Of a stretch of DNA of 64,000 nt, positions 1 to 64,000 are shown piece by piece (positions within the stretch are counted from its first letter, which is position 1; every line of letters begins with the position of its first letter). Position numbers and translations under genes: made by a program. The notes under the pieces were generated by a model. That model was not told the origin of the DNA, did not search any database, and saw only the letters and a list, made by a program, of their open reading frames with translations. The DNA is from an uncultured Alphaproteobacteria bacterium (GTDB lineage: Bacteria; Pseudomonadota; Alphaproteobacteria; RF32; CAG-239). The stretch covers positions 46,766 through 110,765 of the forward strand of contig CASFQO010000008.1 of the NCBI GenBank assembly GCA_949297145.1. Direction: 5' to 3'.

Positions 1-1
1 A

Positions 2-232
2 TTGCCAAATTCTGCAAAAGATAAAAACATAGTAAGCCTTCAAGATGGATTAAAAGAAAGCACAACAGCAAAAGACGATTACTCAATTGGAGCGCAAATT
101 AATTATTACACAACCCAGCAAATATTAAGTATTGTTGATGCGGATGCACAAAATCAACAAACAGAAATCTTAAAAGATCTTGAAACTTTTAACTACAACT
201 ATTTTGGAAAGCAGGCTGAAGGAGAAAGCTAA
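2..232 (+). CDS. C-terminal fragment of a hypothetical protein; no recognizable motif; translationally coupled (TAATG) to the next gene
   Basis: Open frame runs off the window start; stop overlaps the next start codon. Confidence 0.3.
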   Translation: MPNSAKDKNIVSLQDGLKESTTAKDDYSIGAQINYYTTQQILSIVDADAQNQQTEILKDLETFNYNYFGKQAEGES

Positions 233-930
233 TGAAAAAGAAACTATGTATCCTCCTCTTTGTCTCATTAATATCATATACGCGTGAAGCATATGCGATA
301 TTTGATATTATGGCAAAAGTAGAATCAGCCATGGAATTGTACAAAGATGTAGAGAATAAAGTACAGGAAGTTCAGAAAAAAATAAGAGATATAGAAAAAA
401 GAGCAAGACAAGGTTTTGAAATGGCAAGCAACTGCTATAAAAATCCAACGAAATGTGATCCCAAAGCCTTAAAATCATTTGCAGAAGATTCTGAAAGTTA
501 TGTAACCAGTCTGACAGAAATTAAAGTTATGCCGGGAGCAGAAGAATTAAAAGAAGGCGATTTAAAGAAGAAAAGCGATAACAGTTTGGCTCAAACAGTA
601 GAAAATACCTATATTTATCAAAGGGGACAAGGAGAAGATATTGATAAAACAGAAGAAAATCGTCGCTACATAAATGCCATTGTAGCAGACGATACAGCGT
701 TACTATTTGCCAAAGGCGTTTCCGCACGTCAAAGCATATTGGTGGAAGATGGTTCGTTATATCAGGCAGAATTCAAAAATGAAAATATGGATGAAATCCT
801 AAATGCACAAAATGTAGTGGCCATTGCAACAGAGCAAAGATTGAATAGGGTATTGGAAATGAGAGCGTATATGACAAGTGCCGGAGCAACGGCTGAGCTA
901 ACTCAACAAACAAGAGAAGCAGATGAATAG
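232..930 (+). CDS. Secreted hypothetical protein with Sec signal peptide (MKKKLCILLFVSLISYTREAYA) and a mostly helical, charged body; possible VirB5/TrbJ-like T4SS periplasmic component
   Basis: Signal peptide with AYA cleavage motif; coiled-coil-like K/E-rich composition; first complete gene of the T4SS operon. Confidence 0.5.
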   Translation: MKKKLCILLFVSLISYTREAYAIFDIMAKVESAMELYKDVENKVQEVQKKIRDIEKRARQGFEMASNCYKNPTKCDPKALKSFAEDSESYVTSLTEIKVMPGAEELKEGDLKKKSDNSLAQTVENTYIYQRGQGEDIDKTEENRRYINAIVADDTALLFAKGVSARQSILVEDGSLYQAEFKNENMDEILNAQNVVAIATEQRLNRVLEMRAYMTSAGATAELTQQTREADE

Positions 931-939
931 GAGGAAATT

Positions 940-2298
940 ATGAAGAAAAAAACAGCAATCATCTGCCTAATAATAGGACTAGCAACAGGAAATGCAAATC
1001 CTGCCAATGCCTTAATTTTGGATGCTCCGACATTAGCTGCCAAAATCAGTGAGTGGGTAGGAAAAATAACCGATGCCACAACAAAAGTGACCCAGCAAGT
1101 ATCACAAGTAAAACAAATGACATCACAGGGCTTTAACAAAGAAGAACTCTTCAGCATAGCAGAAGAATACGCCTCAAGTTATGGAAAAGATTTACTCAAA
1201 ACCAAAATGAAAAAAATAGTGGATGGCACAAAAAAGAAAAACCGAGACAAGATGGAAACAGAAAAAGAAGCCTATGTAGAAGCTCAGAATGCTTACTATG
1301 AAGAAAAAATTGGGATAATGGATGATAGTATAAAAGAAACCGAGAATGCACGCAATGAAGCGCAAACCGCTCGTACACAAAAGCAAGCAGAGGTTGATCA
1401 AAAAAAAAGCTACTATGAAAGCGTCAAAGGAAATCTGTCGAAAGAACCAAAAGCATATGATGAGTATATGAAGGCACAGATGGAATATGACGAATTAGAT
1501 AAGACTTGCCAAGAATTTGATGTTCTGCTGGAAAATTTAGAAATGCAGAGAAGCGTATTGCAAGAAGAAAAAGCCAAAGTAGGGACTTCTGATGATCCTC
1601 AGTATGCATTATATGAAAAACGTCTGGAAGAAATGGATAAAGAAATAGAAGAGGCCGATGGAGAAGGAGGAAAAGAAGAAATTGTTAATAAATCAAGTGG
1701 TAATGAGGCTGAATGGGACGATGAAAACGTTGTGAAAGATTTCTCACCTACCGAGAAAGATTACACAGATTTTCTTGAGAGATATTTCTACAATCCAGAG
1801 GATTTGTCTGCAGCTGGAGGAGATGCGCGAATTGAACACCAAACAAAAATAGATGCTGTCACCAGAGAAAGAAGATTTTTGCTTGTAAACAGTGCGGCAC
1901 ACTTACTACAGGTATCAGCAACATTAAGAAGGGAGATTCCAGTACGTAGTGAAATTATAGATGAGATGTTTCAAAATACTCCTAAATCGACAGGAGAATT
2001 AGAGGCAATATCATCATATTCAGCCACAAGAATAGAAAATATGAAAGCATTGCTTATGTATGCGAAACTTCAAAGTGCAAGATTACAGTATATGTCTGCT
2101 AAACAATTGCTTAGCATAGACGCCATAAAAGTACCAAATGGAAATTATTCTGATTTTAATTTAGAAAAATACATCTTGACCAAAGAAGATGTGGATAAGG
2201 CAATAGAAGAAGCCAACACAGCAAACAGCGGTGTAACTTCTGTTGAAGATAATTATGAAGTAAATGCGGGAGACTACCAATGGTTAACAAACAACTAA
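940..2298 (+). CDS. Secreted coiled-coil protein (signal peptide MKKKTAIICLIIGLATGNANPANA), 452 aa; candidate VirB5/TrbJ-like component; contains an A9 homopolymer at 1400-1408
   Basis: Signal peptide; long E/K-rich heptad-like segments; 9-nt gap from previous gene; 19-nt overlap with next gene. Confidence 0.5.
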   Translation: MKKKTAIICLIIGLATGNANPANALILDAPTLAAKISEWVGKITDATTKVTQQVSQVKQMTSQGFNKEELFSIAEEYASSYGKDLLKTKMKKIVDGTKKKNRDKMETEKEAYVEAQNAYYEEKIGIMDDSIKETENARNEAQTARTQKQAEVDQKKSYYESVKGNLSKEPKAYDEYMKAQMEYDELDKTCQEFDVLLENLEMQRSVLQEEKAKVGTSDDPQYALYEKRLEEMDKEIEEADGEGGKEEIVNKSSGNEAEWDDENVVKDFSPTEKDYTDFLERYFYNPEDLSAAGGDARIEHQTKIDAVTRERRFLLVNSAAHLLQVSATLRREIPVRSEIIDEMFQNTPKSTGELEAISSYSATRIENMKALLMYAKLQSARLQYMSAKQLLSIDAIKVPNGNYSDFNLEKYILTKEDVDKAIEEANTANSGVTSVEDNYEVNAGDYQWLTNN

Positions 2299-5200
2299 GA
2301 GTGCTACAAAGCCTAATCCTAAGTGTATTAATCTTAGGTGCAGGAATACAAGAGGCCAAAGCGTTTTTGTTTTTGCCACCGATGCCATGGGATATTGAAG
2401 TAGATATTCCGGGCAATGCTAATAAAATTGTATCAAACATAAAAGCAGCATATCGTCAGGCACAAACCATAAAGTCTGAGCTCAACAGCCAAAAATTGGA
2501 GATTTTAAAGAAAGGACAAGCTTTCTTAAAAACGAAGTTCAATAAATATTCAGAAAAGGGCAAGAGCAAAGTTCCCGGAAAAGGGGCACTTCGCAACAGT
2601 GAGCTGTTAAATATCACCAAAGGTGGATTGGATGAAGAAGAGAACTTTAACGCATTTCATACTCTATTTTTCGTATATCCGGCTAAGAGTGAATATCCGG
2701 ATAACTATCCTGCAGTAAAACAAGCTTATAAAAGAAAGGCCAATGAGTATAAGCAAGATGTAATTATGGAAACATACTTAACAGGACGTGTTACAGAAAA
2801 TTATTTGGCGTTAGTTGAAAAGACCATTGAACGTTTGGATAATTGCCAAAAGGGAATGTATACAGAAGCTGAAATGGCCGAACATTGCGTGTTCTTTGGA
2901 TTACAAATGGCTTATGTAGAACCGGAAAAAGAAAATTTGGACAATGAAGGCAGTCCGGAAGATAGTACAAATCCAGGACAATATGGCGAAGTTATGAATG
3001 CCTATATTGTGACGACCGTATACGATAGATTAATGCGCATTGTAGAAGACCTGACAGGAACAGAAGCGCAATTTATATCAGCTATGCAAATTGATAGTGT
3101 AGACCCGATAGAACCCGAAGAGCAGAGTTCCGCAGAAGAGTATTTAGATAAAGGATATCGTTTTGTATATAATGACAATAAAGATTATGCTTTAGCAACA
3201 GGGACAATGCTCGGGGGAAATTATATCCGCAGCCAAGAATGTAAAAATGGTGGTAAAAATTGCCCAGATCAAAACGAAGATAGAACAACAATTAAGAACA
3301 CAGATGATACAGCAATTTTAGGAAAGCTCCAGCCGATTGAAGAACAGTTAAATCGTGCAATGGATTTACATAATCTGAAATCTCAATTAGCCGAATATAA
3401 AACTCAGTACAGAAAATACCTAAAATCAAAAGAAATACACGATAGAATGATGAAGGTGCTGGAAAAGAGTGACAGCAGCGTTGTCGACTTTTTAAATAGA
3501 TATAGCGATGGCAAAGGCTCAGAAATTTGGTATGGCGAGAGTAAACCGACCAAAGTTAACGATCACAGTAGCCGTGGAGGTTTATCAAAAGATGTCATTA
3601 TGGAATATCAGGAAGATACAACAGATAAACTGATAGGTACGTCTACAGGGGAGTGCGATGGATTCTATGAAAGCTGCCCAGACGGATATACACCAGGAGA
3701 ACCTTGCACATATACGGACAGTACAGGTAAAACTGTAACAAGCACAACAATGTTTGCATGCGTACTTGATACAGTAACATCAGATACAGAACCGGTAGAT
3801 AGTCCAAAAGTTTCCTATGAGCCAAAATTAGAAGAAGATTATAGTATTGCCGGTAGTAATAATACCAGAGAATACAATGAGACAGATTATCTTAAAAACG
3901 GCAATCAAGCCGATGAAATAGAAACAGATAATAGGATCAAAGCTGAAAAGAACTGGCGCATCGGTTATGACAAAATTATGAAATTAACCGAAGACGGTAC
4001 ATTAAAATTTAAACCATGGAACGATCAAAAGAATTTGCAATCAGAATACTTGCGCAACAAATACCGTAATATTCGCATGATAATCAAAACAGCCGATCAG
4101 GGGATGTTATCACAACGTGTTGCAAAAGTTTTAGCAGACGGAAACAACAACATTGGTCCAATTGAAGAAGTTTTACCAGCAGTATCTGCTTGCCAATTAA
4201 CAACGGATGCTACAAAAGGCGATGCCTTTGATAAAGCTTGTGAGGGATACGATTTAAACAAATCTTGTACAGGGAGCGGAGATGAAGCATCTTGCCATGC
4301 AGAAAAGAAGATATTATGTACATGCTATGACTCTGATGGAGATCCATATTCTTGTAGTAAAAAATTAACATGTAACATTAGTGGCAGCAATGACACAGGC
4401 ATAATAACTGGTTCTAGAGAAGAAACTTGTGCTAAAGTATCTGTTCCGATTAGATATAGTCAAACGATTAAAAATTTAACTGGAGGCTGCGATTTCACCA
4501 AAGCCGGAAGTGACTATACCGCCGTTGAAGATAAAAGCGGAAAATGCCCGGGAGAATGGGATTTGACCACCAAATTCCTTGTCAAAAGGTATATTCCGGG
4601 TGTAACAGCAAGCTGGAAGCATGAGGGAGGTTATGAAGGTACTTGCCCAACATCATTAGATGCACAAAATACACATCTATATGAAAATACTCACGCAGCC
4701 GGAAGAGTTGTTGCATCAGATCATTTCCAAGAACTTTTGGATTTGCGTAAACAAGTAGAAGCGAAATTGAAAGCTTTTATACAACAGTATGAAAACGATA
4801 TTAGCGCCTTAAAATCCGAGCTCCGCACAACAATAGCTCAACGGAGCGAATATGGGCAAAAACTAAGTGATGCCACGGATATTAAAAATGAGGCGGTTCA
4901 ACAGCGTCAACGCTCATTAAAACGTGTAGATGCAATCATCTCACAAATAGCAGAGTTGGAAAATCGTGTTGTTGAACTAAAAGCACGCTTGAACGAAAGA
5001 ACGCCAAAGCCGAAGAGCCTACAAAAAGAAATAGAGTCTTTAGAAATTGGTGCTGGTGAAGACTTAAATAAATTTGAAAAGCCGACATTAGCTCAACGAA
5101 TTGGGCAGATTCCGGCACTTCGAGAAGAATTAGCGTACATCTGCTACAATTCGCCAACTGATGAAGCGTACAAAGTATGTGCCCCATATAGAGCAACGGA

Positions 5201-7685
5201 AAATAAAGAAAATCCTTATGATGAAAACACACGTGATGATGATAAGTTTGATAAGATAGCTGATTTACATAAAGTAATCACTGCTAAAAACACGGAAATT
5301 GACAGTGCACAGTCTATGATGAAAATTCTGCAAGATAAAATAGATTCGCTAAATGAACAGTTGGAGAACACTGCAACAAAATTTGCAGAAGACTATATTC
5401 AAAAATCAGAAGAAGGCCAAGCAGAAATAGAAACAGCCAATAAAGTATTTGAAGATAAGCTCGAAACCAAGGAGGATGGCACTGAGCCAGACAGAATGGT
5501 TAGTGAAAACAGGGAATGGTGCAAACGTTATGGTCCAATAGGCCTAATCTGCAGAGAACACAGCAGTGAATACAAATATGACAATTTAGGTTGGACGATG
5601 GCCCGCGTAATGTTTGGCACAGGAAGCTCAAACAACGAAGGCGATGTTAAAGGTGAATTGCCAAACATTGTAAAAGATACCATTAACCAGCGTTGGTTCT
5701 CTAACAGCAGTTGGATTAATAATGCTGCTTCCAAACTAACACAAAAAGGTGGTGTTGTTAGAAAATTTGTGGTTGAAGGGGGAGTTTTAGCGCCCTACGG
5801 CATTCCTGATGGTCTATATACGCCAAGTCTTTTAGCCCAAAAAATAAAAGAAAAATCTGTAGAAGAAGCCAAGACCGCTTTGGCAGAAGGTGACTATGCA
5901 TACATTAACAAAGCAGATAAACTCGTCAAAGACGAAATAGATGCAGCGGTTAATAAAGTCACAGAGGTTATGGAAGAATGGGGCGTAACCGGAGAAGAGG
6001 GTAAAGAAGCAAATCCTGCAATTTATGAGCATGATAACTATGCTGCAGACGGAGCCACAGAAGGTGAGCAAGTCGTAACAGCAAGGCACTATCAGTTACT
6101 GGAAGACTTAAAGAAAGCTGTACATCAAAGTACACTTGATGCAGCAGAGATTGATTTACAACAAGTCTTTGGTATTCCTAATAATATTGTAACTGATGAT
6201 GACTATTTTGCAGCTCTACCGGCAAGAGGAAACTACAAGGGAACAGATACCTTTGTTCAGTTCGGGCGTGAAAATGGAAAATTCATCTTTGATGAAAATG
6301 ACGGCCGCGATTACCAAGCTCCAAGAAAACCATTATTAAATTTAGCTCCAGTAAGAGAAGTATTTTACTTCAGTGCATTGGATTATGATGATGTTCCGCA
6401 AAAAGACGGAAAACCATCATTGTCAGCACTGGTAGATTTAAAATATAAAGGTACGGAAAACGCCGTAGAATATTTGCCTGAAACTTGGAGATATTTATTG
6501 GCAACTCCAAACTTAAGACCAGGCACGGAAAAATATCAGCACACCTTTGTAGAACGAGCATTTGGAGTGGATAAACTAAAGAAATACCTGAATAATGAGG
6601 GAATAATCGGTGCAGAAGAATGGCACTATAGAACCATCATTGATCGAGCAGGCGTATATCCATGCAAACTAGGTGGCACAATAATAGATATTGCCGGCGG
6701 CGATAATGTGGGCGATATACAATTTAAGCGCCGCAGTTCAATGCCCGCAGGTATAACCAAGATTGAAAATTGCCAAGAAGTACTTGCATATAAAAGCGGT
6801 GTACGACACTTATTGGCAGACCACGATTCGAAAGATGACAGCAAATCTAAAGCTTTACAAGGAAGTTTAGGAAATACATCCGAACCAATGTACTCAAAGT
6901 ATAGCGAATTAGGACAATTCCTAAATGGTAACTTGCAATATCGTCCGTTGCTAAAAAATATTTATGACTATTTACTTGATGAAAACAATCAAGAAAATAA
7001 CATAGAGCGTCAACGTGCAGATACGGCAATCTTTAAGCGCAATATCATAGGCTCCTTCCTTGAAGCTGTAAACGCAGAGCATACGGCAGAAAAGTCTTTG
7101 GAACAAAACAAAGAAGATGCTATGGATACACTGAAAAACTTATGTACACAACTTCACAATTTTGGCGAGAGCGTCAATGGAGAAAGCTGTGCAGATAGTG
7201 AAGACAGTGAATGCTCTGAAGATATTGCAACAAGTTGTGCTGAATACATCATGGCAAATGGCGGATTAGCTAAAAATTCGGCAGATGATGTATATGATGT
7301 TGATTGTGCAAAATCAAATACCGGTTCATATTATGAAACTATATTCTGCAAACTTAACGACTTAAAAGATGAGGCTATTAAGAATGCAGAGAATGGTTAT
7401 AGCGATGAAAATGGTGAATACGAAGGATATAATGAAGTGAAAGGAATGACTGGAAACGAAAAGGTAGAAGAACGCAAACAGCAAATTGAAAACTACATAA
7501 CCGTTTTCACAGAAACAGATCCTGATGAAATATCTTACGTACAACCAAATGCAACACCGGAAGCAGTAGCCGAAGATGTGAAAGAAGCTCAAGCTAACCG
7601 CGAGGCATCATTAGATGCAACTGAAGAAGGTCTGGCATCTATGGATAATCAAAGTCAAGCGGTACCTTACGCACCGATATATTAA
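2280..7685 (+). CDS. Giant (1801 aa) secreted Cys-rich, coiled-coil, acidic protein of unknown function, at the position occupied by rvhB9-1 in Rickettsia T4SS loci
   Basis: Signal peptide MVNKQLRVLQSLILSVLILGAGIQEAKA; GGGAGA RBS 8 nt upstream; no TM segments; Cys-dense block approx aa 450-800; long coiled coils (e.g. QELLDLRKQVEAKLKAF...); acidic C-terminus. Confidence 0.55.
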   Translation: MVNKQLRVLQSLILSVLILGAGIQEAKAFLFLPPMPWDIEVDIPGNANKIVSNIKAAYRQAQTIKSELNSQKLEILKKGQAFLKTKFNKYSEKGKSKVPGKGALRNSELLNITKGGLDEEENFNAFHTLFFVYPAKSEYPDNYPAVKQAYKRKANEYKQDVIMETYLTGRVTENYLALVEKTIERLDNCQKGMYTEAEMAEHCVFFGLQMAYVEPEKENLDNEGSPEDSTNPGQYGEVMNAYIVTTVYDRLMRIVEDLTGTEAQFISAMQIDSVDPIEPEEQSSAEEYLDKGYRFVYNDNKDYALATGTMLGGNYIRSQECKNGGKNCPDQNEDRTTIKNTDDTAILGKLQPIEEQLNRAMDLHNLKSQLAEYKTQYRKYLKSKEIHDRMMKVLEKSDSSVVDFLNRYSDGKGSEIWYGESKPTKVNDHSSRGGLSKDVIMEYQEDTTDKLIGTSTGECDGFYESCPDGYTPGEPCTYTDSTGKTVTSTTMFACVLDTVTSDTEPVDSPKVSYEPKLEEDYSIAGSNNTREYNETDYLKNGNQADEIETDNRIKAEKNWRIGYDKIMKLTEDGTLKFKPWNDQKNLQSEYLRNKYRNIRMIIKTADQGMLSQRVAKVLADGNNNIGPIEEVLPAVSACQLTTDATKGDAFDKACEGYDLNKSCTGSGDEASCHAEKKILCTCYDSDGDPYSCSKKLTCNISGSNDTGIITGSREETCAKVSVPIRYSQTIKNLTGGCDFTKAGSDYTAVEDKSGKCPGEWDLTTKFLVKRYIPGVTASWKHEGGYEGTCPTSLDAQNTHLYENTHAAGRVVASDHFQELLDLRKQVEAKLKAFIQQYENDISALKSELRTTIAQRSEYGQKLSDATDIKNEAVQQRQRSLKRVDAIISQIAELENRVVELKARLNERTPKPKSLQKEIESLEIGAGEDLNKFEKPTLAQRIGQIPALREELAYICYNSPTDEAYKVCAPYRATENKENPYDENTRDDDKFDKIADLHKVITAKNTEIDSAQSMMKILQDKIDSLNEQLENTATKFAEDYIQKSEEGQAEIETANKVFEDKLETKEDGTEPDRMVSENREWCKRYGPIGLICREHSSEYKYDNLGWTMARVMFGTGSSNNEGDVKGELPNIVKDTINQRWFSNSSWINNAASKLTQKGGVVRKFVVEGGVLAPYGIPDGLYTPSLLAQKIKEKSVEEAKTALAEGDYAYINKADKLVKDEIDAAVNKVTEVMEEWGVTGEEGKEANPAIYEHDNYAADGATEGEQVVTARHYQLLEDLKKAVHQSTLDAAEIDLQQVFGIPNNIVTDDDYFAALPARGNYKGTDTFVQFGRENGKFIFDENDGRDYQAPRKPLLNLAPVREVFYFSALDYDDVPQKDGKPSLSALVDLKYKGTENAVEYLPETWRYLLATPNLRPGTEKYQHTFVERAFGVDKLKKYLNNEGIIGAEEWHYRTIIDRAGVYPCKLGGTIIDIAGGDNVGDIQFKRRSSMPAGITKIENCQEVLAYKSGVRHLLADHDSKDDSKSKALQGSLGNTSEPMYSKYSELGQFLNGNLQYRPLLKNIYDYLLDENNQENNIERQRADTAIFKRNIIGSFLEAVNAEHTAEKSLEQNKEDAMDTLKNLCTQLHNFGESVNGESCADSEDSECSEDIATSCAEYIMANGGLAKNSADDVYDVDCAKSNTGSYYETIFCKLNDLKDEAIKNAENGYSDENGEYEGYNEVKGMTGNEKVEERKQQIENYITVFTETDPDEISYVQPNATPEAVAEDVKEAQANREASLDATEEGLASMDNQSQAVPYAPIY

Positions 7686-7704
7686 AGAGGAAAAATAGCA
7701 AAGA

Positions 7705-8463
7705 ATGGTTAATTTAATAAATCAAAAAATACTTCGGATAACAGATAAAGGAAAACCCAAAGAAGCTCCGGCATTTATTACGGAAGATGTCATAGAAGTA
7801 AAACGTGCAAAATTGATTTATTACAAATGGATAAGTAGATTAATGGCGCTACTTGCAACCATCTCTTTGCTATATGGTGTTTGTGCAACATTATCAATAT
7901 TAAAGTTAGCGCCGGAAATAGTAATAGATCCGCAATTATTTGTACGCCTATCCGATTCTGAGTCTTTAGTCAAAAGGGAGAGAGTTGACCGTTGGATGGA
8001 GTCTCGTGAAAAGATGATGGTGAATTTCATGAAACAATATGTAGAGCTCCGAAACACCTACATCAAAGATGAAAAAGAAATGAATAACCGCTGGTTATGG
8101 GGAGGTCTTGTGTCATACCTATCAACCTATCCGGTATATAAAGAATTTGAAAAGGTCTTTCCTAAATTAAAAGAAGAAATGCAAGAAAAGGAAGCAAGTC
8201 GTTCTGTAGAAATTCTCTCAGTTGAGCGAACGGGCGGTGAAAACAGTAATACATGGAAAATAGAGTTTAAGACGTATGATTTTACTTTTAAGCAAAATAG
8301 ATTAAGCCGACGAGCAAGCGTGAAGCCGATTATAGAAGAGAGATTCTGGACTGCGAACATTCGTGGATATGTCGATCCAAACAGAAGAACGGCCTACAGA
8401 CGCCTTTTAAATCCATTAGGATTTGTCGTATACAGTTATTTTCAAAGTGAAATTGAGACTTAA
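7705..8463 (+). CDS. virB8: VirB8-like T4SS inner-membrane protein, paralog 1 (bitopic: N-terminal cytoplasmic tail, one TM, periplasmic NTF2-like domain)
   Basis: Single TM WISRLMALLATISLLYGVCATLSIL; size 252 aa; conserved C-terminal NPLGF-V-Y motif shared with the second copy. Confidence 0.7.
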   Translation: MVNLINQKILRITDKGKPKEAPAFITEDVIEVKRAKLIYYKWISRLMALLATISLLYGVCATLSILKLAPEIVIDPQLFVRLSDSESLVKRERVDRWMESREKMMVNFMKQYVELRNTYIKDEKEMNNRWLWGGLVSYLSTYPVYKEFEKVFPKLKEEMQEKEASRSVEILSVERTGGENSNTWKIEFKTYDFTFKQNRLSRRASVKPIIEERFWTANIRGYVDPNRRTAYRRLLNPLGFVVYSYFQSEIET

Positions 8464-8606
8464 AAATTTTTTAAGTATTGATAGAGTATAATACAGATAA
8501 AACAATTTAGCCTGTTGATAAGTCGCGCCAATTTGTTTTCTAGTTAGACTTTTAAAAATAAAAGTTTTAATTATAAATAGATGGAAAATTATTTAGAGGG
8601 TTAATC

Positions 8607-8798
8607 ATGTATTATAAAGCTTTAGTAATCGGTTTCGCTGTTCTAATATTGGCTGCATGTAATTTAGTCGGCAGCTATTATGAACCAGAACCTGTTGGTA
8701 TAGGTAAAGATGTATACGAATTGAAACTATCACCATGTGCTTGCATAGAGGTGGAATTACCAAAAACATTGCCGGATTGGTTCAAGGCAATCAGCTAA
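8607..8798 (+). CDS. virB7: Small (63 aa) lipoprotein, VirB7-like candidate, sandwiched between two virB8 paralogs
   Basis: Lipobox L-A-A-C at residues 15-18 (LILAACNL); AGAGGG RBS; size and position match rvhB7 of Rickettsiales. Confidence 0.5.
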   Translation: MYYKALVIGFAVLILAACNLVGSYYEPEPVGIGKDVYELKLSPCACIEVELPKTLPDWFKAIS

Positions 8799-8809
8799 GG
8801 TAAAAATCT

Positions 8810-9568
8810 ATGGTAGAGCAGCTATCCTCGGAAAATACAAAAAAACTTTTATTGGAAGGGCAAACTGGAGAAAAGCCTCGTCCTAAAATGGCGCGTCCTC
8901 ACAAAAGAGGTTCAGCGGATGTTATTGTCGAAAACGCAACAGAAAAAAGATATTTATGGACTGCCAGAGCTTTTGCTATTATCTTTGCGGTGAGCTTGTG
9001 TTGTAACTTAATCTTAACATACGTTGTATTTGCTATAATGCCACTCTATCGTATAGAGCCGTATTTGTTTAGTTTTGCAGAGAAAAAAGATCAAATCTAT
9101 ACAATCCATCCGGTTAAAAATATTTATGAGTATAAATACTTAACGGAAATCTTTATAAGAGAATATGTTTTATTACGTAATACCTTTGTTAACGACGTTA
9201 ATGAGATGGAACAACGTTGGGGGACAGGAAGCACTATTCAAGAAATGTCATCCCCAGGGGTTTATAGTAAATTTAAAGAGGAATTTGCTGATAAGGCAAT
9301 TGATTTAATTAGAAATCACAATATTACACGCAACATTAAAATCGCCTCAGTAACAGAAGTTGGTGGTAAAAATGGTGAAATGTGGTGGCAGGTAGAGTTT
9401 AGAGTTGAAGATATGATGCCCGAATTTGAAACACCGAGGTTAAGTGTGTGGTTGGCATCTGTCAAAATACAATATAGGGCCAAAAGGGTAACTTTTGGAG
9501 AAAGATTAAAAAATCCATTAGGGTTTACGGTACTTGATTATAAACAAGTAGAGAGAAAAACAAACTGA
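8810..9568 (+). CDS. virB8: VirB8-like T4SS inner-membrane protein, paralog 2
   Basis: TM AFAIIFAVSLCCNLILTYVVFAI; C-terminal motif RLKNPLGFTVLDY parallel to paralog 1. Confidence 0.7.
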   Translation: MVEQLSSENTKKLLLEGQTGEKPRPKMARPHKRGSADVIVENATEKRYLWTARAFAIIFAVSLCCNLILTYVVFAIMPLYRIEPYLFSFAEKKDQIYTIHPVKNIYEYKYLTEIFIREYVLLRNTFVNDVNEMEQRWGTGSTIQEMSSPGVYSKFKEEFADKAIDLIRNHNITRNIKIASVTEVGGKNGEMWWQVEFRVEDMMPEFETPRLSVWLASVKIQYRAKRVTFGERLKNPLGFTVLDYKQVERKTN

Positions 9569-9587
9569 TTGGGTGTAGGATAATTAG

Positions 9588-11546
9588 ATGATGAAAAAAG
9601 TGAACATATTATCTGTAATGTTGGTATATTTGGGGATGCTAATGGCATCAGCTCAAGCTCAAGTGACAAAAGATAATCTGGATCAAAATGCAGATCAGAG
9701 TCAAGGAAACTATGCCGCAACCAATTTAAATTATTTAGGAGGTGTAGGGTCCTTAGGTATGATGCAAAGTGCATGGAAAGATCCTTTACAGCATATGGGA
9801 GAAGGACAAACTCGTCCAGGTTATACAAAATATTATTGGACACCAGAACTTGTCTTGCCTGTCAGAGTTAGAGAAGGTATGTATACCCTAATAAATTTTC
9901 CAAACTGGGAAGTGATTGAAAATGTCTACATAGGTGATGGACAATCATTTAATGCGGAAATACAAGGTCCATCAAGTTTGATGGTTTATCCTGATTCTTC
10001 GCAGTTTGTTGGTGTAGATACTAATATGATTGTCTTTGGTCGTTCTGGAAATAAATATGTTTTTTATGTTCAAAGTGAAACAGTTAATACAGATAGAATT
10101 ACAAATGCTATAATAGATATTGAAGTTGTGAAAAAAAGACAAAATGTTTCTGGTGCGTCAGCTATGGGGATAGGCACCGGAGGCGGTAATGGGCATATCA
10201 ATGCAAATACTTATGGGCAGAATGGAAGTAGTGTAGATGCAACATTTACAAGAGATTTACAAAAGGAAGACTGGATTGAAAAAATTCCGGTAGACCCGAC
10301 ACAGTTTCGTTTTGATATAGAAGTATATGTTCCCAATCCCGATGACATTGTTATAGCTCCAGAACGTGTTTGGAGAGATAATATTTTCACGTATATTGAT
10401 TTAGGAGATAAAGCGCTGACAGCAAACCAACGACCGATTGTAACTTTAATCGTAGAACGTTCAGAAACACCCGTTGGTTTTAGAACAGCAGGCCCAAATA
10501 ATCGTCTCATTATTGTAGAAGGCATGGGAGATATGGTTTTGCGTAGCGGAAAAAGAATTGTTTGCTTAAAATTAAGGCGCGCAGATTCGGATGGTTTGGA
10601 AAATACAGTTTATGCGAAGACAAATGAGTGGGATTTACAAGCTCAGCGCTACCAAAATCAGTCTTCAAGTACAGGAGAACCTGCTGAAAATTATGAAGAT
10701 GTTTATGGAAAAGAAACATCAGCTGATAATAAAAAAGATTCTTTCTTTGGTATTAATTCATTCTTTGGACCATCAGAAACTGCAACATCCTCGAAAGCAG
10801 AAACAGACAGTGGTATGAGCTATGAAGATATGATCAGTGGAAAACAATCTACGACGCCGCAAAACGAGGTTAAGTCCGAACCAAAAGAAAATAACCAAAA
10901 CAAGGTATCAGAGCCGTCAACTACAGATAAAGAAGCTTTGATAAATTCGATTCCAAAAGCGAAAACATATGTGGCTACACCGAATTCGGCTCCAAGTACG
11001 CCAGAATTGACAGGCCAATATGATGTAAATGCAAATGGAGCAGAATTAGTAACGCCTCAGTATGGTAATAAAAAAGAGGATACCATAACATACCAAAAGG
11101 ATGAACAACAAAGCTTGCAAAATTCTAACGTTGCTCCAAAACTTGGTAATTCTAGCAATAACTCTAGTCCTGTTTTGATTACACCAAAGGATGAAAATTT
11201 GGCCAAACAGAACTCTTTGGTTTCTGCGGAAACAGAAGCTCTCTTGAAAGAATTCAGGGACGGAAAGGTTTTTGAAAATACAGATGAAAGTAATATTTCT
11301 ATAGAATTAGGAACAGATAAAGACGTAAATAATCTGGAAAAATTATGGAATGATATTTCTAAAAATTACTCAGCAACATTGGGTAGATATCAACCATTTT
11401 ATTCTGTAGATACACCGGCAGACGGTCAAGGAAAAGAGGTCTTTCACCTGCGAGTAGGACCTGTAAAATCTCTGGAAGAAGGAGATAATATTTGCAGCCA
11501 ATTAGGGCGTAATGGAATATTTTGTAGTGTGGTTAGAATACAATGA
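9588..11546 (+). CDS. virB9: VirB9-like T4SS outer-membrane core protein, extended by a ~250-aa S/T/N/Q-rich low-complexity linker and a C-terminal SPOR-like peptidoglycan-binding domain
   Basis: Signal peptide MMKKVNILSVMLVYLGMLMASAQA; VirB9/TrbG/CagX-like beta-rich core approx aa 75-330 (…RFDIEVYVPNPDDIVIAPERVW…IVCLKLR); C-terminus …FHLRVGPVKSLEEGDNICSQLGRNGIFCSVVRI matches the SPOR consensus. Confidence 0.75.
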   Translation: MMKKVNILSVMLVYLGMLMASAQAQVTKDNLDQNADQSQGNYAATNLNYLGGVGSLGMMQSAWKDPLQHMGEGQTRPGYTKYYWTPELVLPVRVREGMYTLINFPNWEVIENVYIGDGQSFNAEIQGPSSLMVYPDSSQFVGVDTNMIVFGRSGNKYVFYVQSETVNTDRITNAIIDIEVVKKRQNVSGASAMGIGTGGGNGHINANTYGQNGSSVDATFTRDLQKEDWIEKIPVDPTQFRFDIEVYVPNPDDIVIAPERVWRDNIFTYIDLGDKALTANQRPIVTLIVERSETPVGFRTAGPNNRLIIVEGMGDMVLRSGKRIVCLKLRRADSDGLENTVYAKTNEWDLQAQRYQNQSSSTGEPAENYEDVYGKETSADNKKDSFFGINSFFGPSETATSSKAETDSGMSYEDMISGKQSTTPQNEVKSEPKENNQNKVSEPSTTDKEALINSIPKAKTYVATPNSAPSTPELTGQYDVNANGAELVTPQYGNKKEDTITYQKDEQQSLQNSNVAPKLGNSSNNSSPVLITPKDENLAKQNSLVSAETEALLKEFRDGKVFENTDESNISIELGTDKDVNNLEKLWNDISKNYSATLGRYQPFYSVDTPADGQGKEVFHLRVGPVKSLEEGDNICSQLGRNGIFCSVVRIQ

Positions 11547-14500
11547 GCGAGAATACTCGGTTTGAAGAATATGAGAGAAAAACCCGTAAGATAATTTTCA
11601 TCATAGGAATTATCGCGTTCTTTTTCTTTCTGTTTGGACTATTAGTAATATCATCAGAGACTGAGGTCTACAATCCGGAAGAAGCTACCCCTGACTTTGT
11701 AGAAAATCAAAACATACTACCTGAAATAACAACAGATACAGGGCCTATATTTGTTGACACAGAAGCCACAACAGGAGAAAGTAAAAATAAACCCATAAAA
11801 GTTACACCTGCACAGATAAATATGAATAAATTTATTTTAGGTGTAGATACGCAAAACCAAAGTGTTCTAACAATTGGAACAGATGGTAGTGAAAGTATTC
11901 ATATAGAACGTGTTGAATTGGTGGAAGAAACTGAAGACGGATTTGAATTTCGTGATAAATGCAGAAACAGAGATTTGCGAGGAGATGAAACATGTAACGT
12001 CTTGATCACCTGGGTTCCACATCTTCCGGGTAACGTGCAGAATAATTTTAAAATAATATGGTACGAGACGCGCTTGGATAAATCAAGTGCAAAATCTGAA
12101 GAGGTGAGCATTAAAGGGAGTGCAGTTTATCCTGAGGACAACCAACAAAATTGTCCACCAGGAAGCGGTTGCGCAATTGGCGAAGGAGAAAGTACTGGTG
12201 CACATCGATTAGCAATAGGACCTAATGGAGAAATAATAGGATATATAGACGAAGCAGGAAATGTACACGATAATGAGGGAAATATTATCGGTCGTGTCAA
12301 TGAAGACGGATTGATTGTCGATTCTGACGGCAATATTATTGGTGTAGCCCAAAATATGAAGTTAGCTTATGATAAAGATGGTAATATAATCGGATATGTA
12401 AAAACGGACGGAACAGTTGTTGATCTGCAAGGTGAAGTAATCGGAAAAGCATTACCAGATGGTACGATTGTTAACAGCAAAGGAGAAATCATCGGCAAAG
12501 CTGTTGAAGCAGGATTTGTATATGATAAAAATGGCAAAATTATAGGTCGCGTGCTACCGGATGGAACAGTTGTCGATATAAATGACCCCAAGAAAATCAT
12601 CGGTCGACTAAATGAAAATGGTGAGGTTGTAGACGAAAACGGCAATGTAATAGGCAAAGTTACCTCAGCTGGGAACATCGTTGTAGATGAAAATGGTAAT
12701 GTATTAGGTGTTGTTATGCCAGATAATAGCGTTGTAGACCAAGATGGCAATATTGTTGGCTATGTTGACGAAAATGGCAATGTTTACAAACTTGCAAAGG
12801 AAAAAATCGGCACAAATGGAGAAAGTCGGAAAATCGTGTATGACAAAGATGGTAAAGCCATCGGTTATATCGATGAAAATGGCAAAGTTGTTAAATTTGC
12901 AAAAGATAGCAATAAACCGGAAATAATTGGAAAAGTTGGGGCTAGCCGCCGGTTAGCCTATGATAAGAATGGCAATGTAATCGGCTATGTAGATAAAGAT
13001 GGTACAGTAAAGGATTTTAAGGGAAATACAATAGGCAAAGTCGATAAAGACGGAAATATAATAGATAAAAACGGCAATAAGATAGGCAAGGCCGGGGCTT
13101 TTGGTAAGTTGGCATTGGATAAAAACGGAAAAGTCATAGGGTATATTGATGACCAAGGCCGCGTATTTGACCATAATGGAAAGCATATCGGCAATGTCGA
13201 TAAAAATGGTAACATTGTAAAATTAGCTGAAAATGGCAATAAAGGGGAAGTAATAGGAAAATCTGGAGAAAGTCGCAGATTGGCCTTTGATAAAAATGGT
13301 AACGTTATCGGATACGTAGATAAAGATGGCACGGTAAAAGATTTTAAGGGAAACACAATAGGCAAAGTCGATAAAGATGGAAATATAATAGATAAAAACG
13401 GTAATAAGATAGGAAAAGTGAGCTCATATGGTAGATTAGCACTAGATGAAAATGGAAAAGTCATAGGGTATATTGATGACCAAGGCCGTGTATTTGACCA
13501 TAACGGGAAACAGATCGGTAACGTTGATAAAGATGGAAATATAATAGATAAAAATGGTAATAAAATTGGGAAATCAGGAGAAAGTCGAGAGTTGGCTTAT
13601 GATAAGAATGGCAATGTAATCGGCTATGTAGATAAAGATGGTACAGTAAAAGATTTTAAGGGAAATACAATAGGCAAAGTCGATAAAGACGGAAATATAA
13701 TAGATAAAAACGGCAATAAGATAGGCAAGGCTGGGGCTTTTGGTAAGTTGGCATTGGATAAAAACGGAAAAGTCATAGGGTATATTGATGACCAAGGCCG
13801 CGTATTTGACCATAATGGAAAGCATATCGGCAATGTCGATAAAAATGGTAATATCATTAGCACGCAACAGAAGAATGTAGCTGGAGAAAAAAAGAGGATA
13901 GCCTTAGGGAAAGACGGTAAGCCAATAGGGTATATAGATGATGATGGAAATGTTATAGATTTTGATGGAAATATCATAGGAAAGGTTAATGACAAAGGGG
14001 AAATTATAGGCAAGAATGGGCAAAAAATTGGTACTGCAGGAAATTATGAAACAGTTGCATATGATAAAAATGGCAAAGTAATAGGTTTCGTCGATGATAA
14101 AGGTCGTGTTGTTGGTAAAAATGGCAAATTACTTGGTTATGTTGACGACAAAGGGCAAATTATAGGGACAACAGGCGAGATAATTGGTAAAGTAGGAACA
14201 TCAAGAGAAATAGCCTATGATAACAATGGAAAATTTATCGGCTATGTAGACCAAGATGGCTCTGTGAAAGGCTGTGGTGGAGCAGTAATTGGTAAAAAAG
14301 ATAGTTCTGGAAATGTTATAGATAAAAATGGTAAAATTATCGGCAAAGTAGGTGGAATAAAAGAGTTAGCCTTTAATAATGAAGGAATTTTTATTGGCTA
14401 TATAGATGAAAAAAAACGAGTCATAGATTGTGAAGGCACAGCAATAGGTGTTGTGGATAAAAATGGTAATATTATAGCATCAAGTGGAGAAACGTTAGGA

Positions 14501-17500
14501 ACCGCAGGAACGTTTAAGCGCTTAGCCTATGATAAAAATGGAAAAGTCATTGGTTACGTAACGCCAGATGGTACAGTAAAAGATTTTAAGGGTAACTTGA
14601 TTGGACGTATGACTGAAGATGGAACGATTCTTGATAAAAATGGTCGTGTGATTGGTAAAGCTGGAGATTACAAACAGGTAGCGACAGACAAAAATGGTAA
14701 TGTTATCGGCTATGTGGATGAAAATGGTCGTGTTATAGATGAAAATGGCAAACTGATAGGCTTTATAGACAATGAAGGTAATGTCATTAAAGCAGGAACA
14801 AAGGTAATAGGTAGAACTTGTATTAAAAGAAAAATTATAAAAAACAAAAAGGGAAATATAATCGGATATCTGGATAAAAATAACATTGTAAAAAATTTTA
14901 GCAATAAAGTGCTTGGCACAAATAAAAATGGAGACATTCTAGATAATAAGGAATTGCTAATAGGTACGGTAAGCGAACTCCAAAATGTTGTACAAAAGGA
15001 AGCTGGAAATATCATAGGGTATTTAGATGCAAAAAACTATGTTAGAGGCGATGAAAATAAAATAATAGGAATTGTAGATGTAAAGGGAGACGTTTTAGCT
15101 GCAAAAGAAAATATAATTGGAAAATTAGACACAGATAGAAAAACCCTGAAAGACAATGGTAATAATATTATAGGCTACATGAAAGAGAATAATTTTGCTT
15201 TCAGTACTGATAATAAGCTAATGGGCTATGTAACGGAAGATAATGAAGTGAAAGCCGTTGGAGAAGTGATCTGTACTGCATGCAAAAGTGTCAAGTTGGC
15301 ATATGATGAAAATGGTAATATATTAGGATATATCGATGAAAATGGCAATGTAATAGATGAAAATGGTAAGATTGTCGGCAAGGTAGATGAAAACGGCAAT
15401 GTGATAAATGAAAACGGAAAAATTATCGGAAAAGTCGGAGATGCCCAAAATTTGGCCTATGATAAAGATGGAAAACTTATAGGATTCGTAGATAAGGACG
15501 GAAAAGTAAAAGATTTTAAGGGAAATGTAATAGGATATGTCGATGAAAATGGAAATATTCTTGAGAATACGAATGAAATAATAGGCAGTGTTGGAAAAAA
15601 TGGTAAATTAGCCTATGATAAAAATGGAAAAGTCATTGGTTACGTCGATAAAGATGGTAATGTCCGTGACTTTAAAGGCAATTTAATCGGAAAAGCTACA
15701 AAAGATGGTAAAATAATAGATCAGTATGGCCGTGAAATAGGAAAAGTTGGTGATACTAAAACATTAGCACTGGATAAAAATGGAAATGTAATAGGCTATG
15801 TCGGTGAAGATGGAAAGGTCTACGGTGAAAAAGGAGATTTGATAGGATTTCTGGATAATGACGGTAATGTTGTTGGTTTAACCGATGAAGTACTAGGCAA
15901 AGCCTCTACAAATCGTCAATTAGCACTTGATAAAAATGGAAATGTAATAGGATACATAGATGAAGACGGTACTGTTCGTGATTTTGAAGGAAAGCTGCTA
16001 GGGTATTTAGGCGAAGATGGAAGTATAAACGATATAAATGGCAATATTATTGGAAAAGCGGGCGATTATGCAAAAGTTGTTCTCGATAAGAATGGTAACA
16101 TAATAGGTTACACAGATGAACAAGGAAAAGTAATTGGAAATAATGGAAAAGTCATTGGTTTTGTAGGAGAAGATGGCAATGTTTATGGAAGCAGTGGTGA
16201 AGTTATTGGCCGACTAGCCGAAAAAGGGGAGGGAGATCTCAAGGTAATCAGTAGAAAATCAGTAATGGATGAAAAAGGTAATATAATTGGTTACATAGAT
16301 GAGAATGGTCTGGCTCGAGATTTTGATGGCAACATTCTGGGAACTCTTCAAGAAGATGGAAGCATTAAAGATAGCAAAGGAAATATAATAGGTCGAGCAG
16401 GAGATAATATTGATTTAACAGTAGATGGAAACGGAAAAATTGTTGGTCGAGTAGGTGATTATTCAAATTTAGCAATTGATGATGAAGGGAACGTTATTGG
16501 TTATATTGGTAACGATGGAAAAGTTTATGATGCAAATGGAATTGTCATTGGCTATATAGATGAAAACGGTAATGTCATTAGTACTAGGGGAATAAGAATT
16601 GGAACAGTTGTTAAAAAGGATATGATAGCTATATCACCAGCAGGATACAGTCTGGGGATTATTAACAATCGAGGTGAAGTTACTAACAATAAAGAGGAAG
16701 TTATCGGCAAAATATTACCAAATTCATTAATAAAAGCAACTGAAGGCGATCAAATAATCGGTAAAACAGTTATCGGAGGAATGGCTATAGGCTGGGGCTG
16801 CCAACATTACGGATATGTAGACAGAGATGCAAGAGTGAAAAAAAATGGAAAAGACACCGGATATAAAATGCTATTTGACAGAACAATTGTAGACAAAGAT
16901 GGCAATTATGTTGGAGATATAGCAAAAGTTGGAGCTGTGCGCGATGAAAAGTGTAACATTATTGGAAAAGCTGAATATGACGGTTATGTAAGAAACGATG
17001 CCGGAGATTATGTCGGTTGTGTAAACCCAGATGGAGGTGTGCTTGATCAAGATGGAAAACTTATAGGAAAGGTCTTTGAACCAGGATATGCACTATATTA
17101 TAGCGGAGAAATGATGGGAATAGTCAATCAAAATGGTTCAATAACATCCGGAACACAAGCTATTGGATGTACGAATTTTGATGGAGAAGTATTAAATAAA
17201 GATGGATTTGTCATTGGACAGGTAATGGATAAAACTCAAGCGTTTGATATTGAAGGGAATTTTATTGATAACCTATCAACATTTAAGTATGATAATACGG
17301 AAATCTTGCCTAATACGAAGATATTATTTAATAAATTCATAGTTAATCCGAAATTGGAAATAAAAGGAATTATATTGCCAGAGAGAAATGTTGTCATAAA
17401 TTCGGATGGAGACGTTATAGGACATCTGTTTGCAGATGGGTATATTTATAATCAAAAGGGAATTGCTGTTGATAAAATAGCATATGAAGGAAGAGCTTTT

Positions 17501-18463
17501 TATTCCCAAAAAGCTGGAAAGATTATGGAGCCTGGAAAAGTAGTTGACTTTAACGGTAACTATATAGGATTGGCAAATGCATCAGGTAAAGTAATAGACG
17601 TACTGGGTACAGAATTAGGCCATATAGATGGAAAAGGACGAATGTTTGATAAAGCAGGAGAATATAAAGGAGGACTGGTTAAAACAGGTGTTGGCATAGG
17701 TTATGATGGATCATATCTCGGATATGTAAGTAAAAGCGGCAAAGTTATAGATGTTGACGGAAATGTGAGTGGAAACGTCAGCTCTGAGGGACATATTTTA
17801 GATGCGAATAAACAAATTGTCGGAGAAGTTATAGCAGAAGACCTGACAATAGATATTCAGGGTAAAGTAAGAGGATATGTAAATGCTTTGGGCGATATTA
17901 TAGATGAAGATGGCAACATCATAACAACTATATTGCCAGGAGGCGCATCAAACAAAAATTATAATGTAATAAAAAGAGGGGTTGTGCTAACTTATTCAGG
18001 AAATGTTTTAGGACAAGTTGTTGCTGATGGAACAGTAATTTCGACAAACAATACTAAGATTGGTCACATATTAAATTCAGGACAAGCTGTTAATGATAAG
18101 GGGGTATTAATAGGAGAAATTGCAGAAGGCGACATCGTAATTGATGAAAAAGATCAAGTTGTAGGCTTCATAAATGCAGAAGGAAAAGTACTGGATAAAA
18201 ATAAGACGGTAATAGGAAAAACCATATCCTCAAATTTAATTGTAGATAACAATGGAAAAATATTGGGATATAGTTATAAAATAGGTGCTAATATACTAGG
18301 AAATGACGGAAAGTTTTTGGGAAGGCTGTCCTCAGATGGGACGATATTCAGCCTGACAAATGGAAAAATTGGATATTTAAAGAGCAACGGCTCATATGTA
18401 AATATTCGAAATCAAGTTTCCGGATATGTATTAGATGAAGTAGCGCAAAACCGGAGGAACTGA
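11543..18463 (+). CDS. Giant (2306 aa) membrane-anchored repeat protein. It has an N-terminal VirB10-like topology (short cytoplasmic tail, one TM, then a periplasmic region). The rest of the protein is an array of >200 copies of a ~10-residue D-x-(D/N)-G-x-(V/I)-I-G-x-V module (about 20-aa double units).
   Basis: TM IIFIIGIIAFFFFLFGLLVISS at aa 17-38; ATGA overlap with virB9 stop; repeat array from about nt 12218 to the end; near-identical DNA-level tandem repeats. Confidence 0.8.
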   Translation: MSENTRFEEYERKTRKIIFIIGIIAFFFFLFGLLVISSETEVYNPEEATPDFVENQNILPEITTDTGPIFVDTEATTGESKNKPIKVTPAQINMNKFILGVDTQNQSVLTIGTDGSESIHIERVELVEETEDGFEFRDKCRNRDLRGDETCNVLITWVPHLPGNVQNNFKIIWYETRLDKSSAKSEEVSIKGSAVYPEDNQQNCPPGSGCAIGEGESTGAHRLAIGPNGEIIGYIDEAGNVHDNEGNIIGRVNEDGLIVDSDGNIIGVAQNMKLAYDKDGNIIGYVKTDGTVVDLQGEVIGKALPDGTIVNSKGEIIGKAVEAGFVYDKNGKIIGRVLPDGTVVDINDPKKIIGRLNENGEVVDENGNVIGKVTSAGNIVVDENGNVLGVVMPDNSVVDQDGNIVGYVDENGNVYKLAKEKIGTNGESRKIVYDKDGKAIGYIDENGKVVKFAKDSNKPEIIGKVGASRRLAYDKNGNVIGYVDKDGTVKDFKGNTIGKVDKDGNIIDKNGNKIGKAGAFGKLALDKNGKVIGYIDDQGRVFDHNGKHIGNVDKNGNIVKLAENGNKGEVIGKSGESRRLAFDKNGNVIGYVDKDGTVKDFKGNTIGKVDKDGNIIDKNGNKIGKVSSYGRLALDENGKVIGYIDDQGRVFDHNGKQIGNVDKDGNIIDKNGNKIGKSGESRELAYDKNGNVIGYVDKDGTVKDFKGNTIGKVDKDGNIIDKNGNKIGKAGAFGKLALDKNGKVIGYIDDQGRVFDHNGKHIGNVDKNGNIISTQQKNVAGEKKRIALGKDGKPIGYIDDDGNVIDFDGNIIGKVNDKGEIIGKNGQKIGTAGNYETVAYDKNGKVIGFVDDKGRVVGKNGKLLGYVDDKGQIIGTTGEIIGKVGTSREIAYDNNGKFIGYVDQDGSVKGCGGAVIGKKDSSGNVIDKNGKIIGKVGGIKELAFNNEGIFIGYIDEKKRVIDCEGTAIGVVDKNGNIIASSGETLGTAGTFKRLAYDKNGKVIGYVTPDGTVKDFKGNLIGRMTEDGTILDKNGRVIGKAGDYKQVATDKNGNVIGYVDENGRVIDENGKLIGFIDNEGNVIKAGTKVIGRTCIKRKIIKNKKGNIIGYLDKNNIVKNFSNKVLGTNKNGDILDNKELLIGTVSELQNVVQKEAGNIIGYLDAKNYVRGDENKIIGIVDVKGDVLAAKENIIGKLDTDRKTLKDNGNNIIGYMKENNFAFSTDNKLMGYVTEDNEVKAVGEVICTACKSVKLAYDENGNILGYIDENGNVIDENGKIVGKVDENGNVINENGKIIGKVGDAQNLAYDKDGKLIGFVDKDGKVKDFKGNVIGYVDENGNILENTNEIIGSVGKNGKLAYDKNGKVIGYVDKDGNVRDFKGNLIGKATKDGKIIDQYGREIGKVGDTKTLALDKNGNVIGYVGEDGKVYGEKGDLIGFLDNDGNVVGLTDEVLGKASTNRQLALDKNGNVIGYIDEDGTVRDFEGKLLGYLGEDGSINDINGNIIGKAGDYAKVVLDKNGNIIGYTDEQGKVIGNNGKVIGFVGEDGNVYGSSGEVIGRLAEKGEGDLKVISRKSVMDEKGNIIGYIDENGLARDFDGNILGTLQEDGSIKDSKGNIIGRAGDNIDLTVDGNGKIVGRVGDYSNLAIDDEGNVIGYIGNDGKVYDANGIVIGYIDENGNVISTRGIRIGTVVKKDMIAISPAGYSLGIINNRGEVTNNKEEVIGKILPNSLIKATEGDQIIGKTVIGGMAIGWGCQHYGYVDRDARVKKNGKDTGYKMLFDRTIVDKDGNYVGDIAKVGAVRDEKCNIIGKAEYDGYVRNDAGDYVGCVNPDGGVLDQDGKLIGKVFEPGYALYYSGEMMGIVNQNGSITSGTQAIGCTNFDGEVLNKDGFVIGQVMDKTQAFDIEGNFIDNLSTFKYDNTEILPNTKILFNKFIVNPKLEIKGIILPERNVVINSDGDVIGHLFADGYIYNQKGIAVDKIAYEGRAFYSQKAGKIMEPGKVVDFNGNYIGLANASGKVIDVLGTELGHIDGKGRMFDKAGEYKGGLVKTGVGIGYDGSYLGYVSKSGKVIDVDGNVSGNVSSEGHILDANKQIVGEVIAEDLTIDIQGKVRGYVNALGDIIDEDGNIITTILPGGASNKNYNVIKRGVVLTYSGNVLGQVVADGTVISTNNTKIGHILNSGQAVNDKGVLIGEIAEGDIVIDEKDQVVGFINAEGKVLDKNKTVIGKTISSNLIVDNNGKILGYSYKIGANILGNDGKFLGRLSSDGTIFSLTNGKIGYLKSNGSYVNIRNQVSGYVLDEVAQNRRN

Positions 18464-18464
18464 G

Positions 18465-21400
18465 TTGCGAAAAAAAATATTAAATTTTATCCATATTCTT
18501 GAACTGGTGGTAGTCTGTATTGCCTTCAGTGTGAAGGCTATGGCTGCAGATATTAGTGCACTCAATTTTAATGGAGATTTAATAGGAAAAGTAATTCCTG
18601 ACGGTTCCGTAATAAATAGTGATAATGAGCTTATTGGGTATATGACTGCAGATGGGTTTATTTTTGATAATGATAATAATTTAATTGGAGGCATTGTACC
18701 GCAGGGTATAGCTATTTCATACAACAATAATATTTTAGGAAAAATCAACAATGATGGATCAGTTACGTCGCTAAACGATAGTCTAATTGGAAAGGTCTTA
18801 CCAAATGGCTTAGTCGTTAATGATAATTATGATATTTTAGGAGCCGCCGTTTCACCAAATTTAGTGTATAATGATGGTGGACAAGTTGTTGGACGAGTAT
18901 CAGGCGATGGTAAGTTTTATAATTTATCTGGAGAAAATACCGGATTTGTAACTGCAACAGGATTCGTCTATTCATCTAATGATAACGGAACAGAAAAAAA
19001 AATTAGCCTTATAGGAAAATTAATTACATCAAAGATGGTAATATCGTCAGGTGGAAAATATTTAGGCAGCATAGCTCCGGATGGAAAAGTACTAGATTTA
19101 AGGAAAAATATCATAGGGAATATTCATGCCAATGGTTTTGTATATAACAAAGAAGGGCAGGCAATAGGTCATGTTGTTGATAACGGGTATGCGTTTAATA
19201 ACAACGGACAATACATAGGGGTCGTAAGCTATAACGGTGAGGTTATAAATAAAGGAACAGTAGTTGCCCATGCCATAAATGGTAACAGAGTCATAAATAA
19301 AGAAGGAAATACAATTGGCTTTACAGTCAATATGGCTGCTACAGCAAATACATTAGATGGCAAGTATCTGGGGCGTATTACGGCAGAAGGAAAAATACTT
19401 GATAAAAGAAATATTATAGGAAGCATAGGTGCCTCTGGAAAAGTAGTTAATGAACAAGGTGCTGTTATCGGTATGGTCAATCCGGTAGGTCCTGTATTTG
19501 ATTATTTAGGAAATTTACGAGCAAATGCCGCCATAGGAGGTAAAATTGTTTCATTAGAAGGAATAGAACAGGGAACAGTTCGTCAAAATGAAGCAATAGA
19601 TAATAATGGAAACATTATTGGTAAAACGATAGATAATAATTTATGCTTTAACAGTAATAATGAATTTTTAGGAATAAGCGGTATAGGAACGTATCTAAAG
19701 GCAAATGGGCAGACATATAAAATCTCGCCTTACGGGTATGTCTTTAATGAAAATGGAGAATTAAGCGGTATCAATATTAAGCAAGGTGGTGTATACACAG
19801 AAGATGGAGCAACACTATCATATACATCAAATGAAGGAAAAACCGAAAATACTTCATTAAATGAAATAGCTAAATTTACAGGAGCCGGAATTTTTCTTGA
19901 TAAAAATAATAAGCTATTAGGAAAGATGATAGAAAACAAGTATATCACGAATTTTGAAGGCGAAATGCAAGGTGTCATCAATGCAGGCAATTTGGTTGTA
20001 AATAATAAAAATAAGATTTTTGCAAAAATATTACCAAATAATAATGTTGTTGGCATATCAGAGCGTATTGCCCAAAATTATGGAAGAGCCGGAACTGCAC
20101 CGATTAGCATAAGTATAAATGGGGATTACCTTGGTGCAAACAGTGTGACAGGGCAAATAACAAAAGGCTCCGAAATTGTAGGGAAAATAAGCTCAGATGG
20201 TTACGCTATAGATAATATGGGGGCATTATACGGAAAAACATTAAATATGGGAGCCGTAATCTCGCCAGAATGTAAAGTACTAGGAGTAGTCTCAGATAAG
20301 GGCGAAGCAAGAACATCTAAAGGAGCATATCTGGGGATGATACTAGCCAATAGGCAAGTTGTAGATGAGACAGAAAATGTGATAGGCTATGTTGTTGAAT
20401 CCCAACCGATAAACGGTAAAAATGGAGAAAGTATCGGTGTGGCTAATACATCTGGTAATGTTCTCAATTATAATAATCAAAATTTGGGATGTTTAGACAA
20501 TACCGGTAAAGTAAAAAATTCTCAGCAAGAAATAATTGGACAGGTGATTCCGTATATGTCTATTATGGGATATGACAATAAAATTATCGGATATACGAAT
20601 TTTTATGGAAATGTCATAGATAATTCGGGAATACAAATAGCAACTATAGATTTAGATGAAAGCGTATTATCTAAAACAGGAGAAAATATTGGTGTTCCGT
20701 TTCAATATACAGTAGCTTTTGATGCAAATAACATTTATTTAGGGCGAGTTAAGCCTGATGGAAATGTTGTGTCAGATGGTGGAGAAATTTTAGGTACAGT
20801 CTTATACACAGGAGAAGTAAAAACAACAAAAGGCGAAAATGGTTATGCCCTATATGATTTATATGTTTATGATAATGATGGAAAGACAATAGGCTATATA
20901 GCCAAGAATGGCCGCGTTTACAGTATTATGGGTGAATTAAAAGGTGCTATCTCCCAAGGATTTGTCTTAGATAAAAAACAAAATTTAATAGGTAGAGGAT
21001 TGAGAGATTATAATATAAGAAACAAAGATAATCAAATTATTGGATATTTGAAATTAGATGGAAGCGTTGTTGATATTAAGAATATTGAGATCGGAAAAAT
21101 TGATGAAAAAGGAAATGTCATAACCCTCTCGGGTCAAAACATTGCACAGGCTGGAAAGTTGCAATATTATCACCGTCCAGCTGAACCAATGACAGAAGAA
21201 AAGGTTTCGCAACAAGATACAAAAGAAACTAAACAGAATGAAAATATCGATACAATAAGAGATACAAAAAATACAGAAGAAGCAGAAGAAACAGAAGAAA
21301 TAGAAGAAGCAGAAAATCTAGAGGGTACAAAACGAGAACCCCAGGAAGATGTTGAAGCTTTATCTCCGGAGGAAGCCGCAGCAGCGGAAGTCAAAGACAA

Positions 21401-22820
21401 ATATCGAGTTATAGGCATTGCTGTAACACCAGGTGGACGCTATATTGGAGATGTATACAGCAATAATCAAGTAATAGATGAATCAGGAACTGTTATAGGT
21501 AGCACAAATGCTAATGGTGAGATTTTAGATAAGGAAGGTAACAAAGTAGGGACTTTTGAAAAAAACAAAGAAACCTCCAATCAAGGAATAAAAACAAAAT
21601 GGTGGGAACAAGTCGCGACCGGAGAAACAATTAGCCCCTACAGTAGCGGCAATGAAATAACTAATGTTGGCCCTGGAGGCGGTATTGGCCCTGGAGGAAG
21701 ATATAATCCAAGGCGTGCAGCAATATTATCCCAATTGCAAGATGAAAGACGGAGAACCATGGTCGCCGCGAAAATTGAGCCGGGATACGATGCTGCATCC
21801 TATACAGGTTGGCAAGATGACTGGGGAATTAATCGTTCCGTATCGACATTAAGGGTTAATATGGATAATATGATTACGGGAGATAAACCAATTCCGGCTG
21901 TTTTAGCAAGGTCCTTAATATCTCTTGGTTCTGCTCCGGTAACAGCAATTGTTGAAAGAAATATATATGGTGATTCAGGGCGTAACGTTATTATTCCTGC
22001 CGGTAGCAGAATTATAGGAGGTTTACAAACAACAGACGCAGAATCAAGATTTGACAGTACGAGTGGCGGTGTCAAATTAGAAATATCATGGGAAAGAATT
22101 ATACGTCCGGATGGAATAGCATTCTTGCTATCGGCTGGGAGGACACAAACAGGTGATGCACAAGGTCGCGGTGGTGGTGCGTTAGGTTATGTGGATGAGC
22201 AATTAGTAAAAAAATACACATTGCCGATTGTTGGTACAATGGTAACATCAGCCATAACATACATGATGGCAGTGGATGAAGAAAGCACGGGAGAAGTAGA
22301 AACCTCTAAACAGCAAGCTGCATCAGATGCACGTCAACAATTTATGGAAAAGATGGATGAAATTTTGCAAGAAATTATAGATAGTAAATCACAGATAGAG
22401 CCTGTTACCTATGTTCCGGCTGGCACAAGGGTTATCATTTATCCAATGCAAGATTTGTGGCTAAGAAGTACAAAAGATATTCAAAAAGGAATAATAACGA
22501 ATGTTCCAGGTGGCGGAGAAGGCGGACTTGTAAATGAAACGTTCTACGATGGAGGTGGAACAACCAGCACATCAACAGTTCAGAGTAACAACTCAAAGAA
22601 TAGCCAAAAGGTGATTTTGGGCAATCAGGCACAAACAAATAACACCAATAATAATGGTGGTGGCGGTACACCTCTTATGGAAGATACTTCTCAAAACAAC
22701 ACGCAGCAGCAACCTCATAGAAACATAGGAGCAATACCACCTCCAGCAGCTGATGGAACCATAACAGAAGCTCCAGAAAGCGAAGAGGATTTATCTGGAG
22801 AGGTGGAATTAATATACTAA
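18465..22820 (+). CDS. virB10: Giant (1451 aa) VirB10/TrbI-family protein: Sec signal peptide, ~870 aa of the same D-x-D/N-G hairpin repeats, an acidic E-rich linker, a VirB10 C-terminal beta-barrel domain (approx nt 21735-22575), and a G/N/T/Q-rich tail
   Basis: TTG start 6 nt after a GGAGGA RBS; h-region ILNFIHILELVVVCIAFSV with VKA-MAA cleavage motif; C-terminal …IPAGSRIIGGLQ…ISWERIIRPDGIAF…ALGYVDEQL…VPAGTRVIIYP… matches VirB10/TrbI CTD. Confidence 0.8.
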   Translation: MRKKILNFIHILELVVVCIAFSVKAMAADISALNFNGDLIGKVIPDGSVINSDNELIGYMTADGFIFDNDNNLIGGIVPQGIAISYNNNILGKINNDGSVTSLNDSLIGKVLPNGLVVNDNYDILGAAVSPNLVYNDGGQVVGRVSGDGKFYNLSGENTGFVTATGFVYSSNDNGTEKKISLIGKLITSKMVISSGGKYLGSIAPDGKVLDLRKNIIGNIHANGFVYNKEGQAIGHVVDNGYAFNNNGQYIGVVSYNGEVINKGTVVAHAINGNRVINKEGNTIGFTVNMAATANTLDGKYLGRITAEGKILDKRNIIGSIGASGKVVNEQGAVIGMVNPVGPVFDYLGNLRANAAIGGKIVSLEGIEQGTVRQNEAIDNNGNIIGKTIDNNLCFNSNNEFLGISGIGTYLKANGQTYKISPYGYVFNENGELSGINIKQGGVYTEDGATLSYTSNEGKTENTSLNEIAKFTGAGIFLDKNNKLLGKMIENKYITNFEGEMQGVINAGNLVVNNKNKIFAKILPNNNVVGISERIAQNYGRAGTAPISISINGDYLGANSVTGQITKGSEIVGKISSDGYAIDNMGALYGKTLNMGAVISPECKVLGVVSDKGEARTSKGAYLGMILANRQVVDETENVIGYVVESQPINGKNGESIGVANTSGNVLNYNNQNLGCLDNTGKVKNSQQEIIGQVIPYMSIMGYDNKIIGYTNFYGNVIDNSGIQIATIDLDESVLSKTGENIGVPFQYTVAFDANNIYLGRVKPDGNVVSDGGEILGTVLYTGEVKTTKGENGYALYDLYVYDNDGKTIGYIAKNGRVYSIMGELKGAISQGFVLDKKQNLIGRGLRDYNIRNKDNQIIGYLKLDGSVVDIKNIEIGKIDEKGNVITLSGQNIAQAGKLQYYHRPAEPMTEEKVSQQDTKETKQNENIDTIRDTKNTEEAEETEEIEEAENLEGTKREPQEDVEALSPEEAAAAEVKDKYRVIGIAVTPGGRYIGDVYSNNQVIDESGTVIGSTNANGEILDKEGNKVGTFEKNKETSNQGIKTKWWEQVATGETISPYSSGNEITNVGPGGGIGPGGRYNPRRAAILSQLQDERRRTMVAAKIEPGYDAASYTGWQDDWGINRSVSTLRVNMDNMITGDKPIPAVLARSLISLGSAPVTAIVERNIYGDSGRNVIIPAGSRIIGGLQTTDAESRFDSTSGGVKLEISWERIIRPDGIAFLLSAGRTQTGDAQGRGGGALGYVDEQLVKKYTLPIVGTMVTSAITYMMAVDEESTGEVETSKQQAASDARQQFMEKMDEILQEIIDSKSQIEPVTYVPAGTRVIIYPMQDLWLRSTKDIQKGIITNVPGGGEGGLVNETFYDGGGTTSTSTVQSNNSKNSQKVILGNQAQTNNTNNNGGGGTPLMEDTSQNNTQQQPHRNIGAIPPPAADGTITEAPESEEDLSGEVELIY

Positions 22821-22889
22821 AAAAGAACAGATTGACGAAGGTTAAGATGTTTGCTAAGATAAGACATAAGGAAATTTGGGAGTGTATAA

Positions 22890-23870
22890 ATGGGAAAGCT
22901 TGAGGATGAAGTTCTTTGCTCTGTATTAAGACCATTATCATATTGGTATGATCAGGAGAATATAGAAGAAGTCGCTATAAATCATCCTGGCGATATATGG
23001 CTGCGCTTGCGCGGCAAAAGAGCCTTTCCATGGGTGAACTATAAGGATCCTAAATTAACCAGAGAATATTTGACAAATTTACTGCATATAATAGCAAATT
23101 TAAATGATCAAGAGTTTGATCCGATAAATGGTTCACCGGTTGTTTACGCCAGAATTCCTGGAGGACATCGTTTTACAGGTATCGCCGGAAAAAATATTGA
23201 GTATGATTTAGATGATGCCGCGACTGGAGGAATAGCGATAGCGATACGTTTGCATTCGGATGATGTAGCATTTGGCTTTGGAGATTATGGCTTGGAGCAG
23301 GGGAAAAAATTAAAAGAGATTAATCCCTTAAAGCATATCAAAGATCCTGATGATGCGTATGAAAGGTTGCTGCTGGCATTACGCCGTGGAGACCATATCC
23401 TAGTGAGTGGTGGTACAGGAACTGGTAAAACGACATTATTAAACAACTTGCTAAAACTTCTGGATATACATAAAAGAGTAATAACGGTGGAGGATACGCG
23501 AGAACTTAATGTGCCGCAACCAAATCATGTACATATTGTTTTATCGCGTACAGAGCAGACGAATACGATGGATTATTCCAAAGTAATTGACTTGATTGTA
23601 CGTTTTACTCCAGATGCAATCATCGGCGGAGAAATTTCTACAAGTAATGCGGGAGCAATTTGGGAATTGATGGGATCAGGACACGATAACTGCCTAGCCA
23701 CAATACACGCAGAGAGCTCGACCGCCGCCTATGAAGCATTTGTAAAACGTATTATGAGAACACAGCCGAACATAGATGTTGAAAAAACGATAGAAGAGAT
23801 GCGTCGCAAACTTCACGTTGTGCAAATCGTAAGAGACGGCAATATTCGTGGAATTACAGAAATAACTTAA
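22890..23870 (+). CDS. virB11: VirB11 T4SS traffic ATPase
   Basis: Walker A VSGGTGTGKTT; 326 aa; VirB11/CpaF-like N- and C-terminal domains. Confidence 0.88.
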   Translation: MGKLEDEVLCSVLRPLSYWYDQENIEEVAINHPGDIWLRLRGKRAFPWVNYKDPKLTREYLTNLLHIIANLNDQEFDPINGSPVVYARIPGGHRFTGIAGKNIEYDLDDAATGGIAIAIRLHSDDVAFGFGDYGLEQGKKLKEINPLKHIKDPDDAYERLLLALRRGDHILVSGGTGTGKTTLLNNLLKLLDIHKRVITVEDTRELNVPQPNHVHIVLSRTEQTNTMDYSKVIDLIVRFTPDAIIGGEISTSNAGAIWELMGSGHDNCLATIHAESSTAAYEAFVKRIMRTQPNIDVEKTIEEMRRKLHVVQIVRDGNIRGITEIT

Positions 23871-23877
23871 ACATGAG

Positions 23878-24525
23878 CTAAGAATTTGCTAATTCAGCAA
23901 TTTCATATTTAAGCTCATCTAAATAAAGATTCTTTTCAGAGCTTGTTTTAAGTATGGTAACATGCGCAGCAGTATGTTCTTTAAGCTGTTTTTGAGTATC
24001 TTCGAGAATTCTTTCAAGTGCAGAAAGGCTAATTTTATCAATTTTCGTTAACACAACCTGATAAGTAACGGCCGCCTTATCCAACATATCCATAATTTCT
24101 GTATCAATTTTTTTGATACCATGCCTTGCATCTATCAGCAAGAAAACTCGCCGCAGATTAGGTCTGCCGACTAAATAAGCATTTATAAGTTGCTGCCAAT
24201 TACGAACAATATCTTTAGGCGCTTTCGCAAACCCATATCCGGGCAAATCAACAAGATAAAGTTTATCATCAAGATTAAAGTAATTAAGTTGTTGAGTGCG
24301 CCCTGGTGTAGATGATGTTTTAGCTAATTTTTTCTGCCCAAAGAGAGCATTAATCAAACTAGATTTTCCAACATTAGAACGTCCTGCAAAAGCAATCTCG
24401 GAGCGATCACCGTTTGGCAGCTGTTTCAGATTAGCGACGCTTAAAAGAAACGTGCATTTTTTATTGAAAAAATCTCGCCCTAATGCATATTTATCCATTT
24501 CGTCGTTGCTGTCATTAACCATCAA
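23878..24525 (-). CDS. engB: Ribosome biogenesis GTP-binding protein EngB/YihA
   Basis: G1 motif GRSNVGKSSLINAL; DLPGYG G3 motif; TKIDK G4. Confidence 0.9.
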   Translation of the reverse strand: MMVNDSNDEMDKYALGRDFFNKKCTFLLSVANLKQLPNGDRSEIAFAGRSNVGKSSLINALFGQKKLAKTSSTPGRTQQLNYFNLDDKLYLVDLPGYGFAKAPKDIVRNWQQLINAYLVGRPNLRRVFLLIDARHGIKKIDTEIMDMLDKAAVTYQVVLTKIDKISLSALERILEDTQKQLKEHTAAHVTILKTSSEKNLYLDELKYEIAELANS

Positions 24526-26198
24526 TCTACTCCGTTTTTGTGCATAATTGCTTTCTGTTGAATAATGGAGAGAATATTACTAAGTGTCCAGTAAATAACT
24601 AATCCGGATGCAAAATGTCCCAACATAAAGGTAAAGAATATAGGCATCAAAGCAAACATTCTAGCTTGATCTTTATTAACCGGAGCAGGGTTTAACTTTT
24701 GTTGCATCCACATCGTGAACCCCATGAAAATCGGCCATAAACCAATATCAATAAATCCCGGAACATAAATATGTAGAATTTGCGATAAAGTCAACGGGTC
24801 CGGAGCAGACAAATCCTTAATCCAACCAATGAAAGGAGCGTGTCTGATTTCAATAGCAATATTCAAAACTTTATACAAAGAAAAGAAGATAGGAATTTGA
24901 ATAAACAAAGGCAAACATCCTGCAGCCGGATTGATTTTTTCCCTTTTATATAATTCCATCGTAGCCTGCTGAATAAGCATCTGATTATCGCCGTATTTGG
25001 CACGAATATCATTGATTTTAGGTTGCAAAGCTTTCATCTTGGCCATACTGGTATAAGATTTATTTGCGATAGGGAACATACACAAACGTAGTAAAGCTGC
25101 AAACAATAAAATAGCCCATCCCATATTTCCAAGAAATCCGTACAAGAAATCAAGAATATAGAAGAATGGTTTGGTTAAGAAGTAATACCAACCAAAATCA
25201 ACCGCTAAATCAAACTTTGGAATATTATTGTCATTTGTATAAGAATCTAGCAATTTAACTTCTTTTGCCCCAGAGAAAAATCTATAAGAGTAAGACAGAG
25301 ATTTATGAGGAGGAACAATCATTCTGGAACCAAGGTAGTCTACTTGATAGTTATAATCGCCGTTATTTTTGAAACTAACAGAAGCCTTATCATCATTACC
25401 TAAAATGAGCGCAGAGAACCAATAACGATCAGAGAAACCAATCCATCCGCCCTTTGTATCAAATTTTTCACTATCTTCAGCATCCAAATCAGAATATTTA
25501 AACTCTTGGAGCGTATTATCAATAACGCCATTCATTCCTTCATGAACAACCGAACGAGTCTGAGCAAAATTCTTAATGTTACGACTAATAAGGGCATAAG
25601 GGAACAAATCAATATCCTGATTTGTATTATTGATAACAGTATCTTCAATCGTAAAGAGGTAGTTTTTATCAAGCGTGATTTTTCTCACAAATTCAAGCCC
25701 GTTACCATTATTCCAAGTTAAAACGACGGCGTTATCCGGAGTTAACTCAGAGGATGTTGAATTCCAAACAGTATCAGCAGTTGGTAATTTCAGAGACTTA
25801 TCTAGGGACAGCCATCCTAAATCAGCAAAATATTGATTTTCAGCCGCAGAAGGCTTTAATAGTTCAACCTTTGAACTATTTTCATCAAGAGAAACATTGT
25901 ATTTAGTTAAATACAAATCATCAAAGCGAGCACCTTTAAGCCGAATACTTCCGGAAACGGCATCATTTTTAAAATTAATGCGTTTATCCTCGGCAACAAT
26001 TTCCTGTGGTGTTTTTGCAGCTATCGGCGCTTTTTCTTCAACAACGGCATGATTTAAATTTTCAGCCATTTGCTCAACTTCAGAAACCTGTGTCTGAACA
26101 GTGCTGCTTTTATTAATACCAAAAAAATAATTAACGGTATAAATAGCAATAAACGATAAAACGATTGCTAAAGATAAAGCTCTTAAATCATCTTTCAT
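24522..26198 (-). CDS. yidC: Membrane protein insertase YidC
   Basis: 558 aa; large periplasmic domain followed by 5 TMs; conserved NPAAGCLPLFIQIP segment. Confidence 0.92.
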   Translation of the reverse strand: MKDDLRALSLAIVLSFIAIYTVNYFFGINKSSTVQTQVSEVEQMAENLNHAVVEEKAPIAAKTPQEIVAEDKRINFKNDAVSGSIRLKGARFDDLYLTKYNVSLDENSSKVELLKPSAAENQYFADLGWLSLDKSLKLPTADTVWNSTSSELTPDNAVVLTWNNGNGLEFVRKITLDKNYLFTIEDTVINNTNQDIDLFPYALISRNIKNFAQTRSVVHEGMNGVIDNTLQEFKYSDLDAEDSEKFDTKGGWIGFSDRYWFSALILGNDDKASVSFKNNGDYNYQVDYLGSRMIVPPHKSLSYSYRFFSGAKEVKLLDSYTNDNNIPKFDLAVDFGWYYFLTKPFFYILDFLYGFLGNMGWAILLFAALLRLCMFPIANKSYTSMAKMKALQPKINDIRAKYGDNQMLIQQATMELYKREKINPAAGCLPLFIQIPIFFSLYKVLNIAIEIRHAPFIGWIKDLSAPDPLTLSQILHIYVPGFIDIGLWPIFMGFTMWMQQKLNPAPVNKDQARMFALMPIFFTFMLGHFASGLVIYWTLSNILSIIQQKAIMHKNGVD

Positions 26199-26282
26199 TG
26201 GTAATGTTTCTCCTGTTTCTTATTAAATGATTTCTAGTCTTTCTAATATAAAAAAGCGTTTTTGTAAAGTCCAAGTAAAGAG

Positions 26283-26555
26283 TTAATCCGAGTGTTTCTG
26301 AGAGGATTGTTTAGGAGGAACAGGATCATAACCATGCCCGCCCCAAGGATTGCATCTTAAAAGTCTTTTAATCCCCAAATATAATCCCTTAATTAAACCG
26401 TGAATTTGAATAGCCTGCATCATATATTCCGAACAAGTTGGTGTAAAACGACAGGCGTGAGGCAAATAAGGAGAAATAGCCTTTTTATAAAACTGAAGCA
26501 AAGAAAGGACAATTTGCTCAAAAAAATAGCTCAAAAAAGAAAGTTTTTTAAACAT
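26283..26555 (-). CDS. yidD: Putative membrane protein insertion efficiency factor YidD
   Basis: [18 protein letters not shown]…[13 protein letters not shown] motif. Confidence 0.85.
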
Positions 26556-26570
26556 ACTAAATCTGATTAC

Positions 26571-26942
26571 TTAGCAATCAGCCTCTTCCTCAGATGATGG
26601 TAAAAAGTTTTTATTGATACGTTTAATGGCGTAAATAGTATCTTTTTTTAATTCAGAATAGGAGCATGCCGCCGTAGAATTACGTGCAATAAAAACATAA
26701 TCCGTATGAGGCAAAGCATATGTGGTCAAAACCTCTCTGACAACGGCTCTCAACCGACGTTTACTGCGATTTCTGCCCACAGCATTCCCAATTTTTTTAG
26801 TGGCAGTATATCCGACAAATAAATCATCAGATTCAAATAAACTAGGAGCCGCTTGAAGCACCACATTGCGAGTAGCAACATAAAATGCCTGAGCGACTCT
26901 TAAAAAATCTTTTCTTTTTTTGAAAACAATTATTTTAGTCAT
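26571..26942 (-). CDS. rnpA: Ribonuclease P protein component
   Basis: 123 aa basic protein; conserved position between rpmH and yidD. Confidence 0.85.
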   Translation of the reverse strand: MTKIIVFKKRKDFLRVAQAFYVATRNVVLQAAPSLFESDDLFVGYTATKKIGNAVGRNRSKRRLRAVVREVLTTYALPHTDYVFIARNSTAACSYSELKKDTIYAIKRINKNFLPSSEEEADC

Positions 26943-26954
26943 CTGCGAAAAGAC

Positions 26955-27089
26955 TAAGCTGAAAGTTTTTTACGACCTCTAGCACGACGAGCAGCTAAAA
27001 CTTTCCGACCACCAGCTGTAGCCATACGAGTGCGAAAACCATGGCGACGAGCTCTTACCAATTTACTTGGTTGATATGTACGTTTCATA
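26955..27089 (-). CDS. rpmH: 50S ribosomal protein L34 (not present in the supplied ORF track)
   Basis: Manual reverse-strand translation gives [44 protein letters not shown] (44 aa); classic rpmH-rnpA-yidD-yidC order. Confidence 0.85.
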
Positions 27090-27289
27090 TTAAAATCTCC
27101 GGTTAATTATTAATTATTTAAAGGTAAAATAAAATTACCTCTCGGTTTTACACAAGCGTTTATAATATAAAAGAAAAAGAAGTCAATCATTTTTTAAACA
27201 AATAAGGTTTAGAATACAAAAAAGATAAAAAACGAGCGATACAAAATCACTTGAAAAATAAAATCTATATGGTATAAAATCTATATACT

Positions 27290-27667
27290 ATGGAGGTTTA
27301 CGTTTTCGCCATGATAATTGATAGCAAAAATGAAACACAGAAAAGTATTTTAACAAACAAGTGTTTTTACCAGACAACAGCTCAAATTATGCGTGAATTT
27401 GAGAAGAAAGGGTATGCTAACTCTGCGGATGAAACCGCCAAGGTAATAGCCGCCTATCACGATCTGGTTCAAAAGAAAACGAAAAACAATTTCAGCAAAG
27501 ATTATAACGAAGCTTTTAAAAGAATAGACGATGCGATAAAAGGTTTGGCAAACAAAGTCTTTTATGGCTATGATAACAAGAGCTTAGATTATGCATACAA
27601 ATCTTTTGCAAAGTTTGACTATATAAATGCGATTATTGGTCGCCAAAGAATTAAAAAGAAATCATAA
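27290..27667 (+). CDS. Hypothetical small helical protein (125 aa)
   Basis: ORF only; no recognizable motif. Confidence 0.35.
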   Translation: MEVYVFAMIIDSKNETQKSILTNKCFYQTTAQIMREFEKKGYANSADETAKVIAAYHDLVQKKTKNNFSKDYNEAFKRIDDAIKGLANKVFYGYDNKSLDYAYKSFAKFDYINAIIGRQRIKKKS

Positions 27668-27773
27668 ATTTTATTTTCCATGTCTCCTGTTGATTCTTTA
27701 GAAAGTTAATTGCTAAAGTATGGATTTTAGCTTACATTGACATATATAAAGAAGATAACCAAGGAGAGAGACA

Positions 27774-28745
27774 ATGTCTGGAATATCTGTGATTGGTGGT
27801 GGACGCTGGGGAACATTTTTGGCGTGGTACGCGGCAAATTGTTGCAAAATGGATGCAGTAAAGCTTTATAGCCACCCTTCTTTAGAATATAAAAAAATGC
27901 AACAAACACGGAAAAATGCATATTTAACCCTGAGTGACAATATGTTGTTGTTTGAGAAATTATCAGATGTTCTGGACAATGATTTTATAATTATCTCCAT
28001 TGGCAGTCAAAATTTAAGAGGATTGGCTCAAGAATTAAATGAATATAATATAGCCGGAAAAACTTTTCTCCTGGCGATGAAAGGTTTAGAAGAACCTGCA
28101 GCAACACTTTTGAGCACGGTCATGGAAGAAGAGATACATCAGCCGATACACATCGCGACGTTAGGAGGCCCCGGACATGTCCAAGATTATGTTAAAGGTG
28201 TCCCATCATGCGCCGTGATAGATAGCAAAGAAGAAGAAGTGAAAGATAGAGCAATTAAAATGCTTCAAAGTGATTTAATCAGATTCTACTATGGTGAAGA
28301 TTTTATCGGTAATCAAATTGGCGCAGCGTTGAAAAATGTAATAGGTATCGCAGCCGGTATCTTGGATGGTTTAGAATGGTATGGCCTAAAAGGGGCTTTA
28401 ATGGCAAGAGCACCGGTAGAAGTTGGTCGCTTTATAAAATATTATGGCGGAAATCCTATGTCAGCTTACGGGTTAGCTCATTTGGGAGATTATGAAGCAA
28501 CTTTGTTTTCACAACATAGTCACAATCGAACCTTTGGTGAAATGTTTGCAAAAGGGGAGAAATTTACCAAATTAGCAGAAGGTTTCTATACATTAAAAGC
28601 TGTAAAAAATATTGCCGATAGAGAAAATATCAATATGCCTATTTGTCAGGCTTTATATCGTGTTGTGTACGAAAATGCGGATATCAAACAAACGATTCGC
28701 TCTATGTTCGATCGTGATTTAAAACACGAATTTGAGCAATTTTAA
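27774..28745 (+). CDS. gpsA: NAD(P)H-dependent glycerol-3-phosphate dehydrogenase
   Basis: N-terminal Rossmann motif ISVIGGGRWGTFLA; conserved GLKGALMARA…LAHLGDY C-terminal region. Confidence 0.88.
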   Translation: MSGISVIGGGRWGTFLAWYAANCCKMDAVKLYSHPSLEYKKMQQTRKNAYLTLSDNMLLFEKLSDVLDNDFIIISIGSQNLRGLAQELNEYNIAGKTFLLAMKGLEEPAATLLSTVMEEEIHQPIHIATLGGPGHVQDYVKGVPSCAVIDSKEEEVKDRAIKMLQSDLIRFYYGEDFIGNQIGAALKNVIGIAAGILDGLEWYGLKGALMARAPVEVGRFIKYYGGNPMSAYGLAHLGDYEATLFSQHSHNRTFGEMFAKGEKFTKLAEGFYTLKAVKNIADRENINMPICQALYRVVYENADIKQTIRSMFDRDLKHEFEQF

Positions 28746-28753
28746 AAGGAATA

Positions 28754-29992
28754 CTAAAAAGATAAAGTAACTTCTTTGACCGTGTTATCTTTAACTTCAA
28801 AAAATTGTGAGATATCCTTAAAAGAAACAAATTCAGATAAATCTGTGGTTGTTAACCATGCTTGCAGTTGTAAATTCTGAATTTTAGCCAAGAAAGCATC
28901 TCTTTTCGCCTCGTCAAGGTGAGCCGCAACTTCATCAAGTAATAAAATAGAAGGCATACCTCTGGAACAAAGTAAAGATTTAGCTTGCGCTAAAATAATA
29001 TTTAAAAGCAATGATTTCTGCTCTCCTGTAGAACATAAGGCTGCAGGAACATTTTTCTTTTTGTAAATAACACATAAGTCAGTTTTATTAAGATTATTGC
29101 CAGCATCATTAAATAATATATTCCGCCGCTGATTAAACAGGGATTCTCTGTAATAATCTTCCACATAAATAGCAGGCTTCTCGTCAAGCATGGTCTCAAT
29201 AGTGCCATCAAGGGTGAGAAGAGCGTCAGGAAAAGTGTCATCTGGATTCTGCTCAATAAAAGTATTAAGTTTTTGAACTTGTTCCCTTCTTGCCGCTGCA
29301 ATAGCAACACCAATTCCAGACATTTGTTCTTCTAAGGCCTCGAGCCAAGAAGTATTAATGTTACCACTTTTCAGAATTTGCAACCACTGCCGATAAAGAT
29401 TATCATAAGCGGAGATTCTTCTGGCATGTTCTACATCAAAAGCATATACGATTCTATCAAGAAAACTCCGGCGTAACTGAGCGCCCCCCTGAAAGAGCCT
29501 ATCCATCTGAGGTGTGACCCAAATAATAGAAAGATAATTGCCTAATTCATTTTGGGAAGAAAGTTTTTGATTATTGATTTGAACAATACGACGTTCAACT
29601 TCTTTTGTTTCATTGTAATCAAATTCTTTGAGGACACTTTCAACGGCGGTACCAATATTAAATTCTTCACCAAATTTTTCAACTTGAGCAGAAACGGCCC
29701 ACCCGCTATTATTGATAAAAACTGGGGAAGATTGTTGCTTAGCTAAAAAATCAAAAGTCTTAACTTCAGCGAGTTTTGCATTACGTAAACCTCTTCCTTG
29801 AGATAAAAAAGAAACTGCTTCAAGCACGTTAGTCTTGCCGCTACCGTTTTCTCCACCAAACACAATAAAAGGCTTATGCAGATTAAGACGCAAATATTTA
29901 TAGTTCCGAAAATTAACTAAGGTCAGGCGCCTTACGGCAGACCTAACCTTAGCATCATCAATGATAGAACTACTAAAAGCTACAGCACTCAC
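28754..29992 (-). CDS. recF: DNA replication and repair protein RecF
   Basis: Walker A GENGSGKTNVLEA; ABC-type signature; dnaA-dnaN-recF synteny. Confidence 0.9.
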   Translation of the reverse strand: MSAVAFSSSIIDDAKVRSAVRRLTLVNFRNYKYLRLNLHKPFIVFGGENGSGKTNVLEAVSFLSQGRGLRNAKLAEVKTFDFLAKQQSSPVFINNSGWAVSAQVEKFGEEFNIGTAVESVLKEFDYNETKEVERRIVQINNQKLSSQNELGNYLSIIWVTPQMDRLFQGGAQLRRSFLDRIVYAFDVEHARRISAYDNLYRQWLQILKSGNINTSWLEALEEQMSGIGVAIAAARREQVQKLNTFIEQNPDDTFPDALLTLDGTIETMLDEKPAIYVEDYYRESLFNQRRNILFNDAGNNLNKTDLCVIYKKKNVPAALCSTGEQKSLLLNIILAQAKSLLCSRGMPSILLLDEVAAHLDEAKRDAFLAKIQNLQLQAWLTTTDLSEFVSFKDISQFFEVKDNTVKEVTLSF

Positions 29993-31111
29993 TTAGATTC
30001 TCATTGGCATCAAAACATAAATAGCACTGTTATCAGAAGTGTCGTTAATTACCGTAGCAGCCGCACTGCCAGATAAACTAAAGCGTACTTCTTCACCTTT
30101 AATTTGAGCTAAAATATCCAACAAATAACGGAAGTTATATCCTGTATCTATCGGTTCCTTGTCATATTTTGCTTCTAATTCTTCTGTTGCATTACCAAGT
30201 TCTGCATTAGAAGCAGCAATTGTAACACGATTTGTATCTGTAATCATACGAATACCGCGGCTTCTTTCTGTAACAACGGAAACACGATCGACAGCAGCAG
30301 CTAGTTCTTTAACATTAACCTCTAAAATTTTATCATTATCGGTCGGAATAACTCTTTCATAATCAGGAAAAGTACCGTCAATAAGTTTAGAAGTCAAAGT
30401 GATGTCTTCAAACGAAATGCGAACTTTGTTTTCGGATAAGGCCATAGAAACCGTTTCAGTTGATGCATCATCAAGTAATTTTCTGATTTCAAGAACAGAC
30501 TTTCTCGGAATAATAACACCTTCCAACTTTTCAGCTCCCTCAGGAAGAGGAGATTCGGCGCAAGCTAATCTATGCCCATCTGTTGCAACAACACGCAAAA
30601 CTTTGGTATCACCTTCATTCTTAGCATGAACATAAAGACCGTTCAAATAATAACGAGCTTCTTCAACAGATGCTGAAAATTGTGTGCGATCAATAAGAGT
30701 CTTTAATTCATCTCTGCTAATATCAAAATTAACCGGTAAATCATCGCCTGAAATAATTGGAAAATCTTCAACCCCAATTGTTGATAAAGAAAACTTAGAA
30801 CGACCGGAAGAAATACTTAAAGCATTTTTTTCATCAGGATATGTAATTTCAACATCAGAACCATCAGACAGTTTTCTGACAATGTCATAAAGCATATGTG
30901 CCGGAGCTGTTGTTGCACCTGGTTCAATAACTTGAGCTTCAACGATTTCGGTTATTTCAATATCCATATCCGTTGCTTTAAAATTGATGCAAGAGTCTTT
31001 AGCTTCGATTCTGACATTAGATAAAACCGGAATGGTGTTTCTCTTCTCAACGATGCTCTGAACATGGCTGAGAGTCTTTAATAGATGTGCGCGTTCAATT
31101 GTAAATTTCAT
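29993..31111 (-). CDS. dnaN: DNA polymerase III beta sliding clamp. Start placed at the internal MKFTIERAHL; the upstream in-frame 20 codons are a likely ORF-caller over-extension.
   Basis: Three-domain clamp; typical N-terminus MKFTIER…; C-terminal …MPMRI. Confidence 0.9.
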   Translation of the reverse strand: MKFTIERAHLLKTLSHVQSIVEKRNTIPVLSNVRIEAKDSCINFKATDMDIEITEIVEAQVIEPGATTAPAHMLYDIVRKLSDGSDVEITYPDEKNALSISSGRSKFSLSTIGVEDFPIISGDDLPVNFDISRDELKTLIDRTQFSASVEEARYYLNGLYVHAKNEGDTKVLRVVATDGHRLACAESPLPEGAEKLEGVIIPRKSVLEIRKLLDDASTETVSMALSENKVRISFEDITLTSKLIDGTFPDYERVIPTDNDKILEVNVKELAAAVDRVSVVTERSRGIRMITDTNRVTIAASNAELGNATEELEAKYDKEPIDTGYNFRYLLDILAQIKGEEVRFSLSGSAAATVINDTSDNSAIYVLMPMRI

Positions 31112-31218
31112 TATCTTTATCCTAAAAAAAGACTTATTTTTATCTTTCCACACTGTATCACAAATCAACAAAAGCAGAAGTCAAAAAATAAGTCTTCAAC
31201 AAGTTTTTTTATATAGTT

Positions 31219-32679
31219 TTAATTTTCAAGCGTTCTTCTTAAAATTTCAATATTTTCAGCTAAAGACTGATCTTCAAGAATCAGTTCTTCAACTTTTCTG
31301 ACCGCATGCATAACAGTTGTATGATCTCTATCAAATTTACGGCCGATTTCCGGCAAAGAACGAGAGGTCAATTGCTTAGCAAGATACATGGCAATCTGTC
31401 TTGGTCTTGCAACTGTTCTAGCTCTGCGAGAAGACTGAAGTTCTTTAACGGAGATATTAAAGTGTTCAGCAACTTTTTTCTGAATTTCATCAATGGTTGT
31501 TTTTCTGTCAATAGAACGCAACATATCCTTAAGAACATCTTGTGTCATATCAAGAGTAATTTCTTTGCCTGACAAAAGCTGAGAATGTGCCGCAACTCTC
31601 TTTAAAGAACCTTCCAATTCGCGGACGTTTGAAGTAATTTTCTGAGCCAAGAATTCAGCAACTTTTTGAGGCAATTCAATTCCCATTAATTCAGCTTTTT
31701 TCTGTAAGATGCCCATTCTTAATTCAAAATTCGTCGGCATAATGTCAACAACCAAACCACCAACCAAACGAGATTTTAAGCGCTCTTCGATTCCTTCCAA
31801 ATCTGTTGGAGATTTGTCGGCTGAAATAATAACTTGTTTGCCTTCCTCAACCAATGAACTGAATGTGTGGAAGAATTCTTCTTGAGTCGTACCTTTGTTA
31901 CCCATAAACTGGAAGTCATCAACCATTAACACGTCAACAGAGCGAAATTGTTCTTTAAATGCTGCAGTATCTTTGTAACGAAGCGCCTTAACAAATTTAT
32001 AAACAAATTGCTCAGCTGTAAGATAGATAACATTACGGGTCGGATCATTCTTTTTGATGTGCCAAATAATGGAATGCATCAAGTGAGTCTTTCCTAATCC
32101 AACACTGGAATATAGGAACAGTGGGTTGAATGATACATTTTTAGATTCTGCAACTTTACGAGCAGCGGCATAAGCAAATTCATTTGTCTTACCAACAACA
32201 AAGTTTTCAAAAGTGTAGTTCGGATTTAAAGGTGTTCCGTTAGTGATATTGTTGTTTGAGCTGTCGTTAGCAAGACTTGATCCGGCAACCAAACCAAATG
32301 AACTGCTGTTTATATTACATCCATAAATATTTTGAGGTGTTGGTGAAGATGAAATCTTTTTCAAAAGAGATGTATCAACGCTACGTCTATCACCAAACCC
32401 TGTTTGAACAACAAAATTAATCTTCTTAACATCTGGATTCTGTTGCTCCCAAATTTTATTGATTCTGTCTGAATAGTGAGTAACAACCCAGTTTTTCATA
32501 AAAGCGGTCGGTGCGCATATATTCATAACTCCGTCTTTGAAGTCACCGACTGTAAGCGGTTTTAACCAACTGTCAAACGCAGTTTCCCCAAACTCCATTT
32601 TCAGTTGGTTGCAAATTTGGCTCCATTGTGTATCAATAGAACGTCCTTCACTTACAAATGCTTCTTCTGCCATATCCAT
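31219..32679 (-). CDS. dnaA: Chromosomal replication initiator DnaA
   Basis: AAA+ Walker A GSVGLGKTHLMHSI; C-terminal DNA-binding signature …FDRDHTTVMHA. Confidence 0.93.
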   Translation of the reverse strand: MDMAEEAFVSEGRSIDTQWSQICNQLKMEFGETAFDSWLKPLTVGDFKDGVMNICAPTAFMKNWVVTHYSDRINKIWEQQNPDVKKINFVVQTGFGDRRSVDTSLLKKISSSPTPQNIYGCNINSSSFGLVAGSSLANDSSNNNITNGTPLNPNYTFENFVVGKTNEFAYAAARKVAESKNVSFNPLFLYSSVGLGKTHLMHSIIWHIKKNDPTRNVIYLTAEQFVYKFVKALRYKDTAAFKEQFRSVDVLMVDDFQFMGNKGTTQEEFFHTFSSLVEEGKQVIISADKSPTDLEGIEERLKSRLVGGLVVDIMPTNFELRMGILQKKAELMGIELPQKVAEFLAQKITSNVRELEGSLKRVAAHSQLLSGKEITLDMTQDVLKDMLRSIDRKTTIDEIQKKVAEHFNISVKELQSSRRARTVARPRQIAMYLAKQLTSRSLPEIGRKFDRDHTTVMHAVRKVEELILEDQSLAENIEILRRTLEN

Positions 32680-33396
32680 CTCCCACAGTTAGATATTTAA
32701 ACATAAATACATAGTTGTTTGTTTTTTATTTCCCGAAACATCGGATGGCTCATAATACTTTTTACAATCAAAATTACAAACTTAAAACAACCCCTCATAA
32801 AACAAACTTTTGAATGAAGTTTTAAAAGTCTTGCACTGCATTTAAAAGTACCATCGCCATAATAATCATAAAAATAAGGTTATACTTTAAAAAATTTAAA
32901 ACAAACCATAGTAAATTCCAAGCGTAATTTACCCTAGCAATATAACATTGCATCACTAATTATTTTATAAGCAAGCCTTCCCCCGTAACGAAATCCTCCT
33001 AATGTTGGATGAGATACTCCTTAACAAAACTAATCAATAAAAACTAATCTGCTAATGCGTGCGTCCAACAAAGCTCAGCTCAATAAAATAATACAAGTGC
33101 TATCATCAGAGAAATATATAGAATTTTTTTATTACAAAGTCTGTTGGTTATATTTAGTAAAGCCACTCACACTTCAATTATAAAGTACAACTCTGTGCCT
33201 CTCATCTCATAACATGAAAAGACCTTATGCTATAAAAAAGTAAAAAACAACACATTATTTTAAGAATTTTTAAATAAAAGCGCTTGACAAAGATTCTAAA
33301 AGTGATTCGGAATAAGTGTTTGAAAAATAAACAAAAAAGCGCAAACAACTCTCTAACAACAAGAGGTGTTTGCGCTTTATGAAAAATCAAGAAAAA
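32680..33396. promoter_or_regulatory. 717-bp AT-rich non-coding region between rpsT and dnaA; candidate dnaA promoter / replication-control region
   Basis: No ORF of significant size; rpsT-dnaA adjacency is conserved in alphaproteobacteria; no canonical TTATCCACA boxes found by eye. Confidence 0.3.
33337..33383 (-). terminator. Rho-independent terminator of rpsT
   Basis: Perfect 12-bp stem AAAGCGCAAACA / TGTTTGCGCTTT with an 11-nt loop, followed on the minus strand by a T-rich run. Confidence 0.7.
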
Positions 33397-33657
33397 TTAT
33401 AAAGCTTTAACTTTTTGAGAAAGACGAGAAATTGTTCTGGAAGCTTTATTCTTATGGAATACACCTTTTTGAGCAGCTCTCATCATTTCGCTTTCAGCAA
33501 CTTTCAAAGCAGCAGCAGCTGATTCTTTATCACCAGCCAAAACAGCAGCAATAACTTTCTTTACAAAAGTTCTAACTCTGCTTCTGCGTGCACCGTTAAT
33601 GATGCTTCTTTTATTGTTTCTGTTTATTCTTGTTTTTGCCGATTTATGATTGGCCAT
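33397..33657 (-). CDS. rpsT: 30S ribosomal protein S20
   Basis: MANHKSAKTRINRNNKRSIINGARRSRVRTFVKKV… characteristic S20 N-terminus. Confidence 0.92.
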   Translation of the reverse strand: MANHKSAKTRINRNNKRSIINGARRSRVRTFVKKVIAAVLAGDKESAAAALKVAESEMMRAAQKGVFHKNKASRTISRLSQKVKAL

Positions 33658-33760
33658 ATTTTTTATCCTGTCAAAATTAAGTTAAACACAAATAAAATTC
33701 TGACACACTTATACTCTATAATCTGTGATAGTCAACAAATTTTTTCAAAAATCATTAAAT

Positions 33761-34132
33761 TTAGTTCTTGTTTTTTAAGCTAATACTGATTTTTAGAGGA
33801 TTTGAAGAAATTTTATTGATTTCTAGAATGTCATTTTCTCTAGAGAATTTCAAAAAGGTTGCAGAGGATTCTTGTAATACCCATCCAAGTTGAGGCAGAG
33901 TCTTGATGTAAAAATCTTTTATATGCTGAAAGTTCTTTTTTCTGACCGCCACTAACTGTGCTTCAAGATAGCGAGTTTCTTCGTTGCCAAACGCAACATC
34001 ATCAGCTTCAATTTGCTTTAAGCCTTCCATAAGAGGAATATCTTCAAATCCGGCCACAAAGTCTCTTCCATAAGAATTAAAAGAAAAACACATGATAACT
34101 AAAGACAAAAATGTATAAACAATTTTTTTCAT
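33761..34132 (-). CDS. Small secreted hypothetical protein (approx 123 aa). Start placed at the internal MKKIVYTFLSLVIMCFSFNSYG; the longer ORF in the track overlaps mutM.
   Basis: Signal peptide at the internal Met; avoids a 250-nt overlap with the mutM 3' end. Confidence 0.45.
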   Translation of the reverse strand: MKKIVYTFLSLVIMCFSFNSYGRDFVAGFEDIPLMEGLKQIEADDVAFGNEETRYLEAQLVAVRKKNFQHIKDFYIKTLPQLGWVLQESSATFLKFSRENDILEINKISSNPLKISISLKNKN

Positions 34133-34142
34133 TTTCGATTCC

Positions 34143-34991
34143 TCATTTTTGTAAGTGGTTGCAATAAAAAGTAGAACGTCCGGCCTGGATAATTTTTTGT
34201 ATGCCGCCGGTTTTGCAAATATCACATTGACAATCAGGGCAAGAGCTCCCCTCTTTGCCATACACGGCATGTTGAAATTGAAAATATCCCATACTTCCAT
34301 CTGGTTGCCGATAATCTTTAAGAGTCGAGCCTCCGGCAAGTATTGCTTTTTGTAGAATGGTTTTAACGGCTTCAATGAGAATTTGACATTCATGCAAAGA
34401 AATATCTTTGCAGAGTCTTAATGGTGAGATACGCGCTAAATACAAAGCCTCCGATGCATAAATATTTCCGATTCCACAGATAATGGATTGGTCTAATAAA
34501 GCGACTTTAATCGGAATATGCTTATCTTTTAATTTAGAAAAGAGGTATTGTTTGTTTAAGCGCTCATCAAAAGGATCGATTCCCAATTTTGCAAAAAGTG
34601 TTGATGCATAGAGTTCGTCCGTTTTAAGATAAGTCATTAAACCAAAACGCCGCGCATCATTAAAAACTAAGGTGCATTTATTTGTATAGATAATCACATG
34701 ATCATGCTTTTCTCGCGTAAAGCTCTCTAATTTATCCCGAGAAATGATACGAACTCTGCCGCTCATTCCAAAGTGCCACACAATGCTCAGCCCATTATCC
34801 AAATCTATGATAACATATTTAGCGATGCGCCGAAGATATTTGACAGTAGCGCCGGTGATTTTTTTTGCAAAATCATCAGGGATAAGAACACGAAAGCGCC
34901 TCTCTGTAATCGATACAGATTGTATAGCGGCTCCGTTCACGGCTCTGTTTAGGGCTTCTTTAATGGTTTCTACTTCAGGAAGTTCTGGCAT
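34143..34991 (-). CDS. mutM: Formamidopyrimidine-DNA glycosylase (Fpg/MutM)
   Basis: N-terminal MPELPEVE catalytic Pro/Glu; H2TH; C-terminal zinc finger CPDCQCDICKTGGIQKIIQAGRSTFYC. Confidence 0.92.
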   Translation of the reverse strand: MPELPEVETIKEALNRAVNGAAIQSVSITERRFRVLIPDDFAKKITGATVKYLRRIAKYVIIDLDNGLSIVWHFGMSGRVRIISRDKLESFTREKHDHVIIYTNKCTLVFNDARRFGLMTYLKTDELYASTLFAKLGIDPFDERLNKQYLFSKLKDKHIPIKVALLDQSIICGIGNIYASEALYLARISPLRLCKDISLHECQILIEAVKTILQKAILAGGSTLKDYRQPDGSMGYFQFQHAVYGKEGSSCPDCQCDICKTGGIQKIIQAGRSTFYCNHLQK

Positions 34992-35149
34992 AATATCCTC
35001 ATAAAATTACATAACCAAGATAAATCCAAAAAAAACGTATGCGAGCACAAACTTTTGTTTATACACTAACTTTTTTATTTTTTTATGTTTGACTGGAAGA
35101 GAAGTTTATACTAATATCCCAAAGATTCTAATCAAGAAAGGATAAAAAC

Positions 35150-35707
35150 GTGATAAAAGGGGCCACAACAAGGAAAAGAACGCGAAAATATTTTGCACCG
35201 CAAAATGAAGGTGTAAAACATAAATGCGATCATCCCGGATGTAATAAAGAAGGAGAATTTAAAGCCCCTAAAGACAGAACGTTAAAAGACTATTATTGGT
35301 TCTGCTTGGAGCATGTTCAGGAATATAATGCCAAATGGAATTATTATATGGATGATGAAGCTTCAGCAGAACAAGAAACTTTTAAGAAAAGAACAAAGTT
35401 CAGCGGATTTCACTCAAAAATAAAATACAAATTTGGCTGTGATTTAGATGAAGAGCTGGAATTTTTACATGGATTCTCCGGATATGACAAAGTAACGGAT
35501 AACGTTTACTTCAGCCAAGAAGATAGAAAAGAGATGGAGCATTTGGAATTATCTTCGGAAGATTTCAATATCGAGAACTTAAAAAAACAATATAAGAAAT
35601 TAGCCAAAACTTGCCATCCGGACTTAAATCCAGACGACAAAGATGCCGAAGAAAAGTTTAAACGTTTAACGGCTGCATATAAAAAACTCTTAGAAAAATT
35701 GTCATAA
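35150..35707 (+). CDS. J-domain protein with an N-terminal Cys/His (C-x-H-x2-C … C-x2-H) putative zinc-binding motif
   Basis: C-terminal J domain with HPD (…[31 protein letters not shown]). Confidence 0.7.
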
Positions 35708-35716
35708 GGGGCTTAC

Positions 35717-38700
35717 TCAAAGAGAAAGCTCATACAATTTAGAAACATATTTTTTAATAATGTCTAATCGTGTTTTATAAGAGGTTAAATCTCGTTCAAT
35801 AAATAGTTTCTGGTCAGGACGAATTTTAATGGCGCCCAGTTGTTTGGTAACAAAATCCATAAGTTTGTCAACATTCTTAAACGTATTATTATGAAAAGCA
35901 ATCAAAATACCTCGGGCTCCTGCTTCAATGCGTTCAATTCCCGTGAGCCAGCATATTTGTTTAATTTCTACCGTCTTAAGCAAATTTTCAACTTCTTCAG
36001 GAATAGGCCCAAAGCGATCAATCAATTCTTCTCTCATATCACTGATTTCTTCAACGGTTTTAAGTGAGCCTATGCGCTTATAAAGTCCCAAACGAACACC
36101 AAGATCTGCAACATATTTTTCTGGAATAATAATCGGAACACCCGTCAAAATCTGAACCGACCAATCAGAAGAAGCAGCAGTAATTTGATGTTCATCGCCG
36201 GATTGACGTGCTTTAATACGGTTGATTTCTTCTTCTAACAAATGATGATACAGCGCAATACCGACATCTTTGATATGACCGGATTGTTCCACACCTAAAA
36301 TATTTCCGGCCCCGCGAATATCCAGGTCATGATTAGCCAAAGAAAAACCGGCACCCAATTGGTTTAGCGCCTGTAAAATATTTAACCTCTTTTCAGCAAC
36401 AGGAGTTAAGACTTTTTGGTTCGGAATGGTAAAATAGCAATAGCCGCGAAGTTTAGAGCGTCCGATTCTCCCACGTAGTTGATATAATTGCGCCAAGCCA
36501 AACATATCGGCGCGATAAATAATCATTGTATTAACTTTAGGCAAGTCAATACCGGATTCTATAATTGTAGTAGAGAGTAAAATATCTGCCTTACCATCGG
36601 CAAAGTCACACATCACATCTTCAAGGTGTGTAGGAGACATTTGTCCATGAGCCACAGCAATTTTAACATCAGGAACCAACTCTTTTAATTTGGGTTCAAT
36701 TTGTAAAATATCAGAAACTCTGGGGCATACAAAGAAAATCTGCCCGCCACGATATTTTTCGCGATAAATAGCCTCTTTAATCATCACTCTGTCAAAAGGC
36801 ATGACAAACGTACGCGCTGCCAATCTGTCAACCGGAGGTGTCGCGATAATACTAAGCTGCTTAACGCCGGTTAGAGAAAGTTGTAATGTTCTGGGGATTG
36901 GTGTAGCGCTGAGTGTCAGAATATGCACATCCGACTTCAAATGTTTTAATCTCTCCTTGTGAGCAACCCCAAAATGTTGTTCCTCATCAATAATCAATAG
37001 TCCTAAATTACAAAATTCAATATCTTTAGCAAGCAAGGCGTGTGTTCCGATAACAATCTCCAAACTGCCGTCTTTAAGCTCTTGTTTAATCTCTCGTGCC
37101 TCTTTTGGGGTAACGAGTCTTGATAACATTTTAACTTTAACCGGAAATCCCTGTAAGCGTTCTTTAAAGTTCAGATAATGCTGTCTTGCTAATAGCGTCG
37201 TTGGAACAATAAGGGCAACTTGCGCGCCACAAGTAGCCACGGTAAAAGCGGCTCGCAAAGCAACTTCGGTTTTACCAAAACCAACATCACCGCAAATTAA
37301 CCGATCCATCGGAACGCCCAAAGATAAATCTTTTAAAACATCATTGACGGCATTCAGTTGATCATCTGTTTCGGTATACAAAAAACGGCTGCAAAATTCG
37401 TCATATAAACCACGTTCAGGAACGAAAATTTCAGCTTTTTTCATTTGTCTTTGCGCAGCAATTTGAATAAGCTTTTCAGCAATATCTTTAATTTTCTCTT
37501 TAACACGAGATTTTTTGGCTTCCCAGGCTGAGCCGCCCAAAACATCTAGTGTAACATTACTGTCTTCCGCGCCATATCGGCTGATAACGTCAATATTTTC
37601 AACAGGAACATAGAGTTTATCATTGTTCGCATAAATAAGTTTCAAACAATCATGGGCAACCCCATCGGTTACAATATTTTCCAATCCCTCAAAGCGCCCG
37701 ATACCATGTTCGATGTGAACCACATATTCCCCAACGTTAAGAGAAGAAATATCTGAGATCAGATTCTCTGCCGAAACTTTTTTATGCGAGCGAATATTTT
37801 TACGTTCGCCCCAAATATCCTGTTCGGTAACAATAAAGAAGTCGTCGTTGATGAAACCATGCTGAAGTTCAAGGACAATAAGAACGATTTTACCTTTTTC
37901 AGCATTCTTAAGAGCATCTTTCCAATTCTCGGTAATAATAAGATTCTTAAATTTGTTCTCCTTAAGGAGATTAAACATACGGTCCAAAGAACCCTGAGTA
38001 TAGCAACAAATAATTTTTTTCTTAGATTTGTTTAGCTGGCACTCTTGCGCTAAATCTTCGTACACGGTCAGATTGCTGATATTTTTAAGTGAAGCGAAAA
38101 TTTTTTGCGGAACAGAACCATAATTGATGTTGTCTTTAGCTTCCGGCAAAGCAAGTTTAGAAAGTTTCACATAAGAACGAGAATGAATAAGGTCAGTAAC
38201 CGCCTGAGTATTAAGATAAAGCAGGTTAGAATCAATCGGCCGATATTTATCAACTTCTGAAACATCCCGAATTTTTAGGGCTTCCAACCGTGCATCATAG
38301 TGGTCGGCAATAGTTTCTTCTTTGGCTTTAAGAGCATTATCGCAGTCAATTCCCAAAATAACATCGGCACCGGGCATATAATCAAATAAAGAAGGAAGCC
38401 CTTCTTCATAAAAGAAAGGCAGCCAGTTTTCCATACCCAAATATTTTTTACCTTCAGAAATACTGGCATACAATTCATCTTTAAGCCCCTCAGCGCCAAA
38501 AGCCTCACGATATTTAGAACGAAAAGTTTTAATGGTATTTTTATCTAAAACAACTTCGTTGGCGCTATCAAAACTATAAAATTTTAAATCTTCGGTACTG
38601 CGTTGCGTTTCCACATCAAAAAGTCTAAGCCGCTCCACTTCATCATCAAACAAATCAATACGAAGAGGCTGCTCCGCCCCACTTGGAAAAATATCAATAA

Positions 38701-39196
38701 TATCACCGCGAACGGCATATTCTCCGGATTCCATAACTTGTTCCACACGCGAATAGCCGTTAATGGCAACATAATGCAAAAACTCATCAAAATTAAGTTT
38801 GCCGCCAACCTGAATAGATTTACGCGTGTTAAGAAAGATTTTTTTAGGTGGCAGCTTTTGAATGGCCGCGCCGATACTGGTTAAAACGACTTTACGTTTT
38901 TTTGTATCGTCTAAGACAAGTTTGGCAAGTGTTTCAATACGCTTAGAAAGAACGGTAGCGTTTGGAGAAACTCTGTCATAAGGTACGGTATCCCACGCCG
39001 GAAAAGTTAATAACTCAATTTCCGGTGCAATAAATCTAAGAGTATCATAAGCTTGTTTTAGAGAAGTTCCATCGCTTAAAATACAAAGCACATCTTTTTT
39101 TGTTTTTTCTAATAAATCATATATAGCAAAAGCTTCCGCATCTTTGGCAACGCCGGACAAGTTTTTCTTATTAAAGTAATCAAAATCATTAGACAT
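35717..39196 (-). CDS. mfd: Transcription-repair coupling factor Mfd
   Basis: 1159 aa; superfamily-2 helicase motifs (GDVGFGKTEVA, DEEQHFGV), UvrB-homology and TRG motif. Confidence 0.93.
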   Translation of the reverse strand: MSNDFDYFNKKNLSGVAKDAEAFAIYDLLEKTKKDVLCILSDGTSLKQAYDTLRFIAPEIELLTFPAWDTVPYDRVSPNATVLSKRIETLAKLVLDDTKKRKVVLTSIGAAIQKLPPKKIFLNTRKSIQVGGKLNFDEFLHYVAINGYSRVEQVMESGEYAVRGDIIDIFPSGAEQPLRIDLFDDEVERLRLFDVETQRSTEDLKFYSFDSANEVVLDKNTIKTFRSKYREAFGAEGLKDELYASISEGKKYLGMENWLPFFYEEGLPSLFDYMPGADVILGIDCDNALKAKEETIADHYDARLEALKIRDVSEVDKYRPIDSNLLYLNTQAVTDLIHSRSYVKLSKLALPEAKDNINYGSVPQKIFASLKNISNLTVYEDLAQECQLNKSKKKIICCYTQGSLDRMFNLLKENKFKNLIITENWKDALKNAEKGKIVLIVLELQHGFINDDFFIVTEQDIWGERKNIRSHKKVSAENLISDISSLNVGEYVVHIEHGIGRFEGLENIVTDGVAHDCLKLIYANNDKLYVPVENIDVISRYGAEDSNVTLDVLGGSAWEAKKSRVKEKIKDIAEKLIQIAAQRQMKKAEIFVPERGLYDEFCSRFLYTETDDQLNAVNDVLKDLSLGVPMDRLICGDVGFGKTEVALRAAFTVATCGAQVALIVPTTLLARQHYLNFKERLQGFPVKVKMLSRLVTPKEAREIKQELKDGSLEIVIGTHALLAKDIEFCNLGLLIIDEEQHFGVAHKERLKHLKSDVHILTLSATPIPRTLQLSLTGVKQLSIIATPPVDRLAARTFVMPFDRVMIKEAIYREKYRGGQIFFVCPRVSDILQIEPKLKELVPDVKIAVAHGQMSPTHLEDVMCDFADGKADILLSTTIIESGIDLPKVNTMIIYRADMFGLAQLYQLRGRIGRSKLRGYCYFTIPNQKVLTPVAEKRLNILQALNQLGAGFSLANHDLDIRGAGNILGVEQSGHIKDVGIALYHHLLEEEINRIKARQSGDEHQITAASSDWSVQILTGVPIIIPEKYVADLGVRLGLYKRIGSLKTVEEISDMREELIDRFGPIPEEVENLLKTVEIKQICWLTGIERIEAGARGILIAFHNNTFKNVDKLMDFVTKQLGAIKIRPDQKLFIERDLTSYKTRLDIIKKYVSKLYELSL

Positions 39197-39266
39197 TTGC
39201 AGACACTTCTGTTATTAAGTTACTTAATTAATAACCTAAACCGGAAATTTGTAAAGAACATAAATT

Positions 39267-41348
39267 ATGCGTCCGAATATTTTATATCCTTTATTTGCCA
39301 GTATTGAAAGCATAAAAGGGGTAGGAACGAAATATAGTAAGTTAATAAAGAAGTTGTGCGGTGAAAAAATTATAGACATTTTGTTTCACCTTCCGGTGAG
39401 TTTGGTGGATAGAACTTATAATGAACCTTTGATAAATGCAAAAGATGGAAAAATCTGGACCGGTATTGTAACCATAACGGAACACGTTCCACCCCAAACC
39501 AAAAAACACCCATATCGCATATATTGCACAGATGGAACAGCAGAATTGGTTTTGGTGTTTTTTAAAGTATATGCGGATTCTATAGAAAAAAATTATCCAT
39601 TAGGCGGCAAAAGAGCCATTAGTGGAAAATTAGAATATTTCAACGGAATGTGGCAGATGAGTCATCCGGATTACTCCGTTTCGCCGGAACTACTGCCGCA
39701 AATTATGCGCTTAGAACCGGTTTATCCCCTCACGGCCGGCGTAACCAATAAAATGATATGTAAGCTCGTGGAAGAGGGGCTGAGAAACGTTCCGACTTTG
39801 CCGGAATGGCTATCGCCGGATTCGTTAGGAGATTTAGAATATATAGATTTTAAGTCAGCCTTATATCGTGTACATCATCCCAAAAATCCGGCGGATTTAT
39901 TACCATCATCAACCGCACGAAGAAGATTAGCCTATGATGAAATACTTTCAAACCAATTAGCTTTAGCGCTCATTCGTCAAAAAGTCAGAGCCAAAAACGG
40001 ACGTTCTTTTATTGGCACGGGGAAGCTTTATAAAAAGGCCATAGAAAATCTCCCGTTTAAGCTCACGTCAGCGCAAGAAGAAGCCTTGGCTGAAATAACC
40101 AAAGACCAAAATGCGCCGCATAAGATGCTGCGTTTATTGCAAGGAGATGTCGGCTCGGGGAAAACCGTCGTTGCATTTTTAAGTATGCTGAAAGTGATAG
40201 AAGAGGGGGCGCAAGCGGCACTAATGGCACCAACGGAAATTCTAGCCAAACAACATTATGAAACCATAAGCTCTTTGAGCAAAGGCTTAGGCATCACCGT
40301 AGGATTACTGACCGGCAAACTAAAAGTTAAAGAAAAAAGAGAAATTTACGAAAAGCTGCAAAATGGAGAAATCAATCTTTTAATAGGCACGCATGCCTTA
40401 TTTACGGAAGGCGTTACGTTTAAAGATTTAGGTTATGCCGTAATTGATGAACAACACAGATTCGGTGTAAATCAAAGACTATCGCTTTCCTCAAAAGGAA
40501 CAATGAGTGATGTTTTGGTAATGACGGCAACCCCGATTCCAAGAAGTCTATTATTAACTGCTTATGGAGATATGGATTATACCAAAATAGGAGAGCTTCC
40601 AGCCGGAAGAAAACCCTGCGTCACAGCGGTGATGAACGTGAATAAAATGCCAGACATTATCGCGGCATTACATCGCAAATTAGCAGAAGGAGGACGTGCA
40701 TACTGGGTTTGCCCGCTGGTGGAGGAGTCGGAAAAATCCGATTTGGCAGCAGCAACCGAACGAAGCGAAATGTTGAAGCAGTACTTTGGCGATGTTGTGG
40801 GGCTAATTCATGGAAAGATGAAAGAAGCCGAAAAAGACGCAGTCATGGAGCAATTTAAAAAAGGCGAAAAGAAACTGCTCGTTGCAACCACAGTCATAGA
40901 GGTTGGTGTGAATGTACCGGAAGCAACCGTGATGATAATAGAGCACGCGGAAAGATTTGGTCTTTCACAATTGCATCAATTAAGAGGAAGAATAAAAAGA
41001 GGATATGAAGCCGGAACTTGCATTTTGCTTTATTCATATCCGATAAGCAGTATTGCCAGAGAGCGTTTAAATATCATGAAGCAAACTGAAGATGGATTTT
41101 ATATTGCAGAAAAGGATTTGGAACTAAGAGGCGGTGGAGAGATATTAGGAACAAGACAATCTGGATTTACACAATTCAAGTTAGCCGATATGAGTGTCCA
41201 CCAAGATTTATTGATAAAAGCGCGAGATGATGTCCATAATATATTAAAACAAGACCAGAGTTTAACAACGCCTCGCGGACAAGCTTTAAGAGTATTGCTA
41301 TATTTATTTGAACAAAACGAAGCAGTAAAGACTTACCTTGCCGGATAG
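39267..41348 (+). CDS. recG: ATP-dependent DNA helicase RecG
   Basis: 693 aa; wedge domain plus helicase motifs GDVGSGKTVVA, DEQHRFGV, QLHQLRGRIKRG. Confidence 0.92.
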   Translation: MRPNILYPLFASIESIKGVGTKYSKLIKKLCGEKIIDILFHLPVSLVDRTYNEPLINAKDGKIWTGIVTITEHVPPQTKKHPYRIYCTDGTAELVLVFFKVYADSIEKNYPLGGKRAISGKLEYFNGMWQMSHPDYSVSPELLPQIMRLEPVYPLTAGVTNKMICKLVEEGLRNVPTLPEWLSPDSLGDLEYIDFKSALYRVHHPKNPADLLPSSTARRRLAYDEILSNQLALALIRQKVRAKNGRSFIGTGKLYKKAIENLPFKLTSAQEEALAEITKDQNAPHKMLRLLQGDVGSGKTVVAFLSMLKVIEEGAQAALMAPTEILAKQHYETISSLSKGLGITVGLLTGKLKVKEKREIYEKLQNGEINLLIGTHALFTEGVTFKDLGYAVIDEQHRFGVNQRLSLSSKGTMSDVLVMTATPIPRSLLLTAYGDMDYTKIGELPAGRKPCVTAVMNVNKMPDIIAALHRKLAEGGRAYWVCPLVEESEKSDLAAATERSEMLKQYFGDVVGLIHGKMKEAEKDAVMEQFKKGEKKLLVATTVIEVGVNVPEATVMIIEHAERFGLSQLHQLRGRIKRGYEAGTCILLYSYPISSIARERLNIMKQTEDGFYIAEKDLELRGGGEILGTRQSGFTQFKLADMSVHQDLLIKARDDVHNILKQDQSLTTPRGQALRVLLYLFEQNEAVKTYLAG

Positions 41349-41491
41349 ATGAAAGTTAAAACAACTATCAAGCAACCCCTTATACACATACAAGTACAAT
41401 CAAAGAGATGACGAGACTTTAATTTCTCTTTTAACGATAAATTCAGCATTCACCGCTAAAATACCATCAAAATCATAGGAGAAGAGAAAAG

Positions 41492-42274
41492 ATGAAAAAA
41501 ATCAGTATTGCCTGCATAATTGCCACAATCATAACCACCAGTTGCTCCTTGTTTAATCTGAACAAGGAAGAAAAATTTGTAAATCCGGTCTTTTATGAAA
41601 AAATGATTTCAGCATCGCATGCAAAGTTTGAAATGCAATTAACCCCAACAAATATTTATATGGTCTCCAGTAAAGACTTTAAGTATAATTATACCTGCAA
41701 ACTCATTAACAACCAAATGGATACAGTTAGTTTGGAATGTTTTAAATATAACTACAAAAACGAAAAAGAAGAGACACAAGTTTTCACATATACTCTAAAA
41801 CCTTGCAATGAAGAAAATATGTGTCTGGATAAAGGGGGCTGGCTCGTTTATCAAAAAATCAGACCTATCAAATATTATGATGAAACAATCACCTATATAA
41901 TTCCTTCAAAATCTGAAAACGCTCCCAAAGATAAATTTGTAAATCCTTTGTTTTATAAAAAATTATCTCCCAGATCCAAAAATACAAGACCAACCTTTTT
42001 AACACCGACTTCTGTCACATACTATGACTTATATGGCAACGCGGTTGTTGGAAGATGTAAAATACTGGAAAACACACCGATGTTTGTGACATTAGATTGT
42101 ACTTTTTATGTTGAAGAAACTAAAGAAACATATAGTCAAATTGTTCGCTATGTATTAAGAGGTTGCGATGAGCAAAAAGAATATTGCTTTGGCGGTAAAT
42201 GGTTTGTACTGGAAAATGCATTCGGAAATAGTATAGGAACACTCGTCATAGATAAAAAAGATATGGGGCAGTAA
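41492..42274 (+). CDS. Lipoprotein, tandem paralog A (260 aa), with an internal two-fold repeat of a ~125-aa 4-Cys module
   Basis: Lipobox ITTSC; about 90% identity to the next gene; conserved 5' region. Confidence 0.6.
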   Translation: MKKISIACIIATIITTSCSLFNLNKEEKFVNPVFYEKMISASHAKFEMQLTPTNIYMVSSKDFKYNYTCKLINNQMDTVSLECFKYNYKNEKEETQVFTYTLKPCNEENMCLDKGGWLVYQKIRPIKYYDETITYIIPSKSENAPKDKFVNPLFYKKLSPRSKNTRPTFLTPTSVTYYDLYGNAVVGRCKILENTPMFVTLDCTFYVEETKETYSQIVRYVLRGCDEQKEYCFGGKWFVLENAFGNSIGTLVIDKKDMGQ

Positions 42275-42288
42275 AAACCGCCCCTTTT
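42265..42288 (+). terminator. Rho-independent terminator after lipoprotein paralog A
   Basis: GGGGCAG…CCGCCCC stem followed by TTTT; the same element recurs at 43121-43144. Confidence 0.55.
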
Positions 42289-42347
42289 AACGATAAATTC
42301 AACTTTTCTCCCTAAAATACCATCAAAATCAATGGAGAAGATAAAAG

Positions 42348-43130
42348 ATGAAAAAAATCAGTATCGCCTGCATAATTGCCACAATCATAACCACCAGTTG
42401 CTCCTTGTTTAATCTGAACAAGGAAGAAAAATTTGTAAATCCGGTCTTTTATGAAAAAATGATTTCGGCATCGCATTCAAAGTTTGAAGTGCAATTAACC
42501 CCAACAAGTATCTATATGGTTTCCAGTAAAGATTTTAAGTATAATTATACTTGCAAACTCATTAACAACCAAATGGATACAGTTAGCTTGGAATGTTTTA
42601 AATATAACTACAAAAACGAAAAAGAAGAGACACAAGTTTTCACATATACTCTAAAACCTTGCAATGAAGAAAATATGTGTCTGGATAAAGGGGGCTGGCT
42701 CGTTTATCAAAAAATCAGACCTTTCAAATATTTTGATGAAACAATCACCTATATAATCCCCTCAAAGTCTGAAAACGCTCCCAAAGATAAATTTGTAAAT
42801 CCATTGTTTTATAAAAAATTATCTCCCATATCACGAGATACAAGACCAACCTTTTTAACGCCAACTTCTGTTACCACGATAGATTTATATGGAAAAGAGG
42901 ACGTTGGAAGATGTAAAATGCTGGAAAACACACCGATGTTTGTGACATTAGATTGTACTTTTTATGTTGAAGAAACTAAAGAAACATATAGTCATGTTGT
43001 TCGTTATGTATTAAGAGGTTGCAACGAGCAAAAAGAATATTGCTTTGGAGGTAAATGGTTTGTATTGGAAAATGAATCTGGTAGTGCTTTTGGAACATTT
43101 GTAATCAAAGAAAAAGATATGGGGCAGTAA
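42348..43130 (+). CDS. Lipoprotein, tandem paralog B (260 aa)
   Basis: N-terminus identical to paralog A; divergent in the last third. Confidence 0.6.
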   Translation: MKKISIACIIATIITTSCSLFNLNKEEKFVNPVFYEKMISASHSKFEVQLTPTSIYMVSSKDFKYNYTCKLINNQMDTVSLECFKYNYKNEKEETQVFTYTLKPCNEENMCLDKGGWLVYQKIRPFKYFDETITYIIPSKSENAPKDKFVNPLFYKKLSPISRDTRPTFLTPTSVTTIDLYGKEDVGRCKMLENTPMFVTLDCTFYVEETKETYSHVVRYVLRGCNEQKEYCFGGKWFVLENESGSAFGTFVIKEKDMGQ

Positions 43131-43144
43131 AAACCGCCCCTTTT
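43121..43144 (+). terminator. Rho-independent terminator after lipoprotein paralog B
   Basis: Same GGGGCAGTAAAAACCGCCCC TTTT element as after paralog A. Confidence 0.55.
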
Positions 43145-43203
43145 AACGATAAATTCAACATTCACCGCTAAAATGCCATTAAAATCAGTGGAGAAGAGAA
43201 AAG

Positions 43204-43701
43204 ATGAAAAAAATAGGCACAATTTTAGTTATCATACTACTAAGCATATCCGTAGCAAATGCCAAAGAAGTTATTCATGGAATTGATATTGATGAAGTGT
43301 ACAATAATGGCGATTGGAGTAGTAAAGAATACATTAAACAATTAATAAACGACTATACTTTATTTATAGAGATAAAAAAGCAATTAAACGAATGTTCAAC
43401 AAATCAATCAGATCAAGCAAACTGCATAGATACAATAACTCAAAAAATACTGCAAAATTTCTATACGGATTTTACCTTAAATTGGAATAATTACAATGAA
43501 TTTAAAAAAATAAGTCAAAAAATTTATTCCGTACCATATTGCTCTGATAAATTTTCAGGTGCAGGAGGTACAATGTGCGAAATAGACACAGAAATTCATA
43601 TTTCATCTATTTTAAATGCATATGCAGAAACGCTACTATCATCGCTAAATAATATTTTTAGTGAAAACTACCCTTTTTTACAAAATTACACCTCAAACTA
43701 A
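43204..43701 (+). CDS. Secreted hypothetical protein (165 aa, 4 Cys) sharing the repeated 5' UTR/RBS of the two lipoprotein genes
   Basis: Signal peptide MKKIGTILVIILLSISVANA; third copy of the conserved upstream element. Confidence 0.5.
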   Translation: MKKIGTILVIILLSISVANAKEVIHGIDIDEVYNNGDWSSKEYIKQLINDYTLFIEIKKQLNECSTNQSDQANCIDTITQKILQNFYTDFTLNWNNYNEFKKISQKIYSVPYCSDKFSGAGGTMCEIDTEIHISSILNAYAETLLSSLNNIFSENYPFLQNYTSN

Positions 43702-43741
43702 ATAGAGAGATGGAATTTTCCTCCATCTCTCTATTGGGCAA

Positions 43742-44575
43742 TTAGTCCGCTAGATGTGCATCTCGAGCTCTATTAAGCCAACCTTGTAAAAATTTTTTCT
43801 TTTTAGGTTCTTTTCTTACAACCTTATAAAAGTATTTCATCATTTCTGTCCGATATTGATTCAAAAAAAGCTCATAATCTTTCTGTGTAAAAGATTTAAA
43901 CTTATCTAATGTTGTTGTCCCGATAATATTACCTTCAGGAATACCTAAAACCCGATGTGTTGTTTTTATTGCTGTTAAAGGATTAGAAACAACACCAAAA
44001 TCAACAACAGCCCCACGTATTTGATAAGGTAGCTTATTAAGACCATTCCATTTATAATAATTTTTATAGAAAATAGCATTAGCTCTTTCTCTCGTTAAAT
44101 TTTTAATATCTTCATTTGGATAAGTATTTTTTGAAATACCCATATTTGTTTCACCACCACTATCATCTTTATCATTATTATATCCGCCCTCGTTAGGAAT
44201 AAGATAATCATTTACTATATGATAAAACTCTGCATCATTCAACATTTCATCAATAAAATTTTTACTAAAACCTTCACCATATTTTGCATAATCCACTGTG
44301 GCATCACTTGCATGGTTAGTCCTATCATTTTTGGCGTATTGTGTGCCTTGAGATGATAAAAGCGAATTTCCGGTTTCTTGTGTTAAAATTTTCTGAGCCA
44401 GCCCATTTTGATTAGCCATCATATAAGCCATTGAGTCATGAATATCGGCATTTTTTTCAATTCCCTCTAATGAGCCATATTTTCGCAACAATCTTTTCAA
44501 TTCCAATTCATTATCTGCATCCGCCAATCGCTGATGTTCAAGAATATCATCATCAAAATTATAAGAAAAGGTCAT
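43742..44575 (-). CDS. Glycoside hydrolase family 108 (lysozyme-like) protein with a C-terminal peptidoglycan-binding (PG_binding_3-like) region and a ~120-aa N-terminal extension
   Basis: NEGGYNNDKDDSGGETNMGI matches the GH108 EGGY-x-D-GG-T-x-GI signature; C-terminal …FLQGWLNRARD. Confidence 0.6.
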   Translation of the reverse strand: MTFSYNFDDDILEHQRLADADNELELKRLLRKYGSLEGIEKNADIHDSMAYMMANQNGLAQKILTQETGNSLLSSQGTQYAKNDRTNHASDATVDYAKYGEGFSKNFIDEMLNDAEFYHIVNDYLIPNEGGYNNDKDDSGGETNMGISKNTYPNEDIKNLTRERANAIFYKNYYKWNGLNKLPYQIRGAVVDFGVVSNPLTAIKTTHRVLGIPEGNIIGTTTLDKFKSFTQKDYELFLNQYRTEMMKYFYKVVRKEPKKKKFLQGWLNRARDAHLAD

Positions 44576-44861
44576 GTTTCTTTCCTTTCATAACAAAAAT
44601 TAAAACAAAAAAGAGCCACGAAAAAATGTCGTAGCTCTTGGTTAAAAATAGGATTGTCCACTTGTAAATTTCCCATAAAAAAAGCCCTCAAACCGAGAGC
44701 CAAATCCGGGATATACAAACACACTCACCCATTATGACAACATTTATACCTTCCCCCGACAGAACTGTCAATACATCTGAAAATAAAACGAAAAATATTT
44801 TTGCAAAGTAAAAATAAGACCATACAAATTGAATAAAATCTTCACGCAAGAATAAAGGCAC

Positions 44862-44895
44862 CGAGTAAAGAGCTTGGTGCCTTTATTTTATATAT
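44862..44895 (+). terminator. Orphan rho-independent terminator-like hairpin in a 490-bp intergenic region
   Basis: AAAGGCACC-(loop)-GGTGCCTTT followed by ATTTTAT. Confidence 0.35.
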
Positions 44896-45066
44896 AACTT
44901 TTGCCAAAAATTATTTTTCCAGTGGACTATAAATAATTCCTGCAAAAAATCATAAAGGTATTATAATTTCTATAACTATAAATTTGCTTTAAATGAGTTA
45001 AGCAGAATATTAGCAAATATTTTACCATTTGACGCTTATGATTTCTCAAACATAAGGAGAAAGATA

Positions 45067-46104
45067 ATGTCGTGCTATTTAATTACCGGAGGAGCCGGAT
45101 TTTTCGGAACAGTACTAAAACAATATTTGTTGGATAAAGGAAACGAATGCATCAGCATAGATTTGGAGCCGGATGCTTTTAGACATAAAAATTTCACAGC
45201 CTACCAAGGCGACATTAACGATAAAGAACTAATGGAAAAAATCTTCTCCACCCATAAAATAGACGCCATCTTTCATTGTGCCGCATTATTAGCACACGTA
45301 AAAAAAGACTTGAAGAGATTATGGCATGCCAATGTAGACGGTACACAAAGCGTATATGATTTTGCTCTTCGTTATGGTGTAAAAAAGATAGTGTTTATTT
45401 CAAGCAATTGCTTGTGGGCCAAAAATTTTGATACGGAAGTAACCGAAGAAGAAACACCAAATCCGGTAGAAATATATGGCAAGTCAAAATTAGAAGGTGA
45501 AAAAATCTTATTATCGCAACCAGATAAAATAAACAGTATCATTTTCCGCAGTCCAACGATAATGGATGAGGGGCGCTTGGGGTTGCTAGGAATCCTTTTT
45601 GAATTTATTGATGAGGGCCGAAAATTACCGATGGTCGGCGATGGCACAAACCGTTATCAATTTATTTACGCAAAAGATTTAGCAAGAGCTTGCGAATTAG
45701 CTTTAGATGCAGATTATTCGGACGTATTTAATATAGGCGCCGATGATGTTAAAAGTTTCAATGAAGTCTATGAATATGTCATCAAAAAATCCGGTTCCAA
45801 ATCACGCTTATTCCATTTTCCGAAACTCCCAATGATATGGGCGATGAAAATCTGTTTTTGGCTTGGAATATCGCCTTTAGGTCCGTACCAATATAAAATG
45901 ATTGCTTCAAATTTTATTTTTGATACTCAAAAAATAAAACAAAAATTAGGATTCAAACCAACCTTAACCAATGAAGAAATGCTTTTACGCGCTTATGAGT
46001 TTTACCACAAAAATAAGGATGAAATTTTACACCGTAAAAATGTATCAGCACACAATTCCGTTGCTAAAATGGGTGTAATAAAAATCTTAAAATGGTTGAT
46101 GTAG
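45067..46104 (+). CDS. NAD-dependent epimerase/dehydratase family protein (SDR extended family)
   Basis: N-terminal ITGGAGFFG Rossmann motif; Y-x3-K active-site pair (YGKSK). Confidence 0.8.
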   Translation: MSCYLITGGAGFFGTVLKQYLLDKGNECISIDLEPDAFRHKNFTAYQGDINDKELMEKIFSTHKIDAIFHCAALLAHVKKDLKRLWHANVDGTQSVYDFALRYGVKKIVFISSNCLWAKNFDTEVTEEETPNPVEIYGKSKLEGEKILLSQPDKINSIIFRSPTIMDEGRLGLLGILFEFIDEGRKLPMVGDGTNRYQFIYAKDLARACELALDADYSDVFNIGADDVKSFNEVYEYVIKKSGSKSRLFHFPKLPMIWAMKICFWLGISPLGPYQYKMIASNFIFDTQKIKQKLGFKPTLTNEEMLLRAYEFYHKNKDEILHRKNVSAHNSVAKMGVIKILKWLM

Positions 46105-46128
46105 AAATCTAAATCAACTATCTTCTTA

Positions 46129-47166
46129 TTACTTTTTAAATTTAAGAAAGTAATAAGCTGTGTAAGCAAAGGCATAATTTATGGCAAGCCAACCTATCCA
46201 ATAAATAATTTGCCAAATGGCAGATTGAGATTCAACAGCATACTGAATGAAATTTCCCCGATACAGAAAACCATTAAAACCAAAAAGATATGGACTTATT
46301 TTTCCAGTAAAAACCCAAAACTGGTTTTGAGTAGGAAATAATTTATAAATACTCAAAAAGATAACAGCACTAAAAAGGAAACTGAAAGCAAAAGCATAGA
46401 AGTATATTTGAGCCAAAATAAGTACTATAAGTGATACGAGTAGAGAGAGCAGATTGAAGCGACGTGCACTAAGAAAAAGTAATTTTTGCTCATACAAGGC
46501 TAAAAATATCCCTAAAGAAAATTCAGGAATATGTCCGGCAGCATTTGCATACAGACTAACCGTGGCTCCATTAAAATTAATCCAATAAAAGGCAAGAACA
46601 ACGTAAACAAACCAAATAAAAATAATGTTAGAAATATCTTTAGAAATCAATTTATATAAAACGAAAAAACAAAGATAAAGTTGAATAATTAAAGAAAAGA
46701 ACCACCATGGTCCACAAACAATAAATAAGGTTTCAGGAGTTAAAGTAGATGTTAACGATAAAACCTTACCAAGAGCTTTAAAATTAATATCAGGGACAAT
46801 AACACAGTAGACGCAAGCACTAATAAGAAATAGTTTATAAATCTTAAAAATATGCGCAGCAATAAATGGAATAACCTTTTTCTTTGTATTTACAAAAGAC
46901 TTAGTAATTCCGTATCCGCTGAGAAAAACAAAAATATACACGCCATAAAATCCTAAGAAGGAAAAAAGACAGTTAACAATTTCCGACCAACTGAAGTCTT
47001 GAATAAATTTAGAAAAGTTAGCAGGATTAAGCGCCATTTCATTTTGATAAGTAACAGGAGGAAAAAGATGAAAAAAATTATGGGAAATAATACAGAAAAT
47101 TGCGATTCCCTTTAAGGCAAGAGATTGATTTCTGGTCAAATATACCTCACTGTTATCGCTCATCAC
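46129..47166 (-). CDS. Acyltransferase-3 family integral membrane protein
   Basis: 345 aa with ~10 hydrophobic segments; composition typical of OafA/acyltransferase_3 proteins. Confidence 0.6.
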   Translation of the reverse strand: MMSDNSEVYLTRNQSLALKGIAIFCIISHNFFHLFPPVTYQNEMALNPANFSKFIQDFSWSEIVNCLFSFLGFYGVYIFVFLSGYGITKSFVNTKKKVIPFIAAHIFKIYKLFLISACVYCVIVPDINFKALGKVLSLTSTLTPETLFIVCGPWWFFSLIIQLYLCFFVLYKLISKDISNIIFIWFVYVVLAFYWINFNGATVSLYANAAGHIPEFSLGIFLALYEQKLLFLSARRFNLLSLLVSLIVLILAQIYFYAFAFSFLFSAVIFLSIYKLFPTQNQFWVFTGKISPYLFGFNGFLYRGNFIQYAVESQSAIWQIIYWIGWLAINYAFAYTAYYFLKFKK

Positions 47167-47698
47167 AAACCTCCTTATTTAAAATTTCCGAAGCAACGTC
47201 ATAATTAAAACCAGCCCGGATAAGCGTAGCAAGATCTTTTTGTTGCATCTCTTTACGGGTACTTTCATCGGCGCGAAAACAAGCAATTTTCTTTTTGCGG
47301 GCAAAGTTTAGAGCTGTTTCAAATTCAGAATATTCTGAATTATCAAAAAAACGATTGACAATTTGCTCATCAATACCTTTTGCTCGAAGTTTTTGCTCAA
47401 TGTATCGACGAGATTTTCCGGCACGAAGATAATCATTGATTTTAAATTCCGCAAAACGTTCATCACTAACAAAATGATGAGAAACACACTCCTCGATAAT
47501 TTCCTCCACCCACTGATAGGCTTGTTCTGGAGAGTAATCTTTATTGACGAAAGCATATTTATCAATCCGTTTACGCAAAACGCTGCGAAGATTGTCAACA
47601 GAAGTTTCGTAGCGCTCCAAATAATATAGAGCCACATTGCGCAAGCGAACTTTTGTCGGTATTTTAGGTTGCGATTTTTTCGTTTTTTCTGTAAACAC
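47153..47698 (-). CDS. recX: Regulatory protein RecX-like
   Basis: 181 aa; triple helical-repeat pattern; …AEFKINDYLRAGKSRRYIEQKLRAKGIDEQIV… resembles the RecX consensus. Confidence 0.6.
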   Translation of the reverse strand: MFTEKTKKSQPKIPTKVRLRNVALYYLERYETSVDNLRSVLRKRIDKYAFVNKDYSPEQAYQWVEEIIEECVSHHFVSDERFAEFKINDYLRAGKSRRYIEQKLRAKGIDEQIVNRFFDNSEYSEFETALNFARKKKIACFRADESTRKEMQQKDLATLIRAGFNYDVASEILNKEVCDER

Positions 47699-47769
47699 TT
47701 GAAAATTACCTTTTAATATACTAACTTCAACATAAGTGTATATATCTTTATATAATAGGAGATAAAGAA

Positions 47770-48693
47770 TTGTCTAACAAAAGTTTTGATGAATGTGCAT
47801 CATTCTTGATTGATAATGGCATATTTGTAGGTCGTATATGCCGCTTAGAAAATGTTTTAAAAACGATAATAGAAAAACATGGATATATGAAAAACGTATC
47901 AGCAGCGCTTAGTGAAACAACAGCGTTAGCGGTATTGTTGGCAAATGCATTAAAGTTTGAAGGCTTGTTTACTTTACAATTACAAGGTAACGGCCCTGTT
48001 TCAACCATTGTAGTGGATGTAACCTCAGATGGTAAACTTCGCGCATGCGCAAATTATGACAAAGAGAGATTGGAAAAAGCATTTGCTCTGCGTAAAAACG
48101 AAGGAGAAATAGAGGCAACGCCTCATTTGTTGGGAGAAGGGACTCTTGCTTTCACAATAGACGATGGCAAAAACAATTACCATCAAGGTGTAGTTGATTT
48201 GCAAGGTAAAACGTTGGAAGAATGTGCTTTGAGATATTTCAAGCAATCCGAGCAAATTGAAACAATGCTGAAATTATATATAGACATACCAACAACAGAT
48301 GAGGGAGTTTGGAAAGCAGGCGGGATAATCTTACAAAAGATACCGGAACTAGGAGGTAAACAAATTGACGTTTCTGAAATACCTGAGTTACGCAACGAAG
48401 CAGAAATTTTGCTGAATTCATTGACTAAAGAAGAATTGTTTGATGAAAAATTGAGTTTACAAGAAATTTTACACCGCCTATATCACGGTAATAATTTAAT
48501 GCTGACCAAAGATAATCATTACGAATTCAAATGTCGTTGCAGTAGAGAGAAACTCTTGAAAACGTTAAGAAGTTTTTCAGAAGATGAATTAGCATCAATG
48601 CTTGATGAAAATTCAAAAATAACTGCAAAATGCGGATTCTGTTCAGAAATTTATGAATTTACGATTCCAGAAATAAAAGAAAAACTTAATTGA
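47770..48693 (+). CDS. hslO: 33-kDa redox-regulated chaperonin Hsp33
   Basis: C-terminal zinc centre CRCSREK…AKCGFCSEIY (C-x-C … C-x2-C). Confidence 0.88.
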   Translation: MSNKSFDECASFLIDNGIFVGRICRLENVLKTIIEKHGYMKNVSAALSETTALAVLLANALKFEGLFTLQLQGNGPVSTIVVDVTSDGKLRACANYDKERLEKAFALRKNEGEIEATPHLLGEGTLAFTIDDGKNNYHQGVVDLQGKTLEECALRYFKQSEQIETMLKLYIDIPTTDEGVWKAGGIILQKIPELGGKQIDVSEIPELRNEAEILLNSLTKEELFDEKLSLQEILHRLYHGNNLMLTKDNHYEFKCRCSREKLLKTLRSFSEDELASMLDENSKITAKCGFCSEIYEFTIPEIKEKLN

Positions 48694-48777
48694 TATTAAA
48701 TAAGTATTAAACTTTATACACTAGAATCCCTTTATAAAGTAAGGCCTTGATTAAAATAACAGAAATGGAATAAATCT

Positions 48778-49395
48778 ATGAATAAGTTAAGAAATATCGC
48801 ATTAGTGTTTAGCAGTTTATTTTTATTCGCTTGCTCCACAACAAGTGACATTGATGCCGTTCCTCTAAGATACAGTGAGCCACGGTTTCAAACCATGGCG
48901 CCAATAGAATTGGATGTAGAAAAAGTAGAAGTAATATCCGAATTTATTCCATCTTTTACACGTCCGAATGTAGAGCATCTGTTTCCTGTATCAATTGAGA
49001 AATCTGCCAAATTATGGGCAGAAGATCGCTTGAAAGCAGATGGATTCTCCTCAAATCGTGTTGCAGAATATATCATCAAAGATGCATCAGTAACAGAAGA
49101 AGTAGAAAAATCAGAAGAGCTGTTACAAAAGGATAGATTAAAATACCGTGCAAATTTATCTGTTGTATTAAAGATAACGGATAAATCCAACATGGCTGCA
49201 GCTGAAACAACCATCAATGCATGGAGGGAATTGCGAATTCCGGTAGATACAAAAATAGCTGATAAAGAGAAATATTGGAACGATATGGTCTACAAATTAT
49301 TCGATGAGTTTAATCAGCGTATGGAGAAAAATATCAACGAGTATTTGAATATGTACGTCAAAAACAATTACTCAATTAAAGAATATCAAAACTAA
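48778..49395 (+). CDS. Hypothetical lipoprotein (205 aa)
   Basis: Lipobox LFAC. Confidence 0.5.
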   Translation: MNKLRNIALVFSSLFLFACSTTSDIDAVPLRYSEPRFQTMAPIELDVEKVEVISEFIPSFTRPNVEHLFPVSIEKSAKLWAEDRLKADGFSSNRVAEYIIKDASVTEEVEKSEELLQKDRLKYRANLSVVLKITDKSNMAAAETTINAWRELRIPVDTKIADKEKYWNDMVYKLFDEFNQRMEKNINEYLNMYVKNNYSIKEYQN

Positions 49396-49400
49396 AAAAA

Positions 49401-49420
49401 ATCCCCCATTGCTGGGGGAT
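49401..49420. terminator. Bidirectional hairpin terminator between the convergent lipoprotein gene and apaG
   Basis: ATCCCCCA-ttgc-TGGGGGAT flanked by A-run and T-run. Confidence 0.6.
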
Positions 49421-49435
49421 TTAATTTTATATAAA

Positions 49436-49840
49436 TTAATTGAGGATTCGCTGCTGATTATCATTGGCAATAAGACTAAGTACCGGAATTTCAATATTCA
49501 TAATTTTATGAGAACTATCAGCAATGCGGCAACTTCCGCACAGAACGGCACTTGCTTTCGAGGTGGCATAATCCTCAAATTCAAACACTTCACCGGGTTC
49601 AAGCTCAGGCAACTGACCTCCAAAGCCTTCAGAATTTAAGGAAACGGAACGTCCTTTAATATCCGTAATAGAGATATTTCGTCCCAATAAACTAATTTTA
49701 TCCTGTGAATTATTCTCTATACGGAGATAAAATCCCCAACAGAATTCATCTCCGGCAACTTTTTCTTGTAAAAGCTCATTGTAAGCAGAAATAACAATTT
49801 CTCCTTGCTGAGTTGTTTCAAAGTCCTGAGTCGAATACAT
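49436..49840 (-). CDS. apaG: ApaG-domain protein (DUF525); start placed at MYSTQDFE
   Basis: …GFYLRIENNSQDKISLLGRNISITDIKGRS…GQLPELEPGEVFEFED… matches the ApaG fold signature. Confidence 0.75.
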   Translation of the reverse strand: MYSTQDFETTQQGEIVISAYNELLQEKVAGDEFCWGFYLRIENNSQDKISLLGRNISITDIKGRSVSLNSEGFGGQLPELEPGEVFEFEDYATSKASAVLCGSCRIADSSHKIMNIEIPVLSLIANDNQQRILN

Positions 49841-49929
49841 AAAAAAGTCCCTCAAAGTTATTTTATATAAACAGTAATAAAAGACTTTGAGGGAAGTGTA
49901 AAAATGAATCTATACTTTTTCAACAGGGA

Positions 49930-50298
49930 TTACTTAATTCTGCCATAACTGTCTTCAAAACGAACAATATCATTTTCATCCAAAGTGGAACCTGTTTGTA
50001 TCTCAATAAAAGTTAGCGGCTTAGAGGAGGATACATTTTTAATGCGATGTTTTGTTTTCTCTGGAATGTAAATAGCATCATTTTGATGCCTAAAGAGCGT
50101 ATCTTCACCAAGAACAACCATCGCATCACCTTCAACAATAATCCAATGCTCTGCTCTAAAATGATGCAATTGCAAAGAAAGAATAGCCTCTGGATTGACT
50201 GTAATTTTTTTAACACAAAAATGTTCACCGGAATCAAGAACTTCCCATGTTCCCCATGGACGCGTATCGTGATCTCCTTTTTTGTAATTAGTCGTCAT
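49930..50298 (-). CDS. Cupin-domain protein (mannose-6-phosphate isomerase-like small barrel)
   Basis: 122 aa; cupin motifs G-x5-H-x-H…E and P-x-G-x2-H-x3-N. Confidence 0.65.
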   Translation of the reverse strand: MTTNYKKGDHDTRPWGTWEVLDSGEHFCVKKITVNPEAILSLQLHHFRAEHWIIVEGDAMVVLGEDTLFRHQNDAIYIPEKTKHRIKNVSSSKPLTFIEIQTGSTLDENDIVRFEDSYGRIK

Positions 50299-50393
50299 AA
50301 TATTTTATCCTTTTCATAAAAAATAGTCTGGAATAAAAGAATAATAAGATGTATAAAGAAAAAAACAAGCAAGAAATTTAGAGAGAGGGAAAG

Positions 50394-52601
50394 ATGTCGG
50401 AAACTAAAAATTTTGCACTGGAAGTGATAAAAAGAATACATCACGAGTTAAGCATGGAAAATAACGCCGACAAACTCAACCAAGTAATACAAATTATTGC
50501 AGAAGAAAGTAAAGTTCTGTCAGCAGACATTTATGTGAAAGCAGATGATGTTACGCTGGAACATATTACGGGCTATCCGATAGATTCAAAAGAAAAAAAA
50601 GCAGCCAGAATAGGCGAAGGAGTCGTAGGTAAAGCTGGCGCTGATAATCGAATTTCTTTTGTGAAAACTCAGCAAAATTTTCAGGTTGCAACTCCGTTAA
50701 GAAGATGGAACAAACCTGTAGGGGTACTGCTAGTGACATACCCATTGCCTCACGATTATGATGAGGTAGAAGCAGAAACTTTGGAAACAGTATGTATGTT
50801 TTTAAGTGAATTTCTTTCCTCAGAAGAAATGTCACAATATATCAGAAAATATATCAAAAGCCGAGGTATTGTTGCCAAAGATCGCCTTAAAGGAACGATT
50901 ATCAACGCTGGGTACGGACTAGGTAATGTTGTTGTTCATAGAAGAAGAAAAGCTGTTACAAAAATTTTTGCGAAAGATAAAGACAAAGAGTTGCAAAATT
51001 TGGAACAAGCTCGGCAAAAGATGAATGAAGATCTGAATGCTAAAATGAATCAAGAAGGAATGCAGAAAGGTGAGCACTTGGAGATTCTGGATGCATACAG
51101 AATGATAGCCAATGATAAGGGATGGTATAATCGTATTACCAATCATATCAATTTAGGTCTGACAGCAGAGGCCGCTGTAGAGCAGGCATACACAGAAATG
51201 TGGAACCGACTGTCAGGGGCTGCAGATGAATATCTCAAGGAAAGATTGCATGATTTACGAGATATTGCAGATAGGCTGAGATTGTATTTGAGTGGAGAAG
51301 ATTGTAATTCCGGTATGAATAATGACTATAAAGATATCATTATTGTTGCTACTTCAATGGGGCCGGCCGATTTAATGGATTATGATTATAAAAAGATTAG
51401 GGGCCTGATTATAGAAGAGTGCACACCAACGATGCACGTAGCTATTGTCGCAAAAGCATTGAATGTTCCGGTTATTGCAGGTATTGAGGGCTTATTTAAG
51501 GATATTAAAGATGGCTCATTAATTGCGATGGATGGCGCAGATGGGTCAGTCTATGTTAATCCTTCAAAATCCATTATTGAAAAAATAAGTGCCAAAGTTG
51601 AGGAGAAAAAGCAAGAATACAAACAAATACAAAAGCTCCGCAACTATAAGAGTCGCACAAAGGACGGCGAAAGAGTAAATCTTTATTTAAATATCGGTAT
51701 GGATTTTGATTTTGACTATATAAAAAGTACAAATTGTGATGGTGTCGGACTGTATCGAACGGAAATATTATTTATGTCATCAGATAAAATGCCAGATATA
51801 GAAAAGCAGGTTGAGTGCTACAAAAAACTATATCAAGCAGCAGATGGTAAAAAAATTATATTTAGGAGCTTAGATGTTGGATCGGATAAATTATTACCAT
51901 ATTGGAATGGAATAACCGAAGATAATCCGGCCATTGGATGGCGCTCGATTCGCATTACCTTGGATAGAAGAGCTATTCTCCGTAAGCAGATGAGAGCTTT
52001 CATTCGTGCAGCATCCGGAAAAGAATTAAATGTGATGTTTCCGATGATTTCAAATTTAGACGAATTCTTAGAAGCAAAAGAGACATTTATGTTTGCCTAT
52101 GAACGTGAAAAAAGAGAAGGGTATGAATTGCCGACAAAAGTAAATTTAGGCATGATGATAGAAGTTCCATCAGTTGTATTTCAATTAAGAGAAATATTAA
52201 AGTACTGTGATTTTATCTCGGTTGGAACAAATGATTTATTCCAGTTTTTCTTTGCAAGCGACCGAGGAAACCCCAGACTAAACGGACGTTATGATGTTTT
52301 ATCGGCCCCGTTTTTAAATTTGATGAAAAAAATAATCAAAGAAGCTAACAATGCCGGCGTACCATGCTCAGTATGCGGAGAAATGGCAAGTTCACCGCTG
52401 GATGCGATGGCTCTAATTGGATTAGGGTTTAGAAATCTATCAGTGTCGAGTGCTTCATATGGTAAGGTAAAAGCGATGATTCGTTCCTTATCGGCAAAGG
52501 GGATAGGAGATTATCTGAATAATATCTTATCGTCATCACGAAAGACGTTGCGCCCGCAGTTAAAATCTTATGCGGCAGATCACGCTATTGAAATATATTA
52601 A
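50394..52601 (+). CDS. ptsP: Phosphoenolpyruvate-protein phosphotransferase of the nitrogen PTS (EI-Ntr) with N-terminal GAF domain
   Basis: 735 aa; PEP-utilizing enzyme phosphohistidine region …TMHVAIVAKALNVPVIAG; C-terminal CGEMASSP. Confidence 0.85.
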   Translation: MSETKNFALEVIKRIHHELSMENNADKLNQVIQIIAEESKVLSADIYVKADDVTLEHITGYPIDSKEKKAARIGEGVVGKAGADNRISFVKTQQNFQVATPLRRWNKPVGVLLVTYPLPHDYDEVEAETLETVCMFLSEFLSSEEMSQYIRKYIKSRGIVAKDRLKGTIINAGYGLGNVVVHRRRKAVTKIFAKDKDKELQNLEQARQKMNEDLNAKMNQEGMQKGEHLEILDAYRMIANDKGWYNRITNHINLGLTAEAAVEQAYTEMWNRLSGAADEYLKERLHDLRDIADRLRLYLSGEDCNSGMNNDYKDIIIVATSMGPADLMDYDYKKIRGLIIEECTPTMHVAIVAKALNVPVIAGIEGLFKDIKDGSLIAMDGADGSVYVNPSKSIIEKISAKVEEKKQEYKQIQKLRNYKSRTKDGERVNLYLNIGMDFDFDYIKSTNCDGVGLYRTEILFMSSDKMPDIEKQVECYKKLYQAADGKKIIFRSLDVGSDKLLPYWNGITEDNPAIGWRSIRITLDRRAILRKQMRAFIRAASGKELNVMFPMISNLDEFLEAKETFMFAYEREKREGYELPTKVNLGMMIEVPSVVFQLREILKYCDFISVGTNDLFQFFFASDRGNPRLNGRYDVLSAPFLNLMKKIIKEANNAGVPCSVCGEMASSPLDAMALIGLGFRNLSVSSASYGKVKAMIRSLSAKGIGDYLNNILSSSRKTLRPQLKSYAADHAIEIY

Positions 52602-52650
52602 AAAGTATGTTTTAATACCCACATTGTAACAACAAAAGGAAGAGAATGCT

Positions 52651-53508
52651 ATGGAAAATACGGAAGAGTTAGATATAGATATTGATGATATCGGTACAAT
52701 ATTAAAAAGTAGCCGTCTAAAAAGTAAAAAAAGCTTGGAAGAAATTTCCAGTGAGCTTTGTATCAGAAAAATCTATTTGATAGCACTGGAAGAAGGGGAT
52801 TATGAGACACTCCCACCGATTCCTTATGGCGTTGGTTATGTAAGAACCTATGCTCGCTATTTAGGGTTAAATCCTGAACGAGCCGTAAAACTATACAAAA
52901 ATGCTTCAAAGACAGAAGAACAGAACCAAGAAGAAGAGATGACAGAAAAAACAGAAGCCAATAAAATAAGCAGCAAACATCTGATTGTTGGAATAATATC
53001 TTTGATTGCAATTTATGCTATATGGTCTTTTTATGCAAATATGACAACACCACAGCCGCAGCCTATTCAAAATCTAGCACCAGAAATGAATGTGTCAGAG
53101 GAAATAGCTAATCCTGAAATAGAAGAAAGATCTCCTGCAGAAGACGTTCAAACAAATGAACAACCTACAGAAAGCATGTCAGAAACGGTTATAAACACTC
53201 CTGAAACTGCAGATGATCTAAAACAGACGCCAATTCCGGAAGAGCCAGAAGTTGCCGAAGAAAAAGTTGAAGATAATAAAGTTGTGGTAGAGTTTCTGAA
53301 CGAGAGCTGGGTTGAATTGAAAGATAAAAATAAAGTATATTTTCAAGGAGTTTTCCATAAAGGGGATAAAAAAGAGATTGACTATATCGGAAATTTGTTT
53401 TTATCAGTAGGAAGACCTGAAAACGTAAAAGTTTATATTAAAGGAACAGAAAAAAATATCTTAGCGAAAAAGAGAAAAATGAATATACCATTGGATTCTC
53501 TCGATTAG
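52651..53508 (+). CDS. rodZ: RodZ-like cytoskeleton protein (N-terminal HTH, one TM, acidic linker, C-terminal DUF4115-like domain)
   Basis: HTH …[27 protein letters not shown]; [20 protein letters not shown]; C-terminal [14 protein letters not shown]. Confidence 0.65.
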
Positions 53509-53557
53509 AAAGATTTCTGATAAAACAAAAAAAATAAACATAAATAAGGAAGAATTA

Positions 53558-54631
53558 ATGAATTTTCAAGAAAAACTGGCTGGTGTCGTCAACCGCTATG
53601 AAGAAGTGCAATCTTTGGTGTCTTCCCCCAATCTCAATGCAGAGGAATTGGTGAAATTAAACAAAGAAATGGCTGTTCTGGAGCCGGTTGTGGACGCTAT
53701 ACATAACTATCAGCAGCAAGAAAAAAGTCTGAAAGAAGCAGAAGAACTCAAGGATGATGCAAGCTTAGATAAAGAAATGCGTGAGCTTGCTGAAGCCGAA
53801 TATTATGAAATAAAAGAAAAATTGCCGGAACTTGAAAAGGAAATAAAAATACTCTTATTGCCCAAAGAAGACGATGATGAAAAAAATGCGATTCTTGAGG
53901 TAAGAGCTGGTACCGGTGGAGATGAAGCAGCCTTGTTTGCCGCTGTTTTGTTTGAAATGTATCAACGCTATGCTCAAAAACAAGGATGGAAGTTTGAAAT
54001 TTTAGATGCAAACGAAAATGGTCTCGGCGGCTATAAAGAAGCATCTGCAAAAATTACCGGAAAAGATGTTTTTGCAAAATTAAAATTTGAGTCAGGGGCA
54101 CATCGTGTTCAGCGTGTTCCGATAACGGAGTCGCAAGGGCGTGTTCACACTTCCGCGGCTACGGTAGCTGTATTGCCGGAAATTGAAGAAGTAGACATGT
54201 ATATCAATCCGGCAGATTTGAAAATTGATGTGTATAGAGCATCGGGAGCAGGTGGACAGCACGTTAACAGAACGGAGTCTGCTGTAAGAATTACGCATAT
54301 TCCGACGGGTATCGTTGTACAATGTCAAGATGATCGTTCACAATTTAAAAACAAAGAAAAGGCCATGAATCACTTGCGCGCAAAATTATATGATGCGCAA
54401 AAAGCAAAAATTGATGCAACATATTCCGAAAAACGTAAATTACAAGTCGGAAGCGGCGACAGAAGTGAAAGAATTCGCACCTACAACTATCCGCAAGGCC
54501 GTGTAACAGATCACAGAATTAATTTGACTTTGTATAAATTAGATGAAGTTGTCTCAGGTGAAGCTTTGGGTGAAATCATCGACGCTTTGATAGCAGAAGA
54601 CCAAGCACAAAGATTAGCAGAACTGGATTAA
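53558..54631 (+). CDS. prfA: Peptide chain release factor 1
   Basis: GGQ motif [26 protein letters not shown]; tripeptide recognition motif PIT in [26 protein letters not shown]. Confidence 0.92.
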
Positions 54632-54725
54632 AAAATATTGTAACAAAATGTAACATCTTTTTAAAAGCATTTTAAAATAAAGAATGTTATATAAACCTCA
54701 AAAGATACTTAAAAAGGGGTTTACT

Positions 54726-55748
54726 ATGTCAAATTTAATTAAAGTTGCTGTTATTGGCGCAGGTATGATGGGTAGAAACCATCTTAAAACATATAAAACA
54801 TTACCGGGTGTAAAACTTGTTGGTGTATATGATATATTTCCTGAAAGTGCTAAAAAAGCCGCTGAAATGTTTGGTATTAAAGCATTCACATCTTTGCAGG
54901 AAGTTGCAAAGCACGTTGATGCCGTAAGTGTTGTAACAACATCTGTTGCTCACTGTGAAGTTGGTGAATTCTTCTTAAACCAAGGTATTCACTGCATGAT
55001 AGAAAAACCATTGGCAACAACTGAAGAAGAATGCCAAAGATTGATTAGTGCAGCCAAGAAAAACAATGTAACACTGTTAGTTGGACATATTGAACGTTTT
55101 AATCCGGCGGTAGAGCAGATGGGAAAAATCTTATCTGACACAAGCAAGATTCGTTCTTTGACAGCACAGAGAATGTCTGCAGCAAGCGGCCGAATTACAG
55201 ACGTAGACGTAGCAATGGATCTGATGATTCATGATGTGGAAGTAATCCAATCTTTAGTAAAATCTCCTGTAGCAAACATACAAGCTGCAGCCGTTAGAAC
55301 CCCGGGAAATGAAAGCGGAAAAGATTATATCACCGCTTTGCTTGAATTTGAAAATGGGGCAACTGCAAACATTACGGCAAGTCGTATTACACAGGCAAGA
55401 GTTCGTACATTAACCGTAACAACAGATACAAACTACATTGATATGGACTTCATCAATCAAAGTATAAATGTACACTCCCAAGGCCGTATGCCGTATGTAA
55501 ACCAAGAAAATATACCGGATTGGATGAATTATGGCTTAAAGGGAAGTGTTGAGCAATTATTCATTCCGACAAATCAACCGCTGCAAGCTGAATTATCTCA
55601 CTTTATCAGTTGCGTAAAAGGCGAAGCAACACCGCGTATCAGTGGTGAAGATGCGTTGAATGCATTGCGTGTAATTTGGAAAATACAAGATGTTTTGGGC
55701 TTATCAAGAACATCTGCTCCGGCAGAACCGATGCTCAAAGTAGCTTAA
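54726..55748 (+). CDS. Gfo/Idh/MocA family NAD(P)-dependent oxidoreductase; start placed at MSNLIKVAVIGAG with AAAAGGGG RBS
   Basis: N-terminal Rossmann VAVIGAGMMGRNH; conserved EKP motif. Confidence 0.75.
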   Translation: MSNLIKVAVIGAGMMGRNHLKTYKTLPGVKLVGVYDIFPESAKKAAEMFGIKAFTSLQEVAKHVDAVSVVTTSVAHCEVGEFFLNQGIHCMIEKPLATTEEECQRLISAAKKNNVTLLVGHIERFNPAVEQMGKILSDTSKIRSLTAQRMSAASGRITDVDVAMDLMIHDVEVIQSLVKSPVANIQAAAVRTPGNESGKDYITALLEFENGATANITASRITQARVRTLTVTTDTNYIDMDFINQSINVHSQGRMPYVNQENIPDWMNYGLKGSVEQLFIPTNQPLQAELSHFISCVKGEATPRISGEDALNALRVIWKIQDVLGLSRTSAPAEPMLKVA

Positions 55749-55754
55749 TAAGCA

Positions 55755-56495
55755 ATGCGTTATAAAATTACAATAGAATATGATGGCACTAACCTCCTCG
55801 GCTGGCAAAAACAAGACGAGGGGGTTAGTGTTCAATATTATCTTGAAAAAGCATTACAAGGATTCTCTCACCAAAATATAGATGTCTTTGGGGCAGGAAG
55901 AACAGATGCCGGAGTTCACGCTCTTGGACAAGTTGCACACTTTGACTTAGAAACAAAAATGGATTTATTCCACATCAGAGAAGCATTTAATGCGTGGTTA
56001 AGAGAGCTGAAAGCACCTGTTTCGGTGTTGGAAGTGGAAAATGTTTCACCAGATTTTCATGCGCGTTTTTCTGCAAAGGGAAGAGGATATATCTATCGCA
56101 TATTAAATCGTCGCGCTCCGACAGTTTTGTTAGCTGATCGTGTCTGGAATGTTGGCTATCCGCTGGATGTTGATCGTATGAAAGCCGGCGCGCAATATTT
56201 GCTCGGTCATCATGATTTTACATCGTTTAGAGGAGCAGGGTGTCAGGCTTTATCACCGATAAAAACCTTAGATAAATTAGAAATTGTAACCAATGGGGCC
56301 GAGATAGACTTTATTGTCGAGGCGCGCTCATTTTTATATCATCAAGTGCGCAATATGGTTGGAACACTAAAATCTGTTGGGGATGGAAAATTCTCTCCGG
56401 AAGATGTAAAAATAATTCTGGAAAAGAAAAATCGCGCTTGTGCCGGAGCAACGGCTCCCGCATGTGGTTTGTACTTAAATAAAGTCATGTATTAA
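55755..56495 (+). CDS. truA: tRNA pseudouridine(38-40) synthase TruA
   Basis: Catalytic Asp motif GAGRTDAGVHALGQV; 246 aa. Confidence 0.9.
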   Translation: MRYKITIEYDGTNLLGWQKQDEGVSVQYYLEKALQGFSHQNIDVFGAGRTDAGVHALGQVAHFDLETKMDLFHIREAFNAWLRELKAPVSVLEVENVSPDFHARFSAKGRGYIYRILNRRAPTVLLADRVWNVGYPLDVDRMKAGAQYLLGHHDFTSFRGAGCQALSPIKTLDKLEIVTNGAEIDFIVEARSFLYHQVRNMVGTLKSVGDGKFSPEDVKIILEKKNRACAGATAPACGLYLNKVMY

Positions 56496-56903
56496 TCAAA
56501 CCGTAAAATCCCGATGCAAGGCATTCTTAATATGTTTTACATGAAAAGGAAGATGGACAAAGAAAACATCAAATCGGATGGAAAAAGTAGAATATTGCGG
56601 ATTCTTGCGAATAAAATATTGAGCTCCGTTCATAATACGCTGCTGCTGTTTATAGGATAAAGCAAATAAAAAAGCTTTATCATTCTTCCGCTTTTTTACT
56701 TCACAAAAAACAAGAATTTTATGTTTTGCCGCTATAAAATCAAGTTCTCCGTAAGGCGTATTCTTGCCTCTGCCGCACCGATAATCTTTGGCAATAATTT
56801 TATAGCCTAAGAAACGCATATACCAGCGACAAAGAAATTCAGCAATTTTTCCGGAATTATTTGCTGTTATTTTTAATGGCCAAGGCTTTTTCATAAACAT
56901 CAT
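56496..56903 (-). CDS. yraN: UPF0102/YraN family endonuclease-like protein
   Basis: GELDFIA…VFCEVKKR motif; synteny with rsmI and lpoA. Confidence 0.75.
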   Translation of the reverse strand: MMFMKKPWPLKITANNSGKIAEFLCRWYMRFLGYKIIAKDYRCGRGKNTPYGELDFIAAKHKILVFCEVKKRKNDKAFLFALSYKQQQRIMNGAQYFIRKNPQYSTFSIRFDVFFVHLPFHVKHIKNALHRDFTV

Positions 56904-57702
56904 TTCTTTTAAGGTTATATTTTTGCGAAATATTTTTAACGGCTTCTTTGAGTGAAAAATGCTTCATTTCTTCCGCCAACAATGCATCAATATCCAAAGC
57001 AGACAGCTCTGATTCTGTATCAGCTGGAGGGGCAATAACCAAAACAATTTCCCCTTTAATCGGCATAGCAGAAATTTGTTGAATAACCTCCACAACGGTT
57101 CCTTGAATGCACTCTTCATAAATTTTACTAATTTCACGAATAACTGCAATTTCACGTAGAGGCATAACTTCTGCTAACACATTCAGTGTCTTTTCAATGC
57201 GCAAAGCCGTTTCGTACAAAACCAAAGTAGAATTGATATTTTTCAATTCATTGAATAAATCGAGCCTCGCTTTATCTTTGTTAGGGATAAAACCAGCAAA
57301 CATAAAACGATTCGTCGGAAGACCGGAAAGTTGTAAAGCACAAATAACCGCGCAAGGACCGGGAAGTGTTGTAACTTTAAGGTCTAATTTTCGACATTCT
57401 TTGACGAGCTTATAACCAGGATCAGAAATCAAAGGAGAGCCGGCATCGCTAATCAACGCAATGCTTTTACCCTCTAAGATAAGATTGATGATATATTGAT
57501 ATTTGTCTTGTTCAGAGTGATCTTCATAGGTAATAAAAGTTTTATTTGTAGGAATACCTAGAAGCGAAAAAAGCTTTTTACTGACGCGAGTATCTTCGGC
57601 AGCAATAATATCAGCCTCACTCAGAACATCAATGGCTCTTGGCGAAATATCGCGTAAATTTCCAATAGGAGTGGCAACAATATACAAACCTGCATCTAAC
57701 AT
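56857..57702 (-). CDS. rsmI: 16S rRNA (cytidine1402-2'-O)-methyltransferase RsmI; start placed at the internal MLDAGLYIVATP
   Basis: GLYIVATPIGNLRDISPRA…AEDTR tetrapyrrole-methylase-like N-terminus. Confidence 0.88.
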   Translation of the reverse strand: MLDAGLYIVATPIGNLRDISPRAIDVLSEADIIAAEDTRVSKKLFSLLGIPTNKTFITYEDHSEQDKYQYIINLILEGKSIALISDAGSPLISDPGYKLVKECRKLDLKVTTLPGPCAVICALQLSGLPTNRFMFAGFIPNKDKARLDLFNELKNINSTLVLYETALRIEKTLNVLAEVMPLREIAVIREISKIYEECIQGTVVEVIQQISAMPIKGEIVLVIAPPADTESELSALDIDALLAEEMKHFSLKEAVKNISQKYNLKRNDVYEKALAIKNNSK

Positions 57703-57774
57703 GTTATAGCTCTTTACAAAAAAGGTTTTTTGATTTAAATAGAATAACATAATTGTTTAATATTTTGGGAATAA

Positions 57775-59037
57775 ATGCAAGTGTTAAAAAAAATCGCTAT
57801 ATTTTTTCTTTGTTTTGGCATCTTTGGGTGCAATAGTCAGCTGACGAACAATCGTATAGAATTATCAGACCAACGCTATGATATTATAGATTATGATACT
57901 GTAAATAGGCCGATTTCTTTAGAAGGACAATTAAATGTTGCGATACTTTTGCCATTAACGGGTAAGGCATCTAATATCGGCTTAGGAATGCAAAATGCCA
58001 TGTTTATGGCTTTAGATGATTTGCAAAGCAATCGCTTAACCCTAAAATTTTATGATACAAAGAGCAACAAAATGGGAGCAAGCCTTGCAGCAGAAAAAGC
58101 AATTGATGAGGGAGCACAGCTAATTTTGGGGCCGCTGATGAGTGAAGAGGTAGAAGGAGCTTCTGCAGAAGCTTTGTCAGCCAATATCCCGATGGTATCA
58201 TTTACAACATCTCCGCAAGTGTTGCAAAAAGGAGTCTATAGTATAGGATTGTTAAATGGTGAACAAGTAGACCGAGCAATATCTTACGCGTCATCAAAAG
58301 GACGGCACAAAATGGCATTGCTTGTTCCAGATACAAATAGTGGACTAAATATTGTTAAATCAGCAATCATGTCCTCCATTGCTAAAGATATGTCACTGGA
58401 AAAAGTTGGGTTCTATAGCTCAGGAAATGTTGATTTTTCTATGCTTGTAAAAGAAATGTCCGAGGGGGCAGACTTTGATGCAGTAATGATAGCCGATAGC
58501 GGCAACAGATTAAAATCTTTAGCCTCAATGTTTGCATACAACGATATTATGTATCCGGATGTCTTGTTTATGGGAACATCGGCTTGGGATAATACAAATT
58601 TGAGTAAAGAAACAATTTTATACCATGGCGTATATCCGATGGTTTCTAAAAGTTACGGAACCTATTTTACAGATAAATATAAAGAGACCTTTGGGGAACA
58701 GCCGAAGAGTATATATTCATTCGCATATGATAGTGTGTTGTTGGCTTCAGTAGTATCAGGAAAAAGTGAAGAAAACATAGAAAATATCTTGACACAAACT
58801 AGTGGTTTTATAGGTGTAAATGGATTCTTTAAAATTTTACCGACAGGCCAGAGCTATCACAGCTTAGAAATGGTGGAAGTTACCAAGGACGGACCAAAAG
58901 TCGTATCTAGCGCGGATAATAGAGAGTCAGACTACATAGATAGTGAAATAGATATTCGATATGTCCCATATGAAAAATTACCGAAATTTTATGGAAAGAG
59001 CAGTTCGGAAGTGCTAAAGTGGTTATACAACAATTAG
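57775..59037 (+). CDS. lpoA: LpoA/YraM-like lipoprotein (periplasmic-binding-protein type I fold)
   Basis: Lipobox IFGCNS; PBP-like domain; conserved yraL-yraM-yraN neighbourhood. Confidence 0.6.
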   Translation: MQVLKKIAIFFLCFGIFGCNSQLTNNRIELSDQRYDIIDYDTVNRPISLEGQLNVAILLPLTGKASNIGLGMQNAMFMALDDLQSNRLTLKFYDTKSNKMGASLAAEKAIDEGAQLILGPLMSEEVEGASAEALSANIPMVSFTTSPQVLQKGVYSIGLLNGEQVDRAISYASSKGRHKMALLVPDTNSGLNIVKSAIMSSIAKDMSLEKVGFYSSGNVDFSMLVKEMSEGADFDAVMIADSGNRLKSLASMFAYNDIMYPDVLFMGTSAWDNTNLSKETILYHGVYPMVSKSYGTYFTDKYKETFGEQPKSIYSFAYDSVLLASVVSGKSEENIENILTQTSGFIGVNGFFKILPTGQSYHSLEMVEVTKDGPKVVSSADNRESDYIDSEIDIRYVPYEKLPKFYGKSSSEVLKWLYNN

Positions 59038-59103
59038 TGTTGATAGATACTTTTTAGCTTGAAAAATAGCTGGATATATTTCATAAAAGATAAGTATAAA
59101 TAT

Positions 59104-59189
59104 GAAGGGTGCAGGGTTGTTTTGCTGCCAACTCGGTCAGGTTCGGAAGAAAGCAGCCGTAACAGTTAAAATAAGGTCTGTTACCCTTC
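59104..59189 (+). ncRNA. ffs: Signal recognition particle RNA (small bacterial 4.5S type)
   Basis: Conserved domain IV motif GGUCAGGUUCGGAAGAAAGCAGCC; 5' GAAGGGU pairs with 3' ACCCUUC; typical position immediately upstream of dnaX. Confidence 0.7.
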
Positions 59190-59208
59190 TCCTCAAAAGA
59201 TAGAAAAG

Positions 59209-60903
59209 ATGGCAGAAGAAAATACAAACGAAAATCAATATGTCGTGTTGGCACGCAAATATCGTCCCCAAAATTTTGAAGATTTATTGGGGCAAGATGC
59301 ACTTGTGCAGACATTAACAAATGCCATTCAAAATAACAGATTACATCATGCCTATATATTAACAGGGATTCGCGGTGTTGGAAAAACAACAACAGCACGT
59401 CTAATTGCAAGAGCATTGAACTGCGTGGGGCCGGATGGTAAAGGTGGACCGACGATACATCCGTGCGGCGTATGTGATAATTGTAAAGCGATTGCAGCAG
59501 GGCGCCACATGGACGTTATGGAATTGGATGCTGCATCACATACCGGTGTAGACGATATTAGGGAATTGTTGGATAGTGCACGCTATGCCCCAACAAATGC
59601 GCGCTATAAAGTTTATATTATTGACGAAGTACATATGCTGTCCAAAGGAGCTTTTAATGCCTTGCTTAAGACATTGGAAGAGCCTCCGGCTCACGTAAAA
59701 TTTATTTTTGCAACAACTGAAATCAGAAAAGTTCCGGTAACGATTCTATCCAGATGCCAACGGTTTGATTTGCAACGCCTATCCGTTGAAACTCTGACGA
59801 AACTATTTACAAAAATATTGGCACAAGAAAATATTCCGGCGGAGAGCGAATGCTTGGATATTATAGCCAAAGCTGCTGACGGTTCTGCAAGAGACGGCCT
59901 ATCTCTATTAGATCAAGCCATTGTTTTGAGCAATGGAAACATCAAAACTGACACCGTTAAAAAAATGCTGGGTTTGGCAGATAGAAGCCAGACATTATCG
60001 CTGTTTGAAAAACTTGTAAAAGGTGATATGGAAGGCGTACTGAAAGATATTTCAGAACAATATACAAATGGCGCCACCCCGCTGATTATTCTGCAAGATT
60101 TAATCAACATCACACATGATTTAGCAAAGATAAAAATCGTTCCGGCTCTATTAAATTCTACAAGTTTGAGTGAGATAGAAAAAACAACCTTTACGGATTT
60201 AAGTGGAAAATGCTCTTTGGCAATATTATCTAAGATATGGCAAATGTTGATTAAAGGAATAACAGAAATCAATATGGCACCATCAGCAGTAGAAGCACTG
60301 GAAATGATTTTATTGCGGGTGGCATATTCTGCTTCACTTCCAACACCATATGAAATCTTAAACGAAGTAAAAAAAAACTCTAATTTAATAAGCTCAATCA
60401 ATACCAATCCTACTCAAGGAAATGAAAAAAAAAATAATGTAGCACCAGAAAATCAAAGTGAAGGGGTTACATTTAATACGATAGAAGATTTTTTACGCTA
60501 TTTAGAGGGAGCGAAAAAAGCTCTATTGGAATATTCCATCAAAAATGATGTCTGCATCAGAGAGTTTTCCAATGGCCATATAGCCATGAATATTGCTCCG
60601 ACAATCCATCAAGATTTCATAATGAATTTGCACAAATTGCTGAGCGAAGTAACCGGAAAACAATGGGAAATAGAGATAGTTAAAGGTGAATTAGGGGAAA
60701 CAATTGCCGACAAAGAAAAATCAGCGGTGGAAGCAAAGAAAAAAAATGTTGCAGAATATCCATTGGTAAAGAAAATATTAGAAGAATTTAAGGGTTCCAA
60801 AATTGAAACAGTCGTTCGTAAAAACTTAGATAACTTAGCGGAAGAAGAACCCGAAATTTCAGAAGAAAATAATAGTTCAACAGATTATGAAGAAGAGGAA
60901 TAA
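59209..60903 (+). CDS. dnaX: DNA polymerase III subunits gamma/tau
   Basis: Walker A GIRGVGKTTTARL; zinc module CVGPDGKGGPTIHPCGVCDNC; SRC sensor motif. Confidence 0.93.
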   Translation: MAEENTNENQYVVLARKYRPQNFEDLLGQDALVQTLTNAIQNNRLHHAYILTGIRGVGKTTTARLIARALNCVGPDGKGGPTIHPCGVCDNCKAIAAGRHMDVMELDAASHTGVDDIRELLDSARYAPTNARYKVYIIDEVHMLSKGAFNALLKTLEEPPAHVKFIFATTEIRKVPVTILSRCQRFDLQRLSVETLTKLFTKILAQENIPAESECLDIIAKAADGSARDGLSLLDQAIVLSNGNIKTDTVKKMLGLADRSQTLSLFEKLVKGDMEGVLKDISEQYTNGATPLIILQDLINITHDLAKIKIVPALLNSTSLSEIEKTTFTDLSGKCSLAILSKIWQMLIKGITEINMAPSAVEALEMILLRVAYSASLPTPYEILNEVKKNSNLISSINTNPTQGNEKKNNVAPENQSEGVTFNTIEDFLRYLEGAKKALLEYSIKNDVCIREFSNGHIAMNIAPTIHQDFIMNLHKLLSEVTGKQWEIEIVKGELGETIADKEKSAVEAKKKNVAEYPLVKKILEEFKGSKIETVVRKNLDNLAEEEPEISEENNSSTDYEEEE

Positions 60904-60906
60904 ATT

Positions 60907-61224
60907 ATGCTAAACATACAAGGATTGATGAAACAAGCTCAAATGATGCAAAGAAAGATGCAAGAAGCGCAAGAAAAACTTGCTGGAACGGAAATAACCG
61001 GTACATCTGGAAATGGCTTAGTAAGCGTTGTTTTAAATGGCAAATCCGAAATGAAAAAAATATCCATTGATAAAACATTAGCATCTGATGATATTGAAAT
61101 GTTAGAAGACCTAATAATGGTTGCCTATAATAATGCGCATGCACAAGTAGAAAATCTTGCAGAAGAAGGAATGAAAGAAGCGACCGGTGGCGTTAATCTA
61201 GGTGGGTTAAAACTTCCATTTTAG
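60907..61224 (+). CDS. ybaB: Nucleoid-associated protein YbaB/EbfC
   Basis: 105 aa; dnaX-ybaB-recR synteny. Confidence 0.88.
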   Translation: MLNIQGLMKQAQMMQRKMQEAQEKLAGTEITGTSGNGLVSVVLNGKSEMKKISIDKTLASDDIEMLEDLIMVAYNNAHAQVENLAEEGMKEATGGVNLGGLKLPF

Positions 61225-61232
61225 GAATATAA

Positions 61233-61826
61233 ATGTCAGGACAATATATAGAAGATTTAATAAAGATAATTGCGAAATTTCCATCGCTTGGATCTCGCTC
61301 TGCACGCAGAATAGTGTTACATTTGCTAAAGAAAAAAGAGACTCAGATACCGCAATTGATAAAAGCGTTGCAAGACGTTTATGATAATATAAAAGTGTGC
61401 GAAATATGTGGCAATTATGATACAGAAACACCGTGTTCAATATGCAGCTCATCAACAAGGGAGCAAAATACTTTGTGCGTCGTTCAGGATATAAGCGACT
61501 TATGGGCCTTAGAACGAGGAGGACTTTATCGAGGAAAATATCACGTATTGGGGGGAGTTCTTTCTGCAATAGAGGGCGTAACACCTGAAGATTTAAATAT
61601 AGATAAACTCATTCAAAGAATAGACACGGAAGAAATAACAGAAATCATATTAGCGCTTCCGGCAACAGTAGATGGGCAAATAACAATGCATTATATTTCT
61701 TCATTGTTGAAAGATAAGCCTATAAAGGTATCAACATTAGCGCAAGGCATTCCGGTTGGTGGAGAACTGGATTATATGGATGATGGCACCATAAAATTAG
61801 CGCTAGATCTACGCAAGCAAATTTAA
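61233..61826 (+). CDS. recR: Recombination protein RecR
   Basis: C4 zinc finger CEICGNYDTETPCSICSS; Toprim domain. Confidence 0.92.
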   Translation: MSGQYIEDLIKIIAKFPSLGSRSARRIVLHLLKKKETQIPQLIKALQDVYDNIKVCEICGNYDTETPCSICSSSTREQNTLCVVQDISDLWALERGGLYRGKYHVLGGVLSAIEGVTPEDLNIDKLIQRIDTEEITEIILALPATVDGQITMHYISSLLKDKPIKVSTLAQGIPVGGELDYMDDGTIKLALDLRKQI

Positions 61827-61832
61827 AGAAAA

Positions 61833-61866
61833 AGAGGATGGCTTTAGAGCTCATCCTCTTTTTCTT
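61833..61866. terminator. Bidirectional hairpin terminator between recR and the convergent response-regulator gene
   Basis: AAGAGGATG-(loop)-CATCCTCTT followed by TTTTC. Confidence 0.55.
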
Positions 61867-62566
61867 CAGTATTCTCCGGAAGCGAATTTTTATCAATGGA
61901 ATACCCATTAGCTCGTACCGTCCTGATATAATCCGGTCCATACTGATTAAGGGCTTTACGTAATCTTCTGATATGAACATCAACTGTTCTCGATTCGACA
62001 TAGATATTTTCACCCCAAACGGACTTCAAAAGCACCTCTCGAGAAAAGACTTTCCCAGGTTCTTTAAGAAGCATTTTAAGAAGCCTGAATTCTGTAGGAC
62101 TGAGGTGAAGTAAATGACCATTACGAAAAACTTTTCGCTCAGATAAATCCATCGTAATATCATCAAATACAATTATTTTTTCTTTTTCTTCAAACAGAGG
62201 AGCGCGTCGCATATTTGTTTTAACACGTGCCATCAACTCCGGAACAGAAAAAGGCTTTGTTACATAATCATCAGCACCCGCTCCCAAACCTTTGATTTTA
62301 TCCTCTTCTTGACCTTTTGCTGTCAACATAATAATGGGGATATTTTTGATATCTGGTTTAGAACGAATCATCTTACAAATTTCAATACCGGAAACTTCCG
62401 GAAGCATCCAATCAAGCAAAATAACGGAAGGCATCAATTTTTCAACTTCACTAACGGCATTTAAGCCATTGGTGACTGTTGCAACTTTATATCCTTCCTT
62501 TTCAAGATTATAGCTTAAAAGCATAGCTAAAGGTTCTTCATCTTCAATAATCATAACCAAACTCAT
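61844..62566 (-). CDS. phoB: OmpR/PhoB-family two-component response regulator
   Basis: Receiver domain with ILLDWMLPEVSGI; winged-helix output; strong similarity to the E. coli PhoB pattern …MLTAKGQEEDKIKGLGAGADDYVTKPFS. Confidence 0.7.
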   Translation of the reverse strand: MSLVMIIEDEEPLAMLLSYNLEKEGYKVATVTNGLNAVSEVEKLMPSVILLDWMLPEVSGIEICKMIRSKPDIKNIPIIMLTAKGQEEDKIKGLGAGADDYVTKPFSVPELMARVKTNMRRAPLFEEKEKIIVFDDITMDLSERKVFRNGHLLHLSPTEFRLLKMLLKEPGKVFSREVLLKSVWGENIYVESRTVDVHIRRLRKALNQYGPDYIRTVRANGYSIDKNSLPENTEEKEDEL

Positions 62567-63210
62567 CAGGCTATTCCTTTCAATTTTGCAATATTGTCAG
62601 CATAAGCATCATTTTTAAAAACAGTTGTGCCGGCAACAAGAATATCCGCTCCGGCATCAATGCATAAAGGTGCATTCTGAAAATTTATTCCCCCATCAAC
62701 TTCAAGTAAGATAGGTCGATTCCCAATAATTTTTTTTGTATGCATGAGGCGCTCAGGTGTATCTTCATAAAATTTTTGCCCACCAAAACCGGGCTGAACC
62801 CCCATCACTAAGATTAAATCAACCAAGTCAACTAATGGAGCAAGTAACTGCATATCTGAATTTGGCTTTAGGGTAACACCTGCTTTAATACCAAAGCTTT
62901 TAATCAATTGAATAGCTTGCAAGGGATTTGATGACGCCTCTAAATGAAAAGTAATCAAATCAGCTCCCGCTTCTGCATACCAAGGAATACAGTCATCGGG
63001 ATTGGTAACCATAAGATGTACATCAAAGGGAAGTTGTGAGAGAGGTTTTAATTCCTTAAGAATTTTAGGGCCAAAGGTAAGATTTGGAACAAAGTGCCCG
63101 TCCATAACGTCAAAATGGATAAAATCAGCTCCGGCCGCATCAAGACAAGCCACAGCTTTACCCAAAGAAGCGCTGTTTGCGGCTAAAAGACTAGGTGCTA
63201 TTTTGACCAT
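62566..63210 (-). CDS. rpe: Ribulose-phosphate 3-epimerase
   Basis: N-terminus IAPSLLAANSASLGKAV…HFDVMDGHFVPNLTFGP. Confidence 0.92.
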   Translation of the reverse strand: MVKIAPSLLAANSASLGKAVACLDAAGADFIHFDVMDGHFVPNLTFGPKILKELKPLSQLPFDVHLMVTNPDDCIPWYAEAGADLITFHLEASSNPLQAIQLIKSFGIKAGVTLKPNSDMQLLAPLVDLVDLILVMGVQPGFGGQKFYEDTPERLMHTKKIIGNRPILLEVDGGINFQNAPLCIDAGADILVAGTTVFKNDAYADNIAKLKGIA

Positions 63211-63352
63211 ATATAAACTCCTCTAATTACTATATTCACACTTTAAGCTACAAAACTTAAAGTGAGGTAAATAAAGAAAAGAGCAACTTGATAAATAGCA
63301 AGTAGAGATTATTTAGAGGACGTAATCATTTTATTAGTCAAAGGAGAAAACA

Positions 63353-63838
63353 ATGGGAGAAGTAGCACAGAGAATATGTAAACTGGAAAAGGAAGAAGTC
63401 ATAAAAATGCTGAATATTGCGTTTGCCGAGGAGTGGCTTGCATACTATCAATATTGGCTAGGTGCAAAGGTTGCCAAAGGGATAGAACGCCCTAAAATTG
63501 CCAAAGAGTTAAAAGAACATGGCGAAGAAGAATTAAAACATGCCGATTGGTTGGCAGAACGCATTATACAATTAGGAGGAACACCTCTGCTTGATCCATC
63601 CGAATGGAAAGAAACCGCTCAATGCAAATATGAAGCTCCTACAGATGGCAATACAGAAATCTTAGTATCACAAAATTTAACCGGAGAGCGATGCGCAATA
63701 GGTCGGTATCAGCAAATATGTGATAAATGCCGAGATAAAGATATAGAAACATACCGGATATCAGAGAAAATATTAAAAGAAGAAATAGAACATGAACAGG
63801 AAATGGAAGATTTTCTGACCGATTTTAAATACTATTAG
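63353..63838 (+). CDS. bfr: Bacterioferritin-like ferritin-family protein
   Basis: 161 aa; four-helix-bundle di-iron pattern E…E-x2-H…E…E-x2-H (…AEEWLAYYQYW…EELKHADWLAERI…). Confidence 0.7.
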   Translation: MGEVAQRICKLEKEEVIKMLNIAFAEEWLAYYQYWLGAKVAKGIERPKIAKELKEHGEEELKHADWLAERIIQLGGTPLLDPSEWKETAQCKYEAPTDGNTEILVSQNLTGERCAIGRYQQICDKCRDKDIETYRISEKILKEEIEHEQEMEDFLTDFKYY

Positions 63839-63863
63839 GTCATCAAGCGTTATAACCTATTAT

Positions 63864-63901
63864 TAACCTCTTAATGTTAAAACCAAAACATTAAGAGGTT
63901 A
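63864..63901 (+). terminator. Rho-independent terminator downstream of bfr
   Basis: Perfect 14-bp stem AACCTCTTAATGTT / AACATTAAGAGGTT followed by ATTTGAT. Confidence 0.6.
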
Positions 63902-63918
63902 TTTGATAGGGAGGTAGT

Positions 63919-64000
63919 TATGTTAGATAGAGAGCTCAAAAAACAGATGCAAAGATGGATAGATTGGCTCCAAACTCAAAGAAACTATTCTCCCCATACA
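63919..64000 (+). CDS. N-terminal fragment of a probable tyrosine recombinase (XerC/XerD-like), truncated by the window end
   Basis: MLDRELKKQMQRWIDWLQTQRNYSPHT resembles the integrase N-terminal SAM-like domain (…LSPHT). Confidence 0.35.

Follow-up and report, generated by a model that had tools for sequence, protein, structure and literature searches.

The window, which is the whole stretch of 64,000 nucleotides that was analysed, comes from an uncultured gut alphaproteobacterium and contains a type IV secretion system (T4SS) locus. Its genes follow each other on the same strand in the order virB8, a lipoprotein gene, a second virB8, virB9, an ORF for a large repeat protein, virB10 and virB11 (Table 1). 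The order virB8-virB9-virB10-virB11 is repeated in four loci of relatives (L001, L042, L043 and L044). The size, lipobox and position of the small lipoprotein suggest that it is VirB7-like, and counterparts of 62-63 aa are present in L001 and L042. The ORFs upstream (232, 452 and 1801 aa) have no informative match in Pfam or NCBIfam, the longest of them having only an SMC match far below threshold, and BLASTP detected no similarity between them and the genes in the VirB5/VirB6 positions of L043. Within the window, VirB2-6 and VirD4 of this T4SS were not found by Pfam, NCBIfam or BLASTP of the upstream ORFs.

About 8 nt 5' of the virB9 start codon there is an AGGA ribosome-binding site, and the stop codon shares an ATGA with the ATG of the next gene; virB9 is therefore part of an operon rather than the product of read-through. 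The initial annotation had reported here a VirB9 followed by a linker and a SPOR-like tail. The ORF has the position, strand and length that it gave, the C-terminal peptides that it quoted are found in the translation, and the observation is confirmed.

Table 1 Features of the T4SS locus and of the VirB9 protein with a SPOR tail (positions in the window)
Feature	Position	Strand	Basis
virB8 copy 1	7705..8463	+	PF04335, E 7.5e-13
63-aa lipoprotein ORF, lipobox ILAAC, VirB7-like by position	8607..8798	+	ORF list
virB8 copy 2	8810..9568	+	PF04335, E 3e-17
virB9-SPOR gene (652 aa + stop)	9588..11546	+	ORF list, ribosome-binding site, ATGA overlap downstream, Pfam CagX and SPOR
Predicted Sec-type signal peptide, aa 1-25, MMKKVNILSVMLVYLGMLMASAQAQ, without lipobox Cys	9588..9662	+	Sequence reading
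VirB9/CagX core, aa 80-327	9825..10568	+	PF03524
Variable Gly/Ser/Asn-rich insertion within the VirB9 core, aa 182-219	10131..10244	+	Alignment A1, column identity 0.48
Low-complexity linker, presumably disordered, aa 351-545	10638..11222	+	Composition, column identity, AF2
Conserved short helix before the SPOR domain, aa 546-560, SAETEALLKEFRDGK	11223..11267	+	AF2, column identity 0.80
SPOR-fold domain, aa 568-652, beta-alpha-beta-beta-alpha-beta	11289..11543	+	PF05036, AF2, Foldseek
Glu573 codon, position of the hallmark SPOR Gln	11304..11306	+	Pfam HMM position 8, FtsN control, MAFFT with FtsN and CwlC
His620-Leu621-Arg622 on beta3, aligned with the SPOR basic patch	11445..11453	+	MAFFT
Cys636 (alpha2) and Cys646 (beta4), candidate structural disulfide	11493..11525	+	Conservation
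2306-aa beta-flower repeat protein, translationally coupled to virB9	11543..18463	+	PF21785, PF21784, DUF3659 repeats; ATGA overlap
virB10 (1451 aa), beta-flower repeats N-terminal to the TrbI domain	18465..22820	+	PF03743 at aa 1137-1333, PF21785; NCBIfam VirB10/ComB10
virB11 ATPase	22890..23870	+	PF00437; TIGR02788, E 6e-47

Architecture of the protein and fold of its tail

Four parts follow one another in the protein: the signal peptide, the VirB9/CagX core, a low-complexity linker of variable length and an 85-aa C-terminal domain. The sequence of the signal peptide varies among homologues, its hydrophobic core and the A-x-A that follows always being kept (alignment A1). The core matches PF03524 at 53.3 bits (E 4e-14; HMM positions 4-195 of 198; gathering cut-off 34.2 bits) and is encoded next to virB8, virB10 and virB11; it is a genuine VirB9, corresponding to the normal VirB9 core of the initial annotation. 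Its score against the NCBIfam equivalog for P-type VirB9 (TIGR02781) is 29.5 bits for a cut-off of 217.7, below the trusted level; this VirB9 is thus divergent, and the Agrobacterium protein is not its equivalog.

The linker is rich in S, N, T, E, K, Q, A and P, and only 19% of its residues are hydrophobic, against 36% in the VirB9 core, which fits the S/T/N/Q/P-rich spacer initially described. It spans 127-247 aa in 23 homologues, and contains short conserved islands (EDVYG, FFxxNxF, LPK, LTGQYD, NNSSPVLI); neither AF2 model (full-length or C-terminal) predicts secondary structure for it. The helix that follows it is placed at residues 20-30 of the tail model and at aa 547-557 of the full-length model, whose mean pLDDT is 40.8 and which was used for the agreement of C-terminal secondary structure alone. 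Across the family, column identity is 0.93-0.95 in the VirB9 core, 0.91 in the tail and 0.80 in the helix, and it falls to 0.41 in the linker; the difference between tail and linker indicates that the tail is under functional constraint.

When the whole protein is searched, the SPOR profile (PF05036) matches aa 578-650 at 21.2 bits, for a gathering cut-off of 21 bits and 68 bits in the FtsN positive control. The isolated tail scores 25.5-26.8 bits (E 7e-6 to 2e-5). The same HMM matches 40 of the 41 family tails at E <= 0.01 (best 1.7e-7), and essentially no other family is matched. When the tail by itself was used to search for homologues, nothing but short C-terminal fragments from its own family came back, which is uninformative as to other architectures; their alignment was fed to structure prediction. 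The resulting AF2 model has a pLDDT of 90-96 over the domain and the strands and helices E43-50, H53-71, E75-81, E91-97, H102-113 and E120-123 (model numbering), a predicted RNP-like fold of beta-alpha-beta-beta-alpha-beta topology, with two helices packed behind an antiparallel sheet of four strands. Searches of the PDB sequences with phmmer and hmmsearch, using the single query or a 41-sequence profile, returned nothing at E <= 10, solved SPOR domains included, and the fold was therefore compared instead. Among 350,542 PDB chains, Foldseek ranks 1-4 are all SPOR domains: RlpA (6i09, 6i05), CwlC (1x60) and DedD (6ztg). Their target TM-scores are 0.71-0.77 for RlpA and CwlC and 0.26 for DedD, with probabilities of 0.99-1.00 and an aligned rmsd of 2.4-2.8 A for the best three matches; their E-values are around 1e-3, and many generic alpha/beta folds come close behind at around 1e-2; ferredoxin-like folds are common. 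Since hhalign gave no significant match between the tail profile and the FtsN SPOR domain as a single sequence (probability 2%), residues were mapped through Pfam HMM coordinates, with FtsN as control, and a MAFFT alignment. In the latter, the register of the motifs x-G-x (beta1) and R-V-G-P (beta3) agrees with FtsN and CwlC. The tails of the gut clade and the divergent ones are homologous to each other (hhalign probability 96.6%, E 5e-10).

A convergent or marginal resemblance, the tail being an unrelated small ferredoxin-like domain, would suit the near-threshold Pfam scores (mostly sub-threshold in the more divergent tails), the lack of phmmer or hmmsearch matches to solved SPOR structures and the Foldseek E-values of about 1e-3, with many alpha/beta folds at about 1e-2, yet it is highly improbable in view of the four leading Foldseek ranks with their low rmsd (first three), the near-exclusive HMM matches to 40 of 41 independent family members and the shared beta1 and beta3 register. 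Two of the checks named in the initial annotation, a PF05036 search of the tail and a structure prediction, gave a score above the gathering cut-off and a SPOR-like fold. Profile score, predicted fold and nearest solved structures agree on a C-terminal SPOR-family domain joined to VirB9 by a disordered linker; judged by profile and model, the domain is a member of the SPOR family.

Putative ligand-contacting positions and distribution of the tail

In known SPOR domains, most contacts with the glycan come from backbone atoms of beta1 and from a basic patch, and the single highly conserved side chain that touches the glycan is a Gln on beta1 (FtsN Q251, DamX Q351, RlpA Q270), which forms hydrogen bonds with the lactyl group of MurNAc and the N-acetyl group of GlcNAc (PMC6895207). 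Both HMM coordinates and MAFFT place Glu573 at the position of FtsN Q251 and RlpA Q270; the hallmark Gln is therefore absent from the VirB9 tail. Glu occupies this position in 119 of 120 close homologues. When the query is aligned with 51 tails from cluster representatives and three from plasmid proteins, the position is E in 26 of the 55, D in 14 and Q in one. The change Q251E in FtsN is reported to weaken both denuded-glycan binding and septal localisation (bioRxiv 10.1101/2024.05.13.594014). At HMM position 12, where SPOR domains prefer a Phe that stacks on the glycan, the protein has Asp577, which is invariant in alignment A1; some distant VirB9 tails have G-P-Y/F there.

The basic patch of SPOR domains, on the beta2-beta3 face, is formed by R302, R309 and R311 in RlpA and includes R285 in FtsN, the equivalent of RlpA R309 (PMC6895207). 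In the MAFFT alignment, H620 falls in the column of FtsN R285, R622 stands two residues further on and K616 is part of the preceding loop. None of the three varies in alignment A1, and most of the divergent tails have R-L-R at the H620-R622 site; H620/R622 would be the counterpart of RlpA R309-x-R311. Cys636 and Cys646 are invariant in alignments A1 and A2. Together with one Gly of beta1, they are the sole invariant residues of 15 divergent tails (A3), and the three are kept even between tails of 10-35% identity; the two cysteines probably form a disulfide.

The architecture of VirB9, linker and SPOR domain was found in more than 120 full-length homologues (578-697 aa, 60-99% identity) and in 39 species-representative genomes of gut and rumen alphaproteobacteria. 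It also occurs in T4SSs encoded on megaplasmids of cultured Sphingosinicella, Erythrobacter and Microvirga, and RefSeq plasmids from cultured members of the Sphingomonadales and Hyphomicrobiales are among the carriers. From these sequences, it is widespread within one VirB9 subclade. Among full-length cluster representatives of related VirB9 proteins, 45 of 97, about half, have the tail; as the rest do without it, T4SS function as such does not require the tail. A frameshift, gene fusion or assembly artefact was rejected on the recurrence of the architecture in the homologues and species genomes and its conservation across hundreds of independent assemblies, and uniqueness to this genome on its occurrence in the species genomes and on the plasmids of the three cultured genera. 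The carriers are annotated merely as "TrbG/VirB9". No paper linking VirB9 with a SPOR domain was found in the searchable literature set, and SPOR is absent from a 2025 T4SS review. The initial claim of an undescribed feature thus stands as regards the literature searched, but it has to be tempered: the architecture is widespread, and wall-binding modules have precedents in DotK and in the AMIN domains of PilQ.

Possible roles of the tail

Several roles may be considered for the tail. The assembly of the VirB9 core into an outer-membrane ring with VirB10 and a lipoprotein is established for the family. By the same path, the protein encoded here would be exported through Sec and its core would then join the ring with VirB10 and the small lipoprotein. 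As profile, fold and conservation show, each subunit trails a disordered linker of 130-250 residues tipped with a SPOR-fold domain, putatively stabilised by a disulfide. A ring of around 14 subunits would then be fringed with flexible tethers for wall binding. Contact with the peptidoglycan sacculus would be the likeliest role of the tail, because SPOR domains act in this way and because DotK of Dot/Icm and PilQ's AMIN domains represent analogous modules. The tethers could anchor the machine and/or limit the site of its assembly, for example to amidase-processed wall at division sites and new poles. By analogy with these systems, the tail probably ties or positions the T4SS on the cell wall. 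As a whole, the explanation of the ORF product as the VirB9 subunit in the outer-membrane core complex of a chromosomal VirB-type (type IVA) system, with a SPOR tail in contact with the sacculus, is favored with slightly better than even confidence on the combined grounds of sequence, model and analogy.

SPOR proteins are typically built with a disordered low-complexity linker that ends in the folded SPOR domain (PMC6895207). The tail matches this layout and has a putative basic patch at H620/R622, both of which support wall contact; Glu573 and Asp577 at the hallmark positions and the absence of a tail from about half of the related VirB9 proteins count against it. The initial annotation overstated the case when it spoke of a peptidoglycan-anchored VirB9, as anchoring is deduced and the two acidic residues had been overlooked. 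Since the hallmark Gln is replaced by Glu573 and Q251E weakens the binding of FtsN, anchoring is plausible and its specificity may differ from that of known SPOR domains. With Glu for Gln and a putatively retained basic patch on beta3, the ligand could be other than the canonical denuded glycan; alternatively, the affinity of the tail could be deliberately low and offset by multivalency.

A strictly canonical function, in which the tail binds denuded (stem-peptide-free) glycan like FtsN and RlpA and recruits new VirB9 to the septum, so that T4SSs come to lie at new poles, is rather unlikely. It would be consistent with the SPOR profile and fold and with a glycan contact made chiefly by the beta1 backbone and the basic patch (PMC6895207), which would be kept as H620/R622. 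A comparable mechanism has been demonstrated for the AMIN domains of PilQ (PMC5285504), and placement from mid-cell to pole is reported for Dot/Icm (PMC10266036). Nevertheless, the acidic residue at HMM position 8 in 40 of the 55 aligned tails speaks against it: Q251E is reported to weaken exactly this binding in FtsN, and a carboxylate opposite the lactyl carboxylate of MurNAc should be repelled, as can be deduced from PMC6895207.

The loss of both the hallmark Gln and the aromatic residue at position 12 could also mean that the SPOR fold no longer binds peptidoglycan and has become a protein-protein module, which would dock a T4SS component (for example the giant beta-flower proteins, the N-terminal region of VirB10, or VirB8) or regulate or plug the periplasmic chamber. 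The high conservation of surface positions, acidic ones included, the conserved helix just upstream (aa 546-560), which could serve docking, and the translational coupling of virB9 to the gene of the 2306-aa repeat protein would all agree with such a module. Yet the basic patch is apparently kept, and the tail is also present in the L043 and L044 loci, which lack giant beta-flower proteins and have a VirB10 of ordinary size; therefore, a partner specific to the gut clade cannot account for it. A protein-protein module is thus distinctly unlikely.

A variant of the preferred wall contact, improbable as it stands, is that the VirB9 tails form a distinct SPOR subfamily re-tuned to another wall chemotype, sacculus chemistry then dictating T4SS placement. 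A conserved acidic residue in place of the glycan-reading Gln, beside the putatively retained basic patch, might suit a free-amine glycan (de-N-acetylated GlcN/MurN), for example, or another modified strand. If true, this would be a built-in counterpart of the control exerted through DotK and peptidoglycan deacetylase in Legionella.

The placement of the machines for type IVA secretion and conjugation in the cell wall, and their fixation to it, are poorly understood, and current T4SS reviews treat VirB9 merely as a two-domain ring subunit. A domain of wall-binding type on VirB9 in many alphaproteobacteria, including the plasmids of culturable Sphingomonadales, offers a testable handle on T4SS anchoring and localisation. 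The natural Gln-to-Glu variant also provides a way to ask what sets the ligand specificity of SPOR domains, and the "TrbG/VirB9" annotation that misses the tail can be corrected.

Comparison with known systems

Canonical VirB9 proteins end soon after their C-terminal domain, at about 270-300 aa. The protein studied here has in common with VirB9 of A. tumefaciens and TraO of pKM101 (VirB9/TraO/TrbG, PF03524) the signal peptide, the core and the order virB8-virB9-virB10-virB11; it differs in continuing for some 300 residues past the C-terminal domain, in its divergent core and in the variable Gly-rich insertion. With the SPOR domains of FtsN, DedD, DamX and RlpA (PF05036; 1UTA, 6ZTG, 6I05/6I09) and of CwlC (1X60), the tail shares a fold of about 75 residues and a profile score above the cut-off, as well as the predicted periplasmic location, the position at the end of a long disordered linker and, putatively, the basic pair on beta3. 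A stabilising disulfide, as in FtsN, is likely in the VirB9 tail, but it would join alpha2 and beta4 there, whereas the FtsN pair lies in beta1 and the alpha2-beta4 loop. The tail also has Glu (Asp in many relatives) for the hallmark Gln and Asp for the Phe of position 12, and its carrier is a ring protein of a secretion system, anchored at the outer membrane, whereas the other SPOR domains are attached to a lytic transglycosylase, an amidase or an inner-membrane anchor.

Two other envelope machines carry modules of comparable type. DotK, of the type IVB Dot/Icm system of Legionella, is needed for polar placement, and the chemistry of the glycan tunes its binding to peptidoglycan (PMC10266036). 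Both DotK and the VirB9 tail are peptidoglycan-type modules of T4SS outer-membrane complexes, binding being putative for the latter; DotK is a separate OmpA-like lipoprotein that reads the stem peptide, whereas the VirB9 tail is a fused SPOR fold in a type IVA system. In PilQ, the secretin of type IVa pili, the AMIN domains bind the septal wall; they bring the entire machine to the poles and to future sites of division, and they anchor it there (PMC5285504). In PilQ as in VirB9, the outer-membrane channel subunit itself carries the domain of wall-binding type, but in PilQ it is an N-terminal AMIN fold without a long linker on a secretin, and in VirB9 it is a C-terminal SPOR fold on the VirB7/9/10 ring.

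Architecture of the fusion and its locus

The virB9-SPOR gene encodes a VirB9 protein that continues into a linker and a C-terminal tail. Its ATG is preceded by an AGGA ribosome-binding site and its TGA stop shares bases with the start codon of the next gene (ATGA), so that it is an internal gene of an operon. A Pfam scan of the protein places PF03524 (CagX/VirB9) at aa 80-327 (E = 4e-14) and PF05036 (SPOR) at aa 578-650, with 21.2 bits in the whole protein and 25.5-26.8 bits for the tail alone (gathering cut-off 21). The linker (aa 351-545) is rich in S, N, T, E, K, Q, A and P, and its hydrophobic content is 19% versus 36% in the VirB9 core. The ORF, the Pfam matches and the spacer composition thus bear out the initial annotation, which had described a VirB9 core followed by an S/T/N/Q/P-rich spacer and whose quoted C-terminal peptides occur in the ORF exactly as given. 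The product is an exported VirB9 with a presumably disordered spacer of variable length and a conserved tail of predicted SPOR fold containing two invariant cysteines. A Gly/Ser/Asn-rich variable insertion splits two conserved halves of the VirB9 core (column identity 0.48 versus 0.93-0.95 in its flanks). The hypervariable linker holds short conserved motifs (EDVYG, FFxxNxF, LPK, LTGQYD, PxYNN and NNSSPVLI), and a conserved helix, SAETEALLKEFR, stands immediately before the SPOR domain. Both these islands and the helix are possible docking or processing sites.

Features of the type IV secretion locus (window coordinates)
Feature	Position	Strand	Remarks
Three ORFs (232, 452 and 1801 aa)	232-7685		co-oriented, 5' of virB8
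virB8 (252 aa)	7705-8463		first gene of the listed operon order
Lipoprotein ORF (63 aa)	8607-8798		ILAAC lipobox; VirB7-like by size and position
Second virB8 (252 aa)	8810-9568		directly before virB9-SPOR
virB9-SPOR	9588-11546	+	652-aa ORF
Variable insertion in VirB9 core	10131-10244		aa 182-219
Pre-SPOR helix	11223-11267		aa 546-560
Beta-flower repeat protein (2306 aa)	11543-18463		directly after virB9-SPOR
virB10 (1451 aa)	18465-22820		beta-flower repeats N-terminal to TrbI domain
virB11	22890-23870		after virB10
Core genes adjoining the operon	23878-32679		engB-like GTPase, yidC, gpsA, recF, dnaN, dnaA

The two virB8 genes are paralogous, and their arrangement around the lipoprotein ORF recurs in two related loci, L001 (from a 99%-identical strain) and L042. 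Duplicated VirB8 resembles the vir-homologue systems of Rickettsiales. VirB2-6 and VirD4 were not identified within the window. The three upstream ORFs match nothing in Pfam and nothing significantly in NCBIfam, the sole family match being SMC for the 1801-aa ORF, far below threshold; a BLASTP comparison with the VirB5 or VirB6-position genes at a related locus showed no similarity. The scanned proteins of the locus yielded no lytic transglycosylase domain. The downstream housekeeping genes, which include mfd, recG and dnaX besides those tabulated, indicate that the locus is chromosomal and not on a mobile element, and the adjoining dnaA, dnaN and recF suggest that it lies near the replication origin.

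Giant repeat proteins are unusual within a virB operon. The 2306-aa protein consists almost wholly of beta-flower/DUF3659 repeats (27 and 22 matched stretches), which the large VirB10 shares; the related loci L043 and L044, with an ordinary-sized VirB10, are without such proteins. In L001 (ERZ16268241 scaffold_459, 11956-18601) gene calling yields two genes (509 and 1679 aa) in place of the 2306-aa gene, and the L042 orthologue encodes 2516 aa. These differences suggest repeat-number variation, or else assembly collapse or a frameshift inside the repeats. The GC skew is very strongly positive (0.29-0.43) at window positions 12001-20000, coinciding with the repeat genes, versus about 0.1-0.2 elsewhere; presumably this reflects not replication but the codon composition of the repeats, which are rich in Gly, Lys, Asp and Asn.

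Predicted fold and ligand face of the tail

Three independent lines identify the tail as a predicted SPOR domain. PF05036 is matched by 40 of the 41 family C-terminal sequences and by essentially no other family (best E = 1.7e-7). The AlphaFold2 model of aa 528-652, computed from the family C-terminal alignment, has a pLDDT of 90-96 over the domain and the beta-alpha-beta-beta-alpha-beta topology of the RNP-like SPOR fold. When this model was compared with 350,542 PDB chains using Foldseek, SPOR domains filled ranks 1-4: RlpA of P. aeruginosa in complex with denuded glycan (6i09; target TM-score 0.77, rmsd 2.4 Å), B. subtilis CwlC (1x60), apo RlpA (6i05) and E. coli DedD (6ztg; 0.26, 5.9 Å). 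Generic ferredoxin-like folds ranked below them. A plain sequence search of the PDB with the tail gave no match, as expected since SPOR domains share less than 20% identity (PMC6895207). The SPOR-like ending proposed from the sequence is therefore upheld by the profile, above the cut-off of 21 for both the whole protein and the tail, and by the predicted structure.

In the RlpA structures, the glycan is contacted mostly by backbone atoms of beta1 and by a basic patch. The single highly conserved side chain is a beta1 Gln at HMM position 8 (RlpA Q270, FtsN Q251, DamX Q351), which forms hydrogen bonds with the lactyl carboxylate of MurNAc and the N-acetyl group of GlcNAc, and position 12 prefers Phe (PMC6895207). 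Residues were mapped in two ways: by the Pfam coordinates at which the tail and an FtsN control (checked against 1UTA) match, and by aligning the tail with FtsN and CwlC in MAFFT. In the tail, position 8 is Glu573 and position 12 is Asp577, which gives E-L-G-T-D in place of Q-x-G-x-F, a difference that the initial annotation did not mention. Position 8 is Glu in 119 of 120 close homologues; in a set of 55 aligned tails, made up of the query, 51 cluster representatives and three plasmid proteins, it is E in 26, D in 14 and Q in one. The natural residue is that of the Q251E substitution, which is reported to lower both the septal localisation of the FtsN SPOR domain and its binding to denuded glycan (bioRxiv 10.1101/2024.05.13.594014). 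As a counterweight to the loss of Gln, the basic patch appears from the alignment to be kept: H620 shares a column with FtsN R285, the equivalent of RlpA R309 (PMC6895207), R622 falls two residues on at the presumed position of RlpA R311, and most relatives have R-L-R at this site. A strictly canonical tail, binding denuded glycan and targeting the septum, seems rather unlikely. That an acidic residue is conserved on the ligand face would speak for a binding function that is maintained, possibly in altered form, and against decay.

Conservation, distribution and novelty

Of the 1,883 detectable homologues, the best 120 (60-99% identity) are without exception full-length proteins of 578-697 aa. 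Mean column identity over 23 aligned sequences is 0.93-0.95 in the VirB9 core, 0.91 in the SPOR tail and 0.41 in the linker, which varies in length between 127 and 247 aa; constraint on the tail thus equals that on the core, and the linker acts as a spacer. When one genome per species was scanned, 39 contained the gene, all of them from uncultured gut or rumen Alphaproteobacteria (among them "Acetobacter sp. CAG:977", "Acetobacter sp. 46_36", UMGS1453 and RUG10829), presumably the GTDB lineage RF32.

Searched exhaustively with HMMER, 1.84 billion cluster representatives yielded 502 matches. A local tail HMM detects the tail in the nearer ones, and many farther VirB9 proteins of 400-630 aa have a similar C-terminal pattern including two cysteines; the top 150 comprise 97 representatives of full length, and 45 of these carry the tail. 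The profile of 15 divergent tails aligns with that of the gut clade (hhalign probability 96.6%, E = 5e-10, 82 columns), and four of the 15 have SPOR matches, below threshold. Three tail-bearing RefSeq proteins, named only "TrbG/VirB9 family", are encoded on megaplasmids of cultured bacteria in ordinary virB8-virB9-virB10 neighbourhoods: Sphingosinicella sp. BN140058 p1 (WP_129392748.1, 430 aa), Erythrobacter aureus (WP_115418090.1, 432 aa) and Microvirga sp. VF16 pMVF16-3 (WP_203447098.1, 550 aa). The Sphingosinicella locus, the sole one examined that far, has virB11 and virD4 further downstream. The VirB9 of Magnetospirillum pMSR-1 is annotated at 1,029 nt (342 aa), which leaves no room for a tail.

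The initial annotation regarded the fusion as undescribed. In agreement with this, a search of the full-text literature outside subscription journals found no paper combining VirB9 and a SPOR domain, nothing relevant tying SPOR domains to type IV secretion and no peptidoglycan-binding extension of VirB9; a comprehensive 2025 review of these systems does not mention SPOR (PMC12857230). A few database entries already bear both Pfam labels. VirB9 and SPOR are known, as is the principle of equipping a trans-envelope machine with a module that binds the wall; the VirB9-SPOR combination and its Gln-to-Glu subfamily appear to be undescribed.

Possible roles of the tail

In characterised systems, VirB9 forms an outer-membrane ring of about 14 copies (PMC12857230). 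If the window protein builds such a ring, each machine would be fringed by many long-tethered SPOR tails, a multivalent skirt that could extend to the sacculus, and their contact with the wall could anchor the assembly, restrict it spatially, or both. This putative role in wall contact in general is the best supported, and from the function of SPOR domains and the analogy with other envelope machines we consider it somewhat probable. The ligand could be the canonical denuded glycan, a modified glycan or a protein. Alternatively, the tail could be a protein-interaction module, which we find improbable. A tail without any SPOR relationship is very hard to reconcile with the profile, the predicted fold and the Foldseek ranks. 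The proposed wall contact would have parallels in DotK of the Dot/Icm system, an OmpA-like peptidoglycan binder on which polar placement depends and which GlcNAc deacetylation modulates (PMC10266036), and in the AMIN domains of PilQ, which recruit the machine of the type IVa pilus to sites where the cell will divide (PMC5285504).

Follow-up and report, generated by a model that had tools for sequence, protein, structure and literature searches.

Does an array of three closely similar tandem repeats inside a giant gene of a type IV secretion system (T4SS) operon act as a recombinational length rheostat, as documented for Helicobacter pylori CagY, or does it record occasional, evolutionary gains of domains? 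The array lies in the window analysed here, a 64,000-nt stretch of DNA from an uncultured gut or rumen member of the Alphaproteobacteria, and the rheostat was the function proposed in an initial annotation. Recombination-driven in-frame expansion of repeat domains is a well-known process, and so the array itself is unsurprising. Its value lies in its context: it marks an active hotspot, and the protein affected, of ~2,000 to 3,150 aa, is uncharacterised and has a conserved place between virB9 and virB10. We propose, as the probable explanation, that a single beta-flower module of ~104 to 109 aa expanded in tandem and in frame to three, specifically in this lineage, within a membrane-anchored chain of ~20 domains encoded in the T4SS operon.

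The giant gene is embedded in a chromosomal operon for a P-type (VirB/D4-like) T4SS. Pfam and NCBIfam searches identified, all on the forward strand, two virB8 paralogues upstream (7705 to 8463 and 8810 to 9568), virB9 (9588 to 11546), whose product has a CagX domain and a C-terminal SPOR domain, the giant gene (11543 to 18463; 2,306 aa), virB10 (18465 to 22820; 1,451 aa), and, as the final gene of the operon, virB11, which codes for the ATPase (22890 to 23870). The same gene order is found in at least 24 related metagenome-assembled genomes (MAGs), and all of the related loci recovered from gut or rumen Alphaproteobacteria encode the giant protein between virB9 and virB10. A search of the literature on the T4SS of this clade (RF32/Alphaproteobacteria) found nothing.

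The initial annotation drew a parallel with CagY (VirB10). The repeats of the giant gene are indeed in frame and it does belong to a T4SS operon; however, the TrbI/VirB10 domain is absent from the giant open reading frame (ORF) according to Pfam and NCBIfam, and virB10 is the next ORF, with TrbI at aa 1137 to 1333 (96.8 bits). The giant gene is, therefore, not a homologue of VirB10 or CagY. VirB10 itself starts with a signal or anchor peptide; beta-flower units that are more degenerate occupy ~1,000 aa, and an acidic linker precedes the TrbI/VirB10 domain.

As delineated by its ORF, Pfam matches, unit map, and transmembrane helix, the giant protein begins with an N-terminal membrane anchor (transmembrane helix at ~aa 17 to 36), followed by a linker and a beta-sandwich that is weakly predicted, after which ~40 tandem 52-aa units extend from aa 222 to ~2283. 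Each unit has three beta-hairpins, with the sequence pattern ...D(K/E)(N/D)G(N/K)xIGxV... recurring each 17 aa, and the hairpin petals carry a [DNEQ]xxG tip motif. Pfam matches are strong for Bflower_2 (533.2 bits against a cut-off of 38, in 24 stretches) and Bflower (326.6 bits against a cut-off of 25), and DUF3659 scored 251 bits. The ~40 half-units are predicted to make up ~20 beta-flower domains, a fold for which we know of no function so far. Topology and gene context would place the giant protein in the periplasm, or possibly in an exposed position.

Structural modelling addressed how the DNA repeats relate to these domains. An AlphaFold model of aa 430 to 836 is composed entirely of beta-hairpins (mean pLDDT of 80), which DSSP describes as regular and short. 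Dips in pLDDT at aa 454 to 458, 563 to 568, and 776 to 781 flank the first module and the array end, with no dip at the boundary between copies 2 and 3 in this model. These dips fit the DNA repeat register and six hairpins per domain. On the basis of Pfam domain spans and the dips, one super-repeat (~104 to 109 aa) is predicted to form one closed beta-flower domain. Foldseek comparison of the array model with the PDB gave no true match, returning only Rhs, fascin, and propeller proteins at a TM-score of ~0.1. For the N-terminal region, a low-confidence model (pLDDT of 55) gave faint ASH/PapD/MSP-like Foldseek matches, which are a hint only, and a sequence profile search of the PDB produced no match.

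The array comprises three super-repeats, each built from an A-type and a B-type unit. Copy 1 (12950 to 13276; 327 nt) consists of A1 (aa 470 to 521) and B1 (aa 522 to 578, 57 aa); copy 2 (13277 to 13588; 312 nt) of A2 (aa 579 to 630) and B2 (aa 631 to 682); and copy 3 (13589 to 13894) of A3 (aa 683 to 734) and B3 (aa 735 to 784). The tail of copy 3, ISTQQKNVAGEKK, is the ancestral right flank, as in single-copy relatives. Tandem Repeats Finder reported the array at 12870 to 13851, with a period of 327 and 3.0 copies. Copies 1 and 3 share a near-identical tract of 254 nt (12959 to 13212 and 13598 to 13851), of which 252 positions (99.2%) agree at an in-frame offset of exactly 639 nt; the only mismatches, at 13012 and 13093, divide the copy 1 arm into exact blocks of 53, 80, and 119 nt. 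The edges of this tract are sharp and its flanks are diverged, and blastn reports the pair as 98.5% identical over 261 nt. Copy 2 is 83.7% identical to copy 1 and 84.1% identical to copy 3 over 264 nt. The initial annotation had thus described the array well: its starts (12951, 13284, and 13592) are a few bases from those of the A-type units (12950, 13277, and 13589; aa 470, 579, and 683), and its values for the identity of copies 1 and 3 (~97 to 99%), the identity of copy 2 (~85%), and the in-frame spacing (~639 bp) agree with our measurements.

The identity between copies 1 and 3 is far above chance. No exact direct repeat of the giant gene is longer than the 119-nt block, whereas 50 codon shuffles of the gene gave a maximum of 19 nt, and the other 52-aa units have a median pairwise identity of 53%. 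Exact repeats of at least 20 nt number 21 in this gene, and the offsets of all 21 are in frame (divisible by 3); only three exact blocks reach 50 nt, all of them from the copy 1/copy 3 pair. As had been suggested, such perfect blocks could serve as substrates for homologous recombination.

Comparison with related species indicates when the array arose. The giant protein of the closest relative, L018, is collinear and 90.7% identical over 2,093 aa, and its sole length difference is 213 aa (639 nt) at the array. Like other related species, it carries a single A+B unit at this site, and the expansion from one to three copies is, therefore, lineage specific. Each of the three copies is 84 to 97% identical to the other copies and only 71 to 79.5% identical to the orthologous units; copies 1 and 2 are separated by 28 synonymous and 9 nonsynonymous codon differences. 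Their sequences show that the copies arose, or were made uniform, after this lineage parted from the nearest species sampled, and that all of them are under purifying selection.

The array site is also one of two places where the giant protein changes length. Among 24 orthologues from related species-level assemblies, all length changes of at least 15 aa are confined to two hotspots, and the majority equal or approach a multiple of 52 aa. At the array site (hotspot 1), a VirB9 tree places gained lineages beside base-length sisters, which amounts to at least five independent gains, and L032 has its own recent duplication there (296 nt, 92.6%). Natural lengths of the giant protein across related species range from 1,990 to 3,151 aa.

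We propose that in-phase units would have undergone unequal homologous recombination, or that replication would have slipped between them, to give the expansion. Copies 1 and 3 are not adjacent, and the sharp edges of their common tract suggest a recent gene conversion, with a complex duplication as a possible alternative origin. Only whole- or half-domain changes would be expected to survive, because these preserve both the fold and the reading frame. The outcome would be a secretion machine whose domain chain is longer by two domains, in the periplasm or possibly exposed. Since the perfect repeats of 119, 80, and 53 nt lie 639 nt apart, alleles of -639 nt (2,093 aa, the ancestral length) and +639 nt are predicted to occur at low frequency.

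The first alternative is the CagY-like rheostat itself, in which frequent RecA-dependent in-frame deletion and expansion within populations would generate length variants that tune the T4SS or evade immunity. Several features favour the analogy: CagY offers a documented precedent (PMC3585145, PMC2194252), and the giant gene combines perfect direct repeats, intragenic repeats that are all in frame, a T4SS operon in which the neighbouring virB10 has the same repeat type, and repeated expansion of one site across species. Between species, the length at this site does change, in steps of ~52 aa. Nevertheless, ten related species with 64 to 87% protein identity have kept the base form of 2,091 to 2,093 aa, which argues against CagY-like hypervariability, and the close pairs L021/L022 and L031/L034 have equal giant-protein lengths. 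Moreover, 6.9 kb of the giant gene contain one long near-identical repeat pair, against an "extraordinary number" in cagY, and the repeats are beta-structured, not alpha-helical, in a protein that is not a VirB10 homologue.

Within the species, variation was sought in contigs from ENA and Logan, fetched by exact VirB11 and VirB9 look-ups; these numbered 17 and represent at least 10 samples. No clean unit-number variant was found among them, although all of the other assemblies break or are mis-scaffolded in the array. The breaks fall at 12988 to 13111 or 13733 to 13766, or spurious joins occur there, and every deviation is a gap out of register, a frameshift, or an N-run where contigs were joined. 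For instance, L011 lacks 111 and 45 nt in the array, L012 lacks 52 and 46 nt and has a frameshift, and L002 has an N-run. The 2,254-aa allele of L011 was rejected as a real variant, since it reflects contig ends joined out of register, as were the split ORFs in L012, L013, and L014, which reflect out-of-register joins, frameshifts, or N-runs. In L012, the single-nucleotide alleles that separate copies 1 and 3 appear swapped; this observation favours a rheostat if it represents conversion, but it could also be an assembly artefact. Taken together, the evidence points more to domains gained occasionally in evolution than to a rapidly acting regulatory rheostat, and we regard the latter as unlikely.

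These same breakpoints raise a second alternative, namely, that short-read assembly or polishing created the copy number, or made copies 1 and 3 near-identical, and that the true unit number differs. The initial annotation warned that assemblers might fail here, and they do: every independent assembly of the same organism breaks or misjoins at the near-identical copies, with contigs that stop in copy 1, begin in copy 3, or are gapped out of register. Also, the exact giant protein is missing from the protein collection, in which its operon neighbours are present. However, six of seven test sequences for the three-copy array, which span unique junctions or are copy specific, recur exactly in 4 to 8 independent metagenome samples, and so the array is no artefact of a single assembly. 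The seventh (J2) is exact in a single sample, as the other contigs begin at 13193 or have a single-nucleotide polymorphism at 13192. The version in the window alone keeps the reading frame and a strict 52-aa periodicity, and the longest exact block, at 119 nt, can be resolved by k-mers of 127 to 141 or by read pairs. These three lines of evidence indicate that at least three copies are real, such that only extra, collapsed copies are possible, and we give an artefactual array little credence. The locus is nonetheless a proven breakpoint for short-read metagenome assemblers, and gene calls made across it (2,254 aa; 514 + 205 + 1,571 aa; and others) are not trustworthy.

Finally, the span of 11.5 to 22.8 kb singled out in the initial annotation is not one giant gene; two ORFs in different frames occupy it. 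They are 1 nt apart in adjacent frames, both encode beta-flower units, and the N terminus of the giant protein resembles VirB10 in its cytoplasmic tail and transmembrane helix, features that are arguably missing from the virB10 ORF. It is highly improbable that they form a single CagY-like VirB10 of 3.7 kaa, whether through a programmed +1 frameshift that joins them or because a sequencing error has divided one gene, given that the split is 100% identical in all same-species assemblies and is kept in 14 of 14 related species checked, that the virB10 ORF has its own conserved signal peptide (...AxAAD/ISALNFNGDLIGK), that a GGAGG (18453 to 18457) lies 7 nt upstream of the virB10 TTG, and that AAC-UGA-G, by inference from the known prfB mechanism, is a poor +1 slippery site; the junction sequence and the 14-species conservation led us to reject such a fusion. 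Instead, the giant gene is translationally coupled to both of its neighbours. The virB9 stop codon overlaps its ATG (ATGA, 11543 to 11546), and, at the junction with virB10 (18454 to 18467), the Shine-Dalgarno sequence is followed by the giant stop (TGA, 18461 to 18463) and, after one nucleotide, by the virB10 start (TTG, 18465).

The quantised lengths and two hotspots provide a handle on the role of domain number in a secretion machine, using the 1,990- to 3,151-aa alleles and the predicted -639-nt revertant. A bolder proposal, which is speculative and unlikely, is that the giant protein and the beta-flower extension of VirB10 together form an undescribed, length-adjustable T4SS stalk or sheath in gut and rumen Alphaproteobacteria, with the hotspots acting as selected "length dials" that alter the number of domains on ecological time scales, such as those of host switching and immune or phage pressure. 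If real, such a structure would have evolved independently of the CagY rheostat and would serve as its functional analogue, built from beta structure.

Several known systems put the array into perspective. CagY's middle repeat region has in-frame direct repeats, changes by whole modules, and tolerates variable module numbers (PMC2194252, PMC2581425, PMC3585145). The giant protein is likewise a T4SS-operon product with a large repeat region, frame-preserving DNA repeat offsets, gain and loss of whole modules, and tolerance of differing module numbers. However, CagY is the VirB10 orthologue itself, while the array described here belongs to another protein, which lacks a TrbI domain. In addition, CagY modules are alpha-helical (PMC2581425) and contain cysteine, whereas those of the giant protein are beta-hairpin beta-flower units. 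The repeats of cagY are also very dense, with variation between strains and within hosts, in contrast to the single long near-identical pair and the many length-conserved species here.

Two further systems share individual features. DotG (IcmE) of Legionella and Coxiella is a repeat-extended VirB10 homologue with pentapeptide repeats, and, as in our locus, the inner-membrane anchor and the outer-membrane-associated domain of a trans-envelope subunit have a repeat array between them or next to them. The streptococcal alpha C/Rib surface proteins, which are wall-anchored antigens of Gram-positive bacteria with many identical copies and documented in-host deletion, resemble the giant protein in having whole-domain repeats that are near-identical in DNA through recombination or conversion and that change copy number in frame. 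In the giant protein, by contrast, only two of ~40 units are near-identical.

The fold itself links the giant protein to the beta-flower families (Pfam PF21784/PF21785, clan CL0395), with which it shares strong HMM matches, hairpin petals, and [DNEQ]xxG tips. The beta-flower fold was defined with this tip motif and without a PDB counterpart (Durairaj et al. 2023, PMC10584680), and most of the cases described consist of one small domain (~100 aa), with lipoproteins among them (PMC10584680). Unlike these, the locus encodes two neighbouring T4SS proteins that string together ~20 and ~10 domains, in which half-domains recur strictly every 52 aa. A protein search with the array segment, in which other beta-flower proteins took up the 8,000 candidates considered, listed no length variant from the same species. 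It showed, among the matches listed, that beta-flower units are also found N-terminal to TrbI in P0049, P0059, and P0065 and after the SAF and RcpC domains of CpaB in P0095, P0076, and P0060. In these fusions, the arrays are ~300 aa long and lie inside a core subunit, whereas here they form a separate protein of 2,000 to 3,150 aa and a ~1,000-aa extension of VirB10. Since VirB10 and CpaB subunits can both carry beta-flower arrays, the fold may have a general role in the periplasm.

The three-copy super-repeat array is real and reflects a recent triplication, specific to this lineage, of a beta-flower domain; its site is a recurrent expansion hotspot of a giant protein conserved in a T4SS operon. 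Tandem Repeats Finder reported a period of 327 nt and 3.0 copies at 12870-13851, and a repeat finder located the in-register long copies at 12925, 13252, and 13564. Two types of 52-aa unit alternate along the array (A1-B1-A2-B2-A3-B3), and one A+B super-repeat probably corresponds to one six-petal flower. Copies 1 and 3 match at 252 of 254 positions (12959-13212 versus 13598-13851), with mismatches solely at 13012 and 13093, as evidenced by a base-by-base comparison at an offset of 639 nt; blastn gave 98.5% identity for this pair over 261 nt. Over 264 nt, the identity of copy 2 to copies 1 and 3 is 83.7% and 84.1%, and the median nucleotide identity among the other 52-aa units of the giant gene is 53%. 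The longest exact repeat in the gene is 119 nt, whereas 50 codon shuffles of the gene gave no more than 19 nt, and all 21 intragenic exact repeats of at least 20 nt are in frame. Thus, the initial annotation was correct about three consecutive super-repeats, near-identical outer copies spaced 639 bp apart, and a middle copy of about 85% identity; its view of long direct repeats as recombination substrates is likewise upheld by perfect blocks of 119, 80, and 53 nt, spaced 639 nt, in the present allele. An antisense ORF of 159 aa (12985-13464, minus strand) lies wholly within the array and most likely arises as a by-product of the sense strand's repetitive composition, not as a gene.

Searches for exact matches to VirB11 and VirB9 gave 17 same-species contigs, drawn from at least 10 metagenome samples; outside the array, these are 99.4 to 100% identical to the window. 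Left-side contigs stop at 12988-13111, and right-side contigs begin at 13733-13766. Where a scaffold spans the array, it has gaps that are out of register (L011, -111 and -45 nt; L012, -52 and -46 nt with a frameshift; L014, -160 nt; L002, an N-run at 13732-13752), which fully confirms the warning that assemblers can collapse or misjoin such arrays. No clean alternative copy number was found in the 17 contigs. Six of seven unique test sequences of the three-copy array recur exactly in 4 to 8 samples, and the seventh occurs in one; this recurrence indicates that at least three copies are real, and further, collapsed copies may be present.

The nearest relative, the orthologous locus L018, is 90.7% identical to the window protein across its whole 2,093 aa, and the difference in length is a single 213-aa (639-nt) block at the array site and nothing else. 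L018 and other near relatives have a single A+B unit there. The window copies are 84 to 97% identical in nucleotides to their paralogues versus 71 to 79.5% to the orthologous units, and derived residues are common to all three; on this sequence evidence, the expansion, or a homogenization of the copies, is younger than the divergence from the closest species sampled. Copies 1 and 2 differ at 28 synonymous versus 9 nonsynonymous codons, and differences of this mainly synonymous kind imply that all copies are under purifying selection. Unequal crossover alone is an unlikely source of the matching outer copies, because exchange between two diverged copies would give a hybrid middle copy, not identical outer ones. 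Gene conversion is favored by the abrupt edges of the copy 1/copy 3 identity (12959 and ~13215), beyond which the flanks are diverged, and by the diverged copy 2 between them. A recent conversion tract of at least 254 nt would be the most economical explanation for the likeness of copies 1 and 3.

The giant protein begins (11543-12205; aa 1-221) with a confidently predicted transmembrane helix and ~65 disordered residues, followed by a weakly predicted beta-sandwich (model pLDDT only 55) with four conserved cysteines and faint matches to ASH/PapD/MSP-like folds. The profile of this anchor region also matches the N termini of more distant proteins of ~2,000 to 2,350 aa (P0180, P0199, P0200, P0223, and others). 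From aa 222 to ~2283 run ~40 units at a strict 52-aa spacing, with three 17-aa hairpins apiece, and these match Pfam Bflower_2 (533 bits in 24 stretches), Bflower (327 bits), and DUF3659. The beta-flower fold was defined from AlphaFold models by its hairpin "petals" and [DNEQ]xxG tip motif and is without known function or a PDB counterpart (PMC10584680). An AlphaFold model of aa 430-836 (mean pLDDT, 80) consists of short beta-hairpins throughout, and Foldseek found no real match for it in the PDB. Dips in pLDDT at aa 454-458, 563-568, and 776-781 flank the first ~104- to 109-aa module and the array end, in the register of the DNA repeat; there is no dip at the copy 2/copy 3 boundary.

The giant gene (11543-18463; 2,306 aa), which carries the array, belongs to an operon in the order two virB8 paralogues, virB9, the giant ORF, a 1,451-aa virB10, and virB11. 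VirB9 (9588-11546) has a CagX domain and a C-terminal SPOR (peptidoglycan-binding) domain; the latter (aa 578-650) scores 21.2 bits, just at the Pfam threshold of 21. The ATG of the giant gene overlaps the stop of virB9 (ATGA), and GGAGG precedes the giant stop TGA, with a TTG start for virB10 one base later. This TTG (18465) is the first usable virB10 start because an upstream ATG in that frame (18435-18467) meets a stop at once (ATG AAG TAG). Relatives such as L018, L019, L031, and L043 have an intact MK(L/S)xK(T/I)GG... start of virB10 that overlaps the 3' end of the giant gene. The single giant gene of 11.5 to 22.8 kb originally proposed therefore gives way to two coupled genes, since the giant stop precedes a separate virB10 start. 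Three ORFs upstream in the same orientation (232-7685; 232, 452, and 1,801 aa, with the second and third overlapping) belong to no Pfam or NCBIfam family; their sole match is a faint coiled-coil/SMC-like one, in the longest protein. Same-species contigs conserve all three alongside the operon, and they may represent unrecognized T4SS components.

The remaining window is chromosomal housekeeping (rpmH-rnpA-yidD-yidC, dnaA, dnaN, mfd, recG, prfA, and dnaX). At 23878-32679, the operon adjoins the origin-region genes yihA-yidC-yidD-rnpA-rpmH, then, on the minus strand, a recF-like gene, dnaN, and dnaA, and near 24 kb there is a change in the slope of the cumulative GC skew. Apart from the giant gene, a single long repeat family was found, a tandem pair of 260-aa ORFs without a Pfam family (41428-43181; ORFs at 41492-42274 and 42348-43130), which have 300-nt blocks in common, 856 nt apart, with identities of 94% and 88%. 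Over the whole window, exact repeats reach 135 nt, more than any within the giant gene.

A genome scan with VirB9 yielded 32 loci from uncultured Alphaproteobacteria, from gut or rumen samples where record titles name a source. Wherever there is enough sequence, virB9 and virB10 are separated by a giant gene, and the VirB10 orthologue downstream has its own conserved signal peptide. We found no literature description of a giant beta-flower protein in this position as a T4SS component. Across these metagenome-assembled loci, the protein spans 1,990 to 3,151 aa, and its lengths are quantized: 1,990 and 2,079 aa (one species each), 2,091 to 2,093 aa (10 species), 2,195 to 2,199 aa (5 species), 2,224 and 2,255 aa (one each), 2,306 aa (the window), 2,404 to 2,419 aa (3 species), 2,516 aa (2 species), and 3,151 aa (one).

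When each orthologue was aligned to the 2,093-aa form, all insertions of at least 15 aa fell in two hotspots, most with sizes equal or close to a multiple of 52 aa; deletions occur in L038 (52 and 53 aa) and L041 (22 aa). Hotspot 1 is the array site, with gains of 213 aa in the window, 206 in L032, 157 in L041, 162 in L043, 419 in both L031 and L034, and 1,058 in L047. Hotspot 2 (aa ~1037-1140 in L018, corresponding to about aa 1270-1340 and nt ~15350-15560 of the window) has gained 104 aa in L023, L025, L036, L044, and L032 and ~312 aa in L027 and L045; it is in the base state in the window. On a VirB9 tree, hotspot 1 gains sit beside base-length sisters (window/L018, L043/L029, and L047/L028) and recur in L032, L041, and L031 plus L034, a scatter that implies at least five independent gains. 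L032, a distant relative (~66% identity), has a recent duplication at hotspot 1 that is independent of the window triplication; it spans nt 1396-2003 (aa ~466-668) of the giant gene, and its copies, offset by 312 nt, are 92.6% identical over 296 nt. The base length is retained in ten species that are 64 to 87% identical to L018. As judged from these alignments, the locus is expandable, not hypervariable.

Beta-flower arrays of ~300 aa also occur in other taxa N-terminal to TrbI in VirB10-like proteins of 650 to 750 aa (P0049, P0059, and P0065) and C-terminal to the SAF and RcpC domains of the Tad-pilus protein CpaB (P0095, P0076, and P0060). This distribution suggests a recurrent periplasmic module, as a spacer or wall-associated element, in trans-envelope machines. 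We propose that the value of the locus lies chiefly in the gene family and its quantized architecture and less in the repeat pair.

If copies 1 and 3 recombined homologously, the product would be a 2,093-aa protein of ancestral length or a five-unit allele. A length rheostat like that of CagY is an unproven analogy, weakened by the long-term conservation of length in many relatives. The initial annotation likened the array to the CagY (VirB10) repeats, but it lies outside the VirB10 homologue: the giant protein has no VirB10 domain, and TrbI/VirB10 is at the C terminus of the next ORF. Moreover, CagY modules are alpha-helical (PMC2581425), whereas those of the giant protein are beta; the giant gene has only one long near-identical repeat pair; and no clean strain-level variant of the array was found among the 17 same-species contigs. 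What the giant gene has in common with CagY is a T4SS-associated modular repeat protein encoded by frame-keeping DNA repeats (PMC2194252, PMC3585145).

What the first reader, a model, noticed from the sequence alone, without database searches (positions are those of the whole stretch)
18465..22820. Apparent split VirB10: the C-terminal barrel domain sits on a separate signal-peptide-bearing 1451-aa protein that carries the same repeat array
Canonical VirB10 is one polypeptide spanning from the inner membrane (N-terminal TM) to the outer membrane (C-terminal domain). Here the TM anchor is on the upstream 2306-aa protein. The VirB10 C-terminal domain (approx nt 21735-22575) is on a second protein that begins with a cleavable Sec signal peptide (TTG start with a GGAGGA RBS), ~870 aa of the same repeats, an E-rich acidic linker and a G/N/T/Q-rich tail. 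The two halves may associate through their homologous repeat arrays. That would be a way to lengthen or insulate the inner-to-outer-membrane bridge, which has implications for VirB10 energy sensing. Alternatively, they derive from a single ancestral giant gene cut by a stop codon.
Basis: partly seen in the sequence, partly recalled or inferred. Interest (0 to 1): 0.9.

Follow-up and report, generated by a model that had tools for sequence, protein, structure and literature searches.

The report
Naturally split giant VirB10 secretion protein
In this gut alphaproteobacterium, the type IV secretion protein VirB10 is normally one chain joining the inner and outer membranes, but here it is swollen by beta-hairpin repeats and encoded as two separate proteins, a split kept in 74 related species.

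Summary
ORF 18465-22820 (1451 aa) has a TTG start 6 nt after a GGAGGA, a 27-aa signal peptide, about 870 aa of beta-hairpin (beta-flower/DUF3659) repeats, an acidic linker, a VirB10/TrbI C-terminal domain with two antenna-like helices, and a low-complexity tail. The transmembrane anchor lies on the upstream 2306-aa repeat protein (11543-18463).

The split is not an error. The identical two-gene junction occurs in six same-species metagenome contigs and in 74 species-level genomes of uncultured gut and rumen Alphaproteobacteria. In those genomes the upstream protein always ends ...EVA(Q/K)NRRN plus a stop. The downstream protein always starts with a variable hydrophobic stretch, then a strict A-x-A site, then a conserved mature end.

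Related lineages encode one 1,500-2,400-aa polypeptide with the same N-terminal motif, TM helix, Ig-like domain, repeats and VirB10 domain, in the same virB8-B7-B8-B9-[ ]-B11 operon. In a domain tree the split forms are one clade (89% bootstrap) nested among the fused forms, so this looks like a single ancient fission.

Whether the two halves re-associate, and how, is inferred and not shown. I rate it a new variant of a known kind, of moderate to high interest.

The parts
8607..8798 (+). 63-aa VirB7-like lipoprotein (lipobox L-A-A-C) lying between the two virB8 paralogs. It is operon context only.
   Evidence: The translation reads 'MYYKALVIGFAVLILAAC...'. A 59-65-aa ORF sits at the same place in L087 and L088. 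No family search was run on it.
7705..9568 (+). Two virB8 paralogs (7705-8463 and 8810-9568).
   Evidence: Pfam VirB8 PF04335 matches at E 7.5e-13 and 3.1e-17.
9588..11546 (+). VirB9/CagX homolog with a signal peptide and a C-terminal SPOR domain.
   Evidence: Pfam CagX at 4.2e-14 and SPOR at 3.6e-4. Its stop overlaps the start of the next gene (ATGA).
11543..18463 (+). Upstream half, 'VirB10-N', 2306 aa. It has a cytoplasmic tail (aa 1-16), a TM helix (aa 17-38, nt 11591-11656) and a periplasmic Ig-like domain (about aa 85-200). About 28 regular 52-aa repeat units (three 17-aa hairpins each, aa 223 to about 1700) follow, then degenerate hairpin repeats. The C-terminus is the conserved ...GYVLDEVAQNRRN.
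   Evidence: - Searches give the composition and repeat structure.
- The non-repeat N-terminus (aa 1-222) matches the N-termini of the fused giant VirB10s P0071 (E 8e-18) and P0091 (E 2e-14).
- The C-terminal motif is conserved in 74 of 74 loci.
18453..18467 (+). Junction: the Shine-Dalgarno GGAGGA embedded in the codons CGG-AGG-AAC of the upstream gene, its stop TGA (18461-18463), one spacer base, and the TTG start (18465-18467).
   Evidence: The sequence is shown. The same geometry occurs in all clade-A loci, with 82 nt from the stop to mature codon 1. Across the 74 loci the stop codon identity and the relative frame both vary.
18465..18545 (+). Sec signal peptide of the downstream half (aa 1-27). 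The predicted signal peptidase I site is A25-M26-A27 | A28.
   Evidence: The A-x-A rule is met in 75 of 75 orthologs, the hydrophobic core is variable, and the mature end is conserved. Its hydrophobicity of 2.37 compares with 3.18 for the upstream TM helix.
18546..21164 (+). Degenerate beta-hairpin (beta-flower-type) repeat region of the downstream half (aa 28 to about 900). Its first ~120 residues are highly conserved.
   Evidence: Pfam Bflower_2 and Bflower match, and BLASTP to the upstream protein gives E 5e-72. Conservation is 0.56-0.66 at aa 27-146, against 0.31-0.45 in the interior.
21177..21419 (+). Acidic, poorly conserved linker (about aa 905-985).
   Evidence: It is seen in the translation. 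Conservation here is 0.12-0.19.
21873..22463 (+). VirB10/TrbI C-terminal domain (aa 1137-1333). The two predicted antenna helices lie at about aa 1246-1273 and 1281-1308 (nt 22200-22388).
22497..22820 (+). Low-complexity G/N/T/Q tail with a conserved 'PPP..DG' motif and a C-terminal acidic stretch ending -L-x-F/Y, followed by the stop codon.
   Evidence: The AlphaFold2 model is disordered here (pLDDT below 40).
22890..23870 (+). VirB11 ATPase, the last gene of the operon.
   Evidence: Pfam T2SSE at 1.8e-26 and NCBIfam VirB11 at 6.3e-47.

Best explanation
The two adjacent genes together are one VirB10.

**History (inferred from comparison)**
- In this lineage VirB10 was first enlarged by an Ig-like domain and more than 1,000 residues of beta-hairpin repeats.
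- It was then divided, once and long ago, into two translationally coupled cistrons.

**Upstream protein (11543-18463)**
- It keeps the ancestral N-terminus: a short conserved cytoplasmic tail, one TM helix and the Ig-like domain.
- It projects about 2,000 residues of repeats into the periplasm.
- By analogy with R388 VirB10, this is the part that would contact VirB4, VirB3 and VirB6 at the inner membrane.

**Downstream protein (18465-22820)**
- It is made from its own ribosome-binding site and TTG start.
- It is exported by Sec and cleaved after A-M-A.
- It delivers the VirB10 C-terminal domain, with its antenna helices, to the outer-membrane core complex alongside VirB9 and the VirB7-like lipoprotein.

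**What is shown and what is inferred**
- Shown: the gene structure, the domains, the conservation, and the existence and tree position of the fused relatives.
- Inferred: actual cleavage of the signal peptide, assembly into a working machine, and the idea that the two halves are re-joined non-covalently in the periplasm. The most likely contact is between the conserved C-terminal end of the upstream protein and the conserved mature N-terminal module of the downstream protein.
For: **Domains**
- See for the VirB10 domain.
- See for the TM helix on the upstream protein.

**The split is real**
- The split is present in six same-species contigs drawn from 23 carrying the same VirB11.
- It is conserved in every informative locus of the 80 species genomes.
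- Junction anatomy is the same in 74 of 74 loci. The upstream protein ends ...NRRN plus a stop (TAA 37, TGA 20, TAG 17), the ribosome-binding site lies inside its last codons, and the next start follows 1-10 nt later.
- The signal peptidase I rule holds in 75 of 75 sequences.

**Fused relatives**
- 17 cluster representatives of 1,498-2,406 aa carry the N-terminal motif, TM helix, Ig-like domain, repeats and TrbI domain in one chain.
- One of them, P0091, sits between virB9 and virB11 in a syntenic operon (locus L088).
- Another fused-type locus, L087, shows the same synteny.

**Homology of the two ends**
- The upstream non-repeat N-terminus matches the fused N-termini at E 8e-18 and 2e-14.
- The best alignments are collinear. 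Upstream residues 1-1068 align to fused 1-1238, and downstream residues 1-1645 align to fused 440-2156.

**Polarity**
- In a neighbour-joining tree of 211 domain columns and 68 taxa, the split forms are monophyletic in 178 of 200 bootstraps.
- Split plus fused forms separate from canonical forms in 191 of 200.
- The fused forms alone are monophyletic in only 2 of 200.

**Docking ends**
- The mature N-terminal 120 aa of the downstream protein are as conserved (0.56-0.66) as the VirB10 domain (0.55-0.72).
- The last 80 aa of the upstream protein score 0.60-0.63, against about 0.45 for its interior.

**Role of the VirB10 N-terminus**
- Reviews state that VirB10 spans from the inner to the outer membrane (PMC9371333).
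- They also state that its N-terminal part crosses the inner membrane next to VirB6 and contacts VirB4 and VirB3 (PMC12624023).
Against: - **No experiment.** Cleavage, localisation, expression and interaction are all untested, and these bacteria are uncultured.
- **Signal peptide.** No dedicated predictor was available. The window's own hydrophobic core is long for a signal peptide (about 19 residues, containing E and H), so an uncleaved anchor cannot be excluded for this species alone.
- **Fission point.** It cannot be mapped uniquely, because the repeats align promiscuously.
- **Length.** The two halves together are longer than the fused forms, so a simple cut is too simple a model.
- **Tree.** It is neighbour-joining on 211 columns. 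The sister relation to P0071 and P0105 is not itself bootstrapped.
- **Rest of the machine.** virB4, virB6, virB2 and virD4 are not in the window, so its completeness is unknown.
Confidence: 0.8

Rival explanations
1. The two proteins do not re-associate. The downstream protein works as an outer-membrane-only VirB10. The upstream protein is an independent inner-membrane-anchored periplasmic scaffold, spacer or cell-wall-binding array. Covalent and functional inner-to-outer-membrane coupling through VirB10 has been lost in this lineage.
For: - The lengths of the two proteins are uncorrelated within clades.
- A 1,000-2,000-residue flexible repeat tether seems a poor force or energy transmitter.
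- Legionella core complexes can assemble without the VirB10 homolog DotG (PMC9371333).
Against: - The two genes have been kept adjacent and translationally coupled, with a fixed junction, in 74 of 74 species.
- Both ends flanking the junction are more conserved than the repeat interiors.
- The upstream protein keeps the conserved cytoplasmic VirB10 tail and stays inside the virB operon.
Confidence: 0.25
2. The N-terminal hydrophobic segment of the downstream protein is an uncleaved signal anchor. On this view the downstream protein is by itself a complete bitopic VirB10, and the upstream protein is an accessory paralog left by a partial duplication.
For: - The window's hydrophobic stretch is about 19 residues with a Kyte-Doolittle value of 2.37.
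- Both proteins align to the same repeat zone of the fused forms, which is compatible with partial duplication.
Against: - Small residues sit at -1 and -3 in 75 of 75 sequences, -2 is free, and conservation begins exactly at +1. That pattern is not expected for a permanent anchor.
- In most species the hydrophobic core is only 12-16 residues long, and its hydrophobicity is well below that of the upstream TM helix (about 2.0 against about 3.0).
- There is no conserved cytoplasmic tail. The conserved VirB10 N-terminal motif is on the upstream protein.
Confidence: 0.1
3. A programmed +1 frameshift or stop-codon readthrough at 18461-18465 produces one continuous giant VirB10, so the split is only apparent.
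For: In the window the downstream ORF is in the +1 frame and begins one base after the stop.
Against: - Across 74 species the downstream frame relative to the upstream frame is +1 in 38, +2 in 22 and in-frame in 14.
- The stop is TAA, TGA or TAG, and the spacing varies, so no single recoding signal is conserved.
- What is conserved instead is a ribosome-binding site, a start codon and a signal peptide.
Confidence: 0.03
4. The split is a sequencing or assembly error, or a recent pseudogenising stop in this strain.
For: The upstream gene contains near-identical 327-bp repeats at 12870-13851 that short-read assemblers do mishandle.
Against: - The junction at 18441-18480 is unique sequence, far from those repeats.
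- It is identical in independent assemblies and conserved across 74 species.
- Both ORFs are intact and full length.
Confidence: 0.01

Closest known systems
Canonical VirB10/TrbI (A. tumefaciens VirB10, pKM101 TraF, R388 TrwE, X. citri VirB10)
   Same: - It has the same C-terminal beta-barrel domain with a two-helix antenna, by sequence and by fold.
- The gene lies between virB9 and virB11.
- An N-terminal cytoplasmic tail plus one TM helix exists in the system.
   Different: - In the canonical proteins the anchor and the outer-membrane domain are one chain of about 380-450 aa joined by a proline-rich linker.
- Here they are on two polypeptides, 2306 and 1451 aa, with about 2,900 aa of beta-hairpin repeats between them.
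- The domain-bearing chain has a cleavable signal peptide.
Fused giant beta-flower VirB10s of related uncultured bacteria (P0071, P0091, P0092, P0094, P0097, P0128; loci L087, L088)
   Same: - They share the N-terminal motif, TM helix, Ig-like domain, repeat type, VirB10 domain and tail.
- They sit in the same operon, virB8-small ORF-virB8-virB9--virB11.
   Different: - They are a single 1,500-2,400-aa polypeptide.
- They have no internal ...NRRN-stop, ribosome-binding site or signal peptide junction, and no 'EITAIDFNG' module.
- I found no publication describing them.
Helicobacter pylori CagY and Legionella DotG (expanded VirB10 homologs)
   Same: - They are VirB10 homologs made very large by repeat regions inserted N-terminal to the conserved C-terminal domain (PMC9371333).
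- CagY is among the best structural matches.
- Repeat-number differences between strains may occur here too.
   Different: - CagY and DotG are single polypeptides.
- From my own knowledge, their repeats are of other kinds (CagY repeat modules, DotG pentapeptide repeats), not beta-flower hairpins.
Rickettsiales vir homolog (Rvh) T4SS
   Same: It is a chromosomal P-type system with duplicated virB8 and a small VirB7-like lipoprotein between the copies, followed by B9-B10-B11. The Rvh gene order is from my own knowledge.
   Different: - From my own knowledge, RvhB10 is a normal single-chain VirB10.
- No virD4 follows virB11 here.
- The hosts here are gut-lumen MAG lineages. They are not known to be intracellular bacteria.
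Beta-flower fold proteins (Pfam PF21784/PF21785, clan CL0395; Durairaj et al. 2023, PMC10584680)
   Same: - The repeats match these models far above threshold.
- They carry the [DNEQ]xxG hairpin-tip motif.
- AlphaFold2 gives all-beta short hairpins with no PDB counterpart, as that paper also reported.
   Different: - The described beta-flowers are small single domains of 8-12 strands, some of them lipoproteins.
- Here the hairpins form arrays of hundreds to thousands of residues inside a secretion-system subunit.

Membership tests
VirB10/TrbI family (Pfam PF03743) | A C-terminal domain matching the TrbI/VirB10 profile above the curated threshold. | tested here: met
   96.8 bits against a cutoff of 35, E 1.9e-27, aa 1137-1333. 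PDB sequence hits are ComB10, TrwE, CagY and VirB10.
VirB10/TrbI family (Pfam PF03743) | A beta-barrel core with a two-helix antenna projection. | tested here: met
   The AlphaFold2 model has a beta core plus helices at model residues 210-237 and 245-272 (confidence is only moderate, core pLDDT 70-80). The top 25 Foldseek hits are all VirB10 homologs.
VirB10/TrbI family (Pfam PF03743) | The same polypeptide carries an N-terminal cytoplasmic tail and a single inner-membrane TM helix, so it spans from inner to outer membrane. | tested here: not met
   The domain-bearing protein starts with a signal peptide obeying the A-x-A rule in 75 of 75 orthologs. The tail and TM helix are on the separate upstream protein.
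VirB10/TrbI family (Pfam PF03743) | The gene lies in a virB operon next to virB9 and virB11. | tested here: met
   The order is virB8, VirB7-like ORF, virB8, virB9, upstream half, downstream half, virB11.
NCBIfam equivalogs T4SS_VirB10 (NF038091) and T4SS_ComB10 (NF038092) | A score above the equivalog cutoff. | tested here: not met
   84.6 bits against 220, and 111.6 bits against 300. It is a divergent family member and is equivalent to neither.
Beta-flower repeats (PF21784/PF21785) | A profile match above threshold, with beta-hairpin 'petals' carrying a [DNEQ]xxG tip. | tested here: met
   - Bflower_2 scores 174.8 bits (downstream protein) and 533.2 bits (upstream protein), against a cutoff of 38.
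- The AlphaFold2 model is all beta-hairpin, pLDDT 79.
- Whether the hairpins close into flower-shaped barrels could not be inspected.
Sec-dependent secreted protein with a signal peptidase I site | A basic n-region, a hydrophobic h-region, and small residues at -3 and -1. | tested here: met
   Comparative test: -1 is A, S or G in 75 of 75, and -3 is A, V, T, S or L in 75 of 75. Actual cleavage is not testable with these tools.
Functional two-piece VirB10 (halves re-associate) | Physical interaction between the upstream and downstream proteins. | not testable with these tools
   Only indirect evidence exists: conserved junction-flanking ends and obligatory adjacency. No multimer prediction or experiment was possible.

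The most novel reading that the evidence does not exclude
A whole clade of gut Alphaproteobacteria runs a type IV secretion system in which the inner-membrane and outer-membrane parts of VirB10 are separate proteins, re-joined non-covalently through a conserved docking module at the ends of giant beta-hairpin arrays. That would show that covalent continuity of VirB10 across the cell envelope is dispensable. It would also mean the beta-flower arrays build a previously unseen periplasmic superstructure around the machine.
Probability: 0.45. Interest if true: 0.8.

Novelty: new variant of a known kind. Interest (0 to 1): 0.68.

Why it matters
VirB10 is regarded as the one type IV secretion subunit that reaches from the inner to the outer membrane (PMC9371333). 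It is proposed to pass ATPase-dependent conformational signals to the outer-membrane gate (Cascales and Christie 2004, cited in PMC12624023).

A natural, evolutionarily stable two-piece VirB10, with single-chain giant relatives as built-in controls, gives a direct way to ask three questions:
- Does this coupling need a continuous polypeptide?
- What does the N-terminal tail plus TM module do on its own?
- What are the huge repeat arrays for?

It also gives the beta-flower/DUF3659 repeat a first concrete cellular context. It further points to an undescribed, widespread secretion system in uncultured human-gut and rumen Alphaproteobacteria.

Tried and rejected
- **N-terminal domain search.** Searching the upstream protein's N-terminal domain to find fused architectures returned only contig-end fragments. 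It was uninformative. The fused forms came instead from the exhaustive representative search.
- **Short top hits (P0001-P0005, 559 aa).** These looked like short VirB10s. They start mid-repeat ('MDAGGRVIAVAEKLQYY') and are truncated gene calls.
- **Locus L087.** It hinted at a fused form but is broken by runs of N. P0071 and L088 were used instead.
- **Mapping the fission point.** BLAST of the junction-flanking 250 aa against fused proteins hit many repeat positions, so there is no unique mapping. The only consistent signal is that the downstream mature N-terminus best matches about residues 352-623 of P0091, P0092, P0094 and P0104.
- **Length covariation.** None was found within clades.
- **Tree building.** The Biopython version timed out, so I rewrote it in numpy.
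- **Literature.** Searches for a split VirB10, gene fission, RF32 T4SS and DUF3659 found nothing relevant.
- **Pfam on the rest of the window.** Only housekeeping genes turned up.
- **Not attempted.** I did not try a chimeric prediction of the upstream C-terminus joined to the downstream N-terminus.

Full report
**1. What is in the window**

The first 24 kb of the window is one plus-strand operon. From left to right it holds:
- Three signal-peptide proteins of unknown family (232-930, 940-2298, and 2280-7685 at 1801 aa).
- virB8 (7705-8463).
- A 63-aa lipobox ORF (8607-8798).
- A second virB8 (8810-9568).
- A virB9/CagX homolog with a C-terminal SPOR domain (9588-11546).
- A 2306-aa repeat protein (11543-18463), called U below.
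- The 1451-aa ORF of the finding (18465-22820), called D below.
- virB11 (22890-23870).

Downstream lie engB, yidC, yidD, rnpA, rpmH, gpsA, recF, dnaN and dnaA. The system is therefore chromosomal and lies next to the replication-origin gene cluster. No other VirB10 domain is present in the 64 kb.

**2. Checking the observation**

- **Start.** D begins with TTG at 18465. A GGAGGA sits 6 nt upstream, and the TGA of U ends one base before the TTG.
- **N-terminus.** D reads (M)RKKILNFIHILELVVVCIAFSVKAMA|ADISALNFNG....
- **Repeats.** Residues 28 to about 900 are degenerate beta-hairpin repeats. Pfam Bflower_2 matches at 5.5e-52, and they align to U at 27-29% identity, E 5e-72.
- **Linker.** An acidic linker follows at about aa 905-985.
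- **VirB10 domain.** The TrbI domain covers aa 1137-1333 at 96.8 bits against a cutoff of 35.
- **PDB support.** PDB sequence hits are ComB10, TrwE, CagY and Xanthomonas VirB10.
- **Model support.** An AlphaFold2 model has a beta core and two long helices (mean pLDDT only 52, core 70-80). Its top 25 Foldseek hits are all VirB10 homologs.
- **Tail.** The G/N/T/Q-rich tail is disordered in the model.
- **U.** It has a 16-residue basic N-terminus and a very hydrophobic 22-residue TM helix.

**3. Is the split real?**

The exact VirB11 protein occurs on 23 metagenome contigs. All six that I examined carry the identical 1451-aa gene as a separate ORF, one base after the end of the upstream gene. The exact D protein is on 11 contigs in NCBI, ENA and Logan.

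A scan of one genome per species returned 80 loci. All are from uncultured gut or rumen Alphaproteobacteria MAGs, with VirB10-domain identity of 40-85%. Every locus with enough upstream DNA has the same two genes.

The junction is stereotyped in 74 of 74 loci:
- U ends Y(V/A)LxEVA(Q/K)NRRN.
- The codons CGG-AGG-AAY contain the Shine-Dalgarno sequence.
- A stop follows (TAA 37, TGA 20, TAG 17).
- D starts 1-10 nt later.

The frame of D relative to U is +1 in 38 loci, +2 in 22 and in-frame in 14. No conserved frameshift or readthrough device can therefore explain the pair. This is termination followed by re-initiation at a coupled cistron.

**4. Signal peptide or anchor?**

I had no SignalP, so I used comparison across 75 sequences: 74 orthologs plus the window.
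- Conservation begins exactly at the residue after the predicted cut, with (A/Q)(D/E)I(S/T)A(I/L)(D/N)FNG(D/E)LIGKVIPDG.
- Position -1 is A, S or G in all 75.
- Position -3 is A, V, T, S or L in all 75.
- Position -2 is free.
- The hydrophobic core is 12-19 residues long and varies in sequence.
- Its hydrophobicity (about 2.0-2.4) is well below that of the U helix (about 2.9-3.2).

This is the signature of a cleaved Sec signal peptide. Cleavage itself is inferred.

**5. Where the pair came from**

An exhaustive HMMER search was seeded with the VirB10 domain of a distant relative, P0052. It found 17 cluster representatives of 1,498-2,406 aa that have everything in one chain. Each carries the N-terminal motif 'SSSEQY(I/V)KKSNR', a TM helix, an Ig-like domain, hairpin repeats, the TrbI domain and the same kind of tail. 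Pfam confirms Bflower plus TrbI in one protein.

- **Synteny.** P0091 lies in a syntenic operon: virB8, a 59-aa ORF, virB8, virB9 with SPOR, the 2266-aa giant, then virB11 (L088). L087 is similar, though broken by Ns.
- **End homology.** The non-repeat N-terminus of U matches these fused N-termini at E 8e-18 and 2e-14.
- **Collinearity.** U aligns from residue 1 of the fused protein, and D aligns through to its C-terminus.
- **Compact relative.** A 579-aa VirB10 (P0125) has a similar N-terminal motif and TM helix, a weak Ig-like match (E 0.009), and the VirB10 domain, with no repeats.
- **Tree.** In a neighbour-joining tree (211 columns, 68 taxa, 200 bootstraps) the split forms are one clade (178/200). 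Split plus fused forms separate from canonical VirB10s (191/200). The fused forms are paraphyletic (monophyletic in only 2/200), with the split clade nested among them.

The simplest history is: canonical VirB10, then a giant repeat-expanded VirB10, then a single fission.

U plus D (median 2,653 aa; about 3,530 aa in the window's own subclade) exceeds the fused length. Both halves also align to the same repeat zone of the fused proteins. Partial duplication followed by complementary loss is therefore as likely as a simple cut.

**6. The repeats**

- In U the basic unit is a 17-aa hairpin (51 nt). Three hairpins make a 52-aa unit, and pairs of units give the 327-bp DNA period.
- This agrees with the original description of the beta-flower fold as having no solved relative (PMC10584680).
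- I could not inspect the coordinates, so I do not know whether the hairpins close into barrels or form an extended array.

**7. How it probably works**

- **Shown.** There are two coupled cistrons. One is an inner-membrane-anchored repeat protein with the ancestral VirB10 N-terminus. The other is a Sec-type exported repeat protein with the VirB10 outer-membrane domain.
- **From established knowledge.** The VirB10 C-terminal domain forms the centre of the outer-membrane core complex with VirB9 and VirB7 (PMC9371333). The N-terminal part crosses the inner membrane beside VirB6 and contacts VirB4 and VirB3 (PMC12624023).
- **Inferred.** D is cleaved and assembles at the outer membrane. U stays in the inner membrane. 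The two are joined non-covalently.

My preferred contact is end to end. The first ~120 mature residues of D are as conserved as the VirB10 domain (0.56-0.66 against 0.55-0.72). The last 80 residues of U are more conserved than its interior (0.60-0.63 against about 0.45).

That test is weak.

The main rival is that the halves no longer interact and envelope-spanning coupling has been lost. I give that about 0.25.

**8. Comparison with what is known**

- **Family membership.** D is a member of the VirB10/TrbI family by domain, fold and gene context. It fails the family's architectural hallmark of one chain from inner to outer membrane, and it falls below the NCBIfam equivalog cutoffs.
- **Closest described analogues.** CagY and DotG are also repeat-expanded, but they are single chains with other kinds of repeat.
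- **Operon layout.** From my own knowledge, the duplicated virB8 with a small lipoprotein between the copies resembles the Rickettsiales Rvh system.
- **Literature.** I found no paper on a split VirB10, on these fused giants, or on this clade's secretion system. The library does not cover all journals.

**9. Verdict**

It is a new variant of a known kind. Interest is about 0.68:
- **In favour.** It would surprise secretion-system specialists, and it makes the question of VirB10 continuity testable.
- **Against.** The organisms are uncultured, and the key functional step, re-association, is inference.

Noticed in passing
window 8607-8798 (+): A 63-aa ORF with lipobox 'LILAAC' lies between the two virB8 paralogs and is probably a VirB7-like lipoprotein. 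A 59-65-aa ORF occupies the same position in L087 and L088. From memory, the order B8-B7-B8-B9-B10-B11 resembles the Rickettsiales Rvh system.
   Followed up: partly
window 9588-11546 (+), aa 578-650: The VirB9/CagX homolog carries a C-terminal SPOR (peptidoglycan-binding) domain, E 3.6e-4. The same weak hit appears on the VirB9 of L088. This is an unusual addition to VirB9.
   Followed up: no
window 232-930, 940-2298, 2280-7685 (+): Three signal-peptide proteins (232, 452 and 1801 aa) head the operon and match no Pfam or NCBIfam family. The largest is Cys-rich and has coiled-coil-like stretches. They may be lineage-specific secretion-system components or substrates.
   Followed up: partly
window 12870-13851 (+), inside the upstream gene: This stretch holds near-identical 327-bp tandem repeats. 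Same-species contigs differ here: L001 appears to lack about 156 nt (one 52-aa unit, in frame), and L002 and L004 show 4-5 gaps that break the frame. This is either CagY-like repeat-number variation or short-read assembly collapse.
   Followed up: partly
window 22497-22817 (+); also the C-termini of P0001-P0052 and L-series orthologs: The disordered tail after the VirB10 domain keeps a 'PPP..DG' motif and an acidic C-terminus ending -L-x-F/Y across split, fused and some compact relatives. Its function is unknown.
   Followed up: no
proteins P0160, P0180, P0187, P0200 and others: Several canonical-size (about 520-630 aa) VirB10 homologs from other lineages begin with lipoprotein-type signal peptides ('LLTACG...') instead of a TM helix. 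VirB10 without a TM anchor may therefore have arisen more than once.
   Followed up: no
protein P0125 (579 aa): This compact VirB10 has a similar N-terminal motif ('SESFVKRSERRML'), a TM helix, a weak Ig-like domain match (E 0.009) and the VirB10 domain, with no repeats. It may represent the pre-expansion state of this lineage's VirB10.
   Followed up: partly
window 12000-20000: GC skew is very strong (0.29-0.43) across the repeat genes, compared with about 0.1-0.2 elsewhere in the operon. This probably reflects the Gly/Asp/Lys/Asn-rich repeat codons and not replication strand bias. Cumulative skew levels off near 24 kb, where the gene direction changes, next to the yidC...dnaA cluster.
   Followed up: no
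window 1-64000: No virB4, virB6, virB2/B3 or virD4 was found among the ORFs scanned. The remaining parts of the secretion system must lie elsewhere in the genome, as in Rickettsiales where the genes are scattered (from memory).
   Followed up: partly
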